Shown here: one piece after another, positions 1 to 64,000 of the stretch | Layout: each line of letters opens with the position of its first letter | Numbering within the stretch: the first letter of the stretch is position 1 | NCBI GenBank assembly: GCA_900551855.1 | Contig: URXM01000002.1 | Span: forward strand, 102,290 to 166,289 | Source: an uncultured Eubacteriales bacterium | GTDB lineage: Bacteria > Bacillota > Clostridia > Christensenellales > UBA1242 | Direction: 5' to 3' | DNA: 64,000 nt | The notes under the pieces: model-generated | The model's database searches: none | Told to the model about the DNA's origin: nothing | The model's input: only the letters and a program-made list of their open reading frames with translations | Made by a program: the position numbers and the translations under genes

Positions 1-105
1 TTTATTGTTTCTGACAATGTTAAAGTTTCTTTGGTTAACAACATAGATACAGACTTTATGTATTCTGATCACAACCCAGTAAAAATGACATTTGTACTAG
101 AATAA
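1..105 (+). CDS. C-terminal fragment of an endonuclease/exonuclease/phosphatase (EEP) family protein; the gene starts upstream of the window
   Basis: Frame 1 is open from the window edge to TAA at 103-105. The tail ...DFMYSDHNPVKMTFVLE carries the C-terminal SDHxPV His motif typical of EEP/DNase I-like hydrolases. Confidence 0.5.
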   Translation, partial: FIVSDNVKVSLVNNIDTDFMYSDHNPVKMTFVLE

Positions 106-125
106 ACATTTCTTATTATATAAAC

Positions 126-165
126 AAAAAAGATAGTGAATTCAACTCGCTATCTTTTATTTTTA
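126..165. terminator. Hairpin terminator between convergent genes (member of the AAAGATAGYG...CRCTATCTTT family)
   Basis: AAAGATAGTGA (128-140) pairs with TCGCTATCTTT (147-158). It is flanked by an A-run and a T-run and lies between the EEP fragment (+) and folD (-). Confidence 0.6.
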
Positions 166-181
166 TCTAATATTTCTTTAA

Positions 182-1066
182 TCAATTATGTTCTTTTTTG
201 TCTTCTATATTTTTGCAATGTTCTTTCTCGTGCAAAATCAATGTGTTTTCCATTAAACAAGCCACAGTCAATGGTCCAACTCCACCAGGGACAGGGGTTA
301 TATAAGAGCATTTGTCTCTTACATTTTCAAAATCGACATCTCCAACAAGTCCACTTTCTGTTCTGTTTATACCTACATCAACAACAAAAGCCCCGTCTTT
401 TACATAATCACTGGTTATCATCTTTGGTTTTCCAACAGCAACAACCAAGACATCTGCATTTTTGCATTTTTCTTTCAAGTTTCTTGTATGACTATGACAA
501 TTTGTAACAGTTGCATTTTTGCTTTGAATCAATGTTGCAACACTTTTCCCAACAAGCAAACTTCTACCAATAACCACAACATCTTTGCCATCTAAATCAT
601 AGTTTTTGCTTTCAAAAATCTTCATAATTCCTGTTGAAGTGCAAGGTGCAATAGTTTGATCTCCAGAATAAAGTTTCCCTAAATTTTCATAAGTAAGACA
701 ATCAACATCTTTTTCAGGAACAATTGTATTTATGATTTCATCTCTGTCTTTGTCAAGATGTTTAGGTAGTGGTAATTGAACCAAAACACCTGACACATCT
801 TTGTCTTTGTTCAATTTCTCTAAAAATTCTACAAGAAATTTTTTTGTTGTATCTTCTGGAAATTGATAAATCAAAGATTTTATTCCACATTCTTCACAAG
901 CTTTTTTCTTTGAGTTTACATAAACTTTGCTTGCTTTGTCATCGCCTACAATTATGCAAACCAAACAAGGTGGCTGTTTACCTTTATCAAGAAATTTGGA
1001 AGAAACTTCTTCTCTTACCTTTTCTTTTATGCTTTTAGCCAACATTTTTCCATCAATAATTTCCAT
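182..1066 (-). CDS. folD: Bifunctional methylenetetrahydrofolate dehydrogenase/cyclohydrolase
   Basis: 294-aa ORF with FolD-type layout: N-terminal MEIIDGK..., Rossmann segment VVVIGRSLLVGKS, C-terminal TPVPGGVGPLT. Confidence 0.95.
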   Translation of the reverse strand: MEIIDGKMLAKSIKEKVREEVSSKFLDKGKQPPCLVCIIVGDDKASKVYVNSKKKACEECGIKSLIYQFPEDTTKKFLVEFLEKLNKDKDVSGVLVQLPLPKHLDKDRDEIINTIVPEKDVDCLTYENLGKLYSGDQTIAPCTSTGIMKIFESKNYDLDGKDVVVIGRSLLVGKSVATLIQSKNATVTNCHSHTRNLKEKCKNADVLVVAVGKPKMITSDYVKDGAFVVDVGINRTESGLVGDVDFENVRDKCSYITPVPGGVGPLTVACLMENTLILHEKEHCKNIEDKKEHN

Positions 1067-1165
1067 ACTATCTCTCCAATTTCATTCTACCATAATTGAC
1101 ATAAAATATCAACCAGAAACCTTTTGTTGTTGTTTTTCATATAAATAGAATTGAAAGGAGAAATT

Positions 1166-2197
1166 ATGGCAAATGACAATTATTACATAGGTGCAAATGA
1201 CGAACACGGCGTAAATCCACCAACAGCAGGAAAAAGAACTCCTGTTGTCCCTGGATTGAATAGACAAATATATGAAAACGAATTTAACAGAGCAGCAAAA
1301 AACAAATTTATTGAAGCTTGTTTAAGACAAGGCTTTTCTGTTTATGATGTAAAGCCAGAACTAAACGATATTTCAATAAGCACAAGAGTGACCAGAATAA
1401 ACAGACAAAATCTGACACTGCTTGTCACTTTTGCTTATAATGCTTTTGGCACAACTTTTAATTCTGCATCCGGTTTGGAAGTCTTTTATTCTCCATCAAA
1501 TCCAAAATCATCAGAAAGCAAACGCCTTGCAGAAGATTTGTATGCCGAACTTGTGCAAGGCACTTCACAAAACGGCAGAGGTGTAAAAACTTTGGATGTT
1601 GGAGTTTTATCAAATGTAAATTGTGTTTCTTCTTTGATTGAAGCGGGCTTTATGACAAATTTGCGAGAAGCACAACTTATGATCAATCCACTCTTTCAAA
1701 CTGAAGTAGGGGAGGAAGCTTGCCACGGCGTATGCAATTATTTGGGAGTAAGTTATCTTCCAAGAGACAATCTTTCAAACTATCCACTTTTGAGACGAAG
1801 TAGCAGCAACAACTTTGTTTTCTTGTTGCAATTCATATTAAATCAATTTGGATACAACCTTTCTGTTGATGGAATTTTTGGTGCTAACACAGAAAAAGCC
1901 GTTCGAGATTTTCAACAGAAAAATGGTTTATCTGTTGATGGATTGGTCGGACAAAACACTTGGAAAACTCTTCTAAATCTTCCTGATTATCCACTTCTTA
2001 AACGCGGATATTCTGGCTCTTATGTAAAATTTTTACAACAACTATTAGAAAGTTATCTTATCCCAGTTGGCACAATTGATGGGATCTTTGGGAGCAGAAC
2101 TGAAAATGCTGTAAAACAATTTCAACAAGAAAACAATTTGTCTGTTGATGGCATTGTAGGGAAAAACACCTGGAATGCTTTGACAACAAACCTTTAA
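1166..2197 (+). CDS. N-acetylmuramoyl-L-alanine amidase (Amidase_3-like) with two PG_binding_1 repeats and no signal peptide
   Basis: ATG at 1166 lies 6 nt after AAAGGAG; the track start at 1151 is TTG. Catalytic-region motif IEAGFMTN. Two C-terminal repeats of the form DGIFGxxTxxAVxxFQxxNxLSVDGxVGxNTW. Confidence 0.85.
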   Translation: MANDNYYIGANDEHGVNPPTAGKRTPVVPGLNRQIYENEFNRAAKNKFIEACLRQGFSVYDVKPELNDISISTRVTRINRQNLTLLVTFAYNAFGTTFNSASGLEVFYSPSNPKSSESKRLAEDLYAELVQGTSQNGRGVKTLDVGVLSNVNCVSSLIEAGFMTNLREAQLMINPLFQTEVGEEACHGVCNYLGVSYLPRDNLSNYPLLRRSSSNNFVFLLQFILNQFGYNLSVDGIFGANTEKAVRDFQQKNGLSVDGLVGQNTWKTLLNLPDYPLLKRGYSGSYVKFLQQLLESYLIPVGTIDGIFGSRTENAVKQFQQENNLSVDGIVGKNTWNALTTNL

Positions 2198-2224
2198 AAA
2201 AAGACGGTCACCCGTCTTCTTTTA
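2196..2224. terminator. Bidirectional rho-independent terminator
   Basis: AAGACGG (2201-2207) pairs with CCGTCTT (2212-2218) around loop TCAC, flanked by an A-run and a T-run, between the convergent amidase and yidC genes. Confidence 0.75.
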
Positions 2225-3595
2225 TTTATCTTTTCTTCTGTAATCAACTTCGATTACATCTTTTTCTTTTTTCTTCTTGCTTTCTGCTTCAAGCCATTTT
2301 CTTACAATCAAAGTTGTAAGTGGTGTAAGAGCAATCATAACAACTTGTCCAACAATCAAATAAATTGCAAACAAACTTGTGTACATAAATGTAAAGATAC
2401 CTATGATTATTGGCATAATGAAATACATCATTTTTCCACCAGCTTGTCCGTTTTGGGTTGCAGGTTGATCTTTCTTTTTCATCAATTTGTTTGAAAGCCA
2501 AATAGAAAGGAAAGATGTCACAATAGCAATAATTGTCAAAATGTAATAACCATTAAGTCCCAATTCTTTTGTATCAATTCCGGCAACAACATAATCAAAG
2601 ATTTGTCCTTCATAGTCATTTGCTTCTTCTTCAACTTTTTCTTCTTCGGTGTAATATTTAGACAAATAATTTGTTATTTCACTTTTTGTAAAGAGTGGAC
2701 TTGTTGGAGATTCTGCTTTATAAATGTTTTTAATCCACAAAAATCCTTCTTGTGTGTCAACATAATATTTTTCAACAGTTTCTTCTGCTAAAGTTTTGAA
2801 AACATCATTAAATCCTGTGTCAACATATTCAATAACTGGCTCTGTTGGTTGAATTTCTCCGCCTTCTTCTCCTTCTGCCAAACTTGTTGTTTCAGATGGT
2901 GTCTCTGTTGAAGGTTCTTCTGTAGGCTCTTCTTGTGGAACATTTATATATGTTTTCAACAATTCATATATATCTTGATTTGTCCAAGTGTTTTGATACT
3001 GAAATGATCTAACATCTGGAGCTTCATCCGGTCTAGTAATCACAATTTCAAGAGTGTTGTTTTCAAAATCTACATTTGCACTCAACTGATATTCTTGTCC
3101 TGCAAGATCATTGAGTGTTGACTTCAATCCTTCATCTTCGTTTAAAACTATAACATTTGCATAAAGACTTTTCATATTTTCATATTGATTTACAATGTTA
3201 TAATTTGAAACAGATTGCAAAGAATTCCACAAAGTCAAGAAAACTGTAAATTGAAGAATCATTGTTATGAGCATTGGCAAGCAACTGCTCATCATAGAAA
3301 ATTGATATTTTTTATAAATTTCGTTGGTCTTTTGCTGAACTAATCTTTGATCGTGTCCATACTTCTTTTGAATAGCTTCAAGTTCTGGTCTCATCTTGGC
3401 ATTGAGATTCATGTTTTTCATGTTTACTTTCTTGTTTATAACATCAACAAGAGCAAACAAAATTCTTACTATAAGCGCAAGTAAAATAACAGCCATTATA
3501 TATGTGCCAGTAGCACTCTTAAAGGCATTCAATATTGTTTCCCAAAAACCGGTAGGTTGGGATATAGTGACAAGCGCTGTGCTTATAAAATCCAT
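2222..3595 (-). CDS. yidC: Membrane protein insertase YidC/Oxa1 family with a greatly expanded extracytoplasmic loop
   Basis: TM helix, then cytoplasmic coiled coil (KMRPELEAIQKKYGHDQ...), TM (CLPMLITMILQF), FLWIKN motif and C-terminal TMs. It sits downstream of rnpA/yidD. At 457 aa it is much longer than the shorter Firmicute YidC proteins I recall. Confidence 0.9.
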   Translation of the reverse strand: MDFISTALVTISQPTGFWETILNAFKSATGTYIMAVILLALIVRILFALVDVINKKVNMKNMNLNAKMRPELEAIQKKYGHDQRLVQQKTNEIYKKYQFSMMSSCLPMLITMILQFTVFLTLWNSLQSVSNYNIVNQYENMKSLYANVIVLNEDEGLKSTLNDLAGQEYQLSANVDFENNTLEIVITRPDEAPDVRSFQYQNTWTNQDIYELLKTYINVPQEEPTEEPSTETPSETTSLAEGEEGGEIQPTEPVIEYVDTGFNDVFKTLAEETVEKYYVDTQEGFLWIKNIYKAESPTSPLFTKSEITNYLSKYYTEEEKVEEEANDYEGQIFDYVVAGIDTKELGLNGYYILTIIAIVTSFLSIWLSNKLMKKKDQPATQNGQAGGKMMYFIMPIIIGIFTFMYTSLFAIYLIVGQVVMIALTPLTTLIVRKWLEAESKKKKEKDVIEVDYRRKDK

Positions 3596-3855
3596 ATATG
3601 GTCTCCTTTTATATTTATAGGAACAGGGTCATACCCTCTTTTCTTTTGCCAAGGAACACATCTGAAAATTCTTTTTGTTCCAATCCAAAAACCTTTAAAA
3701 ACACCAAACTCTTCCACAGCTTTTATCATATAGTTTGAGCAGGTAGGTGTAAAAATGCAACTATGTGGCAGAATTGGTGAAATAAGATATTTGTATATAT
3801 AGACTGGAAATAAAAAAATTTTTTTAAGAATGTTTTTTGCTTTCATACTTTTCAA
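3583..3855 (-). CDS. yidD: Membrane protein insertion efficiency factor YidD
   Basis: Motifs YKYLISPILPHSCIFTPTCSNYMIKAVEEFG and RCVPWQKKRGYDPVP. It overlaps the rnpA end and the yidC start. The exact start is uncertain (ATG at 3855 or 3846). Confidence 0.85.
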   Translation of the reverse strand: MKSMKAKNILKKIFLFPVYIYKYLISPILPHSCIFTPTCSNYMIKAVEEFGVFKGFWIGTKRIFRCVPWQKKRGYDPVPINIKGDHIWIL

Positions 3856-4162
3856 ACAACTTTATCAATTCTTTTTTCAATTCTTCAAAAGACAAAGAAA
3901 CTGCATTTTCTTTTGCCAAAACAACACAGTTACAAAAAGAAGGAATTTGAATAAAAATCCTAGTGATTTCTCTCATCCTTCTTTTAAGCAAATTTCTTTT
4001 GTTGGCTTTTCCAAGTTTTTTGTTTATAGAAAATCCGATTCTATAATTTTCAAACTTGCTAGGCACTACAAACAAAACAAAATGTTCTGAGTGAACTCTC
4101 TCGCCTTTTTTGTATATATAACTGAACTGACTGTTTTTTTTAAGTCTATGATCCATTTTCAT
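3824..4162 (-). CDS. rnpA: Ribonuclease P protein component
   Basis: 112-aa basic protein (KKNSQFSYIYKKG..., KKLGKANKRNLLKRRMRE) immediately downstream of rpmH. Confidence 0.9.
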   Translation of the reverse strand: MKMDHRLKKNSQFSYIYKKGERVHSEHFVLFVVPSKFENYRIGFSINKKLGKANKRNLLKRRMREITRIFIQIPSFCNCVVLAKENAVSLSFEELKKELIKLFEKYESKKHS

Positions 4163-4163
4163 A

Positions 4164-4298
4164 CTAAGCAGAAATTACTTTTCTTCCTCTGTTTCTTCTT
4201 CTCTTCAAAACATTTCTTCCGCCTTTAGTTCTCATTCTTTCACGGAATCCATGAACTTTTTGTCTTTTTGTTTTCTTAGGTTGGTATGTTCTTTTCAT
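4164..4298 (-). CDS. rpmH: 50S ribosomal protein L34
   Basis: Not in the ORF track because it is under 60 aa. Hand translation of the reverse strand gives [44 protein letters not shown] followed by TAG, a canonical L34. Confidence 0.95.
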
Positions 4299-4353
4299 AA
4301 TTTTTTCTCCTTAATTTTCGTTTTTAATCCTATTGCAAAAAGGTTTACGCCTT

Positions 4354-4382
4354 ATTATATAAAATAAAATCCTTTTTGTCAA
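4354..4382 (-). promoter_or_regulatory. Sigma-70-type promoter for rpmH-rnpA-yidD-yidC
   Basis: Minus strand reads TTGACA (4382-4377), a 17-nt spacer, then TATAAT (4359-4354), about 55 nt upstream of the rpmH ATG. Confidence 0.6.
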
Positions 4383-4497
4383 CCGCAAATGAAAGCATTT
4401 TCAAACAAACTTTGTTTTTATTTCAATAAATTTGTCATATAAAAAAACGCATTTTTATCTCAAATTTTGTCATCTTTTTATTTTCACATATTTAACA

Positions 4498-4530
4498 ATA
4501 AAAAAATGCTTGAATAAATCAAGCAATTTT
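4498..4530 (-). terminator. Rho-independent terminator after dnaN
   Basis: TGCTTGA (4507-4513) pairs with TCAAGCA (4519-4525); a T-run follows on the minus strand. Confidence 0.6.
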
Positions 4531-4555
4531 TATATTTTTTTATTTAATTTTTCAA

Positions 4556-5656
4556 TTAACCAATCATTCTTACTGGCAAAATCAAATACAAGAATTCGTC
4601 TCCTTCAACTGGGACAATTACGCAAGGATTTGCAGGAGAATTGAAACAGATCTTTACAAACTCATCATTGTTTGCTTTCAAGTTTTCAATGAAGTATCTA
4701 GCATTGAAAGCGATCAAAAGTTCTTTTCCTGTCATGCTTACAGGCACATTTTCTTTTACATTTCCAAGTTCTGAATTTGATGTTATGCAAAGATTCTTTT
4801 CTTTGATTTCAAACTTAACGCAATTTCCTTGTCCAACTTTTGAAAGAAGAGAAGCTCTTTCAAGTGCATCTTCAAATTGTTCTTTGTTGATTACGCAAAC
4901 AGTTTCGTAGTTTGCAGCAATGATTTGTTTGTAGTTTACAAAATCACCTTCCAAAAGTCTTGTTGTGAGTTTTGTGTCTCCAAAGTCAACCATCAATGTG
5001 CTCTTGTCAACATAAACATTGATCATATCATCGCTGTCATCAAGAATTCTTGAAATTTCAGCCAAGCTCTTTGCAGGGATAACTATGCTCATTGTCAAAT
5101 TTGAAACGATGTTCTTTTTAACTTTTGCAAGTCTATAACCATCAAGGGCGATAGCATTCAAAACATTTTTGTCAATATCAAAAAGCACACCTTTCAAAAT
5201 TGGTCTAGAATCATCTACAGCAACAGAGAAAATTGTTTTGTTGATGATTGTTTTCAAATCTTTCTTTGCAATTCCAAAATATTGCATACTTTCAAGTTTT
5301 TTGAAACTTGGATATTCCAAAACATTATAACATTGAATAATACTTTGGCTGTCATCGTATTTGATGATCATTTGGTTCTTTTCGTTGAGTTCGAGTTCAA
5401 TCATTTCATTTGTAAGTTTTTTGATAAACTCAGTGATAAACTTTCCTGGCACAACAGCTTCACCTTCTGTTTTGATGTTGGCCTTGATTTTTTTCTCAAT
5501 TGAAAGTTCTGTATCAGTTGCACTCAATGTCAATGTGTCATCTTCTGCAACAATTTTGATCCCTTCCAAAATAGGATTTGTGATTTTGTTTGATATAGCT
5601 TTACTTACACTCAAGAAAGCATCTGAAAGTTCAATTCCGTGACAAGATACTAACAT
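4556..5656 (-). CDS. dnaN: DNA polymerase III beta sliding clamp
   Basis: 366-aa ORF with the three-domain clamp pattern (N-terminal ...SKAISNKITNPILEGIKI..., C-terminal ...LILPVRM), directly downstream of dnaA. Confidence 0.95.
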   Translation of the reverse strand: MLVSCHGIELSDAFLSVSKAISNKITNPILEGIKIVAEDDTLTLSATDTELSIEKKIKANIKTEGEAVVPGKFITEFIKKLTNEMIELELNEKNQMIIKYDDSQSIIQCYNVLEYPSFKKLESMQYFGIAKKDLKTIINKTIFSVAVDDSRPILKGVLFDIDKNVLNAIALDGYRLAKVKKNIVSNLTMSIVIPAKSLAEISRILDDSDDMINVYVDKSTLMVDFGDTKLTTRLLEGDFVNYKQIIAANYETVCVINKEQFEDALERASLLSKVGQGNCVKFEIKEKNLCITSNSELGNVKENVPVSMTGKELLIAFNARYFIENLKANNDEFVKICFNSPANPCVIVPVEGDEFLYLILPVRMIG

Positions 5657-5739
5657 TTTTTTCTCCTTTATTTTTTTTGAAAATCAACAAAAAACATTGA
5701 TTTTTATCATCTGTTAGTATTATATCACAGTCGCTTAAA

Positions 5740-6001
5740 AAAGTCAAAAATTATTTAATTTTTAATTATTTATTTTTTATTTTTTTCGCCCATGCGCACG
5801 CACTATAAAATATTTAATAATTTTTTATTTGAGTAATATCACTCTTAATAAGTCAGTGTGGAAATGTGCATAACTTTGAGTGAATTTATGAATTAACCAA
5901 CATATAGGTTTCAACTCTTTGTCAACAACACAATATAGACGATTTCCTGATCATTTTTGATTGTGGATAAGTTTGTGTATAAGTGAGAAAAGTTATACAC
6001 A
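5740..6001. other. Candidate oriC: DnaA-box cluster plus AT-rich unwinding region in the dnaA-dnaN spacer
   Basis: Perfect box TGTGGATAA at 5962-5970. One-mismatch boxes at 5865-5873 (TGTGCATAA), 5974-5982 (TGTGTATAA) and 5993-6001 (TTATACACA, opposite orientation). Two-mismatch box at 5857-5865. An almost pure A/T tract at about 5740-5788 abuts a small GC island, CGCCCATGCGCACGCAC. Confidence 0.65.
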
Positions 6002-6032
6002 ATAATTTTTTAATGTTGACAACTTTTCAAAA

Positions 6033-7379
6033 TTATAAAGTTAAAGAATTTTTTATTTCATTTACAAGAGTTTGAGTTTTCTTGTTGACTTTCAAATCTT
6101 GAGTAATTTTGTCTCTTGAATGCATAATAGTTGTGTGGTCTCTTCCACCAAAAATTTTGCCTATGTTGACAAGTGGAAGGTTTAAAAGTTCGCTGATAAG
6201 GTAGATTGCAATCATTCTTGGTTCTACAATATCTTTGCTCTTTTTCTTGCCAATTATGTCTTGATAAGAGATGTTGAAATAGTCGCAAACTACAGAAATA
6301 ATCTTGTCTGGAGTAAGATCATTTTTGAGTTCTTCTTTTTGATTTGAGAAAATATCTTTGACTTCTTCCATTGTGGCAACCTTCTTTCCAGAAAGTGTTG
6401 CAAGGAAGTAAACTTCAGAGAGTTTTCCTTCAAGTTCTCTTATGTTTGTGTCTATATGTTCGGCGATATAGTTTATTACATCATCTTCTGCGTAATATTT
6501 TTCAAGTTGACTCTTTTTGTGAAGAATAGCAATTCTTGTTTCAATATCAGGTTTTTGAATGTCGTGAATAAGTCCACTTGCAAATCTTGTTCTCAATCTG
6601 TCTTCCAAAGTTGCAATTTCCTTTGGTGGACGGTCAGAACAGATGATAACTTGCTTGTTACTTAAAGTCATTTCGTTGAATGTGTGGAAAAACTCTTCTT
6701 GAGTTTCTTTTTTGTTTGAGATAAATTGAATATCATCGACCATCAAAACATCAAGATTTCTATATTTTTCTCTAAATTCCATTATAGCTTTGTTTTTTGT
6801 AGGAGAATACAACGAAGAAATATAGTCATTTGTAAATTGTTCACAAGTGACATATTTGATGTTCAATTCTGGTTGATATTCTCTTATATAATTTCCAATA
6901 GCGTGCAAAAGGTGAGTTTTGCCTAGTCCGGAACTACCATAAATGAAAAGAGGATTGTATCTTTTTCCAGGGTGTTCTGCAACGGTTCTTGCTGCAGCAT
7001 AAACAAACTGATTGCTTTTTCCAACGACAAAGTTGTCGAAAGTAAATTTTTCAACAAAAGGATTTTTTTCTTCCTTATTTGAAACATTTTTCTCTTCAAC
7101 TCTGTTGTTTTTGAGATATTCAATTTCTTCATTAGGATCCAAAACGACAAGTTTTAATGGTTTTCCAACCACTTCAAAACAGCAATCATTGATTTTGTCA
7201 ATAAAATTTCTCAAAATTTGATTTTTTGCAGAAACTGATTGTGCTGCGATTATAAAATTATCTTTGTCATCTATTTCAATAGGTTTTATTGTTTTTATCC
7301 AAAGCATGAATGAAACTGATGAAATACGAAGTTCCAATTTTTCTAATACTTGTTGCCAAATGACACTTATCTCTTGCAT
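6033..7379 (-). CDS. dnaA: Chromosomal replication initiator protein DnaA
   Basis: Walker A GSSGLGKTHLLHAIGN, Walker B LMVDDIQF, C-terminal DNA-binding helix GGRDHTTIMHSRDKI. ATG at 7379 follows GGAG; the track start at 7391 is TTG. Confidence 0.97.
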   Translation of the reverse strand: MQEISVIWQQVLEKLELRISSVSFMLWIKTIKPIEIDDKDNFIIAAQSVSAKNQILRNFIDKINDCCFEVVGKPLKLVVLDPNEEIEYLKNNRVEEKNVSNKEEKNPFVEKFTFDNFVVGKSNQFVYAAARTVAEHPGKRYNPLFIYGSSGLGKTHLLHAIGNYIREYQPELNIKYVTCEQFTNDYISSLYSPTKNKAIMEFREKYRNLDVLMVDDIQFISNKKETQEEFFHTFNEMTLSNKQVIICSDRPPKEIATLEDRLRTRFASGLIHDIQKPDIETRIAILHKKSQLEKYYAEDDVINYIAEHIDTNIRELEGKLSEVYFLATLSGKKVATMEEVKDIFSNQKEELKNDLTPDKIISVVCDYFNISYQDIIGKKKSKDIVEPRMIAIYLISELLNLPLVNIGKIFGGRDHTTIMHSRDKITQDLKVNKKTQTLVNEIKNSLTL

Positions 7380-7520
7380 AATATTCTCCAAAAAAAATTA
7401 TAAAAATCTTACATTAAAATAGTCGGCAAAGATGCGATTTTTATACAAAAATTATAAGTTGCAAAAAATAAATTGTCAAGCAAGTTTGAAATATAAAAAT
7501 TTTGTGCTAAAATACATCTG

Positions 7521-8609
7521 ATGAAGATAGAATCACTTGCAATTAGAAATTTTAGAAATTACTCTGACCTTAGTGTAAAGTTTGATGACAAGGTCAATGT
7601 TTTTATAGGGAAAAATGCTCAAGGAAAGACCAATTTGCTTGAAAGCATTTTTTATTGTTGTATAGGCAAAAGTTTTAAATCTTGCAAGGATAAAGATTTG
7701 ATAAAGTGGGGAGAAGAAAATTCTTCTATCAAACTTGTTGCAAACAAAAAATATAGAGATGTAGAAATTGATATAAATCTTTTTAAAAGTCAAAAAAAGA
7801 GCATAAAAATAAACAAAACTCCTATTCGCAAGATTGGAGAACTTATTGGAGAAATAAATGTTGTGTTTTTCTCTCCGCAAGAATTGAAACTTGTCAGAGA
7901 AAGTCCAGACGAAAGAAGAAAATTTATGGACATTGATATATCTCAAAACAACAAAAGATATTTTTATCAACTGTCCAGATATGAAAAAATTTTGGCAAAC
8001 AGAAACAAACTTTTGAAAAATAGTCAATCAATTGAAACTGTCAAAGAGACTATCGACATTTGGGATAGGGCTCTTATAACTTCTGCAAAATTTATTGCTT
8101 TTGAAAGAAACAAATTTATCGAACAAATTATGCCATATTCACAAAAAGCACATTCTTATATAAGTGGTGGAAAAGAAAATTTGACATTGAAATATAAATG
8201 TGGTTGCGGAGTGAATTTGGACGAAAAATTTGAAACTTCAATGGATAAGTTGTTGAAAAAAAATCTTGAAAAAGATTACAAACTTGGTTACACAAGCATT
8301 GGAGTACACAGAGATGACATTGACATTTATCTAAACGATGTAGAAGTCAAAAATTTTGGTTCTCAAGGACAACAAAGGACTGTTGCACTTTCGCTCAAAC
8401 TTGCCGAGCTTGAAAATATGTTTAACATAAATGGAGAATATCCAATTTTGCTTCTTGATGATGTGTTTAGCGAACTTGACATAGACAGACAAAAAAGGTT
8501 GCTAAAGTTTGTTGACAGAACACAAACTTTCATCACTTGCACAGACGAAAGAAAAATTGAAGGTAAGTTGTATACAATTGTCGATGGAAAAATCTCAAAA
8601 ACGACTTAA
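7521..8609 (+). CDS. recF: DNA replication and repair protein RecF
   Basis: N-terminal ...LAIRNFRNY...GKNAQGKTNLLESI (Walker A), signature GSQGQQRT, Walker B ILLLDDVFSELD. Confidence 0.93.
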   Translation: MKIESLAIRNFRNYSDLSVKFDDKVNVFIGKNAQGKTNLLESIFYCCIGKSFKSCKDKDLIKWGEENSSIKLVANKKYRDVEIDINLFKSQKKSIKINKTPIRKIGELIGEINVVFFSPQELKLVRESPDERRKFMDIDISQNNKRYFYQLSRYEKILANRNKLLKNSQSIETVKETIDIWDRALITSAKFIAFERNKFIEQIMPYSQKAHSYISGGKENLTLKYKCGCGVNLDEKFETSMDKLLKKNLEKDYKLGYTSIGVHRDDIDIYLNDVEVKNFGSQGQQRTVALSLKLAELENMFNINGEYPILLLDDVFSELDIDRQKRLLKFVDRTQTFITCTDERKIEGKLYTIVDGKISKTT

Positions 8610-8646
8610 AATATGAAAAACTTGGTATTTTGAAAACTAATAAATG

Positions 8647-8675
8647 TTGATAAAAAGAGAAAAATATTATATAAT
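8647..8675 (+). promoter_or_regulatory. Sigma-70-type promoter upstream of the CvpA-like gene
   Basis: TTGATA (8647-8652), 17-nt spacer, TATAAT (8670-8675). Confidence 0.55.
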
Positions 8676-8710
8676 CAAAAAAATAAAACATATTTAAAAG
8701 GAGTCTAAAA

Positions 8711-11644
8711 ATGGCTGATATAATTATGTGGGTGTCCATAGGTATTTTAGCTTTGTTCCTTATAATAGGGCTTGTATCAGGGCTTGTTAGAGGATTGAAA
8801 AGATCTTCATTGCACTTGTTGTTTTTGGTGATAAGTTTTGTGATCGCATTTTTCATCACAAAACCAGTCACAACAGCAATTCTTGGAATAAAAATTCCTA
8901 TTGAAGGTCAAGAATATACTTTGAGTGAATTTATTATTTCAAGTGTGCAGTCAAGTTTTGACATCTCTCAACTTGAATCCGCAACTGAGTTTTTAAACAA
9001 ATTGCCAAATGCTATCGTTTCACCAATAATGTTTATTTTGTTGGCTTTGGTTGTCTTCTTTGTTTTTGACATAATTTATCTTATCATTGCAAGACTCTCT
9101 TTTGGGAAGAAAAAAGAAGACTTCAAAAAAGCAAAACCATATCGTGCTTATGGTGGAGTGATTGGACTTGTTGAAGGATTTTTGTTTTTGTTTGTACTTT
9201 TTGCACCTTTGACATCACTTACAAAAACATATCAAGAAATTGCACAGTTGCCACCAGCAGAAACACAAACTCTTGTCTTGAATGCAAATGAAGAGACAGC
9301 AGATGGCACAACTGACACACAATCTCAAAAAATGAAAAGTGTTGCAGAAACATTGAAAGATATGGTTCCAGCAGAAGTTTCAGAAGCAATTTTTGCTTAC
9401 AATGATAGTGTTGTTGGAAAAATTGCAGGAGCAGGCGGACTTGACAATGCACTTTTTGACGGACTCTCAAATTTTGAAATGGACGGAGAAAAGATAGAAT
9501 TTAGAAAAGAAATTTTGTCTGCAACAGATGTTTATGATGATTTTGTTGTTGTTTACAACAGTGCTATTGACAAAAATTATACTTCTATTGATTTAACAGA
9601 CTTAAAAACAAAACTTGAAACATTTTTAAACAACGGACTTTTCAAAACTGTTATTTCTGACACTGTAAACGAAATTGTTGTTAAATTTGACACATTGAAG
9701 GATCAGTTAAATCTTCAAGATTTACCACAATATGTTTTGGATATAATAGAAGATTTGAATGTTCGTTTTTCAGCAGAAGGATTTGACACTTATGAATATT
9801 TGAAGCATGATATTTTAAGTCTTGTAGATGTAGCTGACAAAGTGTTCAAAAGCGATTTGATAAATCAATTTGAAAGCATTCAAAACAGCGATGATATGCT
9901 TGTTGATGTTTTAAATCTTGTTGATAGAAACAGTTTGACAATAAAAGATATTGCACAAAATGTTTTGAAACTTAATATTGTATCTGACACATTTGACACA
10001 ATTGGCAAAATTGCTTCTGACAAAATTGCCGAGAGTATGCAAAACGATCAAGGTCTTGAAATTGCACTCAACACAAATATAGCTGACAAAGAACAAATGA
10101 TTGATGAAGTTTTGCAAGCAGTTGATGACTTTATTTCAATAAATGAAAAAGTTAACATTTCTGCTATGATGAAAGCAGAAAATCCAATTGAATACCTCAC
10201 AAAAATAGATGATTTGGATGGCGTTTTGACACAACTTGGAAACACTCTTGACAGCGTAAGAAATCTTGAAATTTTAGTTCTTCCAGCAGATGGTGAAACA
10301 AGACCAAACGATGTTTATGTGCTTGACAACATCTTGACATTAAACAATTTCAACTTGCTTGGAGATGAAGTATATTTGACTCCAGAAGATGAAACAACAA
10401 CAAAACTTGACACTTACACAAAACTCTTAAACTTTGTAAAAGCTCCAATTCTTGAATTGCAAAAATTGAATATCACAAACATTGGTGAAAACATGGATTT
10501 TGATGTTTTGCTTGACGGAGTTTTAAGTGGACTTGAAACAAACAAAGATCTTCTTTCTGATATGCTTCTTCCTATTTATCAACTTAACGTTTTAGATTTG
10601 AATGAAATGTTCAATCAAATTGTTGACCAACTTGGAAGTGAAGAAAACACAAACGGAATGATCAATCTTACAAAAGTAAAAGAAGAAGCTGCAACAGCTC
10701 CAAAAAACGGAATTATGGTTTGGGACGAAGAACTTGGGTATATTGGAGAAGTTTTGGTATCTCTCAACAAAGGCTCTGTAGGGGCAGAAAATGAAACATA
10801 TCTTGACGCTCTTCTTTCTGGAAATGTAGAGATGACAGATGTTTTGAATGCTATGATAGAAGATGGTGCAATTTCTGCGACATTAAATCCTGTGTTTAGT
10901 GCTCTTGCATTTGAAGGTTTGACAAATCAAATTTTTGAAATGATTGATGAGTCAATAAATGGTATTACAGGAGTTAAACCAAACACTGTAAACAACCTTA
11001 CAAATCTTAAAGCAGAAAAAGATGAAGTTATTGAAATAATTTCAAATTTGCTTGGCATAGTGACAAGTGACAACGAACTTACACTTAAACAACTTGGAAG
11101 CATTCTTGATCAATTGAAAGTCAATGCTTATAATGACGGAGCAAAAGACGGAGTGTTCAACGAAGTGTTTGCAAACTTGATTTGGTATATGACAGGGGAA
11201 AACTTAACAGGAAATTTAAGTTATGATGCAGAACCTGTAAATGATTTCTTTAAAGATGTAAAAGCATATTTGGAAGTATCTGATGCAAATGGATATTACA
11301 CATATGAAAGCTATGAAGCAACATTTGAAGAACTTGATGGAGTAATTGATTTTGCTACAACATTAAGTGAAACAATAACAGGAAAAGAATTGACACTTGA
11401 AAATGCAGAAGAATTTATTCAGTCAATCAAATCTGCAATAGATGCATCTGCAACCACAGAAGAAGAACAAGCAAAACTCTTGAACAATGTTGAGAAAATA
11501 TTGACAGGAAATCCTGACAGAGGAAACCTCTTGACAGAAGATCAAATGCAATATAAAGATGCTATTTTGGCAGGAATTGACAAAACTTATGGTGAAGGAA
11601 ATCTTGTTGGAACAGCACTTAAATCTTTGCTTGGATTAAACTAA
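8711..11644 (+). CDS. Large membrane protein: CvpA-like four-TM N-terminal domain plus an acidic extension of about 780 aa
   Basis: The first ~190 aa have a CvpA-type pattern (four hydrophobic helices, GLVRGLKRS after TM1). The rest is D/E/N/L-rich, predicted helical, with no recognisable domain. RBS AAAGGAG lies upstream. Confidence 0.6.
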   Translation: MADIIMWVSIGILALFLIIGLVSGLVRGLKRSSLHLLFLVISFVIAFFITKPVTTAILGIKIPIEGQEYTLSEFIISSVQSSFDISQLESATEFLNKLPNAIVSPIMFILLALVVFFVFDIIYLIIARLSFGKKKEDFKKAKPYRAYGGVIGLVEGFLFLFVLFAPLTSLTKTYQEIAQLPPAETQTLVLNANEETADGTTDTQSQKMKSVAETLKDMVPAEVSEAIFAYNDSVVGKIAGAGGLDNALFDGLSNFEMDGEKIEFRKEILSATDVYDDFVVVYNSAIDKNYTSIDLTDLKTKLETFLNNGLFKTVISDTVNEIVVKFDTLKDQLNLQDLPQYVLDIIEDLNVRFSAEGFDTYEYLKHDILSLVDVADKVFKSDLINQFESIQNSDDMLVDVLNLVDRNSLTIKDIAQNVLKLNIVSDTFDTIGKIASDKIAESMQNDQGLEIALNTNIADKEQMIDEVLQAVDDFISINEKVNISAMMKAENPIEYLTKIDDLDGVLTQLGNTLDSVRNLEILVLPADGETRPNDVYVLDNILTLNNFNLLGDEVYLTPEDETTTKLDTYTKLLNFVKAPILELQKLNITNIGENMDFDVLLDGVLSGLETNKDLLSDMLLPIYQLNVLDLNEMFNQIVDQLGSEENTNGMINLTKVKEEAATAPKNGIMVWDEELGYIGEVLVSLNKGSVGAENETYLDALLSGNVEMTDVLNAMIEDGAISATLNPVFSALAFEGLTNQIFEMIDESINGITGVKPNTVNNLTNLKAEKDEVIEIISNLLGIVTSDNELTLKQLGSILDQLKVNAYNDGAKDGVFNEVFANLIWYMTGENLTGNLSYDAEPVNDFFKDVKAYLEVSDANGYYTYESYEATFEELDGVIDFATTLSETITGKELTLENAEEFIQSIKSAIDASATTEEEQAKLLNNVEKILTGNPDRGNLLTEDQMQYKDAILAGIDKTYGEGNLVGTALKSLLGLN

Positions 11645-11659
11645 ATAAAATCAAAAACA

Positions 11660-11688
11660 AGAAAGGTGGATAAGTCCACCTTTTTTGT
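11660..11688 (+). terminator. Rho-independent terminator
   Basis: AAGGTGGA (11663-11670) pairs with TCCACCTT (11675-11682), followed by a T-run. Confidence 0.75.
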
Positions 11689-11734
11689 TGTTAAAAATGT
11701 AAGAATTGTGATAAAATCATAAAAGAAGGTGAAA

Positions 11735-12673
11735 ATGGAATTTAAACACATACCAGTTATGCTTCATCAAGTTGTTGATGGACTGAATATTAAACCTAAT
11801 GGAATTTATGTTGATTGCACTGTTGGTGGAGGTGGTCATTCTTTTGAAGTTGCAAAAAAATTGACAACTGGACATTTGTATGCTTTTGATAGAGACAAAG
11901 ATGCAATTGAAAAAAGTTCTAAAACACTGGAAAAGTTTAAAGATAAAGTCACTCTTATAAAGGCAAATTATAAAGAAGCGCCTGATATTTTAAGAGAGAA
12001 ATTTGGTATTTCTGAAATTGATGGGTTTATGATTGACTTGGGAGTGAGTTCTTATCAAATAGACGAAGGAGAAAGAGGTTTTAGTTTTGTAAACGATGGT
12101 CCTTTGGATATGAGAATGGACAAAGAAGAAAATGTTTTGACAGCAAAGGAAATTGTAAACAGTTTTTCTTATGAAGACTTGGTCAAAATAATGAAAGAAT
12201 ATGGAGAAGAAGAGTTTGCAAGCAGTATTGCAAAAAACATAATCAAAGAAAGAGAAAAACAACCTATTGAAACAACTTTTCAACTTAGGGATATAATAGA
12301 AAAAAGTATGCCAAAAAAGGTTGTGTATTCAAGAGGAGGAGCTTCTAAAAAAGTTTTTCAAGCATTGAGAATTTACATCAACAGAGAGTTGGATGGACTT
12401 GATAAATTGTTAGAAAAACTTATTTCAATGCTTTCAAGTGGTGGAAGAGGTTGCGTTTTGACTTTTCACAGTCTTGAAGATAGAATTGTCAAAAATGTTT
12501 TTAAATTGGAAAGCACAGATTGTATTTGTCCACCAAAAACACCAATTTGCATTTGTGGACACAAAGCAAAAATAAAGCTTGTAAACAGAAAACCAATTGT
12601 TGCAGATGATGAAGAACAAAAAGAAAATTCTAGAAGCACTTGTGCAAAATTGAGAATTGTCGAGAGATTATAA
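11735..12673 (+). CDS. rsmH: 16S rRNA (cytosine1402-N4)-methyltransferase
   Basis: HIPVML..., SAM-binding DCTVGGGGHS, DLGVSSYQID, FHSLEDRIVK. ATG at 11735 follows GAAGGTG. Confidence 0.95.
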   Translation: MEFKHIPVMLHQVVDGLNIKPNGIYVDCTVGGGGHSFEVAKKLTTGHLYAFDRDKDAIEKSSKTLEKFKDKVTLIKANYKEAPDILREKFGISEIDGFMIDLGVSSYQIDEGERGFSFVNDGPLDMRMDKEENVLTAKEIVNSFSYEDLVKIMKEYGEEEFASSIAKNIIKEREKQPIETTFQLRDIIEKSMPKKVVYSRGGASKKVFQALRIYINRELDGLDKLLEKLISMLSSGGRGCVLTFHSLEDRIVKNVFKLESTDCICPPKTPICICGHKAKIKLVNRKPIVADDEEQKENSRSTCAKLRIVERL

Positions 12674-12712
12674 TTTTTTTAGAATACTGAAAAAAGGAGG
12701 GAAATATAATAT

Positions 12713-13399
12713 ATGGAAAGACTTATTGTTGAGAAAGAAGTAGAGAAAAAAGAAGTTGTTACCGAACAAAAACAAGAACAACCAAAAGTATCTATCAAAC
12801 TCAAACTGAAAGAAGAGCCTAACAATATAACTCCTTCAACTGAATATTTAAATTCTCTGGACAACAGCATGACAATTGGGGATTTAAAAAGACAGGAAGA
12901 AAAGAAAAAAGAAGAGCAATTCAAGATAGACAAAGAGGTTTTGATTCAACAACAATTTCAACAATCAAAGCAAGAACAACCAAAAGAAGAAAAAACTCAA
13001 CAAGTCTCTCAAAAAGTCATTGAAAAACCCAACTATGATTTGATTGAAGAGAACAAAAAAATTGTTAAATTGAAAAAGAAAACAAAAACCAAGAGTGTAA
13101 ACAAAAAGAAAGTTGCAAGCATAGCATTAGCGTGCGCTTTGGGAGCGAGTGCTGTTGTGTGTGTTTCAAATGCAATTTTGATTGACAACATGAGTTCTAG
13201 TTTTGTTCAGATTGACGAAACATACAAACTTAATTTGGCTCAGTATCTACAAAATATTTACAAACTTGACACAGCCAAGAAAGGTATGGAAATAGTGGAA
13301 ACATATCCAGACGATTTGTTGGATGCAGGAGATTTGGGAGAATACAGCAATTGGTTTGATAGACTTTGTTCTTTCTTAGGAGGGTTGTTTGGAGGTTAA
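12713..13399 (+). CDS. Bitopic K/E-rich membrane protein in the ftsL position (FtsL-like, tentative)
   Basis: It lies between rsmH and the division PBP, as ftsL does. It has a single TM (VASIALACALGASAVVCVSNAILI) and a short extracytoplasmic tail. Sequence similarity to FtsL could not be assessed by eye. Confidence 0.4.
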   Translation: MERLIVEKEVEKKEVVTEQKQEQPKVSIKLKLKEEPNNITPSTEYLNSLDNSMTIGDLKRQEEKKKEEQFKIDKEVLIQQQFQQSKQEQPKEEKTQQVSQKVIEKPNYDLIEENKKIVKLKKKTKTKSVNKKKVASIALACALGASAVVCVSNAILIDNMSSSFVQIDETYKLNLAQYLQNIYKLDTAKKGMEIVETYPDDLLDAGDLGEYSNWFDRLCSFLGGLFGG

Positions 13400-13402
13400 A
13401 AT

Positions 13403-15298
13403 TTGCAAACACCTTACACCTTGCACTCTTTGCAGAAAAGAATAAAATCAATTTGTTTAGTTTTATTGTTTGTTTTTTGCAGTCTTACTGTTAGGCTTTT
13501 TGTTGTGCAGATTATAAGTGGAGAAGAACTTCAAAGAAAGGCAACTGATCAGTGGACAAGAGATTTGTCACTGACAGCACCTAGAGGTTCTTTTTTTGAT
13601 CGCACTGGGGACACCTTGGCAGTAAGTTATACAACTTATGATGTTTATGTAAGGGGAAGAGAAGTAAAAAGTCCAACGCATACAGCAACAGTCCTTTCAA
13701 ACATTTTGGAGTTAAATTTTCAAACTACTCTTGAAAAAGTTTCAAAAAAGAATGTTTCAGAAGTGTTGCTAAAAATGCAAGTTGATGCAGACAAGGCAGA
13801 GCAAATTTATAATGCTCATCTAGATGGAATATATTTGACAGAAAATGTTGGAAGATATTATGTTTATGGAAACTTACTGACTCAACTACTTGGTTTTTCG
13901 TCTGTTGACAATGTTGGTCAAGCAGGGCTTGAAGCATATTTGGATGAATATTTGAAAGGTGAAGACGGCTATTCTTATGTTCAAAGTGATTTGCAAGGGA
14001 AAGAAATTGGAGAAAGTATAAGGTATTATGTGGCTGGAGTTGCGGGGGACAATGTCACGCTTACAGCAGATAGTAAAATTCAAATAATGTTGGAACAAAT
14101 TTTAGAGCAAGCGTATGAAGAGCAAAAGGCAAAAAGTGTGACGGGAATTGTTATGAATGCAGAAAGTGGAGAAGTTTTGGCTATATCATCAAAACCAAGT
14201 TTTGATTTGAATAATCCTCCAAGAGAAGACCTTACGGCACTTTTTGAGCAATCAAAAATGAAAGCAGTGACTGACACTTACGAGCCAGGTTCGACATTTA
14301 AAATCTTGACACTTGCCGCGGCACTGGAAGCGGGGGTTGTCAGTTTGGACGATCATTTCTATTGCCCAAGTTATCGCATTGTTGATGGACAAAAAATCAA
14401 ATGTTGGAAAGCTATTGGACATGGTGATCAAACATTGGCAGAAGCGTTTGCAAACTCTTGCAACTGTTGTTTTATGGATTTGGCATTGAGACTGGGTGTT
14501 GACAGATTTTATGAATATATGGAAAAATTTGGACTTGGTCAAAAAACTGAAATAACAATAAAAGGAGAAAGTGCTGGAATATTGATGTCAAAATCATCTG
14601 TCAAAACAGTAGATTTGGCAAGAATGGGTTTTGGACATGCAATAGCAGTGACACCTATGCAGTTGTTGTCTATAGTTGCAGGGATAACAAATGGTGGAGT
14701 TTATCATACTCCAACAGTTATCAAAGAAATAAACGATATAAATGGAAACAAAACATATTCTCCAAAAGTTGAAGAAAAAAGGATAATATCCAAAGAGACC
14801 AGCGAGATTGTAAATCAACTTTTGCAAAACGCAGAAAACAAAACGGGAGATTACACTTTTGTTGAGGGGTATAATGTCGGAGGGAAAACAGGAACAGCAC
14901 AAAAATATGATGAAAATGGAAAGATTGCAAATGGAAAATATATCTCAAGTTTTATAGGCACATACCCAGCAGATAATCCAAAATACTTGTTTATGATTTT
15001 GGTTGACGAACCAAGTGCTGGGGCTTATTATGGTTCGATTGTAGCAGCGCCTTATGGGAAAAGTTTTTTCAGTCAATTCTTTGAGTTTTATGACATTCCA
15101 AAAGACGATCCAAACATAGTTGTTGAAGAAGTGATAATGCCTCAAGTTGTAGGTTTAAGTTTGGCAAATGCTGTTGCAGAACTTAAAAAAGTGGGGCTTG
15201 AATATGAGATAGATGGAGATGGTGGAATTATAAAAAAACAATTGCCACCAGCGGGGACAAAGATTTATAAAGGCAGCATTGTTTTGCTTATAACTTGA
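13403..15298 (+). CDS. Class B penicillin-binding protein (FtsI/PBP2B type) with a C-terminal PASTA domain
   Basis: TTG start 7 nt after GGAGG. N-terminal TM. Transpeptidase motifs STFK (GSTFKILT), SCN (ANSCNCC) and KTGT (GGKTGTAQ). PASTA-like tail MPQVVGLSLANAVAELKKVGLEY. Confidence 0.92.
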   Translation: MQTPYTLHSLQKRIKSICLVLLFVFCSLTVRLFVVQIISGEELQRKATDQWTRDLSLTAPRGSFFDRTGDTLAVSYTTYDVYVRGREVKSPTHTATVLSNILELNFQTTLEKVSKKNVSEVLLKMQVDADKAEQIYNAHLDGIYLTENVGRYYVYGNLLTQLLGFSSVDNVGQAGLEAYLDEYLKGEDGYSYVQSDLQGKEIGESIRYYVAGVAGDNVTLTADSKIQIMLEQILEQAYEEQKAKSVTGIVMNAESGEVLAISSKPSFDLNNPPREDLTALFEQSKMKAVTDTYEPGSTFKILTLAAALEAGVVSLDDHFYCPSYRIVDGQKIKCWKAIGHGDQTLAEAFANSCNCCFMDLALRLGVDRFYEYMEKFGLGQKTEITIKGESAGILMSKSSVKTVDLARMGFGHAIAVTPMQLLSIVAGITNGGVYHTPTVIKEINDINGNKTYSPKVEEKRIISKETSEIVNQLLQNAENKTGDYTFVEGYNVGGKTGTAQKYDENGKIANGKYISSFIGTYPADNPKYLFMILVDEPSAGAYYGSIVAAPYGKSFFSQFFEFYDIPKDDPNIVVEEVIMPQVVGLSLANAVAELKKVGLEYEIDGDGGIIKKQLPPAGTKIYKGSIVLLIT

Positions 15299-15352
15299 TT
15301 ATAATATGATTCTTTATTTGATTAAAAAAAAATTATAATATATAATATAAGC

Positions 15353-16078
15353 ATGATAACTTATATTGTTTTAGGGATCGTGTTGGTGTTTGTGCTTTTG
15401 TTGTGTTTTGCTTTGGCAATAGCAAGCTTTTCTTTTGACAACTATGCTGACAACTTAAAGAAAACAAATAACTTGAGAAACACTTACGGAATAACAACTT
15501 TAGATTATGTTGGAGCGATAAATAAAAAATATTTTCAAAATAGACTGCAAATTATGGAGTGTCAAGAATATAAAGACCACTATACTACAGGAATTCTTGC
15601 TTTAAGTCAAAAAACAATGCAGTCAAACAGTCTTGCTTCTTTGGCAATCGTTTCTCATGAACTAGGACATGCAAAACAAGATGTTTCAGGAGAAAAACTA
15701 CAGAAACAATGGAGAAGAAGAAGAACGGGAAAAATATTAAGTATGTTTTTCCTTCCGCTTGTTTTTGTCGGAGCAGTGTTGAGTTTGCTTCAAGTTTTTG
15801 GAGTATTGACTGAAACATATTATTTGATTGTTGGATTAGTTTGTTTGGGCTTGGCTTTTATTATTTTCTTATTTGTAATTTATCTTAAGTATAAAGAAAT
15901 TCAAATTGAAAAAGAAGCTTCAAATTTTGCACTTGATTTTTTGAGAGATATCTTGACCGAAGTCGAAGTCAAAATATGTAAAGAATTTTTAGACAGTGCA
16001 AGATTGACATATTGGGCAAGTTTGTTTAAGAGTTTACTTGGTTGGACTTTTTTAACAAAACAAGACAATTTATATTGA
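15353..16078 (+). CDS. Membrane zinc metallopeptidase (YugP / Zn_peptidase_2-like)
   Basis: HExxH motif in SHELGHAKQ, N-terminal TM and two C-terminal TMs; size and layout fit the YugP family. Confidence 0.75.
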   Translation: MITYIVLGIVLVFVLLLCFALAIASFSFDNYADNLKKTNNLRNTYGITTLDYVGAINKKYFQNRLQIMECQEYKDHYTTGILALSQKTMQSNSLASLAIVSHELGHAKQDVSGEKLQKQWRRRRTGKILSMFFLPLVFVGAVLSLLQVFGVLTETYYLIVGLVCLGLAFIIFLFVIYLKYKEIQIEKEASNFALDFLRDILTEVEVKICKEFLDSARLTYWASLFKSLLGWTFLTKQDNLY

Positions 16079-16095
16079 TTTATTATAGAAAGCAA

Positions 16096-16130
16096 AAAAA
16101 GATAGTGAAAATTTCTTCGCTATCTTTTTT
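16096..16130. terminator. Hairpin terminator (AAAGATAGYG...CRCTATCTTT family)
   Basis: AAAGATAGTGAA pairs with TTCGCTATCTTT, then a T-run; it lies between convergent genes. Confidence 0.65.
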
Positions 16131-16144
16131 CATGTTTCAAAAAA

Positions 16145-16339
16145 TTATGGAGCATCAATTGAACCGTTGCAATTTTTGCAAATATAACTTTTGCAAAAGT
16201 GCGGAGTTTCTTCATTTGGCAAAAAACTTTTTTCTCCCATTGAGACATCAATCATAAGTTTGTTGCAAACATTTCCTTTTTCGTTATAGACACAATCTTT
16301 CACATTACATCGAACTCCAGAATTTTGTTTTTCTATCAT
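16145..16339 (-). CDS. DUF1540-like small cysteine-rich protein
   Basis: Two copies of a C-x-V-x-x-C-x-Y-N-type pattern (CNVKDCVYNEKGNVC ... HFCKSYICKNC). ATG at 16339 lies behind AAGGAGG. Confidence 0.6.
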   Translation of the reverse strand: MIEKQNSGVRCNVKDCVYNEKGNVCNKLMIDVSMGEKSFLPNEETPHFCKSYICKNCNGSIDAP

Positions 16340-16438
16340 AAAACCTCCTTGCAAAATTATTATTTGAAAATAAACAAAAAATATTATTTAAAGTAATATA
16401 TTTACAATTTAATTTTCATATATTTAATTGATAAACTG

Positions 16439-16467
16439 TTGACATTCTGTGATTAAAAAGGTAAAAT
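16439..16467 (+). promoter_or_regulatory. Sigma-70-type promoter
   Basis: TTGACA (16439-16444), 17-nt spacer, TAAAAT (16462-16467). Confidence 0.55.
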
Positions 16468-16498
16468 TATTATAAGTAAAATAAAAGGAGATATGGAA

Positions 16499-16735
16499 AT
16501 GGCAAAGAAAACAACAAAAAGAAGATCAGATTATTTTGGTTTGGGATATATTGTAAGTCTTATCCTTGCAATCATTCCTGTAACAGCTTGGATTCTTGGA
16601 GCAATCACAAGATTTTCAGAAGGTAAAATTGTTGCTGGACTTATCAGATTGATATTTGGTTTCAATATCGTTTGGATTTGCGACCTTATATTGATGATCG
16701 TAAGAAAACACATTTTAAGACTTTTGAATATATAA
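16499..16735 (+). CDS. Small two-TM membrane protein (paralogue 1)
   Basis: ATG at 16499 lies 8 nt after AAGGAG. Two hydrophobic helices. C-terminal motif VWICDLILMIVRKHIL is shared with the next ORF. Confidence 0.6.
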   Translation: MAKKTTKRRSDYFGLGYIVSLILAIIPVTAWILGAITRFSEGKIVAGLIRLIFGFNIVWICDLILMIVRKHILRLLNI

Positions 16736-16745
16736 TTTTACAGAA

Positions 16746-16778
16746 GAAAAAAGACAACTGAAGAAGTTGTCTTTTTGA
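16746..16778 (+). terminator. Rho-independent terminator
   Basis: AAGACAACT (16751-16759) pairs with AGTTGTCTT (16765-16773), then a T-run. Confidence 0.7.
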
Positions 16779-16796
16779 TTATTAAAAGGAGATTTT

Positions 16797-17030
16797 ATGA
16801 GAGACATAATAAAATTTTTTGATGGATTGCCACTTATAGTAAAAATTATTTTTGCCCTTCCATTTTTAGATATTTTGTGGGCAGTTTACAGACTTTCTCG
16901 TTCTATTGACAAAGAAAATGCATTAGGTATTGTTTTGGCTGTGTTGATGTTGTTCTTTTGTCCAGCAATTTTCTGGATTGTTGACATCATAACACTTATT
17001 GTCAGAGAAGAAGTCCTTTGGATTGATTAA
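16797..17030 (+). CDS. Small two-TM membrane protein (paralogue 2)
   Basis: RBS AAAGGAG. C-terminal motif FWIVDIITLIVREEVL parallels that of the preceding ORF. Confidence 0.6.
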   Translation: MRDIIKFFDGLPLIVKIIFALPFLDILWAVYRLSRSIDKENALGIVLAVLMLFFCPAIFWIVDIITLIVREEVLWID

Positions 17031-17032
17031 AA

Positions 17033-17064
17033 AAGAAAACTCTCAAATTTTTGAGAGTTTTTTA
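17033..17064. terminator. Bidirectional terminator
   Basis: AAAACTCTCAA (17036-17046) pairs with TTGAGAGTTTT (17051-17061), between convergent genes. Confidence 0.7.
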
Positions 17065-18351
17065 TTGCTTTGAAATTGTTTCAAGATCTTCAATTTTCTT
17101 TGTTGATTGATGCTTGATAGGTACCCATTCAACTTTCTTGAACAATGTGATAAAAGGAATTGGAATAAGAGCAATCATAAAAAGAGGATAAACAAGCATA
17201 GAAATAATTTTGTTTTTTGAAGAAACTTTTATTCTTTTCCAATCTTTTATCACTGCTAATGAGCCATAAACAAAGAATCCCAAATAAAGAATTGCGAAGA
17301 ATTTTAACAAACCTAACAGCAAAAGTCCAACTGTCAAGAAAAAAGGTTCTCCTGCAATAAGTTTGACAATACATTCTATAAAAGCCCAAAGGCCATTTAC
17401 AAGAGCCCAAGAGGTAGAACACAATGGAATAGGTGATAGATAAATAATGAAATCAAAAAAGGTAAATTTTAATGTTGTAAATAGTTTCAAGAAAAGTTTT
17501 CCAACAAACATACTTAAAACAACATAAGAACCTTTTTGCCATCTCAATCTTTGTTTGTATGTTTGTTTTAATGTTGTAGGTTGTTCATCATAGAATATAG
17601 CATCATCGCAATAGGCTGCTCTTGTGTTTTTAACAACTTTGTCACAAGACAATTGAGTATCTTCAGATATAGTATTATAAGGCCAACCTTGTTTATAATC
17701 AAAGACTTCAGTTGAGATCAAAAACCCAGTACCAGAAACAAAAGTTGATAAATTTAAAAGATTTCTTGGCCCATGTAAAAAACGACAATCCCTTATAAAA
17801 CCAACTGAAGAGCCCATTGCCATTATGCTTTCATCATAATTCTTTGAAGCCCTGTAAGATGTTATAATTTTTTCTCCGCTGTCAAAAGCGTTGTTCATTT
17901 CTTTTATGTAATTTTTATCCAAAATGTTGTCAGCATCAAAAACAAAAAATCCTTCAGGATGGTAATCAGGGAAATCTCTTACCATATTTTTTAAAATCAA
18001 ATTTAATGGATAACATTTTCCAATCTTTGTAGGATCGTGTCTTTCGTAAACTATTGCACCTTTTTCTCTTGCTATTTGAGCAGTTTTATCGTTTGGAGAA
18101 CAATTATCTGCACAAACAAAAATTTTAATTTTTGACATGTCATAATTTTGATTGTTTATACTATCAATAAGTTGACCAATAACGGATTCTTCATTTCTTC
18201 CTGCAATTAAGATGGCATATTCGTGATCTTTTTTTGCAGGTTTATATTTTTTTACTTTAAACAATCCTATAACAACAAATAAGATTTGATATAGCATTAA
18301 AATAGTAAAAAAATTCCAAACAACTGAGTTTATGATATCGTAAATAGACAT
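17062..18351 (-). CDS. Membrane-integrated processive family-2 glycosyltransferase (PgaC/IcaA/cellulose-synthase-like)
   Basis: N-terminal TM, GT-A core (ILIAGRNEE, FVFDADN), QxxRW motif (QRLRWQKG) and multiple C-terminal TMs. Confidence 0.85.
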   Translation of the reverse strand: MSIYDIINSVVWNFFTILMLYQILFVVIGLFKVKKYKPAKKDHEYAILIAGRNEESVIGQLIDSINNQNYDMSKIKIFVCADNCSPNDKTAQIAREKGAIVYERHDPTKIGKCYPLNLILKNMVRDFPDYHPEGFFVFDADNILDKNYIKEMNNAFDSGEKIITSYRASKNYDESIMAMGSSVGFIRDCRFLHGPRNLLNLSTFVSGTGFLISTEVFDYKQGWPYNTISEDTQLSCDKVVKNTRAAYCDDAIFYDEQPTTLKQTYKQRLRWQKGSYVVLSMFVGKLFLKLFTTLKFTFFDFIIYLSPIPLCSTSWALVNGLWAFIECIVKLIAGEPFFLTVGLLLLGLLKFFAILYLGFFVYGSLAVIKDWKRIKVSSKNKIISMLVYPLFMIALIPIPFITLFKKVEWVPIKHQSTKKIEDLETISKQ

Positions 18352-18459
18352 AACGCAACTCCTAAAGCATCTTTTCTATAATACTACAATGAAAAAAATT
18401 AGTCAATAAGAAAAAATCATCTTTTATAGATGACTTTTTATTTAAATTATATAATATTA

Positions 18460-19845
18460 TTAAAACTTAATTTTTTCTGCTATATATTTGCTTATTTCAG
18501 AAATTGGCAAACGGATTTGTTCCATTGTGTCTCTGTCTCTGATTGTGACAGAGTTGTCTTCAAGTGTGTCAAAGTCAATTGTCACGCAATATGGAGTTCC
18601 GATTTCGTCTTCACGACGATATCTTTTCCCGATAGAACCAGATTCATCATAATCACAGTTGAATTCTTTTGAAAGATTGCGATAAACTTCTTTTGCTTTT
18701 TCTGAAAGTTTTTTAGAAAGTGGAAGAACGGCAACTTTATAAGGAGCAAGTGCAGGCAAAAGGTGCAAAACAACTCTTGTGTCATTTTCTCCAACTGTTT
18801 CTTCTGCATAGGCATTGCAAAGAATTGTTAAAAACATTCTGTCAACACCAAGGGCAGGTTCAACAACATAAGGAATATATTTTTCATTTGTTATAGGATC
18901 AATATATTCCATATTTTCGCCACTAAATTGTTGATGTTGCTTCAAATCATAGTCAGTTCTGTCAGCAATTCCCCAAAGTTCTCCCCAACCAAATGGGAAC
19001 AAAAATTCAAAGTCGCAGGTTGCTTTGCTGTAGAAACTTAATTCTTCTTTTGAGTGATTTCTTTCTCTCAAATTTTCTTTCTTTATTCCAAGATCATAAA
19101 GCCAAGTTCTCATTTGATTTTTGTAATAATCAAACCACTCTAAGTCTGTTCCAGGTTTGCAGAAAAATTCAAGTTCCATTTGTTCGAACTCTCTTGTTCT
19201 GAAGATAAAGTTTCCTGGGGTGATTTCGTTTCTGAAACTTCTTCCCATTTGTGCTATACCAAAAGGCATTTTTGGTCTTTGAGTTCTTACAACATTTTTG
19301 TAGTCAACAAACATTGCTTGTGCTGTTTCTGGACGCAAGTAAACTTCGCTTTTTGCATCTTCAGTGACACCCATAAATGTTTTAAACATCAAATTGAAGT
19401 TTCTCAAACCAGTAAAATTGCTGTGACCGCAGTTTGGACACTTGATTTTGTTGTCTTGAATGTATTTTTCCATATCTTCTCTTGACATTCCTTCAGCAGA
19501 AACAGTTCCGTTTGAAGCTTCTTCAATCAAATGATCAGCACGAAATCTTTGTTTACAACTTTTACAGTCAATCAAAGGATCAGAAAAGTTTGTAAGGTGT
19601 CCACTTGCTTGCCAAACCTTTGGATTCATAATTATTGCAGCATCTATACCAATGTTGTATTCGTTTTCGTGAACAAATCTTTTCCACCAAAGATCTTTAA
19701 TGTTCTTTTTCAATTCGCTTCCAATTGGACCATAATCCCAACTGTTTGCAAGACCTCCATAAATTTCACTTCCTGGAAATACAAAACCTCTTGCTTTGCA
19801 AAGGTTTACGATCTTGTCCATTGTTAAATTTGTCTTTTCTTCCAT
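18460..19845 (-). CDS. glyQS: Glycine--tRNA ligase (alpha2 homodimeric type)
   Basis: 461-aa class II aaRS with typical GlyQS sequence ([49 protein letters not shown]). Confidence 0.97.
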
Positions 19846-19879
19846 AATACGCTCCTTTTACTTTTTGACACTTTATAAT

Positions 19880-20032
19880 AAAAAAACTGTGCCAAAATAC
19901 TATCAGCACAGGGGCGACCAAAAGGACGCTGTTCCACCCTATTTCATAAGAGAAACTCTTACCTCATTACTGTCTTTACGCCGACAAGCGTTTGCTCGGG
20001 AGTTGCCAATTCCGTCATTGCTATTGAAAGTT
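19880..20032 (-). promoter_or_regulatory. T-box leader (glycine specifier GGC) with an intrinsic terminator
   Basis: The minus strand carries the T-box sequence AATAGGGTGGAACAGCGTCC (19943-19924). A GGC codon sits in the stem-I specifier context GTCGGCGTA (GGC at 19992-19990). A terminator hairpin CTGTGCC...GGCACAG with a T-run follows (19922-19880), directly upstream of glyQS. Confidence 0.85.
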
Positions 20033-20038
20033 TACAAT

Positions 20039-20067
20039 AAAAACTTTTTATTGTCAATTGTTTTTAT
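20039..20067 (-). promoter_or_regulatory. Sigma-70-type promoter of the glyQS T-box leader
   Basis: Minus strand TTGACA (20067-20062), 17-nt spacer, TAAACT (20044-20039). Confidence 0.65.
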
Positions 20068-20328
20068 ATAAAAGAAAAAATAATATTTTGTTAAAATAAG
20101 TAATAAAATAAGAAAAAATATTTAATATTAAAAATAAATTATAATAAAAAACAATTTAAAATAATAATTTTAATAAAAATAAATAAAAAACAAGCAAAAA
20201 TGCTTGTTTTTTCTAAAAATACCATAAATAAATGCGAAAAAATGATTAAAAAATTGATTTTTTATTGTTTTTTTTAATAATTTTAATATTATTTTTGTGT
20301 TTTTATTTATTTTTTTTAATTTTTAAAT

Positions 20329-21909
20329 TTAATTTTTAAATTTTTCCATATATTCTTCATAAGACATTTGTTTGTCAATTATTGTATTTTCATCAACAAT
20401 ATCAATAATTCTGTTTGCTACAGTTTCAATAATTTCTTGGTCTCCTGTTGCAAAAAGCATACATCCTCTGAAGTTTATCATACCTTTGTTTAAAGAGGTA
20501 ATACTTTCAAGGTCCAAATGGTTTGTTGGCTCGTCCAAAATCAAGAAGTTTCCTGATTCAAGCATAATTTTTGCAAGCATACATCTTACTTTTTCTCCAC
20601 CAGACAAAACATTGACTTCTTTCAAACTTTCTTCTCCAGAAAACAACATTCTTCCAAGCCAACCACGAACATAACTTTCTGTCTTGTCTTTTGAATATTG
20701 TCTAAGCCAATCTACAATGCTTAAATGGCAGTTTTCAAAATATTCTCTGTTATCTTGTGGCAAATATGAATATTTTATAGTCTTTCCCCAGTGGATTTGT
20801 CCACTATCTGCAGATTCTTTTCCTGTCAAAATGTTGAAAAGTGTTGTCAAAACCAAACTGTTTGAAGAAAGGAAAACAATTTTTTGACCATGCTCAACAG
20901 TGAATGACAGATTTTTAAACATTCCTGCCTTTGTAAGTTTTTCCACTTTCAAAATTTCTTTTCCGATTTCTTGTTCGTATCTAAAATCTACATAAGGGTA
21001 TTTTCTTGAAGAAGGCTTAAAGTCTTCAATTGTCAACTTTTCCAATTCTTTCTTTCTGCTTGTGGCTTGTCTTGATTTTGAAGCGTTTGCAGAGAATCTT
21101 GCAATAAAGTCTTTCAATTCTTTTGCACGCTGTTCTGCTTTTTTGTTTTGGTCTTTTGCTTGTCTTGCCAAAAGTTGACTTGTTTCATACCAGAAATCAT
21201 AGTTTCCAAGATACATATTGATTTCGCCAAAGTCTACATCGCAAATGTGGGTGCAGACTTTGTTTAAGAAGTGTCTGTTGTGTGATACGATGATAACTAT
21301 GTTTTGAAAATCAAGTAAGAAGTTTTCTAGCCATCTTATTGTTTTAAAGTCCAAATTGTTTGTTGGTTCATCAAGAATAAGAATATCAGGATTTCCAAAC
21401 AAAGCTTGTGCCAACAACACCTTGACTTTGAGTTTAGAATCCAAAGTTGACATAAGATCATAGAAAGAACTTTCTGGAACTCCTAAGTTTTGAAGTAAAG
21501 TTTTTGCTTCGCTGTCGGCTTCCCAGCCACCAAGTTCGGCATATTCTGTTTCAAGTTCGCCGGCCCTTATGCCATCTGCTTCTGAAAAATCAGGTTTTGC
21601 GTAAAGTGCATCTTTTTCTTTTTGAATTTCCATCAATCTTTTATGGCCAAGCAAAACAGTGTCCAAAACTGTTTCGTTGTCATATTTGTTTTGATTTTGT
21701 TCCAAAACAGACATTCTTTCGCCAGGGGTAATGAACACTTCCCCAGTGTTTGGTTCGATTTCTCCTGTCAATATCTTCAAAAAAGTAGATTTACCGGCAC
21801 CGTTTGCGCCGATAATTCCGTAACAATTTCCTTTTGTAAACTTCAAATTTACATCTTTATATAATGTTCTTCCGCCAAATGCTAGCGAAACATTGATTGC
21901 TTGAATCAT
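20329..21909 (-). CDS. ABC-F family ATPase (two fused ABC cassettes, no TM domain)
   Basis: Two Walker A motifs (GANGAGKST and a degenerate second one), two signature motifs (LSGGEKVR...) and an inter-domain linker rich in K/R/Q/E. Confidence 0.9.
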   Translation of the reverse strand: MIQAINVSLAFGGRTLYKDVNLKFTKGNCYGIIGANGAGKSTFLKILTGEIEPNTGEVFITPGERMSVLEQNQNKYDNETVLDTVLLGHKRLMEIQKEKDALYAKPDFSEADGIRAGELETEYAELGGWEADSEAKTLLQNLGVPESSFYDLMSTLDSKLKVKVLLAQALFGNPDILILDEPTNNLDFKTIRWLENFLLDFQNIVIIVSHNRHFLNKVCTHICDVDFGEINMYLGNYDFWYETSQLLARQAKDQNKKAEQRAKELKDFIARFSANASKSRQATSRKKELEKLTIEDFKPSSRKYPYVDFRYEQEIGKEILKVEKLTKAGMFKNLSFTVEHGQKIVFLSSNSLVLTTLFNILTGKESADSGQIHWGKTIKYSYLPQDNREYFENCHLSIVDWLRQYSKDKTESYVRGWLGRMLFSGEESLKEVNVLSGGEKVRCMLAKIMLESGNFLILDEPTNHLDLESITSLNKGMINFRGCMLFATGDQEIIETVANRIIDIVDENTIIDKQMSYEEYMEKFKN

Positions 21910-22676
21910 TATTTCTCCTTAACTACATTTTTTTCTTTTTTTGATTTATTATTGTTGTTTTTAAGTTTTTTCTCTATTTTTGAAACTTTTTCTTTGGTTT
22001 TTGTTGATGTTTTCTTTTTGTTTATAGAAAGATTCTTTTGATTTTCTTTTATTTGCTCATTAACGATTTGAGAATTCATTTCTCTTTCAACTTTTTGTTT
22101 TTTCTCAATCAACTGCAATTTTTCAAGATAAGAGATTTCATATTTATCTTCCAAGTTGTTCAACAAAGATTTCAAATCTGTGTGCTCATCAAAAAGACCA
22201 TCCAGCATTTTTGATAAAATAGGATTTATTTGATAAATTTCTTGAAAGGCGTCTTTTTCATCGAATCTTTGATTTTTAAATTCGGATAAAATTGATTTTG
22301 TTATGTCAATTCTGATATTGAAATAAACATTTAATTTTTCGGAAAATTCAGGAGAAAAATCAAAATTTGATATATTTTTTTTGATTTTTTTCATATTTTT
22401 TACTGAATTTTTGAAATATTTTTTTATTTCGCTTTTATTTTCATAAATAAAATCAGGAAAGACTATTTTGGCTGACATTTGATTTAGATACAATCTTTCT
22501 TTCAAAAGTTCTTTTGTCATAACAAAATTTCTTGGCAAAGGACTAAAGCCTGTCAGTTTGTAAACTTTCCCCAATCTAGGGTTTATCATGTTTAAAAAGT
22601 TATAAATTTCATAATTTGTATTCATAAAATCATTATAAACGATAAACCGTTTTGTGTCAACTTTAAACACAACCAA
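21909..22676 (-). CDS. Hypothetical K/N-rich protein, translationally coupled to the ABC-F gene
   Basis: Its TAA stop overlaps the ABC-F ATG (TAATG at 21911-21907). No recognisable domain. The start is uncertain (TTG at 22676 or ATG at 22625). Confidence 0.5.
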   Translation of the reverse strand: MVVFKVDTKRFIVYNDFMNTNYEIYNFLNMINPRLGKVYKLTGFSPLPRNFVMTKELLKERLYLNQMSAKIVFPDFIYENKSEIKKYFKNSVKNMKKIKKNISNFDFSPEFSEKLNVYFNIRIDITKSILSEFKNQRFDEKDAFQEIYQINPILSKMLDGLFDEHTDLKSLLNNLEDKYEISYLEKLQLIEKKQKVEREMNSQIVNEQIKENQKNLSINKKKTSTKTKEKVSKIEKKLKNNNNKSKKEKNVVKEK

Positions 22677-22752
22677 AATCTTTGCGAGGGGGATGTTTTT
22701 AGCAGTTATATATATTTATATATAAATTATTAGAAATTCCTTATTTTTTCAC

Positions 22753-22781
22753 TTGCTTAATGAAGATAAAAAATGTATAAT
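22753..22781 (+). promoter_or_regulatory. Sigma-70-type promoter of the giant surface-protein gene
   Basis: TTGCTT (22753-22758), 17-nt spacer ending in TG, TATAAT (22776-22781). The 5' UTR contains a 9-bp stem, AGGCAAACA (22796-22804) with TGTTTGCCT (22850-22858). Confidence 0.55.
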
Positions 22782-22892
22782 TATTTTGTCGAAAAAGGCA
22801 AACAATATTTTAGAGATAATGTTCTTAATTGTTAAATTTGTGTTTGGACTGTTTGCCTAGACTTTATGTCAATTTTAGAAAATGGAGTTTGT

Positions 22893-25800
22893 ATGAAAAA
22901 GAGAGGAGTTCTCAGTCTTTGGAAAGTTATCATACTTGTTATAGTCGGAATTATTGGAGTCGCAGGAGTGTCTGTGCTTTCTCTTTATTTAATGGGAAAG
23001 TTTGATGAAACTTTTGTTGAACCAGAAAATATTAGTTTTGTTAAACAGATTGATGAGGGATCTGGCTATTATAACGAAACATTGGGACAATATGAAGTTG
23101 CCTCCAATTTTGAAATGACTATTACCACAACAACAGAGAATGTAACTGAAAAGAAAATCACATTGTCTTTGGCTGGTGGTAGTGTTTTGAATGGTTATGT
23201 AAGTGATGGAATTATTACTGTTCCTCAAGAAGTTGAAATAAACAAACCATTCACTGTTTCTTTAGATACAGAATACAACGCAGACTCTCACATAATGGAA
23301 GATTGGATTGTTGGCGGTAAATCTGTTTTGACTGCAAAATCTACCAACGTTTTGATTTCAGCTGAAACAACTACTATTTGTGTTGATGTCCCAGTACACA
23401 GCATTGATGTTCAAGTGTCAGGAACAGATCAAACTGGAGATGTTCAAGATGTTGTAATTGGAACTTCATTTAATTTGGATACAATTTTCTATCCAGAACA
23501 AAGCAAGTATCTCTTCTCTGATTCTACAAGAGAAAAAGAAATTTTTTATACTTTCACATCTTCTTATATTTCTTATGACTGGGAAAGTGAAACATTCTTT
23601 GCCAACCAAAGAAGTGGAAATAATACAGACTCAATAACTGTTTATACTTTTGCAAATTCATATTATCAAAAACAAGTGATGGACATGTATTCTTCTATTA
23701 CTGATAGAGAACTTTTGACCTCAAATGTTTTGAGATATTTTGAGCAACATTCAGAGACATGTTTGACAAAAACTGTCAACATTAAAGTCCTTGATATAGA
23801 TGTTGAGAGTGTTGAAGTCGGAAATGAAGGGAATTCATTTAGTACATATCTTGATCAATACTTTACATTGACAACAGCATCATCAAACGGAAATGGAAAA
23901 CTTGATTTATCAATCAAAGATAGTAGCGGAGCTTTGTTAAATTCTTTGTTTGGGAATGTTGGTATTAAAGTTCCTAAAAATGTTGACGGCTTGACAATAT
24001 TGGGTGGAAAAGTTATGGAAGTTGTCACAACTGACGGAATGACAACAATCACTCAAAAAGACTTTGATAAAGATTTTGATTATGCTGGCGCCCCAGAAGG
24101 CACAGAATATTATGTTTTGCCAGACAGCACTCCAAAAGATTTTGCAGATTATTATTGGAGATTTGCTTCTGCAAATGAAAATGAATACACTCTTTCTATA
24201 AACTTCTTCTTTGAAAATGAAGAAGGTAATTGGGAAAACTTCTTTGCATTTAGTGGTGACACAAATGTTGAAAAAACAGTCACACTTATTGCCGAAGAAC
24301 ACGATTATGAAGAAGAACCAGCTTGGCAGACAAATGACACAATTATGCTCACAATCAACTATGATGAAGAAGGAAATCCTATTACAAGCAACAAAGACTT
24401 GTCAAAAGAATTGAATGCAATCAATGTTGACAACATCTATAAAACTATTAGATTCTTCTTGTTCATCGATGAAAATGAAGTTGGTTATGCTGAAAACTTG
24501 AATATGCAAGAAGCATTTAGTTGTGGAGAGGGTAAACTTTACACTCAAGATTATAAAGGACAATCTTTGGTAATTGCTGGTGCATCTGATTCAGCAAATG
24601 GTTATACATTATATGAAATTGATGGTTCTGTTCTTACAGCATTGAAGAGTTTCTCTGGAAAAGTAAAAGTTATTGCTGCGTTAATTAAGACTGATGCAGA
24701 AAACAAACCATACCTTACAGAAGATGGAAAGTATTTGATTATTAAGACAAGCAGAGTAAAAGATGTTATGGTTGAAAGCACTCTTTCAATTGCAAACATG
24801 GTTCCTTCAATATCTTTTGTCACTGGGGTGACACCAAATGTTGACCACAATAATGACTATTACATCCCTGCAATCAACAGAAATGAAACAGCTTCTCAAA
24901 GAAACATGATCAATTTTGAACTTGTTTTAAACAACAGTGAAGATACAGAAACTGATTCTCAAAAAGTAATTTCTGCTTTTAATTCTGGAAATCTTAAGGT
25001 TGCTTGCTTGGATATGAATGGACAAGTTATCAATGACTATGTCACATTGCAAGGCTTGGTTGAAAAATCAGTAGAAGAAAATACAATCACATTTGAAGGT
25101 TCGTTGGCAATAGAAGAAGCATATTTCTCTGCTGGTAAAAATTCTTTGGATAAGGGTACATACATTCGCCTTCAATTGCAATACAATGATGGCAAAGAAA
25201 CATATACAAAAAATGTGACAATCAAAGATGATACAAAAAATTATTTCTACATTTATTATCAACAACCTGTTTCTATGGAAGCAGAATTTGAAAATCAAAC
25301 AGATTTAGACGGCGATAATGATGGAATAATTGATGACATTATTGTAAATATAACTGCTTCAAACGGAATAAGCATTACTTGGGGAAATAAAGAAATTGCG
25401 GGGACTTCAGAAGAAGTTTTGCAACAGTTGAATGACCTTCTTGTGTTTACTTTGACAGATCAATTTGGAAACACAATTGAAGACAGTTCTGCTATTTACA
25501 GCATAAGACTTGTAGAAACTCCAATTGAGGGAACAGAGGAAAACATTTTGAGTTTGGACAGCACTTTGTCAAAAATTCAAAACTTTGTTTCTACACAAGG
25601 ACAAGAGAAGACTACTACTCTTACTGCTTACATCGTAGATAAAGAAGACAACTATGTTTACGCTTTTGATGATGAAGGAAATGTTACTGGAAATCGTATG
25701 GCTTCTCAAACTTTGACATTTAGAGTTCAAAGTGAAGGCGTAAAAGAAATCAAATACGATCCAACAGATACAGTTAATACAATTACAGAGGATCAATATG

Positions 25801-28800
25801 TATCAAGTTCAAGTTTAAGTCAAGTCACAATATCAAAATATGTGACAAGCAATCAAACTATTGATATGAACACATTGCTCAAGGTTTATACTTCTGGTGC
25901 GGATGGCGAACTTGCAGAAGCTAAAAACATTGTGTTTAAATTGGATGATGGATTCATTTCTGGATTGAGTTCTACAAACAAAGTAGACATAATGAAAATG
26001 ATAAAATTCAATTCTTTGGCAAATGTAGAAGCGACCGAAAATGTTGATACAATTGAAAATTATAGAAACACAAATATTGGTACTATCAATATTATAAATC
26101 CATTTAAAGAAGATGCTCAAATAGTATTCTCTGTAAGAGATGAAAACGAATCTTTGTTTAGTATTACTTTAATCTTGGTTTTGAAAGCAGATATTTCAAT
26201 CAGTCAGGGATTTAATGCTTACTATGAAGAAAATTCGGATTATTTGGTTACAAACGGAAACGCAATCAGCGTCTTTGCGGGACAATCTTATGATATCTCT
26301 GAATACCTTACTTTGACTTCTCATTTGGGAGCTTCTTATTCATGGGTTGCTTCACTTGGTGCTTTGTCATTGACTTCTGATCCAAGTGGCGTGTTCTATT
26401 CTGACAATGAAGATTGCTATCTTACTACAGTTAAAGAAAACGACATCATAAAACAAATCCTTTTGACTTTTGATGACCTTTACAAATTCCAGACCATCAA
26501 TGTCACTTTGTATTATGGAGTAAATTCATTCTATGCTTGCAGTATAACCATATCATTCTATGTAAATCCAAATATCATCGTAAGACAAATGACTACAGAA
26601 CAATCTTCAAATCCATATTTGGATTTAGAGGGGTTGAAATCTTCTACACTTGGAACATATTACAAACTTTATAAGGCTACTGACTATATTGAAAATGGTT
26701 ATAGTTTTGATGGAGTAGAAGAATTAAAATCAAACAACAACACAGGAAACATTGCTTTTGTTTACAGCAATAAATCAAGTGATAAATACATTTCTGTTGA
26801 AGCAAGTGATGATGATGCAAATGTTTACAACTTCTATTATGTAAAAGACGCAATATTGCATTTGACATTAGGACAAAAAGTAGAACAACAATTTGAAATT
26901 TATGCAGAACTTAAAGGTTCTTCAACAAGACAAAAGATTGACGCTATCAAAATTGTTGACAACGGAACAGATAAAGAGATTGTCCTTTGTGAAAAGACAG
27001 ACAGTTTGTACATTTCAATTGATATCGGATTTGGATCAAATGACAATGCAACTTTGGCTTCTGCAGTTTTGAGACAATCAAATGGAGGAGAAGTTAATGT
27101 AGTGACATACAATGGCGAAATTTATTTGTTGTTGTTGTCAGGAAGTAAATATGAAACACAAAACAACTTCTCTATAAGTGTTGGCTCTGAAACAGGAGAA
27201 CTTTATAGCAATTCTAAATATGAACTTTCAACTTATGGTATTGGTGGATTTATAAGCTTGGAAGGAAATGGTTTTGATGCAGAACAAATCTTGTCCGATT
27301 CAAAAGCAAATCCTATGACAATTATTGTTTCTTTGAAAGCAATAGTAAGCAAGATTGGAGACAAGTTTGTTTATTACAACAATGAAGAACTTCCAGAACA
27401 AGTAAGCAACATGGAGTTTAATGTTTTTGGAGACAAAGATTTCAGTGTAATTATTGGAGATTATACTGGACTTGAAAGCGAAAATGTTTATCAATCATTA
27501 CAAGCAGGAAACACATATACTATTATTCATGACAGCAGCAAAGAAATAGATTCTACTGATGATGCATTTGGTTTCTATTATGACGGAGATGCTACAGAAA
27601 TAAATACAGATTCAGCATCATATGAACTTTCTATTGTTGAAGATGCAAATGGATACATCAATGGCTTGGCTACATTGAAAGTTGAAGAAGGCAATTTGTT
27701 TGCTACCCAACTTGAAATCAATCATCTTGAAAGTGCTGTTGATAATGCATATATCGTTTTGAAACTTGAAATAAGTCAACATTCAGGCGGAATAAATTAT
27801 GTTTGGTATTATCGCATTAAAGTAGAACCAAGTTTTACTAAGGGTGCAGTAATATATCCATATAGTGATTTTGGTGAATATTTAGATACATATTCTAGAT
27901 ATTTTGATTCTCAAACATTGTCATATAAGATCAATCTTGAAGAACCTTTCACACCAAGCAATAGTAAATATTCTTCTGGAAAGCGTTTTGGCGACATAGC
28001 AGAATGGATTGACTTGGAGACAGAGCCAACATTTGAAGCTAAGTATTCAATTAAAAATGTAAAAATTGGCGAATCAGAAATCTCTAATTATCAAAATTAT
28101 TTCACATATAGTTTTGATGGTGGAAATTTTGAAATTAAGCTTGTTGATAATTCTGCAAAATTGACAGTTGTTATTGAAAAGAGTTTCTATGTAAACAACT
28201 TGGAAATGATTGGCGGAGAAATGCTTTATACTTTGTATTTCAATCAAGGACAAAATTATGTTCACACATTGAAACAAATCTCTGGAGATGAAGAACAAAA
28301 ACTCAATGCAGTAAACAATAAATATGAAACAACTGTTTACGCAGGAAGTGATGAAGTTGTGTTTGTTCCAGATATTAAGATTTCAAGCAATGGAACAGAA
28401 AGCAAAGTTAAAGAATTTTCTGCATATATTTCTGGAGAAAATATTGTTGGTTCTTTGATGCTTAAGAGCTATATAAAGGCTGGCTCAAAGATTTATACAG
28501 ATGATACTGCTACAACAACAAAAACAACTTTGAAAGACGATTTGGTTGTTGGAGAGTGGAAAGACAGTGTTGAAGATTTTACTGCAAATGAACATGGAAT
28601 TGTTTCATTGTCAGACACTGATGGAACTGTATATTATGTAGATAAAGCATCTATAAGTTGGGCGCATGCTTACCTTGATGGTGAAAAGCAGTTGCACATT
28701 AAACCACAAGAAACAGTAAGACAAGACAACAAATTTGAAATAGGATTCTATACTGACGAAAGAATTGTATTTACGATTGATTTGACTGTCACAAGTTATT

Positions 28801-31800
28801 TCAAATGGCAAATAAATTCTGGCGTTGAATTTAAAGGCGGAGAAAGATATACAATCAGCAGTGGAGATAACAACATATTCTCAATGTTGACAATTGATGA
28901 AAATCTCTCTTCTTTGACAATTTCTGATTTCAATCTCGCATTGGAAAACGGTGATGAAGTTTATGATTACTTTAAGACTTCAGACACAGAAATTCAATTA
29001 GGAAAGACTTATTACTTATATAGTGCCGAAAATGGAACATATTCAAAAGTTGAGACTCCAACAGTTGAAAACTTGGCAAATTATTATGAAGCTTTGTTGT
29101 TGAGTGATTTGGTTTATATAAACAACGATGAGGCAAATTATGCTGACAACACTGTAGAGTTTGCACATCTTTTGAAAGATGCGACATTTGTGTTTGAAGG
29201 TACTATTACAGATTCTAATACAGACACAAGCAACAATACTTATACATTTACTTTTGAATTGAAGGTTAAAGCATCATTTGTGCTTGAACAAACAAGAAGA
29301 GTTGTTGACACAACAGAACGCTATGGAAATGTAAACTTTGATGTCACAATGGAAAAATTGAGAAGTTCAATCAATGACCTTATGCCAATTTATGATGCAC
29401 CAGATGGAAGCGATCCAACAAAATCTGCTTATAGTTATGTTGTAGATGGAGAATATCTTGATACAGTGACTATTACTCCAGAAAATGTTGCTTCTTCCTC
29501 ATTGCAAGAGAAATCATATGTAGTGGCTTATACATTTAATGACAAACAAATCTTCTCATTTAATGTTTCATATAGATTTACTGTAAATAAAAATGTTGAA
29601 GTGACAGCAAATTATCCAAGTCCAGACAACACAACCGTTTTAAATAAAGAATATATTGCTACAACACAAGGAACTGATGAAAAATTTGTTTCTGAAGTGT
29701 TCAATGGATTCTTTACTTCTGTTGCTCCATTTGGAAAAGAAAACAGAATTGTTGTTAAAAACATTGTCCCAGAAAGCGTTCAGAACGGAAACACTTTGGC
29801 AATGAAATGGAATGTCAGCGTAGCATCAATCAATAATGCTATCGTTTACATTACAGGCGACACATCCAAATCTATTGATGCTTCATCAGATGATATGAAA
29901 ATCGTAACTGATGTTGACAACATCAATAATTTAAATGTTCAATTCTCTATTGTAAACTCTTCAAGCAATGCGACAGTTATGTTTGATGTCACAGTAAACA
30001 GCGTGACAACAACATACACAGTTGAAATTGTTCCTGGAAGCAATATCAAAATCTCAACTAACACTCCAAATTATACAAACAACAGAGAAAATGTTTATGC
30101 TGAAGATTTGGCTGGCCAATCAAGTCAATATCTCTTCGAACAAAACAGAATTTTGAGTTATTCATTCAAGGCATCTGTTGTTGTTGGAACAAGTTATTAT
30201 TTGAGATTTACAAATTCAAAAAATGAAGTGCAAGTTGTTGCAATTACAGCAAACACATTAAACCAAATTGTAAATATTGATTTGGGCAAGAGTTATACAG
30301 GTTATAGTTATGTAGGAACATTTACAAGCAAAGAAAGTGCAGAAAACAACTCAGCTTCTAGTCAAGTTCAAGATGATACAATTTATTTAAGTGTCCCAAC
30401 TTTGACAAGCAGAATAGTTGCATATTATTATGACAACACACCAATCGTTTTGACTGACAACATTACTTTGCAACTTAAACAATATAGAAAGGCTACAACA
30501 TTTGATGCAGGCACAGAATATTATGTTTTGCAAAATGGTGCGTACATTAAAGATGAAAATCCTACTGCAGACAAACTTTCTCAATATTATGTATTTGTTG
30601 ACGATGTAAACGCAGAAACATTTATCTTAACAAAAGATGATTATGGAACAACTACAAATATGCTTGTATCTTTGAAGATGAATTCAAAAGAAATTCAAAC
30701 TTCAGGTGCTTACAACTTGTATTTGGATATTGAATTTGATGTGACAGGAAACGCTGATAATTCTCAAAACTATACAACTGTTGAAGTAAATGCAGGAGTT
30801 GAAAGAAACTTGTTCTCTTATTCATCATTTGGCATTACAAATTCAAGAACAGGTCTTGCTTACGATGCCACTAGCATGTTCAATTCAATGGGAACATTCA
30901 ATTTGGAAATCTATGGATTTGCTGATACAATTCATGTAGATAAAAATTCTTCTGATCCTCTTGCAAAAACAGCAGGAATAATTGATGAAAGCCTTAGAAG
31001 CACAATCGGAAAAGATTTAACAAAAGAAATTGTTTATGCAACAGGTTTAACTCCTAGAGCTGGTGATGGCATGATAATAAATGAAATCCCAAGTTCTGGA
31101 GACTTGAAAAACAACTATATTGCCATTTCTGGTATTATCAACAATGGAAAAGTTGTAGATTTCAACATTTTTGCACAAGGTGCAAGCAACGACGGAAATT
31201 ATGTAATGATGAGAATTACTTATTCCGTAGAAATCAACGGAGAAAACATAACTGAAGCACACAACTTGTTGTTTAAGGTTATGCCTAACTCTTCAATAAG
31301 ATTTAAGAGTCAATATGAAGACGCTCAAAACTACATTTCAAGTTCTACTGAAATAGTAAATGGTCAAACCGTTGCTACAAACAGTATTGCTCCTTATGGT
31401 ATATTGCTTACAAATCAATCATCAAATCAAATTGAATTCAATTTGTGGGAAACTAGTGGTCTTACAAATGTTAATTCTTCAAGCATTATTGCAAATATGT
31501 ATGGAGAATCAACAAACTCTGCAAATGCATTCAAGTACACTTATGTTGATGAAGTAAAAGAGGGATATAACGATAAAACATCGTTGATTGAATCAACTTT
31601 TGGAAGTGGTTGGAGTTCTTCAGGAAAAACATACATCTATAATGAAAATTACAGTATTCCAACAAAAACTTCTTTGATGATTGAATTGGAGAAGATTAAC
31701 CTTGGAAGCAGAAGTTTTATTTTCGAACTTCAAAACATATTTGGCTATAAAGCTTACTTCTATTTTACAATCACAGCAGAAGTAAACCCAACAATTTATT

Positions 31801-34800
31801 CAATGAGCAATACTTCGTTGAATGAGGGGTCAAGCATTGGAGTTGGACTTAGATTCCAGACGGTAACCCCATCTACAAGCAATGAAGGATATGTAATGTT
31901 TGAGTCTTTCAACTATTCTAAAGATACAACAGAAAATGCAAACTTCATCAATGATATAAACATTCATTTAACCAACTATGCTGGAAATTATAGAATAAGC
32001 ACTGCAAAACTTGAAGTGACTATAAAACACAACAATGGTGGAGAACAATTACCAGCAGGAACAATCATAACAAAGACATGGACACCTACTGTTGATGATT
32101 ATGGAAACATTAAATTGTCTATCATTGAAGATGGCAATAAATGGTATAAAGAAGGAACCGAAGTTGTTGGCATTGAGGTTAATTCAACAATCATTGAAGA
32201 CGCTTCATGTATTTTGTCACTTAACATTTTAAGAGAAGAAATAGAAGAAGGCGAAGAAGAAAAACCAATAGGTTATTATGATGTGAAATATGGAAACAAC
32301 GTATTGAAACAATCTCACACTATTTCAAGTGGTTTTGCTTCACCAGATTTCTCTGAAGCAAATGTTGACACTCAAGTTAGTTTGTCTGGAATAAGTGCTT
32401 ACGGATATTCAAATTCTTTAAGTGCTGTCAATGTTGATAGCGTTTCTACAACAACACAGAGTACAGTTTCTAAGACAGATGCTATTCAAGTTAAGAAAAT
32501 AGAATTCTATCTTGGAGATACATGGCTTGGTGGAACTTACAGAACGGAAAGCGGAATTGTTTCAAAATCAAATATTTCAGGATATAATGATTCTAATGCC
32601 AAATCAGTTAAGTTGGTCACAAACGCAAATTATTCGTTTGTCACAGAAGTCACAGGAACAACAGGCACCGCAAATGGAACAGCAACAATCAGCAAGGGAG
32701 AAGTCTTTGATGAAGGCAAAGAGTTTACTGTGCCTATCATCAATGGTTTCTATTATGGAACAGGAACTACATTGTCAAATGTAAAGATGAATATCACTCT
32801 TGTTGACACGGCAAGTTCAAGTGGAGAAGAATGCGTAATAAGTTCTTATGTGACATTAAATCGTGCAGCTTCAACAAATGGATTGTTTGATTCAACTATT
32901 TATGACACAAAATCTCCAACGATCTACAAAATAAAATCAACTTACAATGATACTTTGGAAGTTGTATTGGATGCTGGTGAAAGTATAACTTTTGTTGTAA
33001 ACGACAAAGATATTGACAGCGTTGACACTCAAAACAAAGTTATAACAGTTGGAGGAGAGACAAAGAATATAAACTTTGTCACATTGACAAACTCTAAAGA
33101 ATACACTGTTACCGAATATATTGGCATCTCTGCAAGCATAAGTGGACTTACAGAAAATCTTAAACAGGATTCTGCATTCTACATTTATGCTACAGAAATG
33201 GAAGGAACACCTGTTATAAACTACAATGCAACAACATTGGCATTTACAGAAGATAAAGATGAAGAAGACAACACTGTTGGTTATAAAACTAATGGCACAA
33301 TCGGGGTGTACGAGAATGGTTCTGGTGCTTTGGTTATGAACATTGAAAACGAAAATGAACTTAGTTTTTCAAATGTAAAAACTGAAACATTGTACTTCAT
33401 TTATAGAGAAAACGAACAAAATTATCAATATTCATGTACTTTCACAGTAAAACCTTATTATGAAAGTGCAGAAGCAACTCAAGGAAATTATTTCCAAGTA
33501 GATGATTATTACAAAGTTTCTAATGCTACAACAGGCAACACATATTACATTATTCCTCGTGCAACATGGGGAGTTAACATCAAATTGAAAGGTTTTGACG
33601 ACAACAATTTGGCAAACACTGCTTCTTATAGAATTTACTTTGATATAAATTCTACAGGCGGAACAGGATCTGCATTTATTGATGAAAATGGTATGATAAC
33701 CACAACAGAACAATTTGATATTGCTGCTCATTACTTGGTAGTAAATATCTATGCAAAATTCTCTGGCACAAATGGTGCGTTTGACGAAGATAGCACAAGA
33801 ATTATGTTGGGATCATACAGAATTTATCTTAAAACAAATGCAAATACAAGCACCGACAGCAAAGCTGAAGGTATTTATAAAGATGATAAAGGTAATATCA
33901 TAATAATTCCTGAAGGCTATAAATTGGTGGAAGTTTATGAAGGCAGCAGTGCTTTAGGTACAGGACTGACATCAATAACAGAAGGTGAAGGCAGTGCAGT
34001 TTCATTTACTTATGCTATAGAAGCTGGACAAACAATTGACTTCGCACAAGTTTATAGCGAAAGTTCTGACCAAAATTATGGATATAAATATAATACAACA
34101 TATCACCTTGCTAAATATGATGACACTTATGTTTATTTCGACAATTTGGACAAATGGACATTTAGAAATGCAGGTAATTACACTATTACAATGGTTGTGA
34201 CAGGAAGAAATGAAATTTCAAAAGCAATAGATGCTAAGCTTTTAACAGCAAACATTATTGTTTATGAAACATCTACAAAAGAAGAACAACAATATTACGG
34301 AAGTTTGGGAACAAATTTCTTTAATGAAGATATGTTTGATCAAGATTATGATTATTACGAAATCAATGAAAATGGCAGTGTAAGTAAAGTAGAAAGTTCT
34401 ATTACATTTGAAAAAATTGGAATTTATACAAAAACTTATATTGCACAGTCAAAGACTGGCGGAGAAACAAAGATAGTCACAAAAACATTCTATGTTTACC
34501 AAAATTCTGGTTATATTCAAAAATATGTTGCTCTTCAACCTTTCACAACATTCCAACTTTCAAATTTGGTTGAAGGTTTAGCAGAGGGGCAGAGCGTAGA
34601 ATTCTACAAAGAAGAAATGAACAGCATTTCAAGAATTGTTGCTGAAACATTCTCAAAAGCAATCAACTCTGAGTCAAATTCTACTTATATAGTTGTTGTT
34701 AAAAATTCTGAAGGAACAATAGTTTCAGTTGATTTATACAAAGTAAATTATAAATTTATTTCTGCAGATGTATCAGATGAAAGTTTGCTTGTCACAAGCA

Positions 34801-35288
34801 CAACAAATTTGGCAAGTGTTGTAAAAGAAAAGGTAGCCGAAAGTCTTGGAATTGAAACTACTCAAATCAGCACTGTTGAAATTAGGAATTCAAATGGTGT
34901 ACTTGAAACAGAAACAAGAAGTGTTGTTGATTTAGGTGGAAACATTGATTTGTATACAGAAAGATATGTGATTACTTATAAAGACAATCAAAATAAAACT
35001 AAATTTGCAAGATTTACATTCAATTTCTATATTTATAAATCTGCAATCGATCATAGTGTTGAAACATCAATAGACAATGCATATAGATTGTCAAATTTGA
35101 ATGATGAAATTTCAAAGTTAATTGGTGGAATTGAGGCTAGCGACATTCTTGGATATTATCAATTGAAAGACAATAGTTTGCAACAAGTAAACACTACTGT
35201 TTTGGAAGAAAATAAGACAGAAGAATATTATGTAAGAACAAGTGTTGGATATTATTTGGTAAAAATCAATTTCAGTATCACACAATAA
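22893..35288 (+). CDS. Giant (4131-aa) N-terminally anchored surface protein of unknown function
   Basis: Uninterrupted 12.4-kb ORF. ATG at 22893 lies 5 nt after GGAG. N-terminal MKKRG plus a hydrophobic helix (signal anchor). The remainder is T/S/N/Y/E/D-rich and beta-strand-like, with no LPxTG and no obvious tandem repeats. Confidence 0.85.
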   Translation: MKKRGVLSLWKVIILVIVGIIGVAGVSVLSLYLMGKFDETFVEPENISFVKQIDEGSGYYNETLGQYEVASNFEMTITTTTENVTEKKITLSLAGGSVLNGYVSDGIITVPQEVEINKPFTVSLDTEYNADSHIMEDWIVGGKSVLTAKSTNVLISAETTTICVDVPVHSIDVQVSGTDQTGDVQDVVIGTSFNLDTIFYPEQSKYLFSDSTREKEIFYTFTSSYISYDWESETFFANQRSGNNTDSITVYTFANSYYQKQVMDMYSSITDRELLTSNVLRYFEQHSETCLTKTVNIKVLDIDVESVEVGNEGNSFSTYLDQYFTLTTASSNGNGKLDLSIKDSSGALLNSLFGNVGIKVPKNVDGLTILGGKVMEVVTTDGMTTITQKDFDKDFDYAGAPEGTEYYVLPDSTPKDFADYYWRFASANENEYTLSINFFFENEEGNWENFFAFSGDTNVEKTVTLIAEEHDYEEEPAWQTNDTIMLTINYDEEGNPITSNKDLSKELNAINVDNIYKTIRFFLFIDENEVGYAENLNMQEAFSCGEGKLYTQDYKGQSLVIAGASDSANGYTLYEIDGSVLTALKSFSGKVKVIAALIKTDAENKPYLTEDGKYLIIKTSRVKDVMVESTLSIANMVPSISFVTGVTPNVDHNNDYYIPAINRNETASQRNMINFELVLNNSEDTETDSQKVISAFNSGNLKVACLDMNGQVINDYVTLQGLVEKSVEENTITFEGSLAIEEAYFSAGKNSLDKGTYIRLQLQYNDGKETYTKNVTIKDDTKNYFYIYYQQPVSMEAEFENQTDLDGDNDGIIDDIIVNITASNGISITWGNKEIAGTSEEVLQQLNDLLVFTLTDQFGNTIEDSSAIYSIRLVETPIEGTEENILSLDSTLSKIQNFVSTQGQEKTTTLTAYIVDKEDNYVYAFDDEGNVTGNRMASQTLTFRVQSEGVKEIKYDPTDTVNTITEDQYVSSSSLSQVTISKYVTSNQTIDMNTLLKVYTSGADGELAEAKNIVFKLDDGFISGLSSTNKVDIMKMIKFNSLANVEATENVDTIENYRNTNIGTINIINPFKEDAQIVFSVRDENESLFSITLILVLKADISISQGFNAYYEENSDYLVTNGNAISVFAGQSYDISEYLTLTSHLGASYSWVASLGALSLTSDPSGVFYSDNEDCYLTTVKENDIIKQILLTFDDLYKFQTINVTLYYGVNSFYACSITISFYVNPNIIVRQMTTEQSSNPYLDLEGLKSSTLGTYYKLYKATDYIENGYSFDGVEELKSNNNTGNIAFVYSNKSSDKYISVEASDDDANVYNFYYVKDAILHLTLGQKVEQQFEIYAELKGSSTRQKIDAIKIVDNGTDKEIVLCEKTDSLYISIDIGFGSNDNATLASAVLRQSNGGEVNVVTYNGEIYLLLLSGSKYETQNNFSISVGSETGELYSNSKYELSTYGIGGFISLEGNGFDAEQILSDSKANPMTIIVSLKAIVSKIGDKFVYYNNEELPEQVSNMEFNVFGDKDFSVIIGDYTGLESENVYQSLQAGNTYTIIHDSSKEIDSTDDAFGFYYDGDATEINTDSASYELSIVEDANGYINGLATLKVEEGNLFATQLEINHLESAVDNAYIVLKLEISQHSGGINYVWYYRIKVEPSFTKGAVIYPYSDFGEYLDTYSRYFDSQTLSYKINLEEPFTPSNSKYSSGKRFGDIAEWIDLETEPTFEAKYSIKNVKIGESEISNYQNYFTYSFDGGNFEIKLVDNSAKLTVVIEKSFYVNNLEMIGGEMLYTLYFNQGQNYVHTLKQISGDEEQKLNAVNNKYETTVYAGSDEVVFVPDIKISSNGTESKVKEFSAYISGENIVGSLMLKSYIKAGSKIYTDDTATTTKTTLKDDLVVGEWKDSVEDFTANEHGIVSLSDTDGTVYYVDKASISWAHAYLDGEKQLHIKPQETVRQDNKFEIGFYTDERIVFTIDLTVTSYFKWQINSGVEFKGGERYTISSGDNNIFSMLTIDENLSSLTISDFNLALENGDEVYDYFKTSDTEIQLGKTYYLYSAENGTYSKVETPTVENLANYYEALLLSDLVYINNDEANYADNTVEFAHLLKDATFVFEGTITDSNTDTSNNTYTFTFELKVKASFVLEQTRRVVDTTERYGNVNFDVTMEKLRSSINDLMPIYDAPDGSDPTKSAYSYVVDGEYLDTVTITPENVASSSLQEKSYVVAYTFNDKQIFSFNVSYRFTVNKNVEVTANYPSPDNTTVLNKEYIATTQGTDEKFVSEVFNGFFTSVAPFGKENRIVVKNIVPESVQNGNTLAMKWNVSVASINNAIVYITGDTSKSIDASSDDMKIVTDVDNINNLNVQFSIVNSSSNATVMFDVTVNSVTTTYTVEIVPGSNIKISTNTPNYTNNRENVYAEDLAGQSSQYLFEQNRILSYSFKASVVVGTSYYLRFTNSKNEVQVVAITANTLNQIVNIDLGKSYTGYSYVGTFTSKESAENNSASSQVQDDTIYLSVPTLTSRIVAYYYDNTPIVLTDNITLQLKQYRKATTFDAGTEYYVLQNGAYIKDENPTADKLSQYYVFVDDVNAETFILTKDDYGTTTNMLVSLKMNSKEIQTSGAYNLYLDIEFDVTGNADNSQNYTTVEVNAGVERNLFSYSSFGITNSRTGLAYDATSMFNSMGTFNLEIYGFADTIHVDKNSSDPLAKTAGIIDESLRSTIGKDLTKEIVYATGLTPRAGDGMIINEIPSSGDLKNNYIAISGIINNGKVVDFNIFAQGASNDGNYVMMRITYSVEINGENITEAHNLLFKVMPNSSIRFKSQYEDAQNYISSSTEIVNGQTVATNSIAPYGILLTNQSSNQIEFNLWETSGLTNVNSSSIIANMYGESTNSANAFKYTYVDEVKEGYNDKTSLIESTFGSGWSSSGKTYIYNENYSIPTKTSLMIELEKINLGSRSFIFELQNIFGYKAYFYFTITAEVNPTIYSMSNTSLNEGSSIGVGLRFQTVTPSTSNEGYVMFESFNYSKDTTENANFINDINIHLTNYAGNYRISTAKLEVTIKHNNGGEQLPAGTIITKTWTPTVDDYGNIKLSIIEDGNKWYKEGTEVVGIEVNSTIIEDASCILSLNILREEIEEGEEEKPIGYYDVKYGNNVLKQSHTISSGFASPDFSEANVDTQVSLSGISAYGYSNSLSAVNVDSVSTTTQSTVSKTDAIQVKKIEFYLGDTWLGGTYRTESGIVSKSNISGYNDSNAKSVKLVTNANYSFVTEVTGTTGTANGTATISKGEVFDEGKEFTVPIINGFYYGTGTTLSNVKMNITLVDTASSSGEECVISSYVTLNRAASTNGLFDSTIYDTKSPTIYKIKSTYNDTLEVVLDAGESITFVVNDKDIDSVDTQNKVITVGGETKNINFVTLTNSKEYTVTEYIGISASISGLTENLKQDSAFYIYATEMEGTPVINYNATTLAFTEDKDEEDNTVGYKTNGTIGVYENGSGALVMNIENENELSFSNVKTETLYFIYRENEQNYQYSCTFTVKPYYESAEATQGNYFQVDDYYKVSNATTGNTYYIIPRATWGVNIKLKGFDDNNLANTASYRIYFDINSTGGTGSAFIDENGMITTTEQFDIAAHYLVVNIYAKFSGTNGAFDEDSTRIMLGSYRIYLKTNANTSTDSKAEGIYKDDKGNIIIIPEGYKLVEVYEGSSALGTGLTSITEGEGSAVSFTYAIEAGQTIDFAQVYSESSDQNYGYKYNTTYHLAKYDDTYVYFDNLDKWTFRNAGNYTITMVVTGRNEISKAIDAKLLTANIIVYETSTKEEQQYYGSLGTNFFNEDMFDQDYDYYEINENGSVSKVESSITFEKIGIYTKTYIAQSKTGGETKIVTKTFYVYQNSGYIQKYVALQPFTTFQLSNLVEGLAEGQSVEFYKEEMNSISRIVAETFSKAINSESNSTYIVVVKNSEGTIVSVDLYKVNYKFISADVSDESLLVTSTTNLASVVKEKVAESLGIETTQISTVEIRNSNGVLETETRSVVDLGGNIDLYTERYVITYKDNQNKTKFARFTFNFYIYKSAIDHSVETSIDNAYRLSNLNDEISKLIGGIEASDILGYYQLKDNSLQQVNTTVLEENKTEEYYVRTSVGYYLVKINFSITQ

Positions 35289-35321
35289 ATTTAACAAAAG
35301 GAGAAAGAGGTTAAGATAGGC

Positions 35322-36770
35322 ATGAATGCTTGGTTTTGGGTATTTATAAGTTATATTCTTTTAAATTTCTTGATTATGATATCAATGATATTTATTGAAA
35401 GAAAAAAACTTAGCAGTGTAATCAGTTGGCTCACAGTTTTGACATTTTTGCCTATCATAGGCTTCTTGTTCTATGTGGTTTTTGGTAGTGGACTTTCTAT
35501 AAGAGTTAGACGAATGATATCAAACCACAAATTATATGGACTTGAATATGACCAAAATATTATGAAATATTTTGAAGCAGGTCCAAAAATTTCAGAAAAA
35601 GACAAAGATGTGATTGGTATCGTAAAGTGTTGTTACACTTATGGCAGTATTCTTTGTCCACAAAATGATGTTCAAATTTTTACAAACGGACAAGATAAAT
35701 TGCAAGCTCTTCTTGCTGATATTGAAAAGGCACAACATAGCATAAACATTGAATATTATATTTTTGCCGATGACAAAACAGGCAAAGCGGTTATGAATGC
35801 TCTTATCAAAAAAGCAAAAGAGGGAGTTGAAGTTAAACTTATTTATGACTCTATTGGATGTTTGGGAGCTCCAAGACGCTTTTTTAGAAAACTTAAAAAA
35901 GCAGGCGGGCAAATCGCAGAATTTTTCCCACCTTTTGCATATGTTCGTATGATCAATCTAAAAATGAATTATCGTAACCACAAGAAAATCGTAGTGATTG
36001 ATGGCAAAATAGCCTACACTGGTGGAATAAACATACGAGATGATCACATGGGGAAAAGCAAGAAACTTTATCCTTGGCGAGATACTCATATAAGAATAAC
36101 AGGAACTGGAGTTTATCCTTTGCAAAACATTTTCCTGAATGATTGGAGATATGTAAAGAAAGAAGATTTCCCTTCTTCATATTATATGAACAAGGGTTTG
36201 TTTCCAGAACCTGAGACCAGCGGAGATGCTTATATGCAAGTTGTTGTTTCTGGCCCGGACAGCCCAATACAGAGCATCAAAGAAACATATATAAAATTGA
36301 TTACAAATGCAAAGAAAGAGATTTTGATTCAAACTCCATATTTTATACCAGATGAATCATTTATGGCTGCATTGAGAATTGCTTTGGCAAGTGGAGTTAA
36401 GGTCAAAATTATGGTCCCATCAAAACCTGATCATAGAACTGTTTTTTGGGTGACACAGTCTTATTTAAAAGAATTTGTGGAACAGGGAGCTGACATATAT
36501 TTTTATGATGGATTTTTGCATAGCAAAACACTGGTAGTAGATGATGCAATCTTATCTGTCGGGACATGTAATTTGGACAACAGGTCGTTTAGTTTAAATT
36601 TTGAAGATACAGTTATTCTGTACTCTAAAAAACTAAATCAAGAGTATAAGGAATATTACAAAGAAGATTTAAAACATTGCAAACAAGGAGACATTTTGTA
36701 TTTCAAGAAAAAATTGTTTTTGACAAAGTTTGCACAAGCAATTTTTAGACTGTTTTCTCCAATATTATAA
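35322..36770 (+). CDS. cls: Cardiolipin synthase
   Basis: Two N-terminal TMs and two PLD HKD motifs (NHKKIVVIDGKIAYTGGINI and LHSKTLVVDDAILSVGTCNLDNRS). Confidence 0.93.
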   Translation: MNAWFWVFISYILLNFLIMISMIFIERKKLSSVISWLTVLTFLPIIGFLFYVVFGSGLSIRVRRMISNHKLYGLEYDQNIMKYFEAGPKISEKDKDVIGIVKCCYTYGSILCPQNDVQIFTNGQDKLQALLADIEKAQHSINIEYYIFADDKTGKAVMNALIKKAKEGVEVKLIYDSIGCLGAPRRFFRKLKKAGGQIAEFFPPFAYVRMINLKMNYRNHKKIVVIDGKIAYTGGINIRDDHMGKSKKLYPWRDTHIRITGTGVYPLQNIFLNDWRYVKKEDFPSSYYMNKGLFPEPETSGDAYMQVVVSGPDSPIQSIKETYIKLITNAKKEILIQTPYFIPDESFMAALRIALASGVKVKIMVPSKPDHRTVFWVTQSYLKEFVEQGADIYFYDGFLHSKTLVVDDAILSVGTCNLDNRSFSLNFEDTVILYSKKLNQEYKEYYKEDLKHCKQGDILYFKKKLFLTKFAQAIFRLFSPIL

Positions 36771-36774
36771 TAAG

Positions 36775-36807
36775 AAAAAAGGCGTTTTGAATAAAACGCT
36801 TTTTTTT
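36775..36807 (+). terminator. Rho-independent terminator after cls
   Basis: GCGTTTT pairs with AAAACGC, followed by a run of seven T. Confidence 0.75.
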
Positions 36808-36822
36808 AGCAATAATGATTGC

Positions 36823-37566
36823 ATGGATAATAAGACAAAACAGAGAAAAATATTAAAAGAAGAAATGAGAAATGGGAAGAGTTTAAAGCAAAAATCTCAA
36901 TCAAAACAGAATCTTGTTGTAGATAGTCAAAGCCAAATGAAACGAAATGTTTCTGATTTAATTTTGGCAAATGTTTGTGTCGTTGCAACAATTATTATTT
37001 CTGCTTTCATTCCATTTTTAAGCTTAGCTTTTCCATTGTTGTTTGCAATATATTTTGAAATTGGACTTAGTTTATTTGTGCTAAAAAAAGAACTTGGACA
37101 ATATTGCAAATATGAAGATTTGTTTGTTTCAATAAAGAAATACTTGAGAATTTTTTGTGTGGCAATTATAAAAATCATTTTAATTTTATTATGGTCTGTG
37201 TTGTTGATAGTGCCTGGAATTGTTTGCTTAATAAAATATTCTTTTACAGGTTTTATTTTGGCGGAAGACAATGAAATGGACGCAAAAAGTGTTTTGCTGT
37301 TGAGCACGGAATTGACAAAAGGATATAGATTGAAAATATGTTTTTGGGGACTAATTTCTCTCTCTTCAATTTGTGTGGCAATGTCTTTGATGTTTTCTAT
37401 AATTTTAATATTTGATGTTTTTTTCAATGTTCCTAGTATGATTTATATAATTTTTGTGGTAGCAAGTGGAATTTTTGATTTTATCGTTCTCGCAATGCCT
37501 ATGATGCAAATTGTCCTAGCAGATTATTTCCTTGTTTCAAAGCAAGAAAAAACAAGAGCTATTTAG
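36823..37566 (+). CDS. Multi-pass membrane protein (possibly DUF975-like)
   Basis: ATG at 36823 lies downstream of the cls terminator; the track start at 36730 lies inside cls. It has a basic N-terminal tail and about five hydrophobic helices. The family assignment is tentative. Confidence 0.6.
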   Translation: MDNKTKQRKILKEEMRNGKSLKQKSQSKQNLVVDSQSQMKRNVSDLILANVCVVATIIISAFIPFLSLAFPLLFAIYFEIGLSLFVLKKELGQYCKYEDLFVSIKKYLRIFCVAIIKIILILLWSVLLIVPGIVCLIKYSFTGFILAEDNEMDAKSVLLLSTELTKGYRLKICFWGLISLSSICVAMSLMFSIILIFDVFFNVPSMIYIIFVVASGIFDFIVLAMPMMQIVLADYFLVSKQEKTRAI

Positions 37567-37638
37567 GTGAAATGCTCTTGTTTTATTTGTTTTTTTTGTT
37601 TGTTTTGGTTATAATTTTCAATATAAGGAGACAAATCT

Positions 37639-38187
37639 TTGGACTATAACGAATTTACAGACAGAAATGTCGCTTACAATGGCTTTATTAAATTGAGAAA
37701 AGAAATTCTTGACAGTGTTGACAGTGATAAATTTAACGACTTATTCACTGATCTTTGTGCACGCGCAATGGCAAATGATTGTATTGCACAAGATGTTGTT
37801 GCTTATTTTTTCAATAAAGGTATTCCTGATAAACTTCTTCCTAATTATGAAAATTATATGTCTTGGCAAATTTTGGCGGGAGCAAATGGAAATGAATTTT
37901 CTTTAGAAAAAATGGAATTTTTTATCAATTCTGCTCTTGATTCAATTGTAAACGATACTGAAGTTATCGCCGAAGCCTTGAGAAGAAAAAATATAACAAA
38001 AGACAACGCACTTTATGTTATTAGCAATTTGATTTGTGAGGGAATGGCTGACCAACTTAAACTTGATCCAAAAGTATTGGTAAATTTTAAGCAAGAATTG
38101 TCCAACTATTCTCCTGAAAAAAACAGACCATTTATAGATGCTATGAACAATTGCATTCCAGCAGTTGTTGAATTTTTGGTAAGTTAG
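37639..38187 (+). CDS. Hypothetical protein (182 aa)
   Basis: TTG start 7 nt after AAGGAG; ordinary protein-like composition; no recognised motif. Confidence 0.55.
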   Translation: MDYNEFTDRNVAYNGFIKLRKEILDSVDSDKFNDLFTDLCARAMANDCIAQDVVAYFFNKGIPDKLLPNYENYMSWQILAGANGNEFSLEKMEFFINSALDSIVNDTEVIAEALRRKNITKDNALYVISNLICEGMADQLKLDPKVLVNFKQELSNYSPEKNRPFIDAMNNCIPAVVEFLVS

Positions 38188-38196
38188 AGCGTTTGT

Positions 38197-38661
38197 TTAG
38201 TTTTTTAATGAAAAACCTTCACAAGAGAAACTATCTGCAAAAACACTAGCAATGTCAGTAATAATATTGTTGCAAAGTTCAAGTTCTCCGCTTTTTATAG
38301 ACAAAAGCATGAGTTTGAGTATAAGCATATTTTCGATTGAAATCAAACTCAAAAATGAATTGTTTGCATTTTCCACACAATTAAATTTGTGTGGTTTTTT
38401 CTTGTCAAATTTTTCAGCAAGAGAAATCTCTGATGAAACAAGTTTTTCTTTAAGTACTGCAGAATCCAAATGTTTATCAAGATTTTCTAAACATGCCAAC
38501 ATTTTTTCAATCAAGACAAAGACTTCTCCAACAAGCAAGTTAAACTCTTCTTCCTCCAACTTAACAAAAACAAACCCTTTATTTTTTAAAGATTTGGAGT
38601 ATGCTTTTGCTATTTGTTCGAAGTTTGAAGGCATAAGTTCATCATCATAAATATTTTCCAT
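38197..38661 (-). CDS. Hypothetical acidic protein (154 aa)
   Basis: Composition is protein-like, whereas the overlapping plus-strand ORF (38252-38650) is S/F/L-rich, as expected for antisense reading of AT-rich coding DNA. Confidence 0.55.
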   Translation of the reverse strand: MENIYDDELMPSNFEQIAKAYSKSLKNKGFVFVKLEEEEFNLLVGEVFVLIEKMLACLENLDKHLDSAVLKEKLVSSEISLAEKFDKKKPHKFNCVENANNSFLSLISIENMLILKLMLLSIKSGELELCNNIITDIASVFADSFSCEGFSLKN

Positions 38662-38699
38662 AGTTTTATTTATGCATTAAGCGTTTTTTATGTTTGCAA

Positions 38700-38732
38700 A
38701 AAAATAAAGCGTGCTATATAAACACGCCTTAT
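38700..38732 (-). terminator. Rho-independent terminator after the coupling-protein gene
   Basis: Minus strand reads AAGGCGTG-TTTATATAG-CACGCTTTATTTTTTT. Confidence 0.6.
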
Positions 38733-38735
38733 TTA

Positions 38736-40733
38736 TTAAAAATCGAAAGGATTTGAAGACTTCAAAATTTTCTTATTTCTCATTTTAATATCATAATAAA
38801 CTTTTGCTGTATCCAAACTCTTCATAATTCCAATAGGTTTTTCAGCATCTTTCTTATAGAAGAATGGAACTTGATCATATCTTGTAAGTTTCAATTTCAT
38901 TGGGTTGTATCTAAACAATTTTACGATAACTGTTCCAAAAGGTAATTGTCCAAGTTCGTAAGGAGTGATAAGAGCTCTGTTTGTTCTTTGTGTTTGAACA
39001 CTTGTGCTTGTACTCTTTCCTTCTTTTCCTTTTTCTGATTTTGAAGTGCTTGTACTTGTTTCTTCGTGTATAAGTTGAACTTCGCCACACATTTTAGAGA
39101 AGCTGTCACGAGTAGGTTGGTCATCTGTTCCAATATAGATTTGTGCGTTGCAGTTTCCTATAATTGTTTTTGAAGAATCTGCACCATATTTTGTTTCAAG
39201 CTGTGTATATGATTGAACTGCCATTTCGTAAAGAATGTTTCTACCACGAGATACAGTGATCATACTATCAAACTTTGGAATAGGTGGCAAGTTACCAAAT
39301 TCTTCCAAAATGAAGTAAACATGTTTTGGCAACTTTTTATCATGATATGAGTTTGCTTTATCAACCAATCTTTTATAGAGCTGTGACAAACAAAGAATTG
39401 CAAGGTTATGTCTTTCTTCTCTGTCATCAGGAATGATAAGGTAGAATGCTGTAGGTTTGCTTGTAAAATCATCAAAATTGATATCACTTTGAGATGTAAG
39501 ATAAGAGATACCGATATCATTCATGAAAGAAATCTTTCCATTTAAAACGCCGATGTATGATTTTGTTGTGTTAGGAGAGTTGTTGATAACTGCAGAAGTT
39601 AAGTTTGGAACGGTTGATGTTGCTTCATCTCTGCCTTGCAACAAATATTTTCTTACTGTCTCGAATGGTGCTTCGGCATCAGGGTCTCTAAATGTGGCAA
39701 TTTTATATAAGTTGAAGAAGTTGAATTTTTCTTTTGTCATTCCAAGTTCTGGATTTAAACTGTCTTCAAGCATAGCCAATGCACAACCATACAAGTAATC
39801 TTGTGCACCTTCTTCCCATGTAGGATCTTGTGCTTTTGATTTTGGAGCAATTGTATTGCAAATTTCTCTCAATTCATTTTGAGCTAAATCGCAATAAACT
39901 TGTTCAGCACTGCTTACTGCCACTCTCAATTGATCTTCATTTGGATAAGCAACGCCTTCAAATCCATACCATTCTTGTCCGTAAGTTTCACCAGGGATTT
40001 CTTGATATCCAGCGTCTTTTGGGCGAATACCATTGGTACATTTTTTGATATTGTTTTTGCAGTTTTTCCCTTTATGGTAAACTTCATAAGCGTGTTCCAT
40101 TGGGTTCCAACGAGTGGATGAGAATGGATCTCTTAAGTCAAGGGTGATTACTCTATAACCTTCATCTTCCAAAATTTTGCTTGTCTTTGTATAAAGTTCG
40201 CCTTTAGGGTCAGAAATAACCATACATGGTTTTTCTCCAGAGTGAGCATAAATTCTGATTGATGGAACAAGACAAAGAGATGTTTTACCAGAGGCGGTAG
40301 TACCTATGATAAGACAGTGATATTCGTCTTTCATTGCAATTTGATATTTGCCGTTTTCAATAACATTTCTAAAAACAATACCAGTGTTTTTCAATGAAGG
40401 AAGTGCAGACCAAGTTGTTGTTATCAAGCCATATTGTTTTGAAATTAGTTCTGGTTTCAACCACTGAGCATCATAAGAAAGTTCCATTTCTTGTCCGCCA
40501 GCAGTTTTACCTTTGGAGTCTTTCTTTTCTTCTTTCTTTGGTTTTGACATAAAGTAGAATAAAATTCCTGCGACAGCACCAACACCAGCACCAACAAACG
40601 CATAATCAGTTGACATAGATTCTATAAGGCTTGAAGGATCTTGTGTAAAGTAATGAAGTGCAACGCCTGCAGCATATCCAACTATTGTCAAAATTACAAA
40701 AGAAATGATAAATGATTTAAGTTTCTTTGACAT
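38736..40733 (-). CDS. Type IV secretion coupling protein (VirD4/TraG/TraD family ATPase)
   Basis: Two N-terminal TMs, Walker A GTTASGKTS, the family-typical DPKGELY motif, Walker-B-like FILEEFGNL, and the RGRNILYEMAVQSYTQLETKYG motif. ATG at 40733 lies 5 nt after GGAG. Confidence 0.85.
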   Translation of the reverse strand: MSKKLKSFIISFVILTIVGYAAGVALHYFTQDPSSLIESMSTDYAFVGAGVGAVAGILFYFMSKPKKEEKKDSKGKTAGGQEMELSYDAQWLKPELISKQYGLITTTWSALPSLKNTGIVFRNVIENGKYQIAMKDEYHCLIIGTTASGKTSLCLVPSIRIYAHSGEKPCMVISDPKGELYTKTSKILEDEGYRVITLDLRDPFSSTRWNPMEHAYEVYHKGKNCKNNIKKCTNGIRPKDAGYQEIPGETYGQEWYGFEGVAYPNEDQLRVAVSSAEQVYCDLAQNELREICNTIAPKSKAQDPTWEEGAQDYLYGCALAMLEDSLNPELGMTKEKFNFFNLYKIATFRDPDAEAPFETVRKYLLQGRDEATSTVPNLTSAVINNSPNTTKSYIGVLNGKISFMNDIGISYLTSQSDINFDDFTSKPTAFYLIIPDDREERHNLAILCLSQLYKRLVDKANSYHDKKLPKHVYFILEEFGNLPPIPKFDSMITVSRGRNILYEMAVQSYTQLETKYGADSSKTIIGNCNAQIYIGTDDQPTRDSFSKMCGEVQLIHEETSTSTSKSEKGKEGKSTSTSVQTQRTNRALITPYELGQLPFGTVIVKLFRYNPMKLKLTRYDQVPFFYKKDAEKPIGIMKSLDTAKVYYDIKMRNKKILKSSNPFDF

Positions 40734-40883
40734 ATAAGCTCCTTGCAAAAAGATTAAACTTTACATTTTTATTTTAAACATAAATTAAAAAAAAAGCAAG
40801 AAAATTTTATATTTATAGTTATTATATATAAATATTATCATTTACTTTATTACATATAGAAATTTTTAGGATGCGGAGGGGTG

Positions 40884-40912
40884 TTGATTTTTTTATTTTG
40901 GAGTGATATAAT
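40884..40912 (+). promoter_or_regulatory. Near-consensus extended -10 promoter
   Basis: TTGATT (40884-40889), 17-nt spacer ending in TGA, TATAAT (40907-40912). Confidence 0.65.
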
Positions 40913-40916
40913 ATAT

Positions 40917-41229
40917 ATGTATCAAGCATAGATACCGTTATGCTCGGACTGTTAACTAAGTGCCAAAATGATAAGGGTGTTGCATTTATGTTATGTCCGT
41001 TTCTAGTTACGGGTTATAAAAATTTGTGATTATCTTTTTGGTCAGCATAAACGGCACAGGTCTTGAACATCTTGATTCCCATCAAGAAATCTCAGTCAAA
41101 GATTCTTGCTTAAATGTGTGAGGTGTACCCTATAAAGGCAAAGGCATGCACAATAAAAGGTACAAATCGGTCTATGGTGGCAAGAGAAATAGTCTTTGGC
41201 GAAAGAAAGGGTTTAATAAATATTTTTGT
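40917..41229 (+). ncRNA. Candidate structured leader or ncRNA of unknown class
   Basis: This spacer is markedly richer in G/C than the other intergenic DNA in the window. Nested complementary segments: AGCATA/TATGCT (40925-40943); CCGTTATGCT (40934-40943) with AGCATAAACGG (41044-41054); CGGAC/GTCCG (40944-40998); ATCAAG (40921-40926) or ATCAAG (41080-41085) competing for CTTGAT (41070-41075); TGTACC/GGTACA (41123-41163). No riboswitch consensus was recognised. Confidence 0.4.
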
Positions 41230-41940
41230 ATGTCATATGTCAGTTTTATAATTGCACAAATTTTAGGCTTGACGGCGACAGTTGTTCTATGTCTTTCTTA
41301 TACAGTTAAAGACAAAAAGAAATTTTTGATTCTTGGCTTTTTTGGAGATATAGTTTATGGCTTAACATTCATATTTGTTAATTCTTGGGGAGCAGGAGTG
41401 ATAACTTTGTTATCATGTTTGCAATCTTTATGTTTCTATCTTTACGACAAGAAACATAAAAAAATGCCAAAAACAATTGCATTTATCTTTGTTGTTGCAT
41501 TTATTGTTGCGGGAGTATGTGATTTTTCAAGTTATTGGGATTTGATTCCTATCTTCTCATATTCTTGGTTTACAATTGCATTATACTTTGATGATGTAGA
41601 AGCTATTAGGTTGATTTACATTGTACCAAACATGCTTCAAATTGTGTATGACTTAGTGGTTATGGCATATGCCAATGCTATTGAAGACGGGTTGGAAACA
41701 GCGTTTTTGATTGCGGTCACAATTCTTGCTTATGTAAAGTCAAGAAAGACTATCAAAAAACCTGCTTTCAAATTTGCAACACTTAAAAAATTTAAAAGAC
41801 TTATGAGTAGAATTATAGGAGTTGAAGATTTCGACTTACAGTCCGCCACTCACAAAGTCAAAACTAGTGATAACCATGAAACATACACTTGGAATTGGAA
41901 CGAAGTTATCATGTTGTGCCCAATTGACAGATATGGTTAG
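41146..41940 (+). CDS. YgjV-like inner membrane protein with a C-terminal extension
   Basis: Five hydrophobic helices in a pattern reminiscent of the Imp-YgjV family. The start is ambiguous: ATG at 41146 gives a basic tail, while ATG at 41230 starts at MSYVSFIIAQ. Neither has a strong RBS. Confidence 0.6.
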   Translation: MHNKRYKSVYGGKRNSLWRKKGFNKYFCMSYVSFIIAQILGLTATVVLCLSYTVKDKKKFLILGFFGDIVYGLTFIFVNSWGAGVITLLSCLQSLCFYLYDKKHKKMPKTIAFIFVVAFIVAGVCDFSSYWDLIPIFSYSWFTIALYFDDVEAIRLIYIVPNMLQIVYDLVVMAYANAIEDGLETAFLIAVTILAYVKSRKTIKKPAFKFATLKKFKRLMSRIIGVEDFDLQSATHKVKTSDNHETYTWNWNEVIMLCPIDRYG

Positions 41941-41969
41941 CGTGAATTTGCGTGTCGCATTTTGCGACT

Positions 41970-42005
41970 AAAAAAGAGAGAAATTGCCGATTCTCTCTTT
42001 TTTAT
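41970..42005. terminator. Bidirectional terminator
   Basis: AAAGAGAGAA (41973-41982) pairs with TTCTCTCTTT (41991-42000), flanked by an A-run and a T-run. Confidence 0.7.
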
Positions 42006-42006
42006 T

Positions 42007-42618
42007 TTAATCTTGATTTATAACTTTTTTGCTCCAACTTCTTTTTCCACATTTAGGACATTTCAAATATCTAGTTCTGCCCATGTGCATTGCGAATAAA
42101 ACAGAACGATAGGTTGGGATATATTTATTGTGACAATGTTCGCATTCATAAAAACCAGCGACTTGTTCTATTCTGATTGTAAAAATTATACCAATTAAAA
42201 GAATGGTGCAGGAAAATACAATCAATGCAATTCTCCAACCTAAATTTTCAGTTGCAAAAACTGCACAAAGAATCAGAACAAAATAAGTAAAAATAGACAT
42301 GTAACCTATTACCCATTCAAGTGTGAAAAGGTGTTTTGTGCTTGCTTCTTGTTGTGTTTTTAACAGAATTAAGTTTTTTTCTGCATTGCTTCTGTATTCT
42401 TCTTCTGACAAAAGTTTTCCAGAAAGCAATTCATTTGCAGTTATATCAAGAGCATTGCATAATGGAAGAATAAGAGAAGTATCAGGGAAACCATAGCCGC
42501 ATTCCCATTTAGATACGGTTTTTTCGCTTATGTTCATTTTCTTTGCGAGCTCTGATTGGGTCAATTTTTTAAATTTTCTTCTTTCTGCAATAAATTTTCC
42601 AATTTGCATTAAGTCCAT
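42007..42618 (-). CDS. XRE-family HTH regulator fused to two TM helices and a C-terminal zinc ribbon
   Basis: HTH_3 pattern LTQSELAKKMNISEKTVSKWECG, hydrophobic helices, then CEHC...CPKC. ATG at 42618 lies behind AAAGGAG; the track start at 42744 is upstream of this RBS. Confidence 0.8.
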   Translation of the reverse strand: MDLMQIGKFIAERRKFKKLTQSELAKKMNISEKTVSKWECGYGFPDTSLILPLCNALDITANELLSGKLLSEEEYRSNAEKNLILLKTQQEASTKHLFTLEWVIGYMSIFTYFVLILCAVFATENLGWRIALIVFSCTILLIGIIFTIRIEQVAGFYECEHCHNKYIPTYRSVLFAMHMGRTRYLKCPKCGKRSWSKKVINQD

Positions 42619-42737
42619 AATTTTCTCCTTTGATGCAATTATTATATCACATAATTTTTTCAAACAACTCCTACAAACCGTAGAGTTTAGAATAAAATAA
42701 TATGTATTTGCTGTGAAAGTGTAAAAAATTCTAAAGG

Positions 42738-42766
42738 TTGACAATAAAAAGTATGAATGCTAAAAT
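42738..42766 (+). promoter_or_regulatory. Sigma-70-type promoter for tRNA-Arg
   Basis: TTGACA (42738-42743), 17-nt spacer, TAAAAT (42761-42766), about 40 nt upstream of the tRNA. Confidence 0.6.
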
Positions 42767-42807
42767 AAATGACACAAAACGGAAATGAAATTTTGTCAAA
42801 AATATAT

Positions 42808-42884
42808 GCTCTCGTAACTCAACTGGATAGAGTGTTCGGCTTCGAACCGAAAGGTTGCGGGTTCAAGTCCTGCCGAGAGCACCA
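42808..42884 (+). tRNA. tRNA-Arg (anticodon UCG), CCA encoded
   Basis: Hand-folded cloverleaf: acceptor GCTCTCG/CGAGAGC, D arm ACTC/GAGT, anticodon stem TTCGG/CCGAA with loop CTTCGAA, T arm GCGGG-TTCAAGT-CCTGC, 3' ACCA. Confidence 0.95.
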
Positions 42885-42958
42885 AACAAAATTTATTGAA
42901 TAGTTGTTTAGAATGGTGTATTTTCTTGATAACACAAATTAAAAGGAGCATAGTATAT

Positions 42959-43477
42959 ATGATTTTTTATCATGGAAGCAAAAACCCAGATTTGAAATTG
43001 CTTGAAAAAAATCATTCACGGGATGGTTTTGTTTATGCAACTACAGATAAATTAGTGGCATTAACATATGCAGCAAGAAGTTTTCCAAACCTTTTTACAA
43101 CTCAAAATGGGAAAATATATTTTTTTGAGCTAGCACCAAACTTGTTTGAAAAAATGACAAAAGGTAAATGTTGTTATATTTACACATTAGAAGATAAAGG
43201 GTTTTCTCCTGTAGTTCAAAAAAATCAAAAATGTGCTCACCAGAATTGCTATTGTACAGCTAACGATGTAAAAATAACATCACGAGAAGAAATTACAGAT
43301 GCTTATGACGAGCTTTTAAGATATCAAAAACAAGGCGAATTTATAGTTTGTAGACATTGCGACATACCTGATGATACAAAGAATAAAATGATTGACGAAA
43401 TTGTTGCTGTAGCCAAGACTTTGCCAAAATCAAAAATCGAAGATGAAAACAATTTTTGGAAAATCTTTTTAAAATAG
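42959..43477 (+). CDS. Hypothetical 172-aa protein (possible H-Y-E ADP-ribosyltransferase-like fold, speculative)
   Basis: ATG at 42959 lies behind AAAAGGAG. N-terminal FYHGS, then GFVYATT...ALTYA, then CYIYTLED. Confidence 0.55.
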   Translation: MIFYHGSKNPDLKLLEKNHSRDGFVYATTDKLVALTYAARSFPNLFTTQNGKIYFFELAPNLFEKMTKGKCCYIYTLEDKGFSPVVQKNQKCAHQNCYCTANDVKITSREEITDAYDELLRYQKQGEFIVCRHCDIPDDTKNKMIDEIVAVAKTLPKSKIEDENNFWKIFLK

Positions 43478-43687
43478 AAATGATAAAAATGAAAAAAAAT
43501 TATTTTTTATAAATAGTATTATTTATTTTTATAAAATTATATTTAACTAATTATTCCTCTTATTAGATGTGTTAGTTAAATATTTTTTATATTTATTAAA
43601 AATTATCTTTTTATATTTTACAATATAAAATTGCTTTGGTTAAAAATTTGTTTTGTGTTATACTATTTTTGTAAAAATGGAGGGGAC

Positions 43688-45592
43688 ATGAAAAAGTTTT
43701 TATCTGTTTTATCTGTATTTTGTTTAACATTGTTTGCAGGTGCATTTTTATGTGCTTGTGGTGGAAAGTCAAACTATACAATCAGTGTCTCTACAAGTGG
43801 AGAGAACTCACACATTGAAGTTGTGCTACAGAAAGATGGAGAAACTCTTACACAAGAAGAATCTGGAGCCTATAATGTAGAGAAATCATCAAACATTAAA
43901 GTCTTAATCAATGCCACTCAACATGGTGTTGATATGAGTGAGCTTTCTGTAAAGGTCAACAACGAGAACAAACAGGTTGTTGTCAACAAAGAGTACAGTC
44001 CGTTAATTAGCAGTAGTACATTAAATTATGGTTATTTTTTGATTTCTAATTTAAATAAAGATTTAGACATTGTCGTTTCTGGAGAAAAAATAATTTCTTC
44101 TACATTCACTTTTGAGGTAGATGATATTGAAGATCCAGAAGTCATAACAAAATTAAAAATGACAAGTATTTGCCTTGTATATGGAGAAATGACTGAAGAA
44201 GGAGAAAACCCAACTCCTGAGTATGTAAATTTTTATGATTATTTGACAAGTGGCGAAGACTTAAGTTTTGAGAGAGAATATGATGAAAGTGGAGAAATGT
44301 TTAATTCTTATAAAACATTTAGATTGAAATTTGAAGGAATTACTCCTTTCAATTTGGAAGAGGGATATCCTTTTGAAATTAAAGCAGTAGATGGACAACC
44401 AGAGCAAATTGGATCCATGAATTATATGGATGATTATTATGTTGTAGATTTGGGCGATATTGGCATGTCTTCCGAATACACAATTTTGGTTAATTATAAG
44501 ACTTTGAATTATCAAAGATACAACATATCAGTGCCACAAAACAACTTGACTTATTCTATTGAAGTGCCAAGTGAAATTATAAGTTATGATCAAGAAGAAA
44601 TCATTACATTGACAAAAAATCTTGATAATGATAAAGCTGATTTCACAAACATGAGAGTTTATATAAATTCATTGGAATTGGAAAAGGTTGAAGGTGGTGA
44701 AAAAGAAAATACAATTCAATATCTGATTCCAAAAGGCATAACTCCAGCTTCTACAGGTGGGGTAAATGTATATAGAATCAGTGTTGATGGGATAGAATAC
44801 TTGGTTCCAGTTTATAAATTGTATGCAAACTCTGTTGAACCTGTTTATGAAAACCAATTTATAATGCCAGAAATTTGGGCTGTTGATGATAAAGGACAAA
44901 AAATAGGTGTTGTAAGTGTTGGATCTGATGGAGAACAAATGACTTTGGAAGGACAAAGAAATGCCATTATTTGGAGTTATAATTACGATGAAGAAAATCA
45001 GGCATATTATTCTTTGTATGATTTATATGATTACAGCATTTACGCAAATTCCGACCTAGTACTCAATATTAAAGAAACTTTGGATGGAGCGACTCAAGAC
45101 TTAAATGTTGAATTAGAAAATGGATATGTTTTTAAAGCTTTTTACAATCAAGAGTCAAAGAAATTTGACAGTTTCCAACTTGAATTTTATTGTACAGAAG
45201 ATACTATGTTTGAGTTTAGAGATTTTGTAATGTTTAGCAAAAATATAAATATTTCCTATTCTTTTGATGATACTAGAATTGACAATGTTGAATATGCAGT
45301 ATTAAAATCAGAAGACACATCAACTGCTGTTTGGGCACAATTGGATGGCGAAGGAAGAACTTTAGCTGTTAATGGCGGAGATGTTGTTGCATTTAGATTG
45401 TCTTCTACAAGAGATGTTATTGGAGAGCACGAGTTTAAAATTGAAAACAGCAAAATCTGTAATTCTTGGTATAACGGTGAAAGTTATGAGTTAAACGGAT
45501 CACAATATACAATTTTGAAATTTATTGTTTCTGAAATTCAATATGATGGAAGCATGGATTTCAAACTTGTTCCTGCAGGTGCCGTATTATAA
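43688..45592 (+). CDS. Lipoprotein (634 aa), function unknown
   Basis: ATG at 43688 lies behind GGAGGGG. Signal peptide MKKFLSVLSVFCLTLFAGAFLCAC has a lipobox (FLCAC|G). Confidence 0.8.
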   Translation: MKKFLSVLSVFCLTLFAGAFLCACGGKSNYTISVSTSGENSHIEVVLQKDGETLTQEESGAYNVEKSSNIKVLINATQHGVDMSELSVKVNNENKQVVVNKEYSPLISSSTLNYGYFLISNLNKDLDIVVSGEKIISSTFTFEVDDIEDPEVITKLKMTSICLVYGEMTEEGENPTPEYVNFYDYLTSGEDLSFEREYDESGEMFNSYKTFRLKFEGITPFNLEEGYPFEIKAVDGQPEQIGSMNYMDDYYVVDLGDIGMSSEYTILVNYKTLNYQRYNISVPQNNLTYSIEVPSEIISYDQEEIITLTKNLDNDKADFTNMRVYINSLELEKVEGGEKENTIQYLIPKGITPASTGGVNVYRISVDGIEYLVPVYKLYANSVEPVYENQFIMPEIWAVDDKGQKIGVVSVGSDGEQMTLEGQRNAIIWSYNYDEENQAYYSLYDLYDYSIYANSDLVLNIKETLDGATQDLNVELENGYVFKAFYNQESKKFDSFQLEFYCTEDTMFEFRDFVMFSKNINISYSFDDTRIDNVEYAVLKSEDTSTAVWAQLDGEGRTLAVNGGDVVAFRLSSTRDVIGEHEFKIENSKICNSWYNGESYELNGSQYTILKFIVSEIQYDGSMDFKLVPAGAVL

Positions 45593-45600
45593 GAGGTGAA

Positions 45601-45927
45601 ATGGAAAGATTTTTTGATCGAGTATATAATGTCGTAAAAGATATTCCAAAAGGCAAGGTGGCCACTTATGGTCAAATTGCAAAGATTTTAGGAGCACCAA
45701 GATATTCAAGATTTGTAGGATTTGCATTGCATTCAAATCCAAATCCTAAAGAAATCCCTTGTCATAGGGTGGTAAATAGATTTGGACAAGTGAGCAAAAG
45801 TTTTGCTTTTGGCGGAGAAAACTCTCAAAAAAAATTGCTGGAAGCGGAAGGAATTGTTTTCAGCAAAGATGGAACAATTGATATGAAAAAGTATCAATGG
45901 AAACAAGAATTGTTGGGAATAGAATAA
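45601..45927 (+). CDS. MGMT-family protein (methylated-DNA--protein-cysteine methyltransferase, DNA-binding/active-site domain only)
   Basis: Motifs KVATYGQIAKILG and the active-site motif IPCHRVV. At 108 aa it lacks the N-terminal domain. Confidence 0.8.
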   Translation: MERFFDRVYNVVKDIPKGKVATYGQIAKILGAPRYSRFVGFALHSNPNPKEIPCHRVVNRFGQVSKSFAFGGENSQKKLLEAEGIVFSKDGTIDMKKYQWKQELLGIE

Positions 45928-45937
45928 AAAATAAAAA

Positions 45938-45970
45938 TAAAAAATCACTAGATTTTTCTAGTGATTTTTT
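45938..45970. terminator. Bidirectional terminator
   Basis: AAATCACTAG (45941-45950) pairs with CTAGTGATTT (45957-45966), flanked by an A-run and a T-run. Confidence 0.75.
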
Positions 45971-46373
45971 AAACATTTTCTAATGATTTTTTGTCTTGAC
46001 GTTCTAAAGATTTTGAAAATTTTTTCAATGCTGAATAATCTATATTTTCTTCTTTTTTCTCTGGAGAGAAAGCAGGTTTAACATGTTCAACAAAATATGA
46101 TGAAAGCATATCATTATTTTCTGATAAGAAAATTGGGCTATATTTCAACATTCCATCTGAGCAAACTCTCTTTTCGAGTAATAAAAAGTGAATAGAGTTT
46201 TTGATTTTGCTAACTGGAACATAACCAGATTTACCAAATTTAACCAAAAGTACTTTTTGTGCAACTCTTATTTTGCCAAAATTGTTGTAATCGTCAATAT
46301 CATTATCAGTTGAATATTTGCTCAAACTCTTATAAACGTCTCCTATAAATATTCTTGATTTTTCTATTTTCAT
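45969..46373 (-). CDS. Hypothetical protein (134 aa)
   Basis: ORF with RBS AAAGGAG upstream of the ATG; no recognised motif. Confidence 0.5.
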   Translation of the reverse strand: MKIEKSRIFIGDVYKSLSKYSTDNDIDDYNNFGKIRVAQKVLLVKFGKSGYVPVSKIKNSIHFLLLEKRVCSDGMLKYSPIFLSENNDMLSSYFVEHVKPAFSPEKKEENIDYSALKKFSKSLERQDKKSLENV

Positions 46374-46434
46374 GATATCTCCTTTACGCTTGAGATTATA
46401 ACATAAGGTAGAAATATTGTCAATAGGGGCCGTT

Positions 46435-47523
46435 TCAGATTTTCAAGACTTTGGTGCGTTCCCAAGGATAGTTTGGGTGTCCGAAGTGGCCATAACAAGC
46501 CGTTTGTTTGTAGATTGGATTTAGAAGATTGAGTTCTTCAATTATGTTGTCAAGGCTGAAGTCAAAATTGTTTTCAACAACTTTATATATTTTTTGCAAA
46601 GGCATTTTTTCAGTGCCAAAAGTATCAATGTTTATTGAAATAGGTTTTTCAAGTCCTATGCCAAAAGAGAGTTCTACTTCACATTTGTCGCAGAGGTTGT
46701 TTGACACAAGATTTTTTGCAACATATCTTGCATAGTATGCTCCAGAACGATCAACTTTTGTGGCGTTTTTGCTGGAAAAACACCCACCACCAACTTTTGC
46801 AATTCCGCCATAGGTGTCAACAACAATTTTTCTGCCGACACAGCCACTATCTCCAAAACTTCCCCAAATTGTAAATTTTCCACTTGGATTGATGATGTAT
46901 GTTGTGTCTTTATTGATATATTTAGAATAGTCTTTCAAAACTGGTTCTATAACATTTTTCATAATCTTGTCTTTTATGTTTTTGCAATCATGACTGTGAC
47001 TGACACTTATTAAAATGTTTGAAATGTAGGCAGGTCTGTCATCTTCATAGCAAACGGAAACTTGAGATTTTGCATCTGCAAAAAATTCATTTGTTGTTCT
47101 TCTGTATTCATCATATTTTTTCATGAGTTTATGTGCGAGCAAAATTGTCAAAGGCATAAATTCTGGAGTTTCGTTTGTGGCATATCCAAAAACAATCCCT
47201 TGATCATTGGCACAAAGGTGTTTTTTGACAACGGCATTGTTTATGTCTGGACTTTGAGCAGAAACTTCTACAACAAATTCAAAAGGTTGGGTGTAGCCCA
47301 CATCTTTCAAGACCTGTTTTGCAATTTCTACATAGTCGATTTTTGCTGTGGTTGTTGCTTCTCCATAAATGAAAAGTTTGTTGTTTTTGATTGCACATTC
47401 AACTGCCATTTGTGCGTTTTTGTCTTGCCTTAATGCTTCATCAAGAAAAGAATCAGCAATTACATCACAGGTTTTGTCTGGATGCCCAATGTTTACGCTT
47501 TCACTGGTTAATATTTTTTTCAT
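46435..47523 (-). CDS. metK: S-adenosylmethionine synthetase
   Basis: ATG at 47523 lies behind AAAGGAG. GHPDK motif (SESVNIGHPDKTCD) and GGCFSSKNATKVDRSGAY. The track start at 47610 lies inside the riboswitch. Confidence 0.95.
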   Translation of the reverse strand: MKKILTSESVNIGHPDKTCDVIADSFLDEALRQDKNAQMAVECAIKNNKLFIYGEATTTAKIDYVEIAKQVLKDVGYTQPFEFVVEVSAQSPDINNAVVKKHLCANDQGIVFGYATNETPEFMPLTILLAHKLMKKYDEYRRTTNEFFADAKSQVSVCYEDDRPAYISNILISVSHSHDCKNIKDKIMKNVIEPVLKDYSKYINKDTTYIINPSGKFTIWGSFGDSGCVGRKIVVDTYGGIAKVGGGCFSSKNATKVDRSGAYYARYVAKNLVSNNLCDKCEVELSFGIGLEKPISINIDTFGTEKMPLQKIYKVVENNFDFSLDNIIEELNLLNPIYKQTACYGHFGHPNYPWERTKVLKI

Positions 47524-47547
47524 ATTTTCTCCTTTAACCATATAAAT

Positions 47548-47672
47548 TAAAAAAGCCCATCGTACGATGGGCATAATTTCTTTTTCTCCCATCGATTCAA
47601 GCTTTAGCACCTTGTTTTTACAGGTTGCTGTGTGGTCATAGGGCTTGTCCCTCGCACACTCTTTATGGTTGA
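47548..47672 (-). promoter_or_regulatory. SAM-I (S-box) riboswitch with an intrinsic terminator
   Basis: The minus strand reads ...AAGAGTGTGCGAGGGACAAGCCCTATGACCACACAGCAACCTGTAAAAACAAGGTGCTAAAGC..., matching the S-box core (GAGGGA, GCCC-ATGA, AGCAACC, AAGGTGCTAAA). The terminator GCCCATCG-TA-CGATGGGC plus a T-run follows (47576-47548). Confidence 0.85.
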
Positions 47673-47676
47673 CTCT

Positions 47677-47706
47677 ATTTTAACAGAGATGACCAATGCT
47701 TGTCAA
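47677..47706 (-). promoter_or_regulatory. Sigma-70-type promoter of the metK leader
   Basis: Minus strand TTGACA (47706-47701), 18-nt spacer, TAAAAT (47682-47677). Confidence 0.55.
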
Positions 47707-47791
47707 CAAATGCTTAAACATTAGCGAAATTTGTCAAAAAATCTTGCTTTTTAGGATGTATTATTCTATCATATTATTAAAGGAGATAATT

Positions 47792-48412
47792 ATGAAAAAA
47801 ATTAGACAATTTTTTGCTGATTTCAAAAAATTTATAAGTCGTGGAAATGTAGTAGATATGGCTATTGGTGTTATTGTGGCTAGTGCTTTTACAGCGATTG
47901 TGACTGCTCTGACAAACAAAATCATTACTCCATGTATAAACTGGCTTTTGTCATTGGGTGGTACTGGGCTTGACTCTGCTTACACATTTTTGAAAAAAGC
48001 ATATTTGGAAGATGGTGTGACAGTAGACCTAGCAAACAGTATATATATTGATTGGGGAGCATTTATAACAGCAATTATCAATTTCTTTTTGGTTGCTTTT
48101 GTTTTGTTCTTGGTTTTAAGGTTGATGATGAATGCACAAGGTTTTTGGAAAAAGAGTCTTAAAGAGCGTCCAACAAAAGAAGAAAAGAAAATTTTGAAAC
48201 AAGCAGGCGTAAATATGAAAGATTATCATGAAGTTATCAAAGCCACAGCAGAACTAAGGGAGAAAAACAAACCTGCTCCAGTTCCACCAAAACCAACTCA
48301 AGAAGAGTTGTTGACAGCAATTCTTGAAGAGCTTAAAAGTCAAAAAGAAGACAACAAGGTTGTTGTTGAGAAAACGGAAACTATTGAAGAGCCTTCTACA
48401 ACAGAAAAATAA
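47792..48412 (+). CDS. mscL: Large-conductance mechanosensitive channel with an enlarged loop and C-terminal extension
   Basis: ATG at 47792 lies behind AAGGAG. N-terminal FKKFISRGNVVDMAIGVIVASAFTAIV is the MscL signature. At 206 aa it is clearly longer than the MscL proteins I recall. Confidence 0.85.
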   Translation: MKKIRQFFADFKKFISRGNVVDMAIGVIVASAFTAIVTALTNKIITPCINWLLSLGGTGLDSAYTFLKKAYLEDGVTVDLANSIYIDWGAFITAIINFFLVAFVLFLVLRLMMNAQGFWKKSLKERPTKEEKKILKQAGVNMKDYHEVIKATAELREKNKPAPVPPKPTQEELLTAILEELKSQKEDNKVVVEKTETIEEPSTTEK

Positions 48413-48488
48413 CAAAAAAATGTTAAAAACTTTTAATATTTGTTGACAGGAGAAAATAATTCTGTTTTAATAATTAAAAGGAGGAAAA

Positions 48489-48641
48489 ATGAGAAGAGTA
48501 AATAGTTTGGTTGCCACAATAATGGGGACAGTTGTCCATTCAGTTCAGGTACTTATAAATTTGTATTCATTGATACTTGTTTTCTCTTTAATTCCAAGTG
48601 CTGGGGATAGCAGTGCGGGGTGGTTGCCTATGTTGTTTTGA
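48489..48641 (+). CDS. 50-aa hydrophobic ORF with a strong RBS; possibly the 5' part of a frameshifted membrane-protein gene
   Basis: AAAGGAGG, 4 nt, then ATG. Hand translation gives MRRVNSLVATIMGTVVHSVQVLINLYSLILVFSLIPSAGDSSAGWLPMLF followed by a stop. It overlaps the next ORF, which lies in the -1 frame. Confidence 0.4.
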   Translation: MRRVNSLVATIMGTVVHSVQVLINLYSLILVFSLIPSAGDSSAGWLPMLF

Positions 48642-49003
48642 CAACGCTTTTGTTGATGGCTATTTTTATTGTGGCTCTAGCTTTAACATTGGCTACATTC
48701 AAATATGTAAATGGATCGCCAGAATTGTATGCAAAGAAGCGTGCCACAACTATTGCAACAATTGTGTTTGACCTTTTGGTTGTGATTTTGTTGCTTGCTT
48801 TTGGAATTAGTTCAAGCATCCCTTCAACTGTCATAAATGTTCTTTCTGCATTGATTATACTTGCATCAGCAGTATTGTACATTGTTGACTTGTGTTTAGA
48901 GAAAAAGCGTGTTGAAAAAGTAAACAAAGACGCTGTTGCAGAACCTACAGAAGTTAAAGAAGAAAAACCTGTAGTTGAAGAAAAAACAGAAGAAAAGAAA
49001 TAA
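48620..49003 (+). CDS. Membrane protein (three TMs plus a K/E-rich tail); GTG start without an RBS, possibly the 3' part of a frameshifted gene
   Basis: 127-aa ORF with hydrophobic helices. There is no Shine-Dalgarno sequence before the GTG at 48620. The frame-2 stop lies just upstream at 48608-48610. Confidence 0.5.
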   Translation: MVAYVVLTTLLLMAIFIVALALTLATFKYVNGSPELYAKKRATTIATIVFDLLVVILLLAFGISSSIPSTVINVLSALIILASAVLYIVDLCLEKKRVEKVNKDAVAEPTEVKEEKPVVEEKTEEKK

Positions 49004-49013
49004 ATATTGTTTA

Positions 49014-49051
49014 AACAAAAAAGATAGTGCAAATAAGCATTATCTTTTTTT
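49014..49051. terminator. Hairpin terminator (AAAGATAGYG...CRCTATCTTT family)
   Basis: AAAGATAGTGC (49019-49030) pairs with GCATTATCTTT (49037-49047), then a T-run. Confidence 0.6.
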
Positions 49052-49109
49052 CTTTTGTTATACTTTATATAAAACAAAAAAGCATACAAAACTGTATGCT
49101 TTTTCTTTT

Positions 49110-49186
49110 TGGTGGAGATAGACGGACTCGAACCGTCGACCCCCTGCTTGCAAGGCAGGTGCTCTAGCCAACTGAGCCATACCCCC
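49110..49186 (-). tRNA. tRNA-Ala (anticodon UGC), CCA encoded
   Basis: The reverse strand reads GGGGGTATGGCTCAGTTGGCTAGAGCACCTGCCTTGCAAGCAGGGGGTCGACGGTTCGAGTCCGTCTATCTCCACCA. The cloverleaf folds, with the G3:U70 Ala identity pair and anticodon loop CTTGCAA. Confidence 0.95.
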
Positions 49187-49273
49187 ATATGCCCTAAAAT
49201 ATTAGCACATTTTAGAGCTATTGTCAACAAATTTTAAAAAATATTTCCAAGACAAACAAAATTATATTGAAAA

Positions 49274-49660
49274 TTAAACTTGAAATTCTGATATACGAAC
49301 ATTGTTGAGTTTTCTTTGTTCTTCAATAAGGTTAGAGAAGATTTCTCTTACTTGGAAAGGATTTTTTACATTTCTAAGAACAAAATGAGGAGTGCTTTCA
49401 TCGTTGCTTAACAATGTCACATTTCCTGTGTTAAACAATTTTCCTGCAAGTGATTGATGCAAAGAAATATCGTATATTCTATACAAGTTGATTTCATTTA
49501 CAGAAGAATATAAAAGTCCAATGTTTGAAAATACTTTTATCCATTGTCCTGGTTTTCTTACAAGATAATAACGAGTAAATGACAATGGCATTCCACACCA
49601 TCTTTTTCTATCGTGCCAAAGAAGTTCTGTTCCTTCTCCAAATTTTCTCTCTACGTTCAT
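49274..49660 (-). CDS. Bacterial PH-domain (bPH_2 / YdbT-like) protein
   Basis: The pattern ...FTRYYLV...I..INLYRIYDISLHQSLAGKLFNTGNVTL... is typical of membrane-flanked PH domains, although no TM is present here. ATG at 49660 lies behind AAGGAG. Confidence 0.6.
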   Translation of the reverse strand: MNVERKFGEGTELLWHDRKRWCGMPLSFTRYYLVRKPGQWIKVFSNIGLLYSSVNEINLYRIYDISLHQSLAGKLFNTGNVTLLSNDESTPHFVLRNVKNPFQVREIFSNLIEEQRKLNNVRISEFQV

Positions 49661-49797
49661 ATACAAATCTCCTTTATAATCCTATTTTACAATAAAAAAA
49701 CAAAAAAGTAAACATAATTTTGAAATATTATTTTCCCAATTTAAAAATAAAAAAGAGTTCTCAAAAATAGAGAACTCTTTAAAACTATGTGAGCAAA

Positions 49798-50010
49798 CTA
49801 TTTGCAGTTGCAACCACCACAGTTTGAAAGCAAAATTAAGAACAAGAGAGTTCCGCAGTCAATGCAGATTTCTCCGCCTTTCATTCCGCCAAAACCACAT
49901 CCGCAGTTTTGTAAAAGCAAAAGTAAGAAGATAAGTGAGCAGGTGTCCATTCCGCATCCGCCACATTCTCTACCTACATCGCCACAATTAGAGCCTCCAA
50001 AAAAGTTCAT
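49798..50010 (-). CDS. Small Cys/Gly-rich protein with two hydrophobic helices (internal duplication)
   Basis: RBS: reverse strand AATAGGAGGCACAAATG. The 70-aa product contains two units of [CGxC...C-(S/G)-L-(I/L)-F-L-(L/I)-L-L-x-N-C-G-(C/G)]. Confidence 0.55.
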   Translation of the reverse strand: MNFFGGSNCGDVGRECGGCGMDTCSLIFLLLLLQNCGCGFGGMKGGEICIDCGTLLFLILLSNCGGCNCK

Positions 50011-50263
50011 TTGTGCCTCCTATTAAATTTATCTTTATGTACGACTTTTATGTGCTTTAAGTTTTTGTTGCACATTACAATGTATTAAAATTCATTTAAA
50101 AATGTTAATTATATATAAACTTATTTATGCATATTTTCATAAAAATGGTTGAAAATAAAAAAGAAGGTGGCTTATTGAAAAGTGTGAAAATTTTATCAAA
50201 ATTATCTGACAAAATTTTGGTCATCATGTTAATCTTGTATTGATCTGAAAAAAGGAGGAAAAA

Positions 50264-50824
50264 ATGAAAAGTTTAAGTATGAAAAAAGTAATGTCAATTT
50301 TGGCTTGCATGGTTATGGTTCTTGTGGGAGGAGTTCTTCTTGCTTCTTGCGGTGAAACAAAAACAAACAACGATGTTGTTGCAACTCCAACAGACAAGGT
50401 CGTTGATTTTGGTGGAAGAATAGATTGGAAAAATGCTGAAGATTTGAAACTTACATACCTTGGAGACAACAACTACAAAGCTGAAGGCTCAGCAGCAATT
50501 ATGTCTGCAGAACAAGGAGCTGCTTGGGGCTGTGATGAAGGTTCTATGTATGTTATTCTCAGCATCAAAATGGAAACTGGTGCAACATTAAAAACAGGTT
50601 GGAGAACTTCTGCGGACGAAGAATTTGGTAAAGGAGAAGGAAGCAACAAGGACTATTCTGGAACGGAAGGAGTGAAAGAATTTGTTTTGGGACTTTCTAA
50701 TGGTTCAACACCAACTCACACAGAAAATCCAGTTTGGAGATGTGAAGTTACAAACCCAGTTGAAGAAGGAGAAACTCCAACAACAGTTGTTTTCACAATC
50801 GACTTTTCTGCACTTTATGAATAA
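50264..50824 (+). CDS. Lipoprotein (186 aa)
   Basis: RBS AAAGGAGG. The signal peptide ends with lipobox LLASC|G. Confidence 0.8.
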   Translation: MKSLSMKKVMSILACMVMVLVGGVLLASCGETKTNNDVVATPTDKVVDFGGRIDWKNAEDLKLTYLGDNNYKAEGSAAIMSAEQGAAWGCDEGSMYVILSIKMETGATLKTGWRTSADEEFGKGEGSNKDYSGTEGVKEFVLGLSNGSTPTHTENPVWRCEVTNPVEEGETPTTVVFTIDFSALYE

Positions 50825-50835
50825 AACAAAAATTA

Positions 50836-50868
50836 TAAAAAGTATGTCAATCCGACATACTTTTTTTG
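50836..50868 (+). terminator. Rho-independent terminator
   Basis: AAGTATGTC (50840-50848) pairs with GACATACTT (50854-50862), then a T-run. Confidence 0.7.
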
Positions 50869-50915
50869 TATTATTTGTCCTTTTGTGTTATCATAAAAAT
50901 ATGGAGGAGAATAAG

Positions 50916-52202
50916 ATGAAAAAGATATTATCAATCATGGCTTGTTTCATGTTTGTGCTTGTTGGGGGAATTGCTTTGTCTGCTTGTGGAAATGGGAACA
51001 AAATTACAAAAGAACAACTGATTGATTATTTGTCGGGAGATGGTGTTGTTTCAGAGTTTGATGGCTATGAGTTGAACAGTGTTATTGGGAATATGGAAAT
51101 AAACGCTACAGTTGTTTCAAATGGGGAAACATTGAATGCGAAGATTGTTTATCCTGGTGCACTTCAATCTTCAAGAAATGGAACAATATATATAAAAGAC
51201 AATGTTGTTTATTTTACTACTGCAGAGCATAAATATTATATGGGAATAGATAATTATAACGAAGCGGTAGACAACATAAATGATATCATAAATTATGACG
51301 GCGATTTGACTGACTCTATTATATCTTTTGTCAATGGAGGAATTGATGGAAAGTTGACAATAACCAAGAAATCAAATGGTGAAAATGTCGCTTTCAAATT
51401 AAGTAATACGCTTGAAGTTGGGGAAAATAAAACAATAAGCACTGTTGAGTTGAAATATACAAGCAACAAATTGAAGTCTTTTTCATTGATAACAATCTCT
51501 CATGATGTTGTTATAACAAATATCTCTCTCAATGAATTTGTTGGCAATATTGATTTTCCGGACTTTTCAGATTATGAAGCCTTTTCAAATGTTGAAACGG
51601 TTGATTTGGAAGAAGTAAACAACTATTTAAACAAATTAAACAGCACATGGACTTCTTATGAAGTTTTTGATGGCATTTGTCAAAATGTTAAATATGATGC
51701 AAAAGTCTCTCTTGTTGATGAAAAACTTCAAGTGGAAGTTATAGCAGAAAACGGATTTAAAATCTATTTGAAAGACAATGTAGTTTATTTTGATAATGGA
51801 ACAAAAAAAATCAAGGCGAAATTCAATGGACTCGGGTATTTTGATGTTGATGATGTAAATTTTGGAGAAGCATATGATTTTATTTCAAGTGCCGTAGTTG
51901 TTGAGGATGATGTAAACAGTGTTTTCAATTCTACATTTATAACTGGCGAACTTAAATATGTGGAAGAAATGGTTTCTTCTGGATACTGTAAAGCTAAGAT
52001 TGAGATGAGCAAAGATGCTGATTTGACTACATTTGTGATTTCTTTGTCTTATGGAGATGAGACTTCATCAAGAACACTTATGTTTGATGCAACAAAACTT
52101 TTGGAATATTCTGCAGAAACTGTTGATGGAATAACTTCATTTGTTTATTCAAATGTTGCAATTGAATTCCCAGATCTTTCAGAATATGTTGAAGTTGTTT
52201 AA
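50916..52202 (+). CDS. Lipoprotein (428 aa)
   Basis: ATG at 50916 lies behind GGAGGAG. Signal peptide MKKILSIMACFMFVLVGGIALSAC|G is near-identical in pattern to that of the preceding lipoprotein. The track start at 50682 overlaps the upstream gene and its terminator. Confidence 0.8.
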   Translation: MKKILSIMACFMFVLVGGIALSACGNGNKITKEQLIDYLSGDGVVSEFDGYELNSVIGNMEINATVVSNGETLNAKIVYPGALQSSRNGTIYIKDNVVYFTTAEHKYYMGIDNYNEAVDNINDIINYDGDLTDSIISFVNGGIDGKLTITKKSNGENVAFKLSNTLEVGENKTISTVELKYTSNKLKSFSLITISHDVVITNISLNEFVGNIDFPDFSDYEAFSNVETVDLEEVNNYLNKLNSTWTSYEVFDGICQNVKYDAKVSLVDEKLQVEVIAENGFKIYLKDNVVYFDNGTKKIKAKFNGLGYFDVDDVNFGEAYDFISSAVVVEDDVNSVFNSTFITGELKYVEEMVSSGYCKAKIEMSKDADLTTFVISLSYGDETSSRTLMFDATKLLEYSAETVDGITSFVYSNVAIEFPDLSEYVEVV

Positions 52203-52228
52203 ATTAAAAATAGGATATAAAAAGATTA

Positions 52229-52266
52229 AAAAAGGATAATGCTTGTGGCACTATCCTTTATTTTTT
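52229..52266. terminator. Bidirectional terminator
   Basis: AAAGGATA (52231-52238) pairs with TATCCTTT (52252-52259), flanked by an A-run and a T-run, between convergent genes. Confidence 0.65.
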
Positions 52267-52284
52267 GTTTTTGTGTTTTATAAA

Positions 52285-53076
52285 TTATTTGTTTTTATAT
52301 TTCTTTTTAAATTTTTGTTGGTGTTCCCAAATGGACATAACCATGCTGTGTGGACAGAGTTTAACAAGTGGAAGTTGTGCTTTTGATTTGAAACCATACA
52401 AAACAACTTCTTTGCGTTTGAGAGCTCCTTTCATTGCTCTTTTGATCACTTTTTCAGGTGGATACATTGTGGCGAAGTGGGTGATCACTGCATCTTTTGC
52501 GTTTGTTTTTGTAGCTCTGTCAAAAAATGCTGTTTTTGTCCAATATGGGCAAAGACAAGTCACGCTGATTTTCTTTGATTTAAGCTCTCTGTTCAATGCT
52601 CTTGCATAAGAAAGAACATACGCTTTACTTGCACCATAAACAGACATATAAGGAGTTGGCTGAAACGCTGCCATTGAAGCGATTTCAACAATTCTTCCAC
52701 CTTTTGGCATAAATGGAATTGCTACGAGTGTGAGATGAGTCAAAGCCTTGCAGTTTAGGTCAATCATGCCAAGTTGTGCAGGAATTGAGATTTCATCATA
52801 TCTTCCAAACTTTGCATAACCACTTGCATTGACAAGCCATTCAACTTCTGCTTCTTCTGATTTTAATGCTTCTTCCAATTTTGGGAAGCTTTCATCTTTT
52901 GTCAAGTCTAAATCAAAAAATTTGAAAGGAGTTTTAAGCTCTTTTTTCATATTTTCAACTTCTTCAGTGTAAAGAGCAATTCCCCAAATTTCGTCCAAAC
53001 CGAGTTTGTCAATTTCAAAACAGAAGCGTCTGCCCATTCCTGATGAAGCACCTGTGACTAATGCTATTTTTTTCAT
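52285..53076 (-). CDS. Short-chain dehydrogenase/reductase (SDR) family oxidoreductase
   Basis: TGxxxGxG motif (VTGASSGMGRRF) and catalytic YxxxK (YGASKAY). Confidence 0.9.
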   Translation of the reverse strand: MKKIALVTGASSGMGRRFCFEIDKLGLDEIWGIALYTEEVENMKKELKTPFKFFDLDLTKDESFPKLEEALKSEEAEVEWLVNASGYAKFGRYDEISIPAQLGMIDLNCKALTHLTLVAIPFMPKGGRIVEIASMAAFQPTPYMSVYGASKAYVLSYARALNRELKSKKISVTCLCPYWTKTAFFDRATKTNAKDAVITHFATMYPPEKVIKRAMKGALKRKEVVLYGFKSKAQLPLVKLCPHSMVMSIWEHQQKFKKKYKNK

Positions 53077-53195
53077 TTTTACCCTCCAACAAGTTTCATT
53101 TTTGTTGAGAAACTTGATTTACATTTATATTTTATCATTATTGCCAGAATTTTAGCAAAGAAAATCCATAAAATTCAGTTAATTTCTCTTGTTTG

Positions 53196-53225
53196 TTGAC
53201 TTTTGAAAAATATTCTTGATATAAT
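53196..53225 (+). promoter_or_regulatory. Extended -10 promoter of the ESCRT-like operon
   Basis: TTGACT (53196-53201), 18-nt spacer ending in TGA, TATAAT (53220-53225), about 40 nt upstream of the first ATG. Confidence 0.6.
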
Positions 53226-53266
53226 CAATATGAATAATTATATCTTATAGATTAGAAGGGGATTAA

Positions 53267-54109
53267 ATGGAGCAAAACATTATCACTTTTACAGGAAACA
53301 ATCAAAAATTGTTGTCAAGATATATAATTGAAAAACTTGATCCAAAATTGACACTTATTGTGCCTGAAACTCACAATGCAATTTTGATTAAAGATGGTCA
53401 AATGCTTCAAACCTTATCTTCTGGAAAATATTTAATCAGCAAATTTGTTGATTTGAAAACAGAAGCAGATTCTGCACTTGAAATTTTGTTTATGTCAAAA
53501 ACAGCAAAACTTAAACTGCTTTGGGGAACTCCACAAAAACTTATTATGTATGACAACTTGTTGCAAGAAAATTATCGAGTTGGCATGAGCGGAGATTTTG
53601 AAGTCCAGGTAGGCGATCCAAGAAAATGCTTCTTATACCTTGTAGGAGCTTCCGAAGATTTGACTTCTGATGCTCTTCAAGACAGATTGATGTCAAATGT
53701 TGTTTCGGTGCTCGAAACAGTTGTTGTAGATTATGTAGAAACAAACAAAGTGTTGTTTAATCAAATTTCTCTTTGCAAAAAAGAGATTGCTTCAAAAGTT
53801 TTGAGCAAGTTGAGCCAAAAACTGATGAACGAATATGGTATTGCGGTTTTTTCTTTCAATATTGCAAACATTATTATTGATGATGAAGACAGAGAAAAGT
53901 TGGAGAAAGAATACAAACAATTAAAGAAGACAGAAGACTTTATCTGCAGAAATTGTGGAGCGGTGCTAAAAGAAAACGACAAGTTCTGTTCTGTTTGTGG
54001 GAAGAAAGTTGAGATATCCAAAAAATGTCCAAAGTGCTTTGCAGAGAATGCCGATGATGCAAAGTTCTGCTCAAGTTGTGGAGCAAAACTGTCAAATGAG
54101 GAGGAGTAA
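53267..54109 (+). CDS. SPFH/Band-7 (YdjI-like) protein with a C-terminal double zinc ribbon
   Basis: RBS AGAAGGGG. The body follows the YdjI-type SPFH pattern (...LIVPETHNAILIKDGQ..., LLWGTPQKL, YRVGMSGDFEVQVGDP, EYGIAVFSFNIANI). The tail has CRNC..CSVC and CPKC..CSSC. Confidence 0.75.
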   Translation: MEQNIITFTGNNQKLLSRYIIEKLDPKLTLIVPETHNAILIKDGQMLQTLSSGKYLISKFVDLKTEADSALEILFMSKTAKLKLLWGTPQKLIMYDNLLQENYRVGMSGDFEVQVGDPRKCFLYLVGASEDLTSDALQDRLMSNVVSVLETVVVDYVETNKVLFNQISLCKKEIASKVLSKLSQKLMNEYGIAVFSFNIANIIIDDEDREKLEKEYKQLKKTEDFICRNCGAVLKENDKFCSVCGKKVEISKKCPKCFAENADDAKFCSSCGAKLSNEEE

Positions 54110-54511
54110 ATGATAGCAGTTTATATTATAATTTTGTTGGCTGTTGTTGGACTTGCAGTGTTTTACATTTGCAGAGAATACATCAAAAAACCAGAAAATG
54201 AAGAAGGAAGTCGTGGAGTTGTAAAAAACAAAAAAAATATTGAAAAAATGGTGGCAAATGTTGAAAGCATACTTGTTTATGCAAACGGCAATGACGAGTT
54301 GTGCAATCGTTTAGTTGAAGTAAAAGACAACATCAGATTTTTCAATCCTACAACAAATCCAAAAGTTTTGTTGACAGATACAAAAATTGCAAACAAACTT
54401 GATGACTTGAAAATTATGGTTGCAAAAGACAACACACAAGAAACTTGCTTTAGAGTTTTGGAAGAGATTGAAGCATACATTGTTCAAAGAAAAAAGGATG
54501 AAATTGACTAA
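54110..54511 (+). CDS. Small N-terminally membrane-anchored helical protein
   Basis: The ATG abuts the upstream stop (TAAATG). One TM (IAVYIIILLAVVGLAVFYI) is followed by about 105 aa of charged, helical sequence. Confidence 0.6.
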   Translation: MIAVYIIILLAVVGLAVFYICREYIKKPENEEGSRGVVKNKKNIEKMVANVESILVYANGNDELCNRLVEVKDNIRFFNPTTNPKVLLTDTKIANKLDDLKIMVAKDNTQETCFRVLEEIEAYIVQRKKDEID

Positions 54512-54870
54512 TGAAAAGAACTTATCAAACTTCTGCTGATTTGCCAGAAAGCGAACAGGTGAAAACTTTGAACGAACTTAAACTTGGCTATTTGAATTTG
54601 AGCGACGGAATGTTTGAACAAGCAAAAGTCAACTTTCTTCTTGCTCTTCAATATGACAGCAAATGTGCAGATGCTTATTGGGGATTGATGCTTGTCAAGT
54701 TTCAAATAAAAAATGAAGACGAGTTATATTCCAATCCAAATACATATAAAAGTGCGGTTTATCTTCCAGAATATGAAAAAGCAATTGAATATGCTGAAGA
54801 AAATCAAAGAAAAAAATATGAAGATTTGTTGGACAGAATCTATAAGATCAACGAAGGAGACAATTATTGA
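54511..54870 (+). CDS. Small TPR-like helical protein
   Basis: The start overlaps the upstream stop (TAATG). The segment FEQAKVNFLLALQYDSKCADAYWGLMLVKFQIKNEDEL resembles a TPR unit and recurs in the 1273-aa protein of the same operon. Confidence 0.55.
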   Translation: MKRTYQTSADLPESEQVKTLNELKLGYLNLSDGMFEQAKVNFLLALQYDSKCADAYWGLMLVKFQIKNEDELYSNPNTYKSAVYLPEYEKAIEYAEENQRKKYEDLLDRIYKINEGDNY

Positions 54871-54902
54871 TTTTTTGAAATCAATATGCAAAAGGAGCAA
54901 AT

Positions 54903-55517
54903 ATGTGGTGGCCATTTAGAAGAAACAAATTTAAAAATTTGAATAGAGAGGATCTTGTCAATTCTATTTGCGAACTTGAAAGACAAGAACGCACTGCCGA
55001 AGCAGAAGTTTATCAAAAGATAAAAGAGATTGATGCTTTGGTTGATAAAGGCAAGAAAGAGAAAAACAGAGAGTTGCAACTTTTCTATGCAAAGAAAATC
55101 AGTCATCTCAATGAAGAAAAGCAAACTTGTATGGAAAGAGGAATGTATTTGTTGTATAACATCAGGCTTATGAACAAACTTAAAGATGCATACGACAGCA
55201 ACACATTTTTCAAGACTCAAACAAAAGTGCCTTTAAGTGAATTGTTGCAAGACCAAAAGAGATTGGCAAAGTTTTTGAATAAAGCACTTGAAACAAGAAT
55301 TTCTTCCGAAGACGTTTTGACAAGTGCGGACGAACTTTTCAACGAAGTTCAATCTGCTTATGATGTAAGTCAACCAATTTATGGAGTTGGAAAAAACGAA
55401 GAAGAAATTTTGAGTATGTTTGAAAAAGAAAATCAGTTAAACGATGAGCAAGAACTCATGGAAGACAAAGAAAAGTCAGAACCAATAAAAAAGAAAAAGA
55501 TGAAGATGGAGGAATAA
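54903..55517 (+). CDS. ESCRT-III superfamily protein, Snf7/CHMP4-like (tentative)
   Basis: RBS AAAAGGAG. A 204-aa all-helical protein whose core IKEIDALVDKGKKEKNRELQLFYAKKISHLNEEKQTCMERGMYLLYNIRLMNKLKD parallels the CHMP4 alpha1-alpha2 hairpin. The C-terminus is acidic. Confidence 0.6.
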   Translation: MWWPFRRNKFKNLNREDLVNSICELERQERTAEAEVYQKIKEIDALVDKGKKEKNRELQLFYAKKISHLNEEKQTCMERGMYLLYNIRLMNKLKDAYDSNTFFKTQTKVPLSELLQDQKRLAKFLNKALETRISSEDVLTSADELFNEVQSAYDVSQPIYGVGKNEEEILSMFEKENQLNDEQELMEDKEKSEPIKKKKMKMEE

Positions 55518-55520
55518 AAA

Positions 55521-56126
55521 ATGGCTTGGTTTAAATCTAAACAACAAAAAGAAATCGAAAAGAAGATGTTGATTAAAAGAACAATCAACTCAATGAACAA
55601 ACAGATCAATCGTTTGGAAGATCAAAAACAAGTGTTTATTGATGCTGCAAAGAGAGCAAAACTTAAAGGGCTTGATGCACAATTCAATTTGGCTTTGAGC
55701 GGTTATAAAATGACTGTTCAACAACAAAAGAGAGCACAAGAGATGCTTTTAAACTTTGAAATCACTGCACAAATGAAAGATGTCACAATGATGACTTCAG
55801 AGTTTTTGCGTGGAATGAGTGACATAAGCAAGGAAATGACAAAACTTGCAGATGCAAAAGAATTTGCCAAGATTCAAGCTCAATTTGAAGAAGCTATGGC
55901 TGCCGTTGAAACTCAAACAGATCAAATGGACAACTTTATGGAAATGAGTCAAGAAACTTTCTACAATCAAGGTGTTGACAAGAGTGGAAAGCAAATGTCT
56001 GATGAAGAACTTGAAAAGTTTATTATGGAACAAGCTTCTCAAGACGAATTGTCAAGCGAAAACATTGACAAAGAGATGGAAGAAGTTAGAAAGAAAATCG
56101 AATCTGAAACATCAAGCAAAGAATAA
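55521..56126 (+). CDS. ESCRT-III superfamily protein, CHMP2/Vps24-like (tentative)
   Basis: RBS GGAGG. N-terminal MAWFKSK... (compare MxLFGK in CHMPs). INRLEDQKQVFIDAAKRAKLKGLDAQ parallels LDRERQKLExQEKKIIADIKKMAKQGQMDA. MKDVTMMTSEFLRGMSDISKEM parallels MKGVTKAMGTMNRQM. The N-terminal half is basic and the C-terminal half acidic. Confidence 0.7.
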   Translation: MAWFKSKQQKEIEKKMLIKRTINSMNKQINRLEDQKQVFIDAAKRAKLKGLDAQFNLALSGYKMTVQQQKRAQEMLLNFEITAQMKDVTMMTSEFLRGMSDISKEMTKLADAKEFAKIQAQFEEAMAAVETQTDQMDNFMEMSQETFYNQGVDKSGKQMSDEELEKFIMEQASQDELSSENIDKEMEEVRKKIESETSSKE

Positions 56127-56158
56127 TTTTCAATTAGTTTTATATAGGGGTTTTATCC

Positions 56159-57301
56159 ATGGAAGAGACAAACATAAATGTGCTTTCTGACACTTTTAAT
56201 CTTTATATGAAAAAAGGCAAAGAAGCAAAAGAAAAAGGGAATATTACACTTGCAAAGCGAAATTTTTTGCTTGCTAGCGAAACAATGATGCAAATGGCAA
56301 AACAAAGCACTGGCAAACTCAAAGAAGTTCGTATGGATAGAGCACGCCGTCTTGTTGAGATTTCTGACAATTTAAACAAAAAACCTGCAAAGATAAACAA
56401 GAAAGATGAAAAAACAGAAGATGAAGAAGACGAAGATGTAAAAAAATGGCAAGCCGCAGAGATCCCTAAGATAAAATTTAGTGATGTTGCTGGGCTGGAA
56501 GATGTCAAAAAAGCAATCACTATAAGAATGATAAATCCTATCAAATATCCAGACAAATACAAAATGTATGGCAAAAAGACAGGCGGAGGAGTCTTGTTGT
56601 ATGGACCTCCAGGAACTGGTAAAACAATGATTGCCAAAGCGATTGCAAATGAAGTTGGGGCAAAATTTTATGCTGTTAAGGGCTCTGATATTGTCAGTAA
56701 ATGGGTTGGTGACAGTGAGAAAAACATAAATTCACTTTTCCAAGAAGCCAACAAACAAGACAGAGCAATCATCTTTATTGATGAAATGGACAGCCTTATT
56801 GGCAGGCGTGGACTTGACACTCACAATGACAAGAGAGTAAATGAATTTTTGCAACAAATTGATGGTTTTGCAGGAAGAAATCCAAACTTACTTTTGCTTG
56901 GTGCAACAAACAGACCTTGGGATATTGACAGTGCCGCAATGCGTTCGGGCAGATTTTCACAGAAGATTTATTTGCCTTTGCCAGATGCACCAGCAAGAAA
57001 ATTTATGATTGAAAAAAATATGAAAGGTGTTCCTGTTGCAAAAGATTTTGATGTGGACAAAATAGTCGCACAAACCGAGATGTATAGTGGGGCAGACATT
57101 GAAGAACTTTGTGACAGAGCAAAAGATGAGCCTCTTTTGAAAGCTATTGCAACAGATAGCATTATATTGGTAACCAACAAAGATTTTGATGATGTGCTTG
57201 AAAAAATGCCACCTAGTGTGACACCAAAAGAGTTGAAACAATTTGAAGAATACAACAACGAAATCAATGGTTACATAAAAAACAAAAAAGCAAAAAAATA
57301 A
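56159..57301 (+). CDS. Vps4/CdvC-like AAA+ ATPase (MIT-like N-domain plus a single AAA cassette)
   Basis: The N-terminal ~70 aa match the three-helix MIT pattern (KKGKEAKEKGNITLAKRNFLLASETMMQMAK...RMDRARRLVEISDNL), followed by an acidic linker. Motifs: FSDVAGLEDVKKAI, Walker A GPPGTGKT, SKWVGDSEK, Walker B IIFIDEMD, SRH ATNRPWDIDSAAMRSGRF. The C-terminal helix is PSVTPKELKQFEEY. Confidence 0.85.
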   Translation: MEETNINVLSDTFNLYMKKGKEAKEKGNITLAKRNFLLASETMMQMAKQSTGKLKEVRMDRARRLVEISDNLNKKPAKINKKDEKTEDEEDEDVKKWQAAEIPKIKFSDVAGLEDVKKAITIRMINPIKYPDKYKMYGKKTGGGVLLYGPPGTGKTMIAKAIANEVGAKFYAVKGSDIVSKWVGDSEKNINSLFQEANKQDRAIIFIDEMDSLIGRRGLDTHNDKRVNEFLQQIDGFAGRNPNLLLLGATNRPWDIDSAAMRSGRFSQKIYLPLPDAPARKFMIEKNMKGVPVAKDFDVDKIVAQTEMYSGADIEELCDRAKDEPLLKAIATDSIILVTNKDFDDVLEKMPPSVTPKELKQFEEYNNEINGYIKNKKAKK

Positions 57302-57311
57302 GGGTTTTTAA

Positions 57312-60300
57312 GTGAGAGAGCGTGTTTGTAAAAATTGTGGAGGGAGAAAATATAAAGTTGTTGGGCAGAACATGGTTAAATGTATGTTCTGTGGAACTCT
57401 CTATGTAGACGAACAGGCTTCCAAGGAAGAAGAAGTCCTTACAGTCAGAGCTTATGACAAACTTAGAGAATGCAAGTTTGACGAAGCTGTTGATGAATTT
57501 GACAAGATCTTGTCTTTATATCCAATGTCTTTTGAAGGAAGATATGGAAAAGTTTTAGCAAAAAATAAAATCATTCTTTACACAAACAAAAGAGGAGTTT
57601 CAAAAAGACCTCGTTTTTTTGGCGAAGAAATACCTTCAATTTTGGAAGAGGAAGACTTTAAAGAAGCAGTAAAAAATGCACCTCCAGAAATGGCAAAAAC
57701 ATATACGGACCAAGCCAAGAGAATTGAAAAAATAAGAAAAAATTATTTGGAAGAGACAAGCAAAGACAAATATGATGTTTTTGCTTGTGCCTTAGATTTT
57801 GATAAAGAAGACGAAAATAGTGTCGTAGCAAAAGCATTGGAAGAATTGAAAAACGAAGGTCTTGCTGTTTATTTTGTTCAAGGACTTGATCATAGAGAAA
57901 GAGAGGAAGATTCTTTCCAAGCATTGAAAACAGCAAAAGTGTTTTTACTTTTTGCAAACGATGAAAAAAATTTCAACAATGGGGAAATAAAGAATTTTTA
58001 CGACAGATACTTATATTTTATCTCTCAAAGAAAAAAGACAAAAAGCAGTTTTATCATTGCGCTAGACAGCGAGAAAATTTCTGCTTCAGAATTGCCAAAA
58101 GAATTGACCACATTTAAAAATGTTGTGGATATAAACCAAATTTCTTTTTTACAAGATTTGAAAGTAATCGTAAAAAAAGAAATGGAAAATTCTATTGATG
58201 AAGTTGCGAAAATAGACACAGTTAAAATTGAAAAAGTCGAGCCAGAGAAAAAAGCATATGTTGACATTGAAAGCATAAATCCAAGTGAGCTTGGACATTA
58301 TCATGTTGAAAATGTTGAACTTAGTGATGCAAACAAAATCAAATGGATTTTCTTGACGCTGAAGAATGGTGATTTTGCTTCGGCGACAGACTTGATTGAA
58401 AAGGGTTTGGAAAAAGATCCATACAATTCGGAACTTATGTTTGCACAGCTTATGGCCGAAAACAACATCAAAACTCAAGAAGAGTTTTTCTTGAATATTG
58501 CAAACTTTAGGGACAAAGAAAAAATTGACAAACTGCTCACTTATGCTTCAAAAGATTTTGCAGAATATTTTGTTGACAGTTGGGAAAAACTTGTTGAGAG
58601 ACTTGATAGTGAGGAATATTACAACGCATTTTTACTTTATTTGGCAAAGTATACATCACCAAACAGAAATAACTTTATTGAAAAAGCAGAAAACAAGGCT
58701 GTTGAAACATTAAATGAAGAACTGATTGACAAAGTTTTGAAGTGTTTTAAAAGTGATGAAGTTGATAGATTTGTTCAATTTTACTTTATGCTTGCACAAA
58801 AAAGTGATGATCAAAAATATTATCAAAAAATTTTGGACATTGATGCTGGACACGAACAAAGCAATATTGCTGTTTTGTTGCAACATTTCAAGACTGAAGA
58901 AGATTTGCTAAACTATCGAAACAAAGAAGAAATAGAAAATTCATTTAAATATTTAAGTGAAAATTCAAGGACAAGATTTGTTTCTTCTTTGATAAATATG
59001 ATTTTGCCAATTGCGTTTTATGATTTATCAAAGGCAGAAGAACAGTTGGATTTCTATTTGTCATATGTTGCCGATGATCAAGAGCTTGCAAAGATACTTC
59101 AACAAATTGCGAGCGTTTTTCAAGAGCAAGGATTTTTTAAACAAGCAGAAAAATATATTTCTATTGCTATTTCAAAGGATAATTCAAACAGCGAATTATA
59201 TTGGCAACTTATAGAAATCAAAGCTCATTGCAAAACCGACAATGAGATCATTATGTCAAATGTAAAGGTTTCTCAAATGCCAGAATGGGAAACATTGCTT
59301 AGTCTGTCAGATGAAAAACAAACAGAAAAGTATGCTGAAATCACAAGCAAAGCAAATTTATATTCTGGAGAAAAAATCCCATTTAAAATGGATTTGCCTG
59401 ACAAGGTTAATTTGATACAAGAGATACAAGATTTTGTTAATAGAAACGAAAAGATTTTGTTGGAGATAGAAAACCAAGAAGGGGACAAAGTCTTAAAAGG
59501 AATAAAATATTATAGCCTTCAACTTCAGCCTTTTGAAAAATATATTGAAGATATAAAAGGTATAAAAGACTTTAAAGATTATCAAGATATTTATTCAAAA
59601 ATCAATTCAAGACTAGAAGCCTTAAATTTGACATTGTTGACATCTGTAAATGTTATTGATTTGTTGAATAAGAGCGAAGGTCTTGTTGCAGTTTTTCAAG
59701 ATTCAAAACCAAAAATCACTAAAAAATCAAAACAAAAAGACATAAGAGACATAAAGAAAGATAAGTTTATTAAAAAGTTTTTATACATATTTTTGGAGCT
59801 ATTCCCAATCTTGTTTACAACTTTGCTTTTGGTGGTTTTGCTTGTCAATCCAAAAGAAGTTTACTTGTATTTCAGTCAAGAATTTTTGATAGTTTCTATG
59901 ATTTTTTCAACTTTGATAGGAATGATAAATCTTGTTGTTTTTATCAATATTAGGCACAAAGTTTCAAAGAAATGGAATATCGCAAACAGTATTCTGTTTT
60001 GTGTTGCCGGAATAAACATCATATTGATGTTGGCAGGACTTTATCTTTTCCCAGTGACAATGCAAATCAACAATGCAAAAGAAATGAGAGTGTTGCTCAA
60101 GAATGCCTCTTATTCAAATTTTGAATTGACAACGGACATTGATATGAGTGATAAGTCTTGGCAATCATTCAATTTTAGTGGATCATTAAATGGAAATGGA
60201 CACTCACTTACAAATTTAAAATTTGACAACAAAGATGGCAAGATTGGTTTGTTTAAAAGAAACAGTGGAGATATTAAAAATTTACAAATCTATTTGGCAG

Positions 60301-61133
60301 ATGAACAATATTCAAATATAAACAGATTTGGACCTATTGCAAGGTCAAATTATGGAGCAATTGAAAACTGTGTTGTTTATGGGACAATTGAATTAAACAT
60401 AAATGAAAATGCTGTTGTTGGAGGAGTAAGTGCCTCTATGGAAGGCGGAACAATTTTAAATTGTGAAACTTATTTGACAATAACAATAAATGTTGAAGAT
60501 GCAAATCTTACTTATGGTGGAATTGTTGGAGAAGTGAGAACAAGCCAAGGTGAGACAATTATATCTAAATCAACGAACAACAGCAATGTGATGATAAATG
60601 CTAACAATGCTCAGACAATCAGCGCTGGTGGATTTGTGGGGATTTTAAGACATTTGGACAAAGATGACTTTGATTTCTCTATAAATGCAAGCAATTCAAA
60701 TTTGCAAGTTTCTGGAAATGGGCAAGAAGTGATTGCTGGTGGTCTTGTAGGTCAAGGATACAGCAGCAGTGAAAACAATTATTCGACAGGGCTTATTGAT
60801 TTGTCTGAATTTGTTGGAAGTGGCTATGTTGGTGGACTTTATGGTGAGTATGAAAACACATCACTTCTTGATAGTATAAAAACAAGTTATTCTCTTGTTT
60901 CACTTGATGTAAACGATCAAGTTAAGGTCGGCGGACTTGTTGGAAGCCTTGGGGGAAAAATTGTTTATTGTTTCTCAAATGTCGTAGACAAAGATTTGGT
61001 TGGAGATACAAGATTTTCTTCTGCAGGAGCAGATAATTGCAAGCAATTATCAAACAAATTTTATGATGAGAGTTTGAATTTTGACGAAAATGTATGGGTG
61101 ATAACTGATACGGCTTATCCAATTTTCAAATAA
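57312..61133 (+). CDS. 1273-aa modular membrane protein: Zn ribbon, TPR-like repeats, TIR-like module, more helical repeats, three TMs and an extracellular GLUG-repeat domain
   Basis: GTG start 7 nt after AAGGG. Zn ribbon CKNCGG...CMFCG. YDVFACA...AVYFV...VFLLFAN...SFIIAL (nt ~57771-58120) has a TIR/flavodoxin-like beta-alpha pattern. Three hydrophobic helices lie at nt ~59763-60060. About eight (V/A/Y)GG(L/I/F/V)VG-type GLUG repeats follow, ending in VWVITDTAYPIFK. Confidence 0.75.
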   Translation: MRERVCKNCGGRKYKVVGQNMVKCMFCGTLYVDEQASKEEEVLTVRAYDKLRECKFDEAVDEFDKILSLYPMSFEGRYGKVLAKNKIILYTNKRGVSKRPRFFGEEIPSILEEEDFKEAVKNAPPEMAKTYTDQAKRIEKIRKNYLEETSKDKYDVFACALDFDKEDENSVVAKALEELKNEGLAVYFVQGLDHREREEDSFQALKTAKVFLLFANDEKNFNNGEIKNFYDRYLYFISQRKKTKSSFIIALDSEKISASELPKELTTFKNVVDINQISFLQDLKVIVKKEMENSIDEVAKIDTVKIEKVEPEKKAYVDIESINPSELGHYHVENVELSDANKIKWIFLTLKNGDFASATDLIEKGLEKDPYNSELMFAQLMAENNIKTQEEFFLNIANFRDKEKIDKLLTYASKDFAEYFVDSWEKLVERLDSEEYYNAFLLYLAKYTSPNRNNFIEKAENKAVETLNEELIDKVLKCFKSDEVDRFVQFYFMLAQKSDDQKYYQKILDIDAGHEQSNIAVLLQHFKTEEDLLNYRNKEEIENSFKYLSENSRTRFVSSLINMILPIAFYDLSKAEEQLDFYLSYVADDQELAKILQQIASVFQEQGFFKQAEKYISIAISKDNSNSELYWQLIEIKAHCKTDNEIIMSNVKVSQMPEWETLLSLSDEKQTEKYAEITSKANLYSGEKIPFKMDLPDKVNLIQEIQDFVNRNEKILLEIENQEGDKVLKGIKYYSLQLQPFEKYIEDIKGIKDFKDYQDIYSKINSRLEALNLTLLTSVNVIDLLNKSEGLVAVFQDSKPKITKKSKQKDIRDIKKDKFIKKFLYIFLELFPILFTTLLLVVLLVNPKEVYLYFSQEFLIVSMIFSTLIGMINLVVFINIRHKVSKKWNIANSILFCVAGINIILMLAGLYLFPVTMQINNAKEMRVLLKNASYSNFELTTDIDMSDKSWQSFNFSGSLNGNGHSLTNLKFDNKDGKIGLFKRNSGDIKNLQIYLADEQYSNINRFGPIARSNYGAIENCVVYGTIELNINENAVVGGVSASMEGGTILNCETYLTITINVEDANLTYGGIVGEVRTSQGETIISKSTNNSNVMINANNAQTISAGGFVGILRHLDKDDFDFSINASNSNLQVSGNGQEVIAGGLVGQGYSSSENNYSTGLIDLSEFVGSGYVGGLYGEYENTSLLDSIKTSYSLVSLDVNDQVKVGGLVGSLGGKIVYCFSNVVDKDLVGDTRFSSAGADNCKQLSNKFYDESLNFDENVWVITDTAYPIFK

Positions 61134-61135
61134 AA

Positions 61136-61175
61136 ACAAAAGTGATACTTAAAAAATATCACTTTTTCTTTTTTG
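61136..61175 (+). terminator. Rho-independent terminator closing the operon
   Basis: AGTGATA (61141-61147) pairs with TATCACT (61157-61163), then a T-run. Confidence 0.7.
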
Positions 61176-61184
61176 CAAAATTAG

Positions 61185-61229
61185 TTGACATTTTTTTGTG
61201 AAAAGAATATAAATAGTTAGTATGCTAAC
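61185..61229 (+). promoter_or_regulatory. Promoter with a candidate MarR operator palindrome
   Basis: TTGACA (61185-61190), 17-nt spacer, TATAAA (61208-61213). Inverted repeat GTTAG (61216-61220) / CTAAC (61225-61229) lies at the expected transcription start. Confidence 0.55.
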
Positions 61230-61246
61230 AATCGGAGGGAAAAGTC

Positions 61247-61675
61247 GTGTTTTCAATTGTTTTATCTTTAAAATCATTAAACCATGCCATTATGCGAAGA
61301 TTTGAAAAAGAGTTAAAAAACTTTGATATCACTGGTGGTCAATTTATGATTTTGAAATATCTTTTTGACCATCAAAAAGAAGATGTTTATCAAAAAGATA
61401 TAGAAAAATTTATAAGTGTTAGAGGTTCAACCGCAACAGTTGTCTTGCAGACTTTAGAGAAAAAAGGTTATCTTGAAAGAATTGTAAACTTAAATGATGG
61501 TAGGTTAAAAAAGATCATTCTTTGTGATAAAGCTAAGAAAATGGTTGAAGATATACAAAACAGAATGATAAAACTTGAAAAGAAAATTGAAAATGGATTA
61601 TCCGAAGAAGAAAAAAAATGTTTTTCTTCTGTTGTTGAGAAAATAAAGAATAATATACAAAATCAAGAGGAATAA
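61247..61675 (+). CDS. MarR-family transcriptional regulator
   Basis: GTG start behind GGAGGG. Winged-helix pattern (ITGGQFMILKYL..., DIEKFISVRGSTATVVLQTLEKKGYLER, NDGRLKKI). Confidence 0.85.
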   Translation: MFSIVLSLKSLNHAIMRRFEKELKNFDITGGQFMILKYLFDHQKEDVYQKDIEKFISVRGSTATVVLQTLEKKGYLERIVNLNDGRLKKIILCDKAKKMVEDIQNRMIKLEKKIENGLSEEEKKCFSSVVEKIKNNIQNQEE

Positions 61676-61682
61676 ATCAATT

Positions 61683-63428
61683 ATGAATATTTTGAGATTA
61701 TTGAAAAATTTGAAATGGATAGATTATTTGTTTTTGTGCATTGCTTGTGGACTTATTGTTTTGCAAGTATGGCTTGATCTTGAATTGCCTTCTTACACAG
61801 AGAACATTATGAATGAATTAGGAAAGCTTCCTATGGGAGAAAAAGTTGAAATGTCCGTTATTTTGATAAATGGCGGATATATGCTTGCTTGTGCTTTGGG
61901 AAGTCTTTCTAGTGCTATTTTGGTAGGATTTTTTACAGCAAATTTATCTTCTAGACTTGCTTACAATATTAGAGGAAAAGTTTACAACAAAATTCAAGGT
62001 TTTTCTCTTGCAGAAATAAACAAATTTTCTACAGCAAGTTTGATAACAAGAACAACCAATGATGTCACACAAGTACAAATTTTCCTTGCAATGGGTATGC
62101 AAGCAATCATTAAAGCTCCTGTTCTTGCCATTTGGTCAATCATAAAGATTTTAGGCAAAGACTGGCAATGGTCTGTTGCACTCGCTGTTGCAATTGGTTT
62201 TTTGCTTTTGATGGTAATTGTGATTATCACTGTTGCTGTTCCAAAATTTAAGAAAATTCAAACTATGACAGACGATATCAACCGCGTCACTGATGAAAAC
62301 CTTACTGGTATTAGGGTTGTTCGTGCTTCAAATGCGGAAGATTTCCAAAATGAAAAATTTGAGAAATACAATCAGAAACTTACAAAAACTCAACTTTTTG
62401 TAAACAGAGTTATGGGGATTATGAACCCTGGTATGACTCTTTTGATGAGTGGTCTTTCTCTTGCAATTTATTGGATTGGTGCATATATTGTTGAAGATAG
62501 AATGATGCTTGCAAATATGACAACATTTATGCAATATGGAATCCAAGTTGTAGCTGCATTTATGCTTTTGATCATTATATTTATCTTAATGCCAAGAGCT
62601 CTCGTTTCTGCAAAGAGAATAAACGAAGTTTTAGATACAAAAGACTCTATTATTTCTGGAGAATTTAAAGATATAAATTCAAACCGTTCTGCATCTGTTA
62701 TTTTTGACCATGTTTCTTTCAAATATCCTGACGCCGATGAATATGTTTTGAAAGATATAAGTTTTGAAGCAAAAGAGGGAGAAATTGTTGCCTTTATTGG
62801 TTCTACAGGAAGTGGAAAGAGCACTCTTATCAATCTTATCCCTAGATTGTATGATGCAACAGAAGGGAAAGTTTTGATTGATGGTGTTGATGTAAAAGAA
62901 TATGACCTTGAAAGTTTAAACAGAAAGATAGGATATGTGCCACAGAGAGGAATTCTTTTCAGTGGAACTGTTAAATCAAATGTAAACTTTGGAGATAACA
63001 ATGCTGATGATGAAGAAGTTAAAAATGCAATAAGTATTGCTCAGGCATCAAACTTTGTTTCTAGAATGGCAAATGGTGTTGATAGTAGAATTGCTCAAGG
63101 AGGAACAAATGTTTCTGGTGGGCAGAAACAGAGATTGTCAATTGCTCGTGCTGTAGCTAGAAGACCAGAAATCTTTATTTTTGATGATAGTTTTTCTGCA
63201 CTTGATTATAAAACAGACAAGAAATTGAGAGCTGCTCTCAAAAAACACACAGGAAAAGTCACAAAGTTTATTGTTGCACAAAGAATTGGAACAATTAAAG
63301 ATGCTGACAAAATTATTGTTCTTGACAATGGAATCATGGTTGGTATGGGGACACACGATGAGTTGCTCAAGAATTGTCCAGTTTACAAAGAAATAGCTTT
63401 GTCACAATTGTCAAAGGAGGAATTATAA
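61683..63428 (+). CDS. ABC exporter, fused permease/ATPase (multidrug type), subunit 1
   Basis: Six-TM N-terminal domain, Walker A GSTGSGKST, signature VSGGQKQRLSIARA, Walker B IFIFDDSFSALD. Confidence 0.92.
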   Translation: MNILRLLKNLKWIDYLFLCIACGLIVLQVWLDLELPSYTENIMNELGKLPMGEKVEMSVILINGGYMLACALGSLSSAILVGFFTANLSSRLAYNIRGKVYNKIQGFSLAEINKFSTASLITRTTNDVTQVQIFLAMGMQAIIKAPVLAIWSIIKILGKDWQWSVALAVAIGFLLLMVIVIITVAVPKFKKIQTMTDDINRVTDENLTGIRVVRASNAEDFQNEKFEKYNQKLTKTQLFVNRVMGIMNPGMTLLMSGLSLAIYWIGAYIVEDRMMLANMTTFMQYGIQVVAAFMLLIIIFILMPRALVSAKRINEVLDTKDSIISGEFKDINSNRSASVIFDHVSFKYPDADEYVLKDISFEAKEGEIVAFIGSTGSGKSTLINLIPRLYDATEGKVLIDGVDVKEYDLESLNRKIGYVPQRGILFSGTVKSNVNFGDNNADDEEVKNAISIAQASNFVSRMANGVDSRIAQGGTNVSGGQKQRLSIARAVARRPEIFIFDDSFSALDYKTDKKLRAALKKHTGKVTKFIVAQRIGTIKDADKIIVLDNGIMVGMGTHDELLKNCPVYKEIALSQLSKEEL

Positions 63429-63429
63429 A

Positions 63430-64000
63430 ATGCCTGGTATGATGAATATGAGAAACAATTCAGTTGAAAAAGCAGAAAAAGGTGCATTTTTTAAGTCTTT
63501 AGGCAAGCTCCTTAAATTTTGTAAAAGATATTGGGGATGGATAATTTTGTCTATTGTTTTGGGAGCGGTTGCAACCGTATTTCAAATTATAGGTCCAAAC
63601 AAAATTGGAGATATTGCAAGTATTATTTCTAAAAGTTATATGTTTGGCATTGATGTTGGTGCCGTTACAGAAATTGCAATTTTCTTGGTTTGCATTTATG
63701 TTGCAGGAGCAATTTTGTCTTATTTCCAACATTTTATAACAGCGACAGTCACACAAAAAACTGTAAGAAGATTGAGACAAAATATTTCTAAAAAAATCAA
63801 CAAATTACCTTTAAATTATTTTGATACTCATCTTCACGGAGACATTTTAAGTAGAGTCACAAACGATATTGATACGATTGGTCAGAACTTAAACCAAAGT
63901 ATAGGTGGGCTTATTTCAAACATTTTGTTGTTTTTAGGCGTGCTTGTAGCTATGTTTGTAATTGACTGGATTATGGCATTTACTGTTGTGGGAACTACAA
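63430..64000 (+). CDS. ABC exporter, fused permease/ATPase, subunit 2 (partial; continues beyond the window)
   Basis: ATG at 63430 lies behind AGGAGG, 1 nt after the upstream stop. The TM-domain sequence is typical of type I exporters (...LRQNISKKINKLPLNYFDTHLHGDILSRVTNDIDTI...). Confidence 0.88.
   Translation, partial: MPGMMNMRNNSVEKAEKGAFFKSLGKLLKFCKRYWGWIILSIVLGAVATVFQIIGPNKIGDIASIISKSYMFGIDVGAVTEIAIFLVCIYVAGAILSYFQHFITATVTQKTVRRLRQNISKKINKLPLNYFDTHLHGDILSRVTNDIDTIGQNLNQSIGGLISNILLFLGVLVAMFVIDWIMAFTVVGTT

Follow-up and report, generated by a model that had tools for sequence, protein, structure and literature searches.

A predicted Snf7-family ESCRT-III protein and a MIT-AAA ATPase of Vps4-like architecture encoded in one operon of gut Clostridia

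According to current reviews, only archaea and eukaryotes pair a Snf7-type ESCRT-III protein with a Vps4-style ATPase. The archaeal Meth_adaptin ESCRT loci include, in addition, an SPFH protein with a coiled coil and a Zn ribbon (PMC10936438). In Bacillus subtilis, the SPFH protein YdjI recruits PspA to the membrane (PMC8581546, cited in PMC10936438). For other bacteria, Ravi et al. 2024 (PMC11237479) described a MIT and Vps4-like ATPase accompanied by TPR and TM proteins, e.g., in Opitutus (ACB74714.1), as well as a Snf7 protein with signal peptide and TM segment that occurs with PspA, an ABC transporter and a two-domain AAA protein (OGG56892.1). We found no paper that describes a bacterial operon such as the one reported here.

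The operon lies in a stretch of 64,000 nucleotides from an uncultured Eubacteriales bacterium (contig URXM01000002.1), which we refer to as the window. It consists of seven tightly packed open reading frames on the + strand (53267-61133), flanked by a promoter close to the consensus and by a hairpin terminator (Table 1). An earlier note on this DNA had described seven same-strand reading frames with gaps of 0-32 nt or overlaps, and all of them were found where it had placed them. Stop and start codons meet at the g1/g2 junction (TAAATG, 54107-54112) and at the g2/g3 junction (TAATG, 54509-54513), while the remaining intergenic gaps measure 32, 3, 32 and 10 nt, with a purine-rich, RBS-like stretch before each following gene. 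The view that a single promoter and a single terminator bracket the genes also held up: the promoter agrees with the consensus at 11 of 12 positions and is the top match in the 14 kb scanned (50000-64000), and the terminator hairpin folds with -7.7 kcal/mol (z = -3.1 versus shuffles). A consensus scan missed this terminator because its stem is poor in G-C pairs.

Table 1. Features of the operon; positions are nucleotides of the window, or residues of the protein where so marked
Feature	Position	Strand	Description
Promoter, sigma-70-type	53196..53225	+	TTGACT-18 nt-TATAAT, extended -10 TG; 41 nt upstream of g1
g1, 280 aa	53267..54109	+	Soluble SPFH protein (Band_7_1, YdjI type), two C-terminal zinc ribbons
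g2, 133 aa	54110..54511	+	One N-terminal TM segment (residues 1-26) by hydropathy, cytoplasmic helical tail
g3, 119 aa	54511..54870	+	Small TPR-like protein; homologous to TPR unit of g7-type proteins
g4, 204 aa	54903..55517	+	ESCRT-III-like helical protein; resemblance structural, from a predicted model
g5, 201 aa	55521..56126	+	Predicted Snf7-family ESCRT-III protein, CHMP2A nearest; N-terminal MAWFKSK motif
g5 MIM1-like C-terminal amphipathic helix	56055..56114	+	Residues 179-198, IDKEMEEVRKKI; after acidic linker
g6, 380 aa	56159..57301	+	Single classical AAA cassette and C-terminal helix
g6 MIT-like three-helix domain	56159..56383	+	N-terminal, residues about 1-75
g7, 1273 aa	57312..61133	+	Multidomain membrane protein; GTG start
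g7 cytoplasmic Zn ribbon	residues C6, C9, C24, C27	+	Followed by TPR; Pfam TPR_14 and TPR_2
g7 degenerate TIR	residues about 153-290	+	Followed by long helical/TPR region
g7 three TM segments	residues about 822-917	+	By hydropathy
g7 extracellular GLUG-type repeat domain	residues about 925-1273	+	Six GG[LIVF]xG motifs, spacing about 35 aa
Intrinsic terminator	61138..61174	+	10-bp stem hairpin (61138-61166), then U run

As in the euryarchaeal CdvB-CdvC loci of the Meth_adaptin type (Makarova et al. 2024, PMC10936438), a Snf7-type gene lies directly upstream of a gene for a MIT-single-AAA protein, and the two have further elements in common, namely at least two ESCRT-III-like genes, an SPFH protein that carries zinc ribbons, and a Zn-ribbon protein joined via TM segments to an extracytoplasmic domain. 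The operon differs from the archaeal systems in that its hosts are bacterial (Christensenellales and other uncultured lineages) and in its accessories: a TPR protein, a degenerate TIR and a surface domain of the GLUG type. Neither winged-helix (ESCRT-II/CdvA-like) nor adaptin-appendage proteins were detected.

The pspA-ydjGHI operon of B. subtilis (PMC8581546; Table S3 of PMC11237479) is similar in that a Band_7_1 SPFH protein with a zinc ribbon is encoded beside a gene of the ESCRT-III superfamily and small membrane proteins, and it is likely that in both systems the SPFH protein recruits the polymer to the membrane. However, the polymer predicted here is of the Snf7 type rather than PspA_IM30, an equivalent of the TPM-domain protein YdjH is missing, and the operon adds a dedicated MIT-AAA ATPase, which pspA-ydjGHI does not have, as well as a giant ZnR-TPR-TIR-TM-GLUG protein. 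Judged by gene content, it may be an envelope-stress module in which PspA has been replaced. The contexts in PMC11237479 likewise contain bacterial MIT-AAA proteins, TPR-containing membrane partners and, separately, Snf7-clade proteins beside AAA proteins. Yet the Vps4-like gene there is without a Snf7 partner ('snf7 is displaced'), and the Snf7 protein carries a signal peptide and a TM segment and is paired with an inactive-plus-active double AAA, whereas our operon combines a soluble Snf7-type protein, which has a MIM-like tail, with a single-cassette MIT-AAA protein and an SPFH protein. Its gene context is absent from the table of that study.

By its sequence, g5 is a Snf7/CHMP-family ESCRT-III protein and not a PspA protein. 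The g5 family profile, compared to the PDB, matched CHMP2A (7zcg_B, E=3.2e-6) over positions 13-143, i.e., the whole core, and among 64 relatives, Pfam Snf7 was matched by ten and PspA_IM30 by none. The g5 sequence of the window itself gives no Pfam Snf7 match at E<=1, such that the placement of g5 depends on the family profile; distant proteins adjoining AAA genes match Pfam Snf7 end to end. The structure model of g5 is of low confidence (pLDDT 52.6), and 24 of its 31 top Foldseek matches, all with weak E-values, belong to the ESCRT-III superfamily, mainly CHMP1B, CdvB, Snf7 and Vipp1. The charge is distributed as proposed for both g4 and g5, with a basic N-terminal and an acidic C-terminal half (net +9 and -15 in g5); in g5, the basic half is the one predicted to face the membrane. 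The predicted C-terminal helix of g5 is conserved in the alignment of relatives, and the pattern Phi-x3-Phi-x2-Phi-[KR][KR] is present in 16 of the 64, as compared to 0.78 expected from shuffled tails.

For g4, the resemblance to ESCRT-III is one of predicted helical architecture. Its AF2 model shows a long alpha1-alpha2 hairpin (helices 15-52 and 56-98, pLDDT about 90), three shorter helices (111-128, 138-159 and 166-192) and an acidic tail, and the N-terminus is aromatic-basic (MWWPFRRNKFK). The top Foldseek TM scores were obtained with CdvB2 filaments (prob 0.98), CHMP2A/3 and Asgard ESCRT-IIIB, with no match at E<=1e-3 and all E-values above 0.1. Profile comparisons gave no significant sequence link between g4 and ESCRT-III; g4 aligns collinearly, though weakly, with the g5 family in hhalign (E=0.032). 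The earlier note had held that g4 and g5 track Snf7/CHMP4 and CHMP2/Vps24 rather than PspA/Vipp1. The Snf7-family part of this stands for g5, which profile, Pfam and Foldseek place inside the ESCRT-III superfamily and not outside it, as a refutation would have it, while the assignment of the pair to CHMP4 and CHMP2/Vps24 is unproven because g4 has no significant sequence link.

The sequence of g6 presents the architecture of Vps4, in that a MIT-like domain precedes one intact, classical AAA cassette, which is followed by a Vps4_C-type helix. The cassette carries Walker A (GPPGTGKT at 149), a pore loop KWVG at 181, Walker B (IIFIDE at 204) and RSGR at 262, and Pfam finds AAA (3.3e-42), AAA_lid_3 and Vps4_C (24.2 bits versus a cutoff of 21.3). 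For the N-terminus, the evidence for a MIT domain is weak to moderate: the best PDB match of its profile is the MIT domain 2mpk (E=0.0034), followed by those of VPS4A/VPS4B (0.23-0.8), and Pfam MIT is matched by five of 24 g6 orthologues (best 1.6e-4). The NCBIfam CdvC model aligns over its full length, starting at residue 10 of g6, with 209 bits, far below the CdvC equivalog cutoff of 650 bits; the CDC48 model scores 222 bits. For the AAA domain, the scores are 222.9 bits with the Cdc48 model and 203 bits with CdvC. The cassette, lid and C-terminal helix are similar to Cdc48/p97/VAT and the meiotic AAA proteins (katanin, fidgetin, spastin). They come nearest to p97 D2, for which the domain score is 199 bits, and next to katanin, Afg2 and VAT. 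Lid and C-terminal helix by themselves match p97-D2, katanin and fidgetin, and Vps4 is absent from the top 60 matches to this part. The SRH reads RSGRF, which we take to be the Cdc48/PAN type as opposed to the RRRF of Vps4, while the pore loop (KWxG) presumably represents the Vps4 form. Unlike Cdc48/p97, g6 has one cassette instead of two, no Cdc48 N-domain, a MIT-like N-terminus and the KWVG pore loop. Thus, of the Vps4/CdvC reading of g6, the architecture was borne out and clade membership was not, since the Cdc48 model scores higher. We regard g6 as an architectural and probably also a functional analogue of Vps4/CdvC; it may be orthologous to them, a relative acquired by transfer, or an independent invention derived from Cdc48.

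The remaining genes largely agree with their earlier descriptions. That g1 is a YdjI-like SPFH/Band-7 protein with two zinc ribbons is borne out by Pfam (Band_7_1 7.5e-14, Zn_Ribbon_1 1.3e-14, DZR 5.4e-13) and by four CxxC motifs at residues 227-271, with no TM segment seen by hydropathy. Hydropathy also agrees with the membrane anchor claimed for g2, whose orthologues are weakly matched by the g4 profile (best E=2.6e-4). The TPR-like nature of g3 receives support from weak TPR matches (E 0.04-0.06; PilW TPR 9.7e-4), and BLAST with g3 retrieves the ZnR-TPR-TIR proteins of loci L064 and L070. In g7, whose GTG start is backed by orthologues beginning with MRERVCKNCGG, the Zn ribbon, TPR-like repeats and three TM segments were confirmed. 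The TIR-like and GLUG parts were corroborated through orthologues or relatives, in which TIR_2 (8/26) and Glug (5/26) occur at the aligned positions; in the window's g7, Pfam detects neither, and the TIR is degenerate and, in the window clade, without the catalytic Glu.

About 55 species-level genomes share this order of genes, and about 25 more distant ones have a reduced core, which argues against a chance arrangement and upholds the earlier note, for which an association not conserved elsewhere would have spoken against the operon. The syntenic carriers are Christensenellales-type gut bacteria (Ca. Caccovivens, Ca. Coproplasma). g1 is syntenic in at least 75 loci, g2 keeps its position directly after it, and g3 is confined to the Caccovivens-type clade. 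Conservation is highest for g4, g5 and g6 (74-97% identity, a range that also holds for g4 across the clade), whereas g7 diverges to 34%, with its extracellular part evolving fastest (mean identity 38%). Pairs of Snf7-like and AAA genes exist in other uncultured lineages, frequently accompanied by SPFH and by a large, variable protein; in all lineages sampled, the AAA gene follows the Snf7-like gene, either directly or, in some of them, after one or a few inserted genes. Band_7_1 is present again in Christensenellales loci and in loci L089, L093 and L095. In those lineages, some Snf7-like domains form fusions with FtsK or RuvB-NERD ATPases, and LRR_5, DUF6273 or WG_beta_rep proteins take the place of the g7 extracellular domain. 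Genes for a nuclease, a trypsin-like protease and a SNF2 helicase were seen near relatives. Since GC is uniform across the locus and the flanks, housekeeping in kind, are the same in relatives, the locus is resident and not an island; the operon is chromosomal and vertically inherited in Christensenellales-type gut Clostridia.

We consider it likely that the operon specifies a membrane-remodelling module of the ESCRT-III type, equipped with an ATPase of its own and driven by ATP. A conflict (anti-phage/abortive-infection) or danger-sensing system made from ESCRT-like parts would be compatible with such a mechanism and differ mainly in its biological role: the surface-exposed, fast-evolving g7 or the SPFH/ESCRT-III layer would sense envelope damage or phage attack, and the response would come from effectors (TIR, nuclease or protease) or from sealing of the membrane. 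This seems unlikely, even though more distant g7-type proteins have a bona fide TIR_2 that contains the conserved Glu motif, the g7 extracellular domain is both fast-evolving and exchangeable, and Snf7-like fusions to RuvB-like AAA and NERD nuclease occur, with protease and SNF2 helicase genes nearby. The similarity of g6 to the defence ATPase IetA/IteA (112-134 bits) points the same way, but is weaker than that to Cdc48, CdvC, PAN and FtsH, and PADLOC gave no system match for the operon beyond generic AAA similarity. Moreover, the TIR of the window clade is without its catalytic residue, no relatives were found in viral contigs, and constant flanks, uniform GC and a highly conserved core contrast with the patchiness of typical defence islands.

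We hold it to be quite improbable that g4 and g5 merely coat and stabilise damaged membrane without scission, as PspA/LiaH do with YdjI-type SPFH partners, with g6 acting as a regulator or general Cdc48-type unfoldase instead of a Vps4-like disassembly motor. The SPFH, Zn-ribbon and small TM context does mirror pspA-ydjGHI (Table S3 of PMC11237479), the AAA domain is nearest to the Cdc48 model, and non-Vps4 ATPases such as PspF serve bacterial PspA systems. However, g5 is of the Snf7 and not the PspA type, no sigma-54 or DNA-binding module was found in g6, the MIT-like part of g6 and the MIM1-like helix of g5 correspond to disassembly recruitment elements in archaea and eukaryotes, and the Snf7-like gene is linked to an AAA gene across distant lineages. 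That the resemblance is altogether superficial, with g4 and g5 as generic charged coiled coils in a cluster of no ESCRT-related function, would agree with the lack of Pfam or PDB matches to either single sequence and with the weak Foldseek E-values of both models. It is nevertheless highly improbable and disfavoured by the g5 profile, which covers the entire CHMP2A core, by the prevalence of ESCRT-III among the Foldseek matches, by relatives of which several match Pfam Snf7 end to end while no other family recurs, and by the conserved linkage to the MIT-AAA gene.

In the membrane-remodelling module that we favour, g5, probably co-polymerising with the ESCRT-III-like g4, would assemble on the cytoplasmic face of the membrane, at a site that g1 (SPFH), g2 (membrane anchor) and, as a scaffold, the cytoplasmic ZnR/TPR/TIR-like part of g7 would define. 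A g6 hexamer would bind the C-terminal helices via its MIT domain and thread subunits through its pore, such that ATP would drive polymer turnover and, as a consequence, membrane repair, constriction or scission. Through its GLUG domain, which is extracellular and evolves fast, g7 may tie this process to a certain location or condition on the cell surface. A gut Clostridia bacterium would thereby possess a pairing that reviews restrict to archaea and eukaryotes.

The operon at 53196-61175 encodes a bacterial ESCRT-III/AAA system whose set of accessory proteins is distinctive, and the core interpretation of the earlier note, namely a Snf7-type protein (g5) and an ATPase of MIT-AAA architecture (g6) in conserved linkage, was supported. 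The seven plus-strand reading frames are numbered g1 to g7 in their order (see the table); g1 is an SPFH protein, g4 and g5 are helical proteins, and g7 is a giant membrane protein. Their positions and junctions are exactly as had been described: neighbouring genes meet at TAAATG and TAATG, the remaining gaps measure 32, 3, 32 and 10 nt, and at each of these gaps a purine-rich, RBS-like run precedes the gene. The promoter and terminator proposed at the two ends were likewise recovered, since no other promoter match in the surrounding 14 kb is as good as TTGACT-18 nt-TATAAT, which carries an extended -10 TG, and a 10-bp hairpin followed by a U run lies 3′ of g7 (-7.7 kcal/mol, z = -3.1).

Coordinates of the operon genes, of related operons and of fusion genes in distant lineages
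Feature	Sequence	Position	Strand	Source
g1	window	53267-54109	+	ORF call
g2	window	54110-54511	+	ORF call
g3	window	54511-54870	+	ORF call
g4	window	54903-55517	+	ORF call
g5	window	55521-56126	+	ORF call
g6	window	56159-57301	+	ORF call
g7	window	57312-61133	+	ORF call
Related operon	L089	5051-15871		
Related operon	L093	6909-17803		
Related operon	L095	9001-20263		
Related operon	L085	8001-17668		
Fusion locus	L085	8001-9668		
Fusion locus	L089	6093-7886		
Fusion locus	L093	8001-9863		
Fusion locus	L095	9001-11403		
RuvB-type fusion	P0288			
RuvB-type fusion	P0352			
RuvB-type fusion	P0299			
RuvB-type fusion	P0310			
RuvB-type fusion	P0389			

GC content is even over the whole 64-kb window (0.30-0.34), and the operon is therefore not compositionally foreign. 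Near-identical proteins carry the source names Candidatus Caccovivens and related 'Clostridia bacterium' gut MAGs, and exact copies of g5 in several metagenomes keep their flanks, with an SDR gene on the upstream side and genes for MarR and an ABC transporter on the downstream side. A search of viral contigs for g5-family relatives found none, and on this result, the uniform GC and the conserved flanks, a phage or mobile-element origin was rejected. The operon is a resident, chromosomal one under strongly purifying selection, and not a chance arrangement.

Elsewhere in the window, two adjoining putative lipoprotein genes lie upstream of the operon on the same strand (50264-50824 and 50916-52202); the N-terminus of each product resembles a signal peptide that ends in ...SCG or ...ACG, neither product has a Pfam family, and the position of the pair is kept in the related loci L001-L004. 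Also on the plus strand, a 4140-aa reading frame (22866-35288) without a Pfam family at E<=1e-4 is directly followed by a gene for a PLD-type, cardiolipin-synthase-like protein with two PLDc_2 domains (35322-36770).

As single sequences, g4 and g5 retrieved nothing from Pfam, NCBIfam or PDB (for g5, no Pfam match at E<=1), such that profiles built from relatives were needed. For g5, an exhaustive HMMER search yielded relatives in 327 clusters at the 50%-identity level, and the family profile was made from 64 full-length relatives. In PDB, this profile matched human CHMP2A (7zcg_B, E=3.2e-6), with positions 13-143 aligned to 10-143, i.e., over the whole ESCRT-III core, and more weakly Heimdallarchaeal ESCRT-IIIB, while PspA or Vipp1 chains were absent from its PDB matches even at E <= 10. 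When the 64 relatives were scanned singly, ten matched Pfam Snf7 (best 4.2e-6) and none PspA_IM30 (PF04012), and no other Pfam family recurred among them; one fusion protein of the g5 family reached the gathering score of Snf7. The match to CHMP2A and the Snf7 and PspA_IM30 counts thus uphold the Snf7-type reading, over PspA/Vipp1, that had been made for this protein, and g5 belongs to the Snf7/CHMP branch of the ESCRT-III superfamily.

The two halves of g5 are oppositely charged, with a net +9 on the N-terminal and -15 on the C-terminal side. Its N-terminus, MAWFKSK (family consensus MxxFKSK), fits an N-terminal membrane-insertion motif. An acidic linker of low conservation leads into the conserved amphipathic helix with which the protein ends, IDKEMEEVRKKI. 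The spacing in this helix is Phi-x3-Phi-x2-Phi-[KR][KR], the consensus of the MIM1 motif of CHMP1 and CHMP2; the strict pattern occurs in 16 of the 64 relatives, as compared to 0.78 expected from shuffled tails. The terminal helix is MIM1-like and a candidate MIT-interacting motif. An AlphaFold model of low confidence, derived from a shallow alignment (pLDDT 52.6), predicts helices at 7-48, 52-85, 90-106, 112-150, 161-174 and 179-198, a pattern that fits ESCRT-III. In the Foldseek list for this model, used qualitatively, 24 of the top 31 matches belong to the ESCRT-III superfamily (CHMP1B, Vipp1, CdvB, CHMP2A/3, Snf7, Shrub, PspA and Asgard ESCRT-IIIB), but the best E is weak, at 0.023. PspA and Vipp1 are weak structural matches only, as expected within the superfamily.

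With respect to the ATPase, g6 matches Pfam AAA (3.3e-42), AAA_lid_3 and Vps4_C (24.2 bits, cutoff 21.3), and the NCBIfam CdvC model aligns with it end to end (residues 10-368 vs 8-367 of 370) at 209 bits, far under the equivalog cutoff of 650. The motifs GPPGTGKT, IIFIDE, KWVG, ATNRP and RSGR are present, with Walker A and B, the sensor-1 region and the RxGR arginines intact, and pore loop 1, KWVG, has the Vps4 form. For the N-terminus, residues 1-90 of 24 orthologues were combined into a profile and compared with PDB. The best match was the MIT domain 2mpk (E=0.0034), followed by five VPS4A/VPS4B MIT entries (0.23-0.8), each across all three helices; moreover, Pfam MIT was found in 5 of the 24 orthologues (best 1.6e-4). 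We regard this domain, with moderate confidence, as MIT-like.

The Vps4/CdvC architecture assigned to g6 in the earlier note survives in the MIT-like domain, the single AAA cassette and the Vps4_C match, but not as a best match to Vps4/CdvC: the AAA part alone scores highest with CDC48 (222.9 bits), ahead of CdvC (203), FtsH (197.7) and PAN (191.9), and the lid with the C-terminal helix finds p97-D2, katanin, Afg2, VAT and fidgetin-like 1 at the top of its PDB matches, with no Vps4 among the top 60. These rankings favour Cdc48-type proteins for both parts, so that we do not uphold the claim that g6 is a Vps4/CdvC orthologue. Its sequence predicts a classical AAA ATPase with one cassette and an MIT domain, and it is by architecture and context that g6 is Vps4-like. 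As for the context, the AAA gene directly follows a Snf7-like gene in most Christensenellales loci, with one or a few genes intervening in about 12, and it does so also in six loci of distant uncultured lineages (L085, L089, L091, L093, L094 and L095). Since Vps4 itself was inferred to have arisen from Cdc48 (Makarova et al., PMC10936438), both transfer with divergence and an independent origin are conceivable for g6, and the combination of MIT with a Cdc48-like ATPase could be a route to a 'Vps4' that is independent or branched off early.

Two Snf7-type proteins had originally been claimed, and while g5 stands as one by profile and Pfam, sequence homology did not emerge for g4. Its first alignment (Neff 1.4) was rebuilt from orthologues in the fetched loci and a further database search, and neither the resulting 29 diverse orthologues nor their profile gave a relevant Pfam or PDB match; PspA_IM30, too, was absent from all 29. 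An hhalign comparison of g4 with the g5 family gave E=0.032 and a probability of 1.6%, in a collinear alignment of 163 columns that runs from the N-terminal motif through helix 5, and the two profiles match each other's families only below threshold when run against a local database of 7,734 sequences. With 40 aligned sequences as input, AlphaFold (AF2) gave a model (mean pLDDT 68.5) in which a hairpin of helices 15-52 and 56-98 is confident (pLDDT ~90) and is followed by helices at 111-128, 138-159 and 166-192. The best Foldseek matches of this model by TM (0.42-0.48) are CdvB2 filaments (probability up to 0.98), CHMP2A/3 and Asgard ESCRT-IIIB, all with E>0.1; these ESCRT-III matches sit among generic helical bundles, and no Foldseek match of any kind has E <= 0.001. 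The protein begins with an aromatic-basic N-terminus, MWWPFRRNKFK, and ends in an acidic tail. On balance, we consider it probable, by a modest degree, that g4 is a second ESCRT-III-like subunit, ESCRT-III-like in architecture only.

The small protein g2 has one N-terminal TM segment. In the same local database of 7,734 sequences, the g4 profile finds g2 orthologues weakly, in their helical, cytoplasmic part (best E=2.6e-4), and the g5-family profile touches some g2 orthologues at E about 0.5 (an example of such an orthologue is L043:3138-3542). It might be that g2 is a TM-anchored, truncated relative of ESCRT-III-like proteins, or that the signal is merely compositional.

Among the accessory genes, g1 had been described as a YdjI-like SPFH protein with two zinc ribbons, and this description fits a soluble SPFH protein with Band_7_1 (7.5e-14) and both ribbons. 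The architecture of YdjI is given as 'Band-7+ZnR' in Table S3 of PMC11237479, and YdjI is needed for the membrane localisation of PspA in B. subtilis (PMC8581546, as cited in PMC10936438). The g3 product is weakly TPR-like and homologous to the TPR unit of g7-type proteins.

For g7, the zinc ribbon, TPRs and three TM segments that had been proposed are present in the window protein, while Pfam detects TIR and GLUG only in aligned orthologues and relatives. The N-terminus has a four-Cys zinc ribbon and TPRs, and the three TM segments, at ~822-917, follow a lysine-rich stretch and precede six GG[LIVF]xG motifs ~35 residues apart. Pfam found neither TIR (no match at E<=1) nor Glug (PF07581) in the window protein. 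Across 26 orthologues and relatives, TIR_2 was found above its cutoff in eight (best 1.3e-10), aligning to window residues 153-290, and Glug above its cutoff in the C-terminal region of five (best 1.4e-7). The motifs 'DIFISY' and 'RNEW' of the relatives read 'DVFACA' and 'KNFY' in the window clade, such that the conserved TIR Glu is missing and the TIR of the window protein is degenerate. To judge from these replacements it is probably non-catalytic, and it probably serves as a scaffold. Mean identity among 17 orthologues is 68% for the N-terminal ZnR-TPR part vs 38% for the extracellular part.

Conservation was assessed by a pattern search of one genome per GTDB species, with an alignment of 13 closer g5 sequences as query, which found 145 genomes encoding a g5 relative. 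The 80 loci fetched among them all come from Christensenellales-type gut MAGs (Ca. Caccovivens, Ca. Coproplasma, 'Christensenella sp.' and similar), and the seven window proteins were compared by BLAST with every ORF of these loci. All seven genes are present in the same order in a first tier of ~55 loci (g5 identity 74-96%), and a second tier of ~25 more distant loci (g5 57-66% identical) retains the core g1-(g2)-g4-g5-g6, so that the check on neighbourhood conservation suggested earlier came out in favour of the operon. In the second tier g3 is absent, and g7-like proteins are shorter, moved or replaced. The most conserved genes are g4, g5 and g6, with 74-97% identity within the first tier; identity falls to 48% for g1 and to 34% for g7.

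Several variations on this layout were seen. In the very close relatives L005 (10629-11525), L007 and L009, a gene of 298 aa is inserted between g5 and g6, the product of which (in L005) resembles Ppx/GppA-family (actin-fold) phosphatases (6pc0, E=2e-6); the g5-g6 gap is smaller in L012, L036 and L037, and the window is without this insertion. In a subset of the more distant Christensenellales loci, L061, L062, L064, L066, L071, L072, L074, L078 and L079, the g6 orthologue has a linker of low complexity and, at its C-terminus, a further conserved domain of ~110 aa (e.g., L061:10581-12137) with the motif ...KPxxEF...Y.C....W.SE.L...G.Y...I....GI.E.D, which the window g6 does not have. In the Ca. 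Coproplasma-type loci L063, L068, L069, L073, L076, L077, L080, L082 and L083, a ~570-aa ZnR-TPR-TIR protein with an intact TIR_2 is encoded between g5 and g6, with further genes beside it and no giant g7 downstream. In L062, g4 and g5 are ~2.8 kb apart.

Beyond these genomes, distant g5 relatives (24-36% identity) are found on contigs of uncultured organisms, immediately upstream of a g6-like AAA gene. The arrangement in L091 (1085-2582) and L092 is HTH_17, Snf7-like gene and AAA gene, and in L094 (542-5729) the AAA gene, which scores 25.4 bits with Vps4_C, comes after a Snf7-like gene (Pfam Snf7 1.5e-4). In L089, L093, L095 and probably L085, the order is Band_7_1 SPFH, a ~345-aa protein, Snf7-like, g6-like AAA and a large variable protein of LRR_5, DUF6273 or unknown type; the first gene of L085 (259 aa) has no Pfam match. 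The ~345-aa protein was compared with g4, and no homology was detectable. Often found near these distant operons are genes for YbjN-like proteins, a trypsin-like protease, WG_beta_rep, an SNF2 helicase or a Ser/Thr kinase.

The same distant lineages contain further Snf7-like domains, fused N-terminally to other ATPases. In one type of fusion the domain is followed by FtsK_alpha and an FtsK/SpoIIIE motor, without a TM domain (P0294, P0305, P0314, P0297 and P0325), and in the other by a RuvB-like AAA and a winged helix, to which a NERD nuclease and a Zn ribbon are added in some cases. That an ESCRT-III-like domain stands in place of the FtsK membrane anchor suggests a link of membrane necks with DNA handling.

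Among the closest known systems are archaeal ESCRT-III/Vps4 loci, notably those of the Meth_adaptin type, which, according to PMC10936438, likewise include an SPFH protein with coiled coil and Zn ribbon. Another is pspA-ydjGHI of B. subtilis, which shares the YdjI-type Band_7_1 and zinc ribbon with g1 (PMC11237479). However, PspA/IM30 systems have a PspA_IM30 protein, and none of the seven products of the window matches PF04012. Recent reviews and surveys state that bacteria have only PspA/Vipp1-type ESCRT-III relatives. In Ravi et al. 2024 (PMC11237479), bacterial MIT and Vps4-like ATPases are catalogued without Snf7 ('snf7 is displaced by ... TPRs and a 6TM domain'), as are TM-anchored Snf7 proteins beside double-AAA proteins, and their table of bacterial contexts contains none like this operon. 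A full-text literature search found no description of the operon; most subscription journals lie outside its scope, so that an earlier notice is possible.

Joint inheritance in this operon links a Snf7-type protein with a MIM-like tail to an MIT-AAA ATPase whose motor is intact, to a YdjI-type SPFH protein and to partners anchored in the membrane. In the mechanism that we propose, g5, probably together with g4, would polymerise on the inner membrane face, at sites that g1, g2 and the g7 scaffold in the cytoplasm organise. Hexamers of g6 would dock via MIT-MIM contacts and extract subunits using ATP, and this remodelling or removal of the polymer would leave the membrane repaired, constricted or cut. 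The surface domain of g7 may tie the process to an extracellular location or signal.

The most conservative reading of such a process is a role in envelope repair or stress, which we favour only tentatively; the specific version of it in the earlier note, an 'envelope-stress' module in which PspA has been replaced, is a guess. Division, abscission or vesicle formation appears unlikely as the role; for it, there is a hint from the FtsK fusions of relatives that DNA is cleared at membrane necks. A function in conflict or phage defence could be argued from the intact TIR domains and the nuclease, protease and helicase neighbours seen in relatives, as well as from the fast-evolving surface domain of g7, but we think it improbable: no PADLOC-DB 2.0 system was matched, the six products other than g6 had no match at all, and g6 alone matched, through a generic AAA likeness to IetA, TRIP13 and DolB. 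On this result, we reject the reading of the operon as a known defence system.

Irrespective of its role, the operon may, with somewhat less than even probability, represent a genuine, unrecognised bacterial ESCRT-III and Vps4-like machine for ATP-driven constriction or scission, and be one member of a wider Snf7-ATPase radiation. On this reading, its uses might include abscission, the release of vesicles or the excision of wounds, and the Snf7 proteins of the radiation would be tied to ATPases through neighbouring MIT-AAA genes and through fusion with FtsK-type DNA translocases and RuvB-NERD modules.

If this is true, the ATP-driven ESCRT paradigm would extend to bacteria, and the operon would bear on the origin of the ESCRT-III/Vps4 partnership, whether the partnership was transferred from archaea, converged from Cdc48-like ATPases or is of deep ancestry. 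Its small size puts the system within reach of reconstitution, and the Snf7-FtsK fusions suggest a testable link of membrane abscission with DNA clearance. Because its carriers are abundant gut Christensenellales, its function, whether in repair, division, vesicles or phage resistance, may matter for gut microbial physiology.

Follow-up and report, generated by a model that had tools for sequence, protein, structure and literature searches.

A clostridial operon that places a predicted Snf7-type ESCRT-III protein next to a Vps4-like ATPase

Recent reviews confine the pairing of a Snf7-type ESCRT-III protein with a Vps4-like ATPase to archaea and eukaryotes, and a review of 2025 states that a Vps4-like ATPase 'appears absent in bacteria'. 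One paper on bacterial Vps4-like ATPases describes a dyad 'MIT+Vps4-AAA -> TPR+TM', for example Opitutus ACB74714.1, in which snf7 is said to be displaced (Ravi et al. 2024, PMC11237479). A SPFH protein with a zinc ribbon was reported in the locus of the euryarchaeal Meth_adaptin ESCRT-III systems (Makarova et al. 2024, PMC10936438). In PspA systems, near which SPFH/Band-7 partners have also been reported, a MIT-AAA partner is absent and either PspF or none is used.

We analysed an operon of seven genes, separated by gaps of 0-32 nt, at positions 53267-61133 of the window, by which we mean the whole stretch of 64,000 nucleotides of DNA that was analysed (Table 1). Its host is a bacterium, as the SAM-I riboswitch and the relatives, which are MAGs of Clostridia, indicate, and the seven-gene operon is conserved among Christensenellales-like Clostridia, in at least 80 species genomes. 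A promoter-like site, found by consensus match only, lies about 40 nt 5' of the first gene, and no terminator-like site was found on the + strand between the two ends of the operon. In this bacterium, a Snf7-type protein with a predicted MIM1-like tail (protein B) adjoins a MIT-AAA ATPase, and the pairing spans loci of widely differing GC content. We regard the locus as a new form of the ESCRT-III/Vps4 design in bacteria, and we give a probability of roughly 0.6 to the reading that the operon encodes an ESCRT-III/Vps4-like membrane-remodelling module.

Table 1. Positions of the operon genes and of associated features in the window.
Feature	Position	Strand	Description or basis
Promoter-like site (TTGACT-18-TATAAT, upstream TG)	53196..53225	+	11/12 consensus matches, best of the region
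SPFH/Band-7 protein, C-terminal double zinc ribbon, 280 aa	53267..54109	+	first gene of the operon
Small protein, 133 aa	54110..54511	+	one N-terminal membrane anchor, helical cytoplasmic part; syntenic
Small TPR-like protein, 119 aa	54511..54870	+	TPR matches sub-threshold only
Protein A, 204 aa	54903-55517	+	helical-hairpin protein
Conserved C-terminal motif of A, IYGV...DDELLAMFE, residues 159-174	55377-55424		
Protein B, 201 aa	55521-56126	+	predicted Snf7/CHMP/CdvB-type ESCRT-III
Predicted MIM1-like C-terminal amphipathic helix of B, residues 179-193	56055..56099	+	SENIDKEMEEVRKKI; family alignment
Vps4-like ATPase, 380 aa	56159..57301	+	MIT-like domain, acidic linker, one AAA cassette, Vps4_C helix
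MIT-like three-helix N-terminal domain of the ATPase, ~residues 8-75	56180-56383		
Large membrane protein, 1273 aa	57312..61133	+	zinc ribbon, TPR, TM helices, extracytoplasmic domain

Comparison of the operon with the archaeal CdvB/CdvC systems showed that in both a Snf7-type ESCRT-III gene lies immediately 5' of the gene of a MIT-AAA-Vps4_C ATPase; CdvB is moreover the best fold match of B, and the CdvC model aligns with the ATPase end to end. The zinc-ribbon SPFH protein is shared with the Meth_adaptin systems. The operon differs from the archaeal systems by its bacterial host, by a B protein without a winged-helix domain, by the absence of CdvA and ESCRT-I/II-like genes from the locus and by its partners, which are here a ZnR-TPR-3TM protein and protein A, while the ATPase differs from CdvC in failing the equivalog cut-off and in being without the beta domain. 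The MIM of crenarchaeal CdvB is of the proline-rich type 2, whereas the tail of B resembles type 1 (helical). With eukaryotic CHMP2A/Vps2, B shares the profile alignment described below, a MGLFGK-like N-terminus, a basic N-half followed by an acidic C-half and the MIM1 spacing in the C-terminal helix, and the pore loop of VPS4, SKW[LM]GESEK, resembles that of the ATPase. However, the identity is low, the ESCRT-0/I/II, Vta1/LIP5 and Bro1 partners are absent here and the core of the ATPase is nearer to D2 of Cdc48.

Among bacterial systems, PspA, Vipp1 and LiaH share with B the superfamily fold, the bacterial host and a plausible role in membrane maintenance, but they differ from B in the families matched and in its pairing with a MIT-AAA protein. 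The operon resembles the dyad of Ravi et al. in gene order and domain content, since in both a large TPR protein with TM helices comes after a Vps4-like ATPase that bears a MIT domain. In contrast to that dyad, the Snf7-type gene and A are kept directly 5' in Clostridia, and the TPR protein has three predicted TM helices instead of six and also carries a zinc ribbon and an extracytoplasmic domain. Since a Snf7-type gene lies directly upstream of the ATPase gene, the description of snf7 as displaced does not apply to this operon.

The family of B comprises at least 327 clusters at 50% identity. A profile made from 93 diverse relatives had CHMP2A (7zcg_B) as its top natural match in the PDB (E 9.5e-6), in a collinear alignment of 138 residues covering residues 9-142 of CHMP2A at an identity of about 15%, while CHMP3 and CHMP1B were matched more weakly and no PspA or Vipp1 chain was found at E<=1. 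Designed helical-repeat proteins scored near CHMP2A (5.9e-5), so that helical composition inflates the scores of the B profile; their matches were sums of short repeats, whereas the CHMP2A match was one continuous domain. Comparison of the individual relatives with Pfam showed that 14 of the 93 stand-alone proteins matched Snf7 (PF03357), around the 27.3-bit cut-off and at best at 9.6e-7, as did two fused relatives (3.3e-6 and 1.3e-3). Snf7 was the sole Pfam family matched recurrently, always collinearly. Neither PspA_IM30 (PF04012; 0 of 93 at E<=0.01) nor the phage-shock PspA of NCBIfam was matched by B relatives, and a PspA/LiaH-type assignment of B was rejected because these models and the PspA/Vipp1 chains of the PDB were not matched. 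The B sequence of the window had no relevant match of its own in Pfam, NCBIfam or the PDB; the profiles at the level of the family were the informative ones. An earlier note on this DNA had aligned B by eye with CHMP2A in four blocks, three of which (the N-terminus, INRLEDQK.../LDRERQK... and FEEAM.../FERQAE...) agree with the profile alignment, while the fourth (MKDVT/MKGVT) is shifted by about 10 residues: in the profile alignment, GMSDISKEM is paired with AMKGVTKAM.

The AlphaFold2 model of B (pLDDT 87.1) has four long helices, at residues 7-48, 52-107, 112-149 and 161-199. The first three Foldseek ranks of this model were CdvB of S. islandicus, with probabilities of 0.96-0.99, followed by CHMP1B, CdvB2, CHMP2A and Loki CHMP4-7, and Vipp1 ranked only 32nd. 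For the models of A and B alike, no Foldseek match reached E 1e-3 and all E-values were above 0.05, so that the ranking for B supports an ESCRT-III fold while the statistics fall short of proof. The N-terminal half of B, which begins with the motif MAWFKSK, has a pI of 10.05 (net +9) and the C-terminal half a pI of 4.28 (net -15). Judged by its family profile and its predicted fold, B is a Snf7/CHMP/CdvB-type ESCRT-III protein.

The B family also retains a predicted MIM1-like C-terminal helix. The consensus of the family tails is D-x-x-[IL]-x-x-[KR]-[LI]-x-x-[LIV]-x-K-K-[IL], with isoleucine or leucine in 79 of 91 tails at the first hydrophobic column, leucine or isoleucine in 81 of 93 at the second and leucine, isoleucine or valine in 88 of 93 at the third. 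The MIM1 consensus reportedly reads (D/E)xxLxxRLxxL(K/R), and the family tail fits it as a predicted motif. A MIM1-like regular expression matched 45 of the 93 B tails, versus 9.3 expected from shuffled tails; elsewhere in these proteins, stretches scanned for comparison gave 3-9 matches. In the tail of the window's B protein, a glutamate occupies the Arg/Lys position of MIM1.

The AAA cassette of the ATPase matched PF00004 at 3.3e-42 (residues 145-274), with conserved Walker A (GPPGTGKT, 149-156), pore loop (SKWVGDSEK, 180-188) and Walker B (IIFIDEMD) motifs, and its C-terminal helix matched Vps4_C (PF09336) with 24.2 bits against a cut-off of 21.3 bits (residues 338-368). The CdvC model NF041006 matched residues 10-368 at 9.3e-62, over model positions 8-367 of 370. 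The 209 bits of this match failed the equivalog cut-off of 650, and the CDC48 model scored 222 bits. Whether the full length or the lid plus C-terminus was the query, the top 60 PDB matches were p97/Cdc48/AFG2 domains, and the closest solved AAA modules were those of p97 D2. The lid aligns with p97 D2 uninterrupted, the beta-domain insertion for Vta1 binding being absent from the small AAA subdomain, and Pfam found no Vta1-like gene in the operon. Because of the 209 bits against a cut-off of 650 and the best solved relatives in p97 D2, the ATPase is, on its domain matches, Vps4-like in architecture yet no CdvC/Vps4 orthologue. Plain Cdc48 or FtsH was likewise rejected as a full description, since the protein has one cassette, a MIT-like N-domain and a Vps4_C helix and is without a protease or double-psi barrel domain.

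A profile of the ATPase N-terminus (n=20) matched the MIT domain of chitin synthase (2mpk) in the PDB at 6.5e-6, those of VPS4A/B at 0.07-0.9 and that of CdvC (2w2u) at 0.27, with designed helical repeats scoring near these MIT domains. Pfam MIT (PF04212) was matched by three of the 20 relatives, the best at 1.4e-4, and by the ATPase sequence of the window alone not at all. The same profile recognised the B-adjacent ATPases of loci L088-L091, which are outside its build set, at E 1e-15 to 1e-16. We assign the N-terminus to a predicted MIT domain with moderate confidence. The conserved MIM1-spaced tail, the MIT-like domain, the Vps4_C helix and the strict adjacency of the genes make chance an unlikely explanation.

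In the mechanism that we propose for a membrane-remodelling module, B would bind the cytoplasmic face of the membrane through its basic helical hairpin and MAWFKSK N-terminus and polymerise there, and its acidic C-terminal part would autoinhibit or regulate assembly. The MIT domain of the ATPase hexamer would capture the MIM1-like C-terminal helix of B, and the hexamer would thread and extract B subunits through its KWVGDSE pore loop, which would lead to turnover of the polymer. Protein A, encoded immediately upstream, may be a co-polymer subunit, a nucleator or an adaptor for B, and the SPFH-zinc-ribbon, small anchored and ZnR-TPR-3TM proteins may localise or trigger assembly at the membrane. 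The role of the module is likely membrane repair or maintenance, or the scission of vesicles or of a septum, which the data do not separate.

The SPFH protein matched Band_7_1 (7.5e-14), Zn_Ribbon_1 (1.3e-14) and DZR (5.4e-13). The 133-aa protein has a single hydrophobic segment at residues 2-20 and matched no family of Pfam or NCBIfam. The 1273-aa protein has an N-terminal zinc ribbon (CxxC at residues 6 and 24), a TPR-rich cytoplasmic region (TPR_14 at 6.6e-6, TPR_2), three predicted TM helices at 826-912 and an extracytoplasmic repeat domain of about 360 aa, which is beta-helix-like with a weak match to Pectate_lyase_5. Further loci were sought in a genome scan with an alignment of six sequences as the query, which biased it towards the Christensenellales-like clade. 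A and B were found with the same neighbours in 76 of the 80 species loci fetched, at identities of 44-97% for A and 56-96% for B. The four loci without an A homologue are L055, L056 and L074 (B 1.5-2.2 kb from the locus end) and L080, which retains a truncated A at the locus edge. Throughout L001-L054, the SPFH gene is kept 5' of A-B, the gene of the 1273-aa protein lies directly 3' of the ATPase gene and the 119-aa TPR-like gene is kept; this last gene is lost in more distant loci. The flanks of the locus are syntenic across about 50 species.

The earlier note had described A and B as two adjacent proteins of the Snf7 type, not the PspA type. Its two reading frames, 3 nt apart on the + strand, were exact, the AlphaFold2 models agree that both proteins are all-helical, and the basic N-half and acidic C-half that it saw are found in A (pI 9.08 and 4.77) as in B. 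It had also suggested that the C-terminal tails could carry a MIM-like helix, which the conserved consensus predicts for B, and had placed an ATPase and a MIT domain next to the pair, which is consistent with the MIT-like domain, single AAA cassette and Vps4_C helix that were found. The comparison with PF03357 and PF04012 that it proposed favoured Snf7 among the relatives of B, with no match for A or for the B sequence of the window, and the hairpin that it looked for in the models is present in B together with further helices, while in A (pLDDT 67.5) the hairpin 15-52/56-99 is confident (85-88) and the remainder is at 50-70. The Snf7-type assignment was sustained for B by the Snf7 and CHMP2A matches and the CdvB fold. 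The resemblance of A to CHMP4/Snf7 was not confirmed: A alone had no relevant match in Pfam, NCBIfam or the PDB, its relatives (n=22) had none in Pfam, and its profiles of 22 and 50 sequences found no ESCRT-III chain in the PDB at E<=10. As A is without a sequence link to Snf7/CHMP4, two Snf7-type proteins was an overstatement; the data support a single protein of the Snf7 type, together with a helical-hairpin partner whose ancestry is uncertain and a Vps4-like ATPase.

Protein A is possibly an ESCRT-III-like partner of B that has diverged very far. The two have their length and charge asymmetry in common, their N-terminal motifs are alike (MWPFKSK in A and MGLFKSK in B; the conserved N-terminus of A is MWPFKSKY) and A has a confident long helical hairpin, as B does. 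Although no Foldseek match of the A model was below E 0.28, nine of its 14 top matches were chains of the ESCRT-III superfamily, namely CdvB2 and Asgard ESCRT-IIIB filaments (probability 0.77-0.87 for these two), CHMP3 (7zcg_A) and Vipp1, intermixed with SNX1 BAR and designed bundles; this modelled fold is only suggestive of ESCRT-III. BLASTP detected no paralogy between A and B, and HMM cross-searches of the two families gave nothing significant. A weak hhalign alignment of A with B, collinear end to end over about 165-190 columns, had a probability of 9-30% by mode and E 1e-4 to 4e-3. Its score of 24.3 was reached by none of 150 column shuffles (13.0 +/- 2.3) and by 11 of 150 shuffles of 7-column blocks (17.8 +/- 3.4); it exceeds the first null and not the second.

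This last result, like the missing sequence link to any ESCRT-III protein in Pfam and in the PDB profile searches, suits a different reading, to which we give a little less than an even chance: A would be no ESCRT-III paralogue, but an adaptor or regulator specific to its lineage and comparable to cofactors such as CdvA, Vta1 or those of the IST1 type. Its task would be either to bring B to the SPFH/TPR membrane complex or to modulate the ATPase, and its motif IYGV...DDELLAMFE would serve as a binding peptide. The A family (661 clusters) is confined to the Christensenellales-like clade, and at its position other lineages have second and third paralogues of B, or helical proteins of about 340 aa that are unrelated. 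Against the adaptor stand the features common to A and B, the collinear alignment and the fold matches to CdvB2 and the Asgard filaments.

The distant B subfamilies were characterised by their GC content and the genes around them. Of the nine distant loci that continue beyond B, six have a MIT-AAA gene immediately 3' of B, at GC contents of 29-66%; L088 and L090 have a second B paralogue ahead of the MIT-AAA gene, and in L084/L085 the ATPases are upstream of B. Several loci carry two or three B paralogues, as expected for heteropolymers. Among the distant loci, a core of Band_7_1, X, B, MIT-AAA and a giant LRR protein recurs, with Band_7_1 beside B in L084, L088, L089 and L090. The proteins upstream of distant B (the ~340-aa proteins, those of 235 aa in L082 and 221 aa in L086 and the paralogues in L084) had no significant similarity to the A or B profiles. 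The pair of B and MIT-AAA is conserved across many bacterial lineages, together with membrane proteins of the SPFH and TPR-TM kinds.

Among the other genes of the same-core loci are those for a TIR_2 protein (L089), for trypsin-like proteases (L084, L089 and L091) and for SNF2 helicases (L088 and L090), and the B domain is also found fused to a RuvB-like ATPase and NERD nuclease or to FtsK-type ATPases. The TIR, NERD, trypsin-like and SNF2 genes point to conflict systems rather than housekeeping. The ESCRT-III-like, SPFH and AAA proteins would then form a membrane-associated sensor or effector of an anti-phage or inter-genomic conflict system, in which the complex would repair or deliberately perturb the membrane on infection, with the large surface protein as the sensor. 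Searches of PADLOC-DB 2.0 matched the ATPase to IetA (2.9e-39) and TRIP13, both of them generic AAA similarities, whereas the other six operon proteins, among them A, B, the SPFH and the large protein, matched no defence model. The operon of the window is moreover without nuclease, TIR or protease genes by Pfam, and its context is the syntenic chromosomal one of about 50 species and not a variable island. No relatives of B were found in IMG/VR, so that a phage origin is unsupported. We judge a conflict system unlikely.

Very unlikely, in our view, is a superficial likeness, in which A and B would belong to the generic coiled-coil or helical-bundle proteins, for instance as stress proteins like PspA/LiaH or as unrelated scaffolds, the ATPase would be an unfoldase of the Cdc48 kind whose helical N-domain is unrelated, and there would be no ESCRT-like cycle of polymer and disassembly: the silence of the window's A and B sequences, the designed repeats near CHMP2A and the MIT domains, the Foldseek E-values and the likeness to p97 D2 agree with it, but many independent B relatives match Snf7 and never PspA, the CHMP2A match is one continuous domain, ESCRT-III structures dominate the top Foldseek ranks of B, and chance would hardly produce the MIM1-spaced tail and the MIT-like domain along with a Vps4_C helix and strictly adjacent genes.

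Should the function of a membrane-remodelling module be confirmed, the operon would provide a bacterial model for ATP-driven ESCRT-III turnover, identify unannotated membrane-remodelling genes in abundant gut Clostridia and inform the question of how the ESCRT-III-Vps4 partnership began: by a single origin in archaea, by an older one or by transfer between domains. In the boldest form of this reading, which we regard as improbable, the operon would belong to a widespread bona fide bacterial ESCRT-III/Vps4 machine, with a Snf7-type polymer and a hexameric disassemblase recruited by MIM1-MIT contact, of an old bacterial lineage and without recent archaeal import. This machine would have diversified into multi-paralogue polymers and fusions (FtsK, RuvB-NERD) that tether DNA motors to the polymer, and the partnership would be older than the archaeal ancestor, or the domains would have exchanged it at a very early stage.

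Both plus-strand ORFs, A and B, that an earlier note had placed at 54903-56126 and read as two adjacent Snf7/CHMP-type ESCRT-III-like proteins beside an MIT-domain ATPase were present there. They are separated by 3 nt and belong to a run of seven plus-strand genes with a spacing of 0 to 32 nt, for which a single strong promoter-like site was found and within which there were no plus-strand terminator-like sites. The window is a bacterial chromosome segment (GC of about 32%), and the relatives of its proteins came from Clostridia MAGs (Candidatus Caccovivens, Candidatus Coproplasma and Christensenellaceae).

Positions of the genes and features discussed in the text (L numbers, loci with relatives of B; P numbers, single proteins among these relatives)
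Feature	Sequence	Positions	Strand
Strong promoter-like site	window	53196-53225	
SPFH/Band_7_1 protein + double zinc ribbon	window	53267-54109	+
Small membrane-anchored protein	window	54110-54511	+
TPR-like protein	window	54511-54870	+
Protein A, 204 aa	window	54903-55517	+
Protein B, 201 aa	window	55521-56126	+
AAA ATPase	window	56159-57301	+
1273-aa protein: Zn-ribbon, TPR region, 3 TM helices, extracytoplasmic domain	window	57312-61133	+
4140-aa ORF	window	22866-35288	+
metK (S-adenosylmethionine synthetase)	window	46435-47610	-
SAM-I riboswitch	window	47586-47671	-
200-aa mechanical ORF	window	48628-49230	-
tRNA-Ala(UGC)	window	49110-49186	-
70-aa Cys/Gly-rich ORF	window	49798-50010	-
ATPase with extra C-terminal domain	L057	8581-10137	
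ATPase with extra C-terminal domain	L058	6775-8271	
Three tandem paralogues	L084	2049-4827	
221-aa protein	L086	7310-7975	
TIR_2 protein	L089	9808-10983	
B-domain fusion	L088	6075-7886	
B-domain fusion	L090	8001-9863	
B-domain fusion	L091	8001-9668	
B-domain fusions	P0288, P0294, P0299, P0310, P0314, P0352		

The B sequence of the window, used alone, gave no match in Pfam, NCBIfam or PDB. When 1.84 billion cluster representatives were searched exhaustively with HMMER, 327 relatives of B came back at E<=1e-3; 93 diverse full-length relatives made up alignment A2 (mean column identity of 25%). The best natural PDB match of the A2 profile was human CHMP2A (7zcg_B, E of 9.5e-6), profile positions 12-149 pairing with CHMP2A residues 9-142 as one collinear domain; CHMP3 and CHMP1B were matched more weakly, and there were no PspA or Vipp1 chains at E<=1. 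Snf7 was the sole recurrent Pfam family among the relatives (14 of 93, best 9.6e-7) and was also matched by two fused relatives (3.3e-6 and 1.3e-3), while PspA_IM30 was matched by none of the 93 and the family did not match the phage-shock PspA of NCBIfam, which upholds the choice of a Snf7/CHMP type over a PspA type. Three of the four blocks aligned by eye between B and CHMP2A fitted the profile alignment, the MKDVT/MKGVT block being about 10 residues out of register, and the charge asymmetry proposed for B was found (pI of 10.05 in the N-terminal half and 4.28 in the C-terminal half).

The AlphaFold2 model of B, built on the alignment of 93 relatives, had a pLDDT of 87.1 and helices at 7-48, 52-107, 112-149 and 161-199. 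Comparison of this model with the PDB by Foldseek placed S. islandicus CdvB at ranks 1 to 3 (probability of 0.96-0.99), followed by CHMP1B, CdvB2, CHMP2A (0.94) and Loki CHMP4-7, with Vipp1 at rank 32. Each line of evidence is modest, since no Foldseek E-value fell below 0.06 and designed helical repeats reached 5.9e-5 against the sequence profile of B, via summed short repeats; the assignment is carried by the agreement of these separate lines on one family. B very probably belongs to the Snf7/CHMP/CdvB-type branch of ESCRT-III.

The type 1 MIT-interacting motif, present in Vps2/CHMP2, Did2/CHMP1 and IST1, has the consensus (D/E)xxLxxRLxxL(K/R). In the 93 relatives of B, the last 20 or so residues formed an amphipathic helix conserved as D-x-x-[IL]-x-x-[KR]-[LI]-x-x-[LIV]-x-K-K-[IL], with hydrophobic columns of I/L (79/91), L/I (81/93) and L/I/V (88/93). 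The core regular expression was found in 45 of the 93 tails, versus 9.3 in shuffled tails and 3 to 9 in other windows of the same proteins. By its spacing, this family-wide tail is a MIM1-like candidate, in keeping with the MIM-like helix that had been suggested for the C-terminal tail of B; the window copy reads SENIDKEMEEVRKKI, with Glu where Arg or Lys is usual. Type 1 motifs are helical elements that bind the MIT helix 2/3 groove (PMC9477494).

The neighbouring ATPase has one AAA cassette (Pfam, 3.3e-42), an AAA lid, and a Vps4_C match of 24.2 bits versus a cut-off of 21.3 bits. The NCBIfam CdvC model spans it end to end (residues 10-368 versus 8-367 of 370), with a score of 209 bits for a cut-off of 650, while the CDC48 model scored 222 bits. 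A profile of 20 ATPase N-termini matched the MIT domains of several proteins: an oomycete chitin synthase (2mpk) at 6.5e-6, VPS4A/B at 0.07-0.9 and Sulfolobus CdvC (2w2u) at 0.27; Pfam MIT was matched by 3 of the 20. The nearest solved structures to the AAA core were p97/Cdc48 D2, the lid has no beta-domain insertion, and the pore loop is SKWVGDSEK, which resembles that of Vps4. These matches and scores give the protein the domain plan of Vps4, yet by curated thresholds it falls short of a CdvC/Vps4 orthologue. The observation of the earlier note is confirmed in part and its interpretation supported in part: its reading of B stands, and the ATPase is Vps4-like but not orthologous.

The ATPases of eight other loci (L057, L058, L060, L061, L064, L065, L067 and L072) continue past a Pro/Glu/Lys-rich linker into an additional conserved domain at the C-terminus (about 110 aa), with the motif Y.C...W.S..L...G.Y.VE. 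This domain is probably beta-rich and is reminiscent of the Ig-like adaptin-appendage domains that have been reported from ESCRT loci of archaea.

Protein A resembles B in length, in its N-terminus (MWPFKSK versus MGLFKSK) and, as had been noted, in charge asymmetry (pI of 9.08 and 4.77). Its family of 661 clusters, all unannotated, appears confined to a Christensenellales-like clade. Profiles of 22 and 50 members matched no ESCRT-III chains in the PDB, no relevant Pfam family was found, and A did not match B by BLASTP, all of which counts against an ESCRT-III identity. Comparison of the A and B families by hhalign gave a collinear end-to-end alignment at a probability of only 9-30%, whose score of 24.3 was reached by 0 of 150 column shuffles (13.0 +/- 2.3) and by 11 of 150 shuffles of 7-column blocks (17.8 +/- 3.4). 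The AlphaFold2 model of A (pLDDT of 67.5) showed a confident hairpin (15-52 and 56-99) and then shorter helices. Foldseek gave it no significant match; ESCRT-III-superfamily chains made up 9 of the top 14, amid a BAR domain and designed bundles, and included CdvB2 filaments and Asgard ESCRT-IIIB (probability of 0.77-0.87, TM of 0.40-0.50), CHMP3 (7zcg_A) and Vipp1. The fold results and the likeness to B speak in favour of an ESCRT-III identity of A, and the hhalign result cuts both ways. Of the two adjacent ESCRT-III proteins claimed, B is supported, and A is not supported by sequence. A is about as likely as not to be an ESCRT-III paralogue that has diverged very far; otherwise, it would be a lineage-specific adaptor.

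With one genome scanned per species, relatives of B were encoded in 108 genomes, and 80 of the loci (L001-L080) were retained for comparison. The complete seven-gene order was kept in L001-L054. In L057-L080, where B identity was 56-66%, the ATPase gene adjoins or lies a few kb downstream, and A and B lie side by side in all but L058 and L074, the latter of which has no A homologue. The flanks (MscL, bPH_2, SDR and an ABC transporter) were syntenic in about 50 species, and no relatives of B were found in IMG/VR. The genes are thus genuine and their operon is conserved, as a chromosomal locus inherited vertically, not an island.

Eleven loci around distant B subfamilies (GC of 29-66%) were also compared; nine of them continue beyond the B gene. 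The B gene looked up was directly followed by a 365-390-aa AAA gene in six of these nine; in L088 and L090 the ATPase gene comes after a second B paralogue, and in L084 and L085 AAA genes lie upstream. The MIT-like N-terminal profile matched the ATPases of L088-L091 (E of 1e-15 to 1e-16), loci outside the set from which it was built. The pairing of B with an MIT-AAA ATPase is general. Several of the loci have two or three paralogues of B, some of them in fusions. Band_7_1 proteins recur. As the N-terminal part of such fusions, the B-type domain is joined to FtsK/SpoIIIE DNA translocases or to RuvB-like AAA+ ATPases, and a NERD nuclease and zinc ribbon may accompany the latter; the fused ESCRT-III module in effect stands in for a membrane anchor.

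In L084, three tandem paralogues (267, 315 and 308 aa) starting MGLFGYNKRDFEKN are followed downstream by a second paralogue of B, two AAA genes and B itself, and in L086 a 221-aa protein starting MAIFEKVSKLFGG is encoded directly upstream of B. These proteins resemble ESCRT-III/PspA at the N-terminus, but hhalign linked them to neither the A nor the B family.

Five distant loci from other bacterial lineages (L084 and L088-L091, GC of 40-58%) are variants of one common core, in which a trypsin-like protease is optional and the further members are Band_7_1, a helical protein (about 340 aa), B, MIT-AAA and a giant protein (1200-1400 aa), which contains LRRs in L088-L090. Additional genes encode a TIR_2 protein (L089) and SNF2 helicases (L088 and L090). 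The set is reminiscent of a conflict system. The rival reading, in which the operon of the window is itself a conflict system, draws on TIR, NERD, trypsin-like and SNF2 genes in related loci of other lineages. Three points weaken it for this operon: there are no effector genes, the chromosomal surroundings are syntenic, and PADLOC gave no matches.

We favour an ESCRT-III/Vps4-like mechanism for the operon, with a probability of about 0.6. B would polymerise on the inner membrane face via its basic hairpin and N-terminal motif, and A would co-assemble with B or nucleate it. The ATPase hexamer would catch the MIM1-like tails of B with its MIT domains and pull subunits through its pore, leading to polymer turnover. 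The site of assembly would be set by the SPFH-zinc-ribbon protein together with the small anchored protein and the zinc-ribbon-TPR-3TM protein. The family assignments, motifs and gene linkage are observed; polymerisation, MIT-MIM binding, disassembly and a physiological role in repair, vesiculation or scission are inferred from established ESCRT-III/Vps4 biology.

In the scheme of Liu et al. 2021, the Snf7 type is archaeal and eukaryotic and the PspA/Vipp1 type bacterial, and a 2025 review states of a Vps4-like ATPase that it 'appears absent in bacteria'. Makarova et al. 2024 (PMC10936438) described archaeal Meth_adaptin loci with an SPFH-coiled-coil-zinc-ribbon protein. Ravi et al. 2024 (PMC11237479) reported the transfer of MIT+Vps4-like ATPases to five bacterial phyla, Firmicutes not among them, with a TPR+6TM partner and snf7 'displaced'. 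Full-text literature searches found no report of a bacterial operon of Snf7-type and MIT-AAA genes. The present operon joins features of three known systems, namely the archaeal ESCRT-III/Vps4 core, the SPFH partner of Meth_adaptin loci and the bacterial Vps4-TPR-TM dyad; by this comparison, it is a so far undescribed bacterial form of a known kind of system.

Elsewhere in the window, the 4140-aa ORF encodes a giant orphan protein with no Pfam match at E<=1e-3. The 70-aa ORF has CGGCG, CGCG and CGGCNC motifs and two hydrophobic stretches; as it has no Pfam match and overlaps a plus-strand ORF, it could be either a spurious ORF or one for a small Cys-rich peptide. The 200-aa ORF is spurious, since it contains the tRNA-Ala(UGC) gene. 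A SAM-I riboswitch lies directly upstream of metK.

Follow-up and report, generated by a model that had tools for sequence, protein, structure and literature searches.

A Vps4-like AAA+ ATPase beside a divergent Snf7-like protein in an operon of gut Clostridia

We analysed a 64,000-nt stretch of DNA from an uncultured Eubacteriales bacterium (the window) and found support for an operon of gut Clostridia being a new bacterial variant on the ESCRT-III/Vps4 theme. According to recent reviews, the pairing of Snf7/ESCRT-III proteins with a Vps4-style ATPase is confined to archaea and eukaryotes. The operon in the window encodes a 380-aa ATPase (AAA380) that probably works like Vps4/CdvC, as the ATP-driven motor for remodelling and recycling in a bacterial ESCRT-III-like membrane system. 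The original prediction had called this ATPase Vps4-like, and that overall assignment is supported: we found neither a non-MIT fold of its N-domain nor a cassette that groups away from Vps4/CdvC. For the question of how bacteria recycle polymers of the ESCRT-III superfamily, the operon offers a concrete, testable bacterial counterpart. It would also place a machinery usually held to be a eukaryotic signature in abundant uncultured gut Clostridia and, in some lineages, connect ESCRT-like machinery with TIR/BrxL-type components. The AAA380 family would supply a new outgroup for estimating when Vps4 arose from Cdc48.

The seven-gene operon and its conservation

The ATPase reading frame (56159-57301, + strand, ATG start) is present in the window within a cluster of seven genes encoding proteins of 280, 133, 119, 204, 201, 380 and 1273 aa, identical in independent public gene calls. 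The cluster is tightly packed, with intergenic gaps of -1 to 32 nt. A strong promoter-like site, identified by consensus match only, lies about 40 nt 5' of its first gene, and no terminator-like site was found on the + strand between 53267 and 61133. The GC content of the operon is no different from that of the remainder of the window. The features are as follows.

53196..53225, + strand: best promoter-like match, sigma-70-like (TTGACT, 18-nt spacer, TG-TATAAT; 11/12)
53267..54109, + strand: SPFH280, SPFH/Band_7_1 domain (residues 29-215) and two C-terminal zinc ribbons
54110..54511, + strand: TM133, small protein with a single N-terminal transmembrane helix (residues 2-20); start adjoins the SPFH280 stop codon
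54511..54870, + strand: TPR119, small TPR-like helical protein; 1-nt overlap between its start and the TM133 stop
54903..55517, + strand: E204, helical protein of 204 aa
55521..56126, + strand: E201, divergent Snf7/ESCRT-III-like protein of 201 aa
56159..56377, + strand: AAA380 residues 1-73, MIT-like three-helix bundle
56378..56449, + strand: AAA380 residues 74-97, disordered linker, acidic and lysine-rich
56450..57223, + strand: AAA380 residues 98-355, single classic-clade AAA+ cassette
57224..57301, + strand: AAA380 residues 356-380, C-terminal helix of Vps4_C type, short basic tail and stop codon
57312..61133, + strand: BIG1273, with zinc ribbon, TPR-like, degenerate TIR-like, helical, three-TM and beta-helix regions

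SPFH280 matched Band_7_1 (E=7.5e-14), DZR (5.4e-13) and Zn_Ribbon_1 (1.3e-14) in Pfam and looks like a YdjI-type scaffold bearing zinc ribbons similar to those of YdjG. TM133 was found in 34 loci, and TPR119, which gave only weak TPR matches in Pfam, is kept in the window's clade. The largest protein, BIG1273, comprises an N-terminal zinc ribbon, TPR-like repeats, a long helical region and a C-terminal beta-helix/adhesin-like region, with three predicted transmembrane helices (residues 826-912, nt 59787-60047) and a degenerate TIR-like region at about residues 163-262 (nt 57798-58097). The window copy gave no TIR_2 match in Pfam, and the glutamate of the W..E motif is replaced in the window's clade by a hydrophobic residue (IKNFYDRY in BIG1273). 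Its homologues in loci L083, L041 and L084 keep W..E and score 42.5, 38.8 and 28.3 bits against TIR_2, over the Pfam threshold.

The order SPFH zinc-ribbon protein, E204, E201, ATPase is kept in 43 of 45 bacterial loci, at AAA identities down to 47%, and most of these also encode the large TPR/membrane protein. This arrangement persists across Christensenellales-like Clostridia, in a chromosomal context (SDR upstream, ABC transporter downstream) common to many species. Where ATPases share 81-95% identity, E201 and E204 share 82-97%. The ATPase family comprises at least 22 clusters at 50% identity, with a C-terminal extension in some members and varying accessory domains. Gene neighbourhood with ESCRT-III has served as the operational criterion for Vps4/CdvC (Makarova et al. 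2024); in the window, the Snf7-like E201 lies directly 5' of AAA380. Nine loci encode a BrxL-like ATPase and at least ten a trypsin-like protease; both genes are absent from the window's clade. The TIR/BrxL/trypsin context of the operon in related genomes had not been part of the original prediction.

Architecture of the ATPase and its Snf7-like partner

Judged from its sequence, AAA380 has a single, catalytically intact AAA+ cassette, bearing out the architecture first proposed. It has Walker A (GPPGTGKT, 149-156), Walker B (IIFIDEMD, 204-211), an aromatic pore loop 1 (SKWVG, 180-184), sensor 1 (N251) followed by PW, the SRH arginines R262 and R265 in MRSGRF, and a lid at 296-331, with no beta-domain insertion in the cassette. 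GPPGTGKT, SKW, DEMD, N251, R262 and R265 are invariant in 59 family members. Pfam AAA matched residues 145-274 (E=3.3e-42), AAA_lid_3 matched 296-331 and Vps4_C matched 338-368 above its curated cutoff (24.2 against 21.3 bits), so the motifs are far beyond chance. Every motif originally quoted (FSDVAGLEDVK, GPPGTGKT, SKWVGDSEK and IIFIDEMD) occurs in the translation, as do the strings KEAKEKGNITLAKRNFLLASETMMQMAK, RMDRARRLVEISDNL, ATNRPWDIDSAAMRSGRF and PSVTPKELKQFEEYNNE, the last followed by INGYIKNKKAKK. The Vps4_C region overlaps the start of an AF2-predicted helix at 356-379, in agreement with the C-terminal helix that had been described, and 19 of 28 relatives likewise matched Vps4_C (best E=1.8e-9). 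A helix of this type is not exclusive to Vps4. In line with the caveat raised at the outset about shared motifs, archaeal Cdc48-D2 has SKWVGESEK as its pore loop, and its C-terminal motif is similar too. The NCBIfam CdvC equivalog model aligned collinearly (residues 10-368 against model positions 8-367 of 370) at 209.1 bits, below its cutoff of 650, and the CDC48 model scored 222 bits, below its cutoff of 803.

MIM elements in the tails of ESCRT-III proteins are bound by MIT domains, which fold as bundles of three helices (PMC9477494). We assign such a bundle to the N-terminus of AAA380 with moderate confidence, from family profiles and the structure model. AF2 predicted helices at 2-25, 29-49 and 53-73 (block pLDDT 88-95), and a profile of the N-domain searched against PDB matched MIT domains first, as the proposal of a MIT-like domain anticipated. 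The best match was Sulfolobus Vps4 MIT (2w2u, E=0.0015), followed by chitin-synthase MIT (0.0016) and 2v6y (0.009), with TPR proteins ranking just under the MIT matches. Alignment by hhalign to verified Vps4/CdvC MIT sequences (P=3.3e-4) reproduced the register drawn earlier, GN against GN. Pfam MIT was matched by 13 of 27 relatives and any TPR family by at most four, and the relative P0356 carries precomputed PF04212 and PF09336. The N-domain of the window protein itself had no Pfam MIT match, the signal residing at the family/profile level and in the structure model. The linker that follows, whose acidic character was also noted earlier, varies in length and sequence across the family; its pLDDT is below 50 for residues 74-92, consistent with disorder.

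The neighbouring genes had been described as encoding two Snf7-like proteins, which is supported for E201 but not for E204. Profiles and the structure model indicate that E201 is a divergent Snf7/ESCRT-III protein. Pfam Snf7 was matched by 27 of 34 relatives ahead of every other family (best E=7.8e-5, in one relative), while the window E201 itself had no Pfam Snf7 match. The AF2 model (pLDDT 72.5) has helices at 7-49, 52-106, 112-151 and 161-172, and Foldseek placed CdvB at ranks 1, 2 and 4 (probabilities 0.72-0.94, E=0.09-0.15), with ESCRT-III/Vipp1/PspA among the other matches. A diverse E201 profile had CHMP2A as its top PDB match (E=0.11), collinear over 17-146. Searched as single sequences, E201 and E204 matched nothing in PDB or Pfam, and first profiles, built from close relatives only, retrieved no ESCRT-III protein from PDB. 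The modelled E201 has the alpha1-alpha2 hairpin and alpha3-alpha5 expected of the fold, together with a tail element at the C-terminus, and is basic in its N-half and acidic in its C-half. It begins with MAWFKSK and, after a variable, flexible acidic linker, ends in a conserved helix (179-199, ID.E.E.LRKKI) that we propose as a candidate MIM-like element. A PspA identity for E201 was set aside; relatives matched Snf7, and the families listed when each member was scanned did not include PspA_IM30. The statistics for the MIT and Snf7 assignments are sub-threshold or marginal.

E204 is always directly 5' of E201. Pfam, NCBIfam and PDB yielded no family match for it, and it showed no similarity to the ESCRT-III/PspA superfamily by sequence or profile. 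Profile-profile comparison found no relationship between E201 and E204, so the two are not supported as Snf7-like paralogues. The N-terminus of E204 (MWWPFRRNKF) is hydrophobic and basic, and overall the protein is basic in its N-half and acidic in its C-half. A DDxLLAMFE-type motif (residues 164-176) is conserved and precedes a variable tail.

Placement of the ATPase lineage

We built a neighbour-joining tree of AAA+ cassettes with bootstrap, using few reference taxa; the Vps4, katanin, spastin, PAN and FtsH references were each essentially identical to a PDB chain. This clade check, suggested with the original prediction, put the family beside Vps4/CdvC/katanin/spastin and not with FtsH, PAN or Cdc48. 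Bootstrap support for the grouping was 91-95%, or 93-100% when taxa were deleted and the alignment was trimmed more strictly; grouping with Cdc48-D2 received 0-2%. The AAA380 family was monophyletic (84-100%) and lay outside CdvC. Monophyly of the meiotic clade without the AAA380 family received only 52-61%. Given the neighbour-joining method and the small number of reference taxa, long-branch attraction between the two divergent groups is possible.

The SRH gave a discrete character. All CdvC, Vps4, katanin and spastin references sampled have a two-residue deletion (LR--RF for LRPGRF), which is absent from the AAA380 family; its members keep R[SP]GRF, like Cdc48, PAN and FtsH, and should therefore represent a sister lineage rather than orthologues of CdvC. 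N.PW after sensor 1 is common to the AAA380 family, CdvC, Vps4 and katanin. On these sequence grounds, AAA380 appears to belong to a lineage sister to the archaeal/eukaryotic Vps4-katanin-spastin clade, with no recent import of CdvC. A more far-reaching reading, which we consider possible but rather unlikely, is that the operon encodes a bacterial machine of ESCRT-III/Vps4 type that is old and has been maintained vertically, with an ATPase that diverged before the SRH deletion and a fuller form that is wired to TIR, BrxL-like and protease components. If this early-branching reading were true, the Snf7-MIT-AAA+ partnership would be no archaeal invention, or would have crossed domains very early, and the operon would hold the first ESCRT-type membrane-remodelling arm in a bacterial immune-like system.

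Archaeal CdvC/Vps4 (ESCRT-IV; PDB 4lcb, 4d80 and 4lgm; MIT 2w2u and 2v6y), from the nearest clades in the tree, resembles AAA380 in part order and size (about 370-380 aa): a MIT-type N-domain, a flexible linker, one AAA+ cassette without beta-domain and a C-terminal helix, with an SKW pore loop, N.PW after sensor 1 and an adjoining Snf7/ESCRT-III gene. It differs in that AAA380 is 34-35% identical, sits in a bacterial host and has R[SP]GRF in place of the shortened LR--RF. The operon here has SPFH, TPR and (pseudo)TIR proteins and no CdvA. A putative helical motif in the E201 tail is MIM1-like, in contrast to the proline-rich MIM2 of CdvB. The D2 cassette of Cdc48/p97/VAT is also similar (36% identity; rmsd 2.5-2.9 A over about 280 columns), sharing the R.GRF SRH and the C-terminal PSV...L..(F/Y)E motif. 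However, Cdc48 carries a double-psi-barrel N-domain and two cassettes in tandem, neither of which AAA380 has, and Cdc48 lacks a MIT domain and linkage to an ESCRT-III gene.

Proposed mechanism and alternative readings

In the mechanism we propose, E201 would polymerise on the cytoplasmic face of the membrane, possibly with the helical E204. SPFH280 and the single-pass TM133 may organise or anchor the polymer, by analogy with YdjI for PspA in Bacillus. The MIT domains of an ATPase hexamer would dock on the C-terminal helix of E201, and perhaps also on the DDxLLAMFE motif of E204, after which a subunit would be threaded through the ATPase pore and the polymer disassembled or remodelled. BIG1273, with its combination of zinc ribbon, TPR, pseudo-TIR, three TM helices and beta-helix, could be a transmembrane adaptor or sensor setting where or when this occurs. 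The biological output in the window's clade is most likely envelope/membrane maintenance or vesiculation; a purely housekeeping role is less likely because TIR, BrxL-like and trypsin-like genes occur in the operons of related clades.

Parts of this arrangement have precedents. Bacterial MIT-AAA+ VPS4-like ATPases with a TPR and multi-TM partner have been described, and ATP-dependent remodelling of bacterial PspA/Snf7 has been suggested (Ravi et al. 2024, PMC11237479). Compared by description, in those VPS4-like transfers a TPR-6TM gene replaces snf7, and the ATPase linked to PspA/Snf7 carries two AAA+ domains, of which the N-terminal one is inactive; unlike these cases, a single-cassette MIT-ATPase, a Snf7-like gene, a TPR-TM protein and SPFH occur together here. 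The B. subtilis PspA-YdjGHI module, in which the SPFH protein YdjI localises PspA, likewise has an SPFH (Band_7_1) zinc-ribbon protein beside an ESCRT-III-superfamily gene, but it uses PspA and has no ATPase (PMC10936438). Archaeal Meth_adaptin ESCRT loci encode an SPFH zinc-ribbon protein with an ESCRT-III-superfamily gene and a Vps4 ATPase (PMC10936438), differing in their adaptin-like and GOLD proteins, where the present operon has a TPR/(pseudo)TIR/beta-helix protein.

We weighed the motor reading against AAA380 being a Cdc48-type general unfoldase that feeds proteases through a generic TPR-like helical N-domain, with a coiled-coil neighbour unrelated to ESCRT. The nearest sequence by pairwise score is indeed Cdc48/p97-D2 (201 bits, against 161-191 for CdvC and Vps4), and the top 50 Foldseek matches of AAA380 are all p97/Cdc48. 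The R.GRF SRH, the pore loop and C-terminal motif of archaeal Cdc48-D2 and the closeness of TPR proteins to the MIT matches point the same way, as do the trypsin-like proteases of some operons and a paralogue with a similar N-domain that is translationally coupled to a soluble FtsH-like protease. We rejected the PDB ranking as a clade test, since the scores of the two-cassette Cdc48 are summed and genuine CdvC itself ranks p97 above eukaryotic Vps4. AAA380 has one cassette and a helical N-domain with no double-psi-barrel, MIT is the top and most consistent match of that domain, the tree gives almost no support to a grouping with Cdc48-D2, and the partner is Snf7-like by three independent lines and co-inherited in nearly all loci, all of which make the unfoldase reading quite improbable. 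Least probable by far is a recently transferred archaeal CdvC/Vps4 gene, a bona fide member of that family. The full-length alignment of the CdvC model, the lack of a beta-domain, as in CdvC, and the archaea-to-bacteria transfers of VPS4-like ATPases reported by Ravi et al. 2024 (PMC11237479) would suit it. Such a transfer is nevertheless effectively refuted by the low CdvC score (209 bits against 650) and identity, the lack of the SRH deletion found in all three CdvC sequences, the position of the monophyletic family outside CdvC, the native GC content and the cluster count, which implies long residence in bacteria.

A role in conflict or defence bears more on the purpose of the operon than on the ATPase, which may still act on E201. 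A TPR-TIR membrane protein would sense an invader or envelope insult, the Snf7-like/SPFH module and ATPase would form a membrane-directed effector or damage-limiting arm in immunity or regulated cell death, and the window copy would be a degenerate or domesticated derivative. The intact TIR_2 with its W..E glutamate in the big protein of divergent loci, the BrxL-like and trypsin-like genes, the patchy taxonomic distribution and the variable accessory domains, such as the ATPase C-terminal extension, argue for it. We nevertheless give this immune-like reading only a minor share of our belief. No known anti-phage system was matched by PADLOC: in PADLOC-DB 2.0 the ATPase had only generic AAA matches (IetA, TRIP13) and the other six proteins had none. 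The window's clade is without the TIR glutamate, BrxL and trypsin, and the GC content of the operon does not stand out. The constant chromosomal context and the high identity of E201 and E204 represent a conservation unusual for defence genes, and even L083 and L084, whose big proteins match TIR_2, are flanked by housekeeping genes.

The ATPase and its MIT-like N-domain

We translated the ATPase gene and found every motif quoted in the original prediction. Features of the window discussed here:

54903–55517: E204, the 204-aa neighbour
55521–56126: E201, the 201-aa Snf7-like neighbour
56159–57301 (+): AAA380, the 380-aa ATPase
57798–58097: degenerate TIR-homologous region (residues ~163–262) of BIG1273, the 1273-aa big protein

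On contigs encoding an identical ATPase, public gene calls agree on the same seven genes (280, 133, 119, 204, 201, 380 and 1273 aa). In AAA380, Pfam recognized AAA (residues 145–274, E=3.3e-42), AAA_lid_3 (296–331) and Vps4_C (338–368; 24.2 bits, cutoff 21.3). Residues 10–368 aligned collinearly, end to end, with positions 8–367 of the 370 in the NCBIfam CdvC model, scoring 209 bits, which is below the 650-bit cutoff and near the CDC48, PAN and FtsH models (222, 198 and 198 bits). An AlphaFold2 model built from a 59-sequence alignment (mean pLDDT 81) contained three N-terminal helices (2–25, 29–49 and 53–73; block pLDDT 88–95), a disordered linker (74–92), one cassette with its lid and a long C-terminal helix (356–379), and no beta-domain. 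The cassette is catalytically intact.

The predicted MIT-like N-domain was borne out by the structure model and by family-level profiles, not by the window sequence alone, which had no Pfam MIT match. A profile of 27 N-domains from the family (AAA380 and its bacterial relatives), searched against all PDB sequences, gave the Sulfolobus Vps4 MIT domain 2w2u as top match (E=0.0015), followed by a chitin-synthase MIT domain matched across all three helices (E=0.0016) and 2v6y (E=0.009), with calpain-7 MIT and full-length CdvC (4lcb) lower in the list; TPR repeat proteins came after the MIT domains, at similar scores. Scanned singly, 13 of the 27 N-domains matched Pfam MIT (best E=2.6e-4) and at most four matched any other family. 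One relative, P0356, carries precomputed MIT and Vps4_C annotations. With verified MIT domains of yeast Vps4 and A. hospitalis CdvC as targets, hhalign reproduced the register proposed earlier (P=3.3e-4); the E204 control gave P=0.6. On this profile and model evidence the N-domain is MIT-like, with moderate statistical strength.

Clade of the motor

In pairwise cassette comparisons, AAA380 scored 201 bits with p97-D2 (D1 and D2 being the two Cdc48/p97 cassettes), 191 with yeast Vps4, 161–177 with CdvC, 162 with p97-D1, 155 with FtsH, 152 with katanin, 148 with PAN and 139 with spastin, and the best 50 Foldseek matches of its model were all p97/Cdc48, mainly D2 (rmsd 2.5–2.9 Å, 34% identity). 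Similarity alone is not decisive for clade, since the Cdc48 C-terminal cassette is “the closest homolog of Vps4” (Makarova et al.) and p97 also scores highly for genuine CdvC.

We built a neighbour-joining tree of 58 cassettes (251 columns). Its Vps4, katanin, spastin, PAN and FtsH references were essentially identical to PDB chains over full coverage (2.1–2.2 bits per residue); verified CdvC sequences came from database search output, and archaeal Cdc48 D1 and D2 cassettes were excised from fetched loci. The family grouped with the meiotic clade (CdvC, Vps4, katanin and spastin) at 91–95% bootstrap under three distance corrections and at 93–100% after taxon deletion or stricter trimming, versus 0–2% with Cdc48-D2, in line with the grouping first proposed. 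It was monophyletic (84–100%) and fell outside CdvC. It is not a CdvC orthologue but, on this tree, a distinct sister lineage. Individual motifs fit such a placement: N.PW after sensor 1 is common to the family, CdvC, Vps4 and katanin, and the family retains R[SP]GRF at the site of LR--RF, two residues shorter, in all meiotic-clade references. The clade affinity shown by the tree is with CdvC, Vps4, katanin and spastin. As the original prediction had cautioned, SKW.G.SEK is not diagnostic because archaeal Cdc48-D2 also has it.

The operon and its Snf7-like protein

The operon (SPFH280, TM133, TPR119, E204, E201, AAA380, BIG1273) has intergenic gaps of -1 to 32 nt. Its best promoter-like site closely precedes the SPFH gene, and we found no internal + strand terminator. 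Scanning species-representative genomes yielded 45 bacterial loci, in Caccovivens, Coproplasma, Christensenellaceae and Catabacter-labelled MAGs, plus one each under the labels “Bacilli” and “Anaeroplasmataceae”. The operon is conserved: the order SPFH, E204, E201, AAA is retained in 43 of the 45, down to 47% ATPase identity, most have the big protein, and loci of the window's clade also share flanking genes. At least 22 clusters (50% identity) match AAA380 end to end; the sources name the family nothing more specific than “ATP-binding protein”, “hypothetical” or a generic COG.

Upstream of the operon lie two adjacent ORFs with lipoprotein-type signal peptides (50264–50824 and 50682–52202, both +; …LLASCG and …ALSACG), whose homologues occur in only some related loci. 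A 70-aa ORF at 49798–50010 (-), ~600 nt from a tRNA-Ala gene (49110–49186), combines hydrophobic segments with extreme Cys and Gly content (MNFFGGSNCGDVGRECGGCG...CGGCNCK); it may encode a small membrane peptide rich in Cys, or may be open merely by chance.

SPFH280 combines Band_7_1 with a double zinc ribbon (Pfam). Its place in an operon with an ESCRT-III-like gene matches YdjI–PspA in Bacillus and archaeal Meth_adaptin ESCRT loci, where SPFH linkage has been described (PMC10936438).

Two Snf7-like neighbours had been predicted; E201 is supported as one, and E204, well conserved and always adjacent, resembled neither E201 nor any known family in sequence and profile searches. Of 34 members of the E201 family, 27 matched Pfam Snf7, the best at E=7.8e-5; PspA_IM30 was not among the families listed in that scan. 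The AlphaFold2 model of E201 (pLDDT 72.5) has helices at 7–49, 52–106, 112–151, 161–172 and 179–199. S. islandicus CdvB took Foldseek ranks 1, 2 and 4; CdvB2, CHMP1B, Asgard ESCRT-IIIB, CHMP2A/3, Vipp1 and PspA also matched, with weak E-values and with BAR and Shroom coiled coils interspersed. The best PDB match of a diverse E201 profile was CHMP2A, collinear over positions 17–146 (E=0.11). E201 has the ESCRT-III charge asymmetry and, beyond a variable acidic linker, a conserved C-terminal helix (ID.E.E.LRKKI), the layout of the helical MIM in ESCRT-III tails (PMC9477494). E201 is a divergent Snf7/ESCRT-III protein, at moderate statistical strength.

Of a Vps4-like ATPase, a 2025 review writes that it “appears absent in bacteria”. 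Ravi et al. 2024 (PMC11237479) described VPS4-like transfers into bacteria with a TPR-6TM gene in place of snf7, and bacterial PspA/Snf7 beside a different, two-cassette ATPase. Full-text searches found no literature on this operon or on a TIR/BrxL link to Snf7/Vps4. The MIT-like N-domain, Vps4_C, E201 and the tree support the Vps4/CdvC-like reading of this bacterial ATPase, which shares their build and most likely works like them on a Snf7-like partner. The MIT domain would dock on the tail and the ATPase would disassemble the polymer; we likewise infer what the SPFH, TM and big proteins contribute and what the system's biological output is.

Divergent clades and relatives

Operons of divergent clades additionally encode a BrxL-like ATPase (BrxL_N and BrxL_ATPase matched at E=3e-105), a trypsin-like protease, or both, and the big protein there carries a bona fide TIR_2 that retains the W..E glutamate (42.5, 38.8 and 28.3 bits):

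L083:9868–12969, L041:11380–13900, L084:9480–13823: TIR-bearing big proteins
L083:8439–9881, L084:13853–15265, L084:8550–9449: added BrxL-like or trypsin-like genes
L024, L027, L031, L033, L036, L040, L045: further loci, BrxL-like
L023–L027, L031–L033, L035: further loci, trypsin-like

This context makes a conflict or immune-like role a real alternative for the system's biology, and the added genes hint at a conflict-system origin. In the window's clade BrxL-like and trypsin-like genes are absent, the TIR-equivalent region (YDVFACAL, IKNFYDRY) has its glutamate swapped for a hydrophobic residue and has no Pfam match, and PADLOC models matched nothing in the operon beyond a generic AAA cassette. 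An immune-like role does not change the molecular mechanism inferred for the ATPase.

About half of the ATPase family has a 100–150-aa C-terminal extension, absent from AAA380: a Pro/Glu/Lys-rich linker and a conserved ~85-aa domain, probably beta-rich, ending GIEENDLGI. Among loci examined it occurs in divergent clades, most also having a BrxL-like or trypsin-like gene. Carriers of the extension and further relatives:

P0177, P0188, P0194, P0344, P0369 and others; L024, L027, L031, L033, L035, L036, L040, L041, L045: extension carriers
L044:214–1362: 382-aa ATPase paralogue, 34% identical, similar helical N-domain, LRPGRF second region of homology
L044:1362–2717: 451-aa soluble FtsH-like AAA-protease, HEVGHAL motif, no TM segment
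P0173, P0181, P0327–P0331 (~700–757 aa): two-cassette relatives starting with the same MIT-like N-domain
P0219, P0244, P0246 (718–1013 aa): further two-cassette relatives with the same start

The stop of the L044 paralogue overlaps the protease start, and no Snf7-like or SPFH genes lie nearby; the pair may be a sister system coupling a MIT-like ATPase to proteolysis. The two-cassette relatives may be the two-AAA+-domain partner of bacterial PspA/Snf7 reported by Ravi et al. 2024 (PMC11237479).
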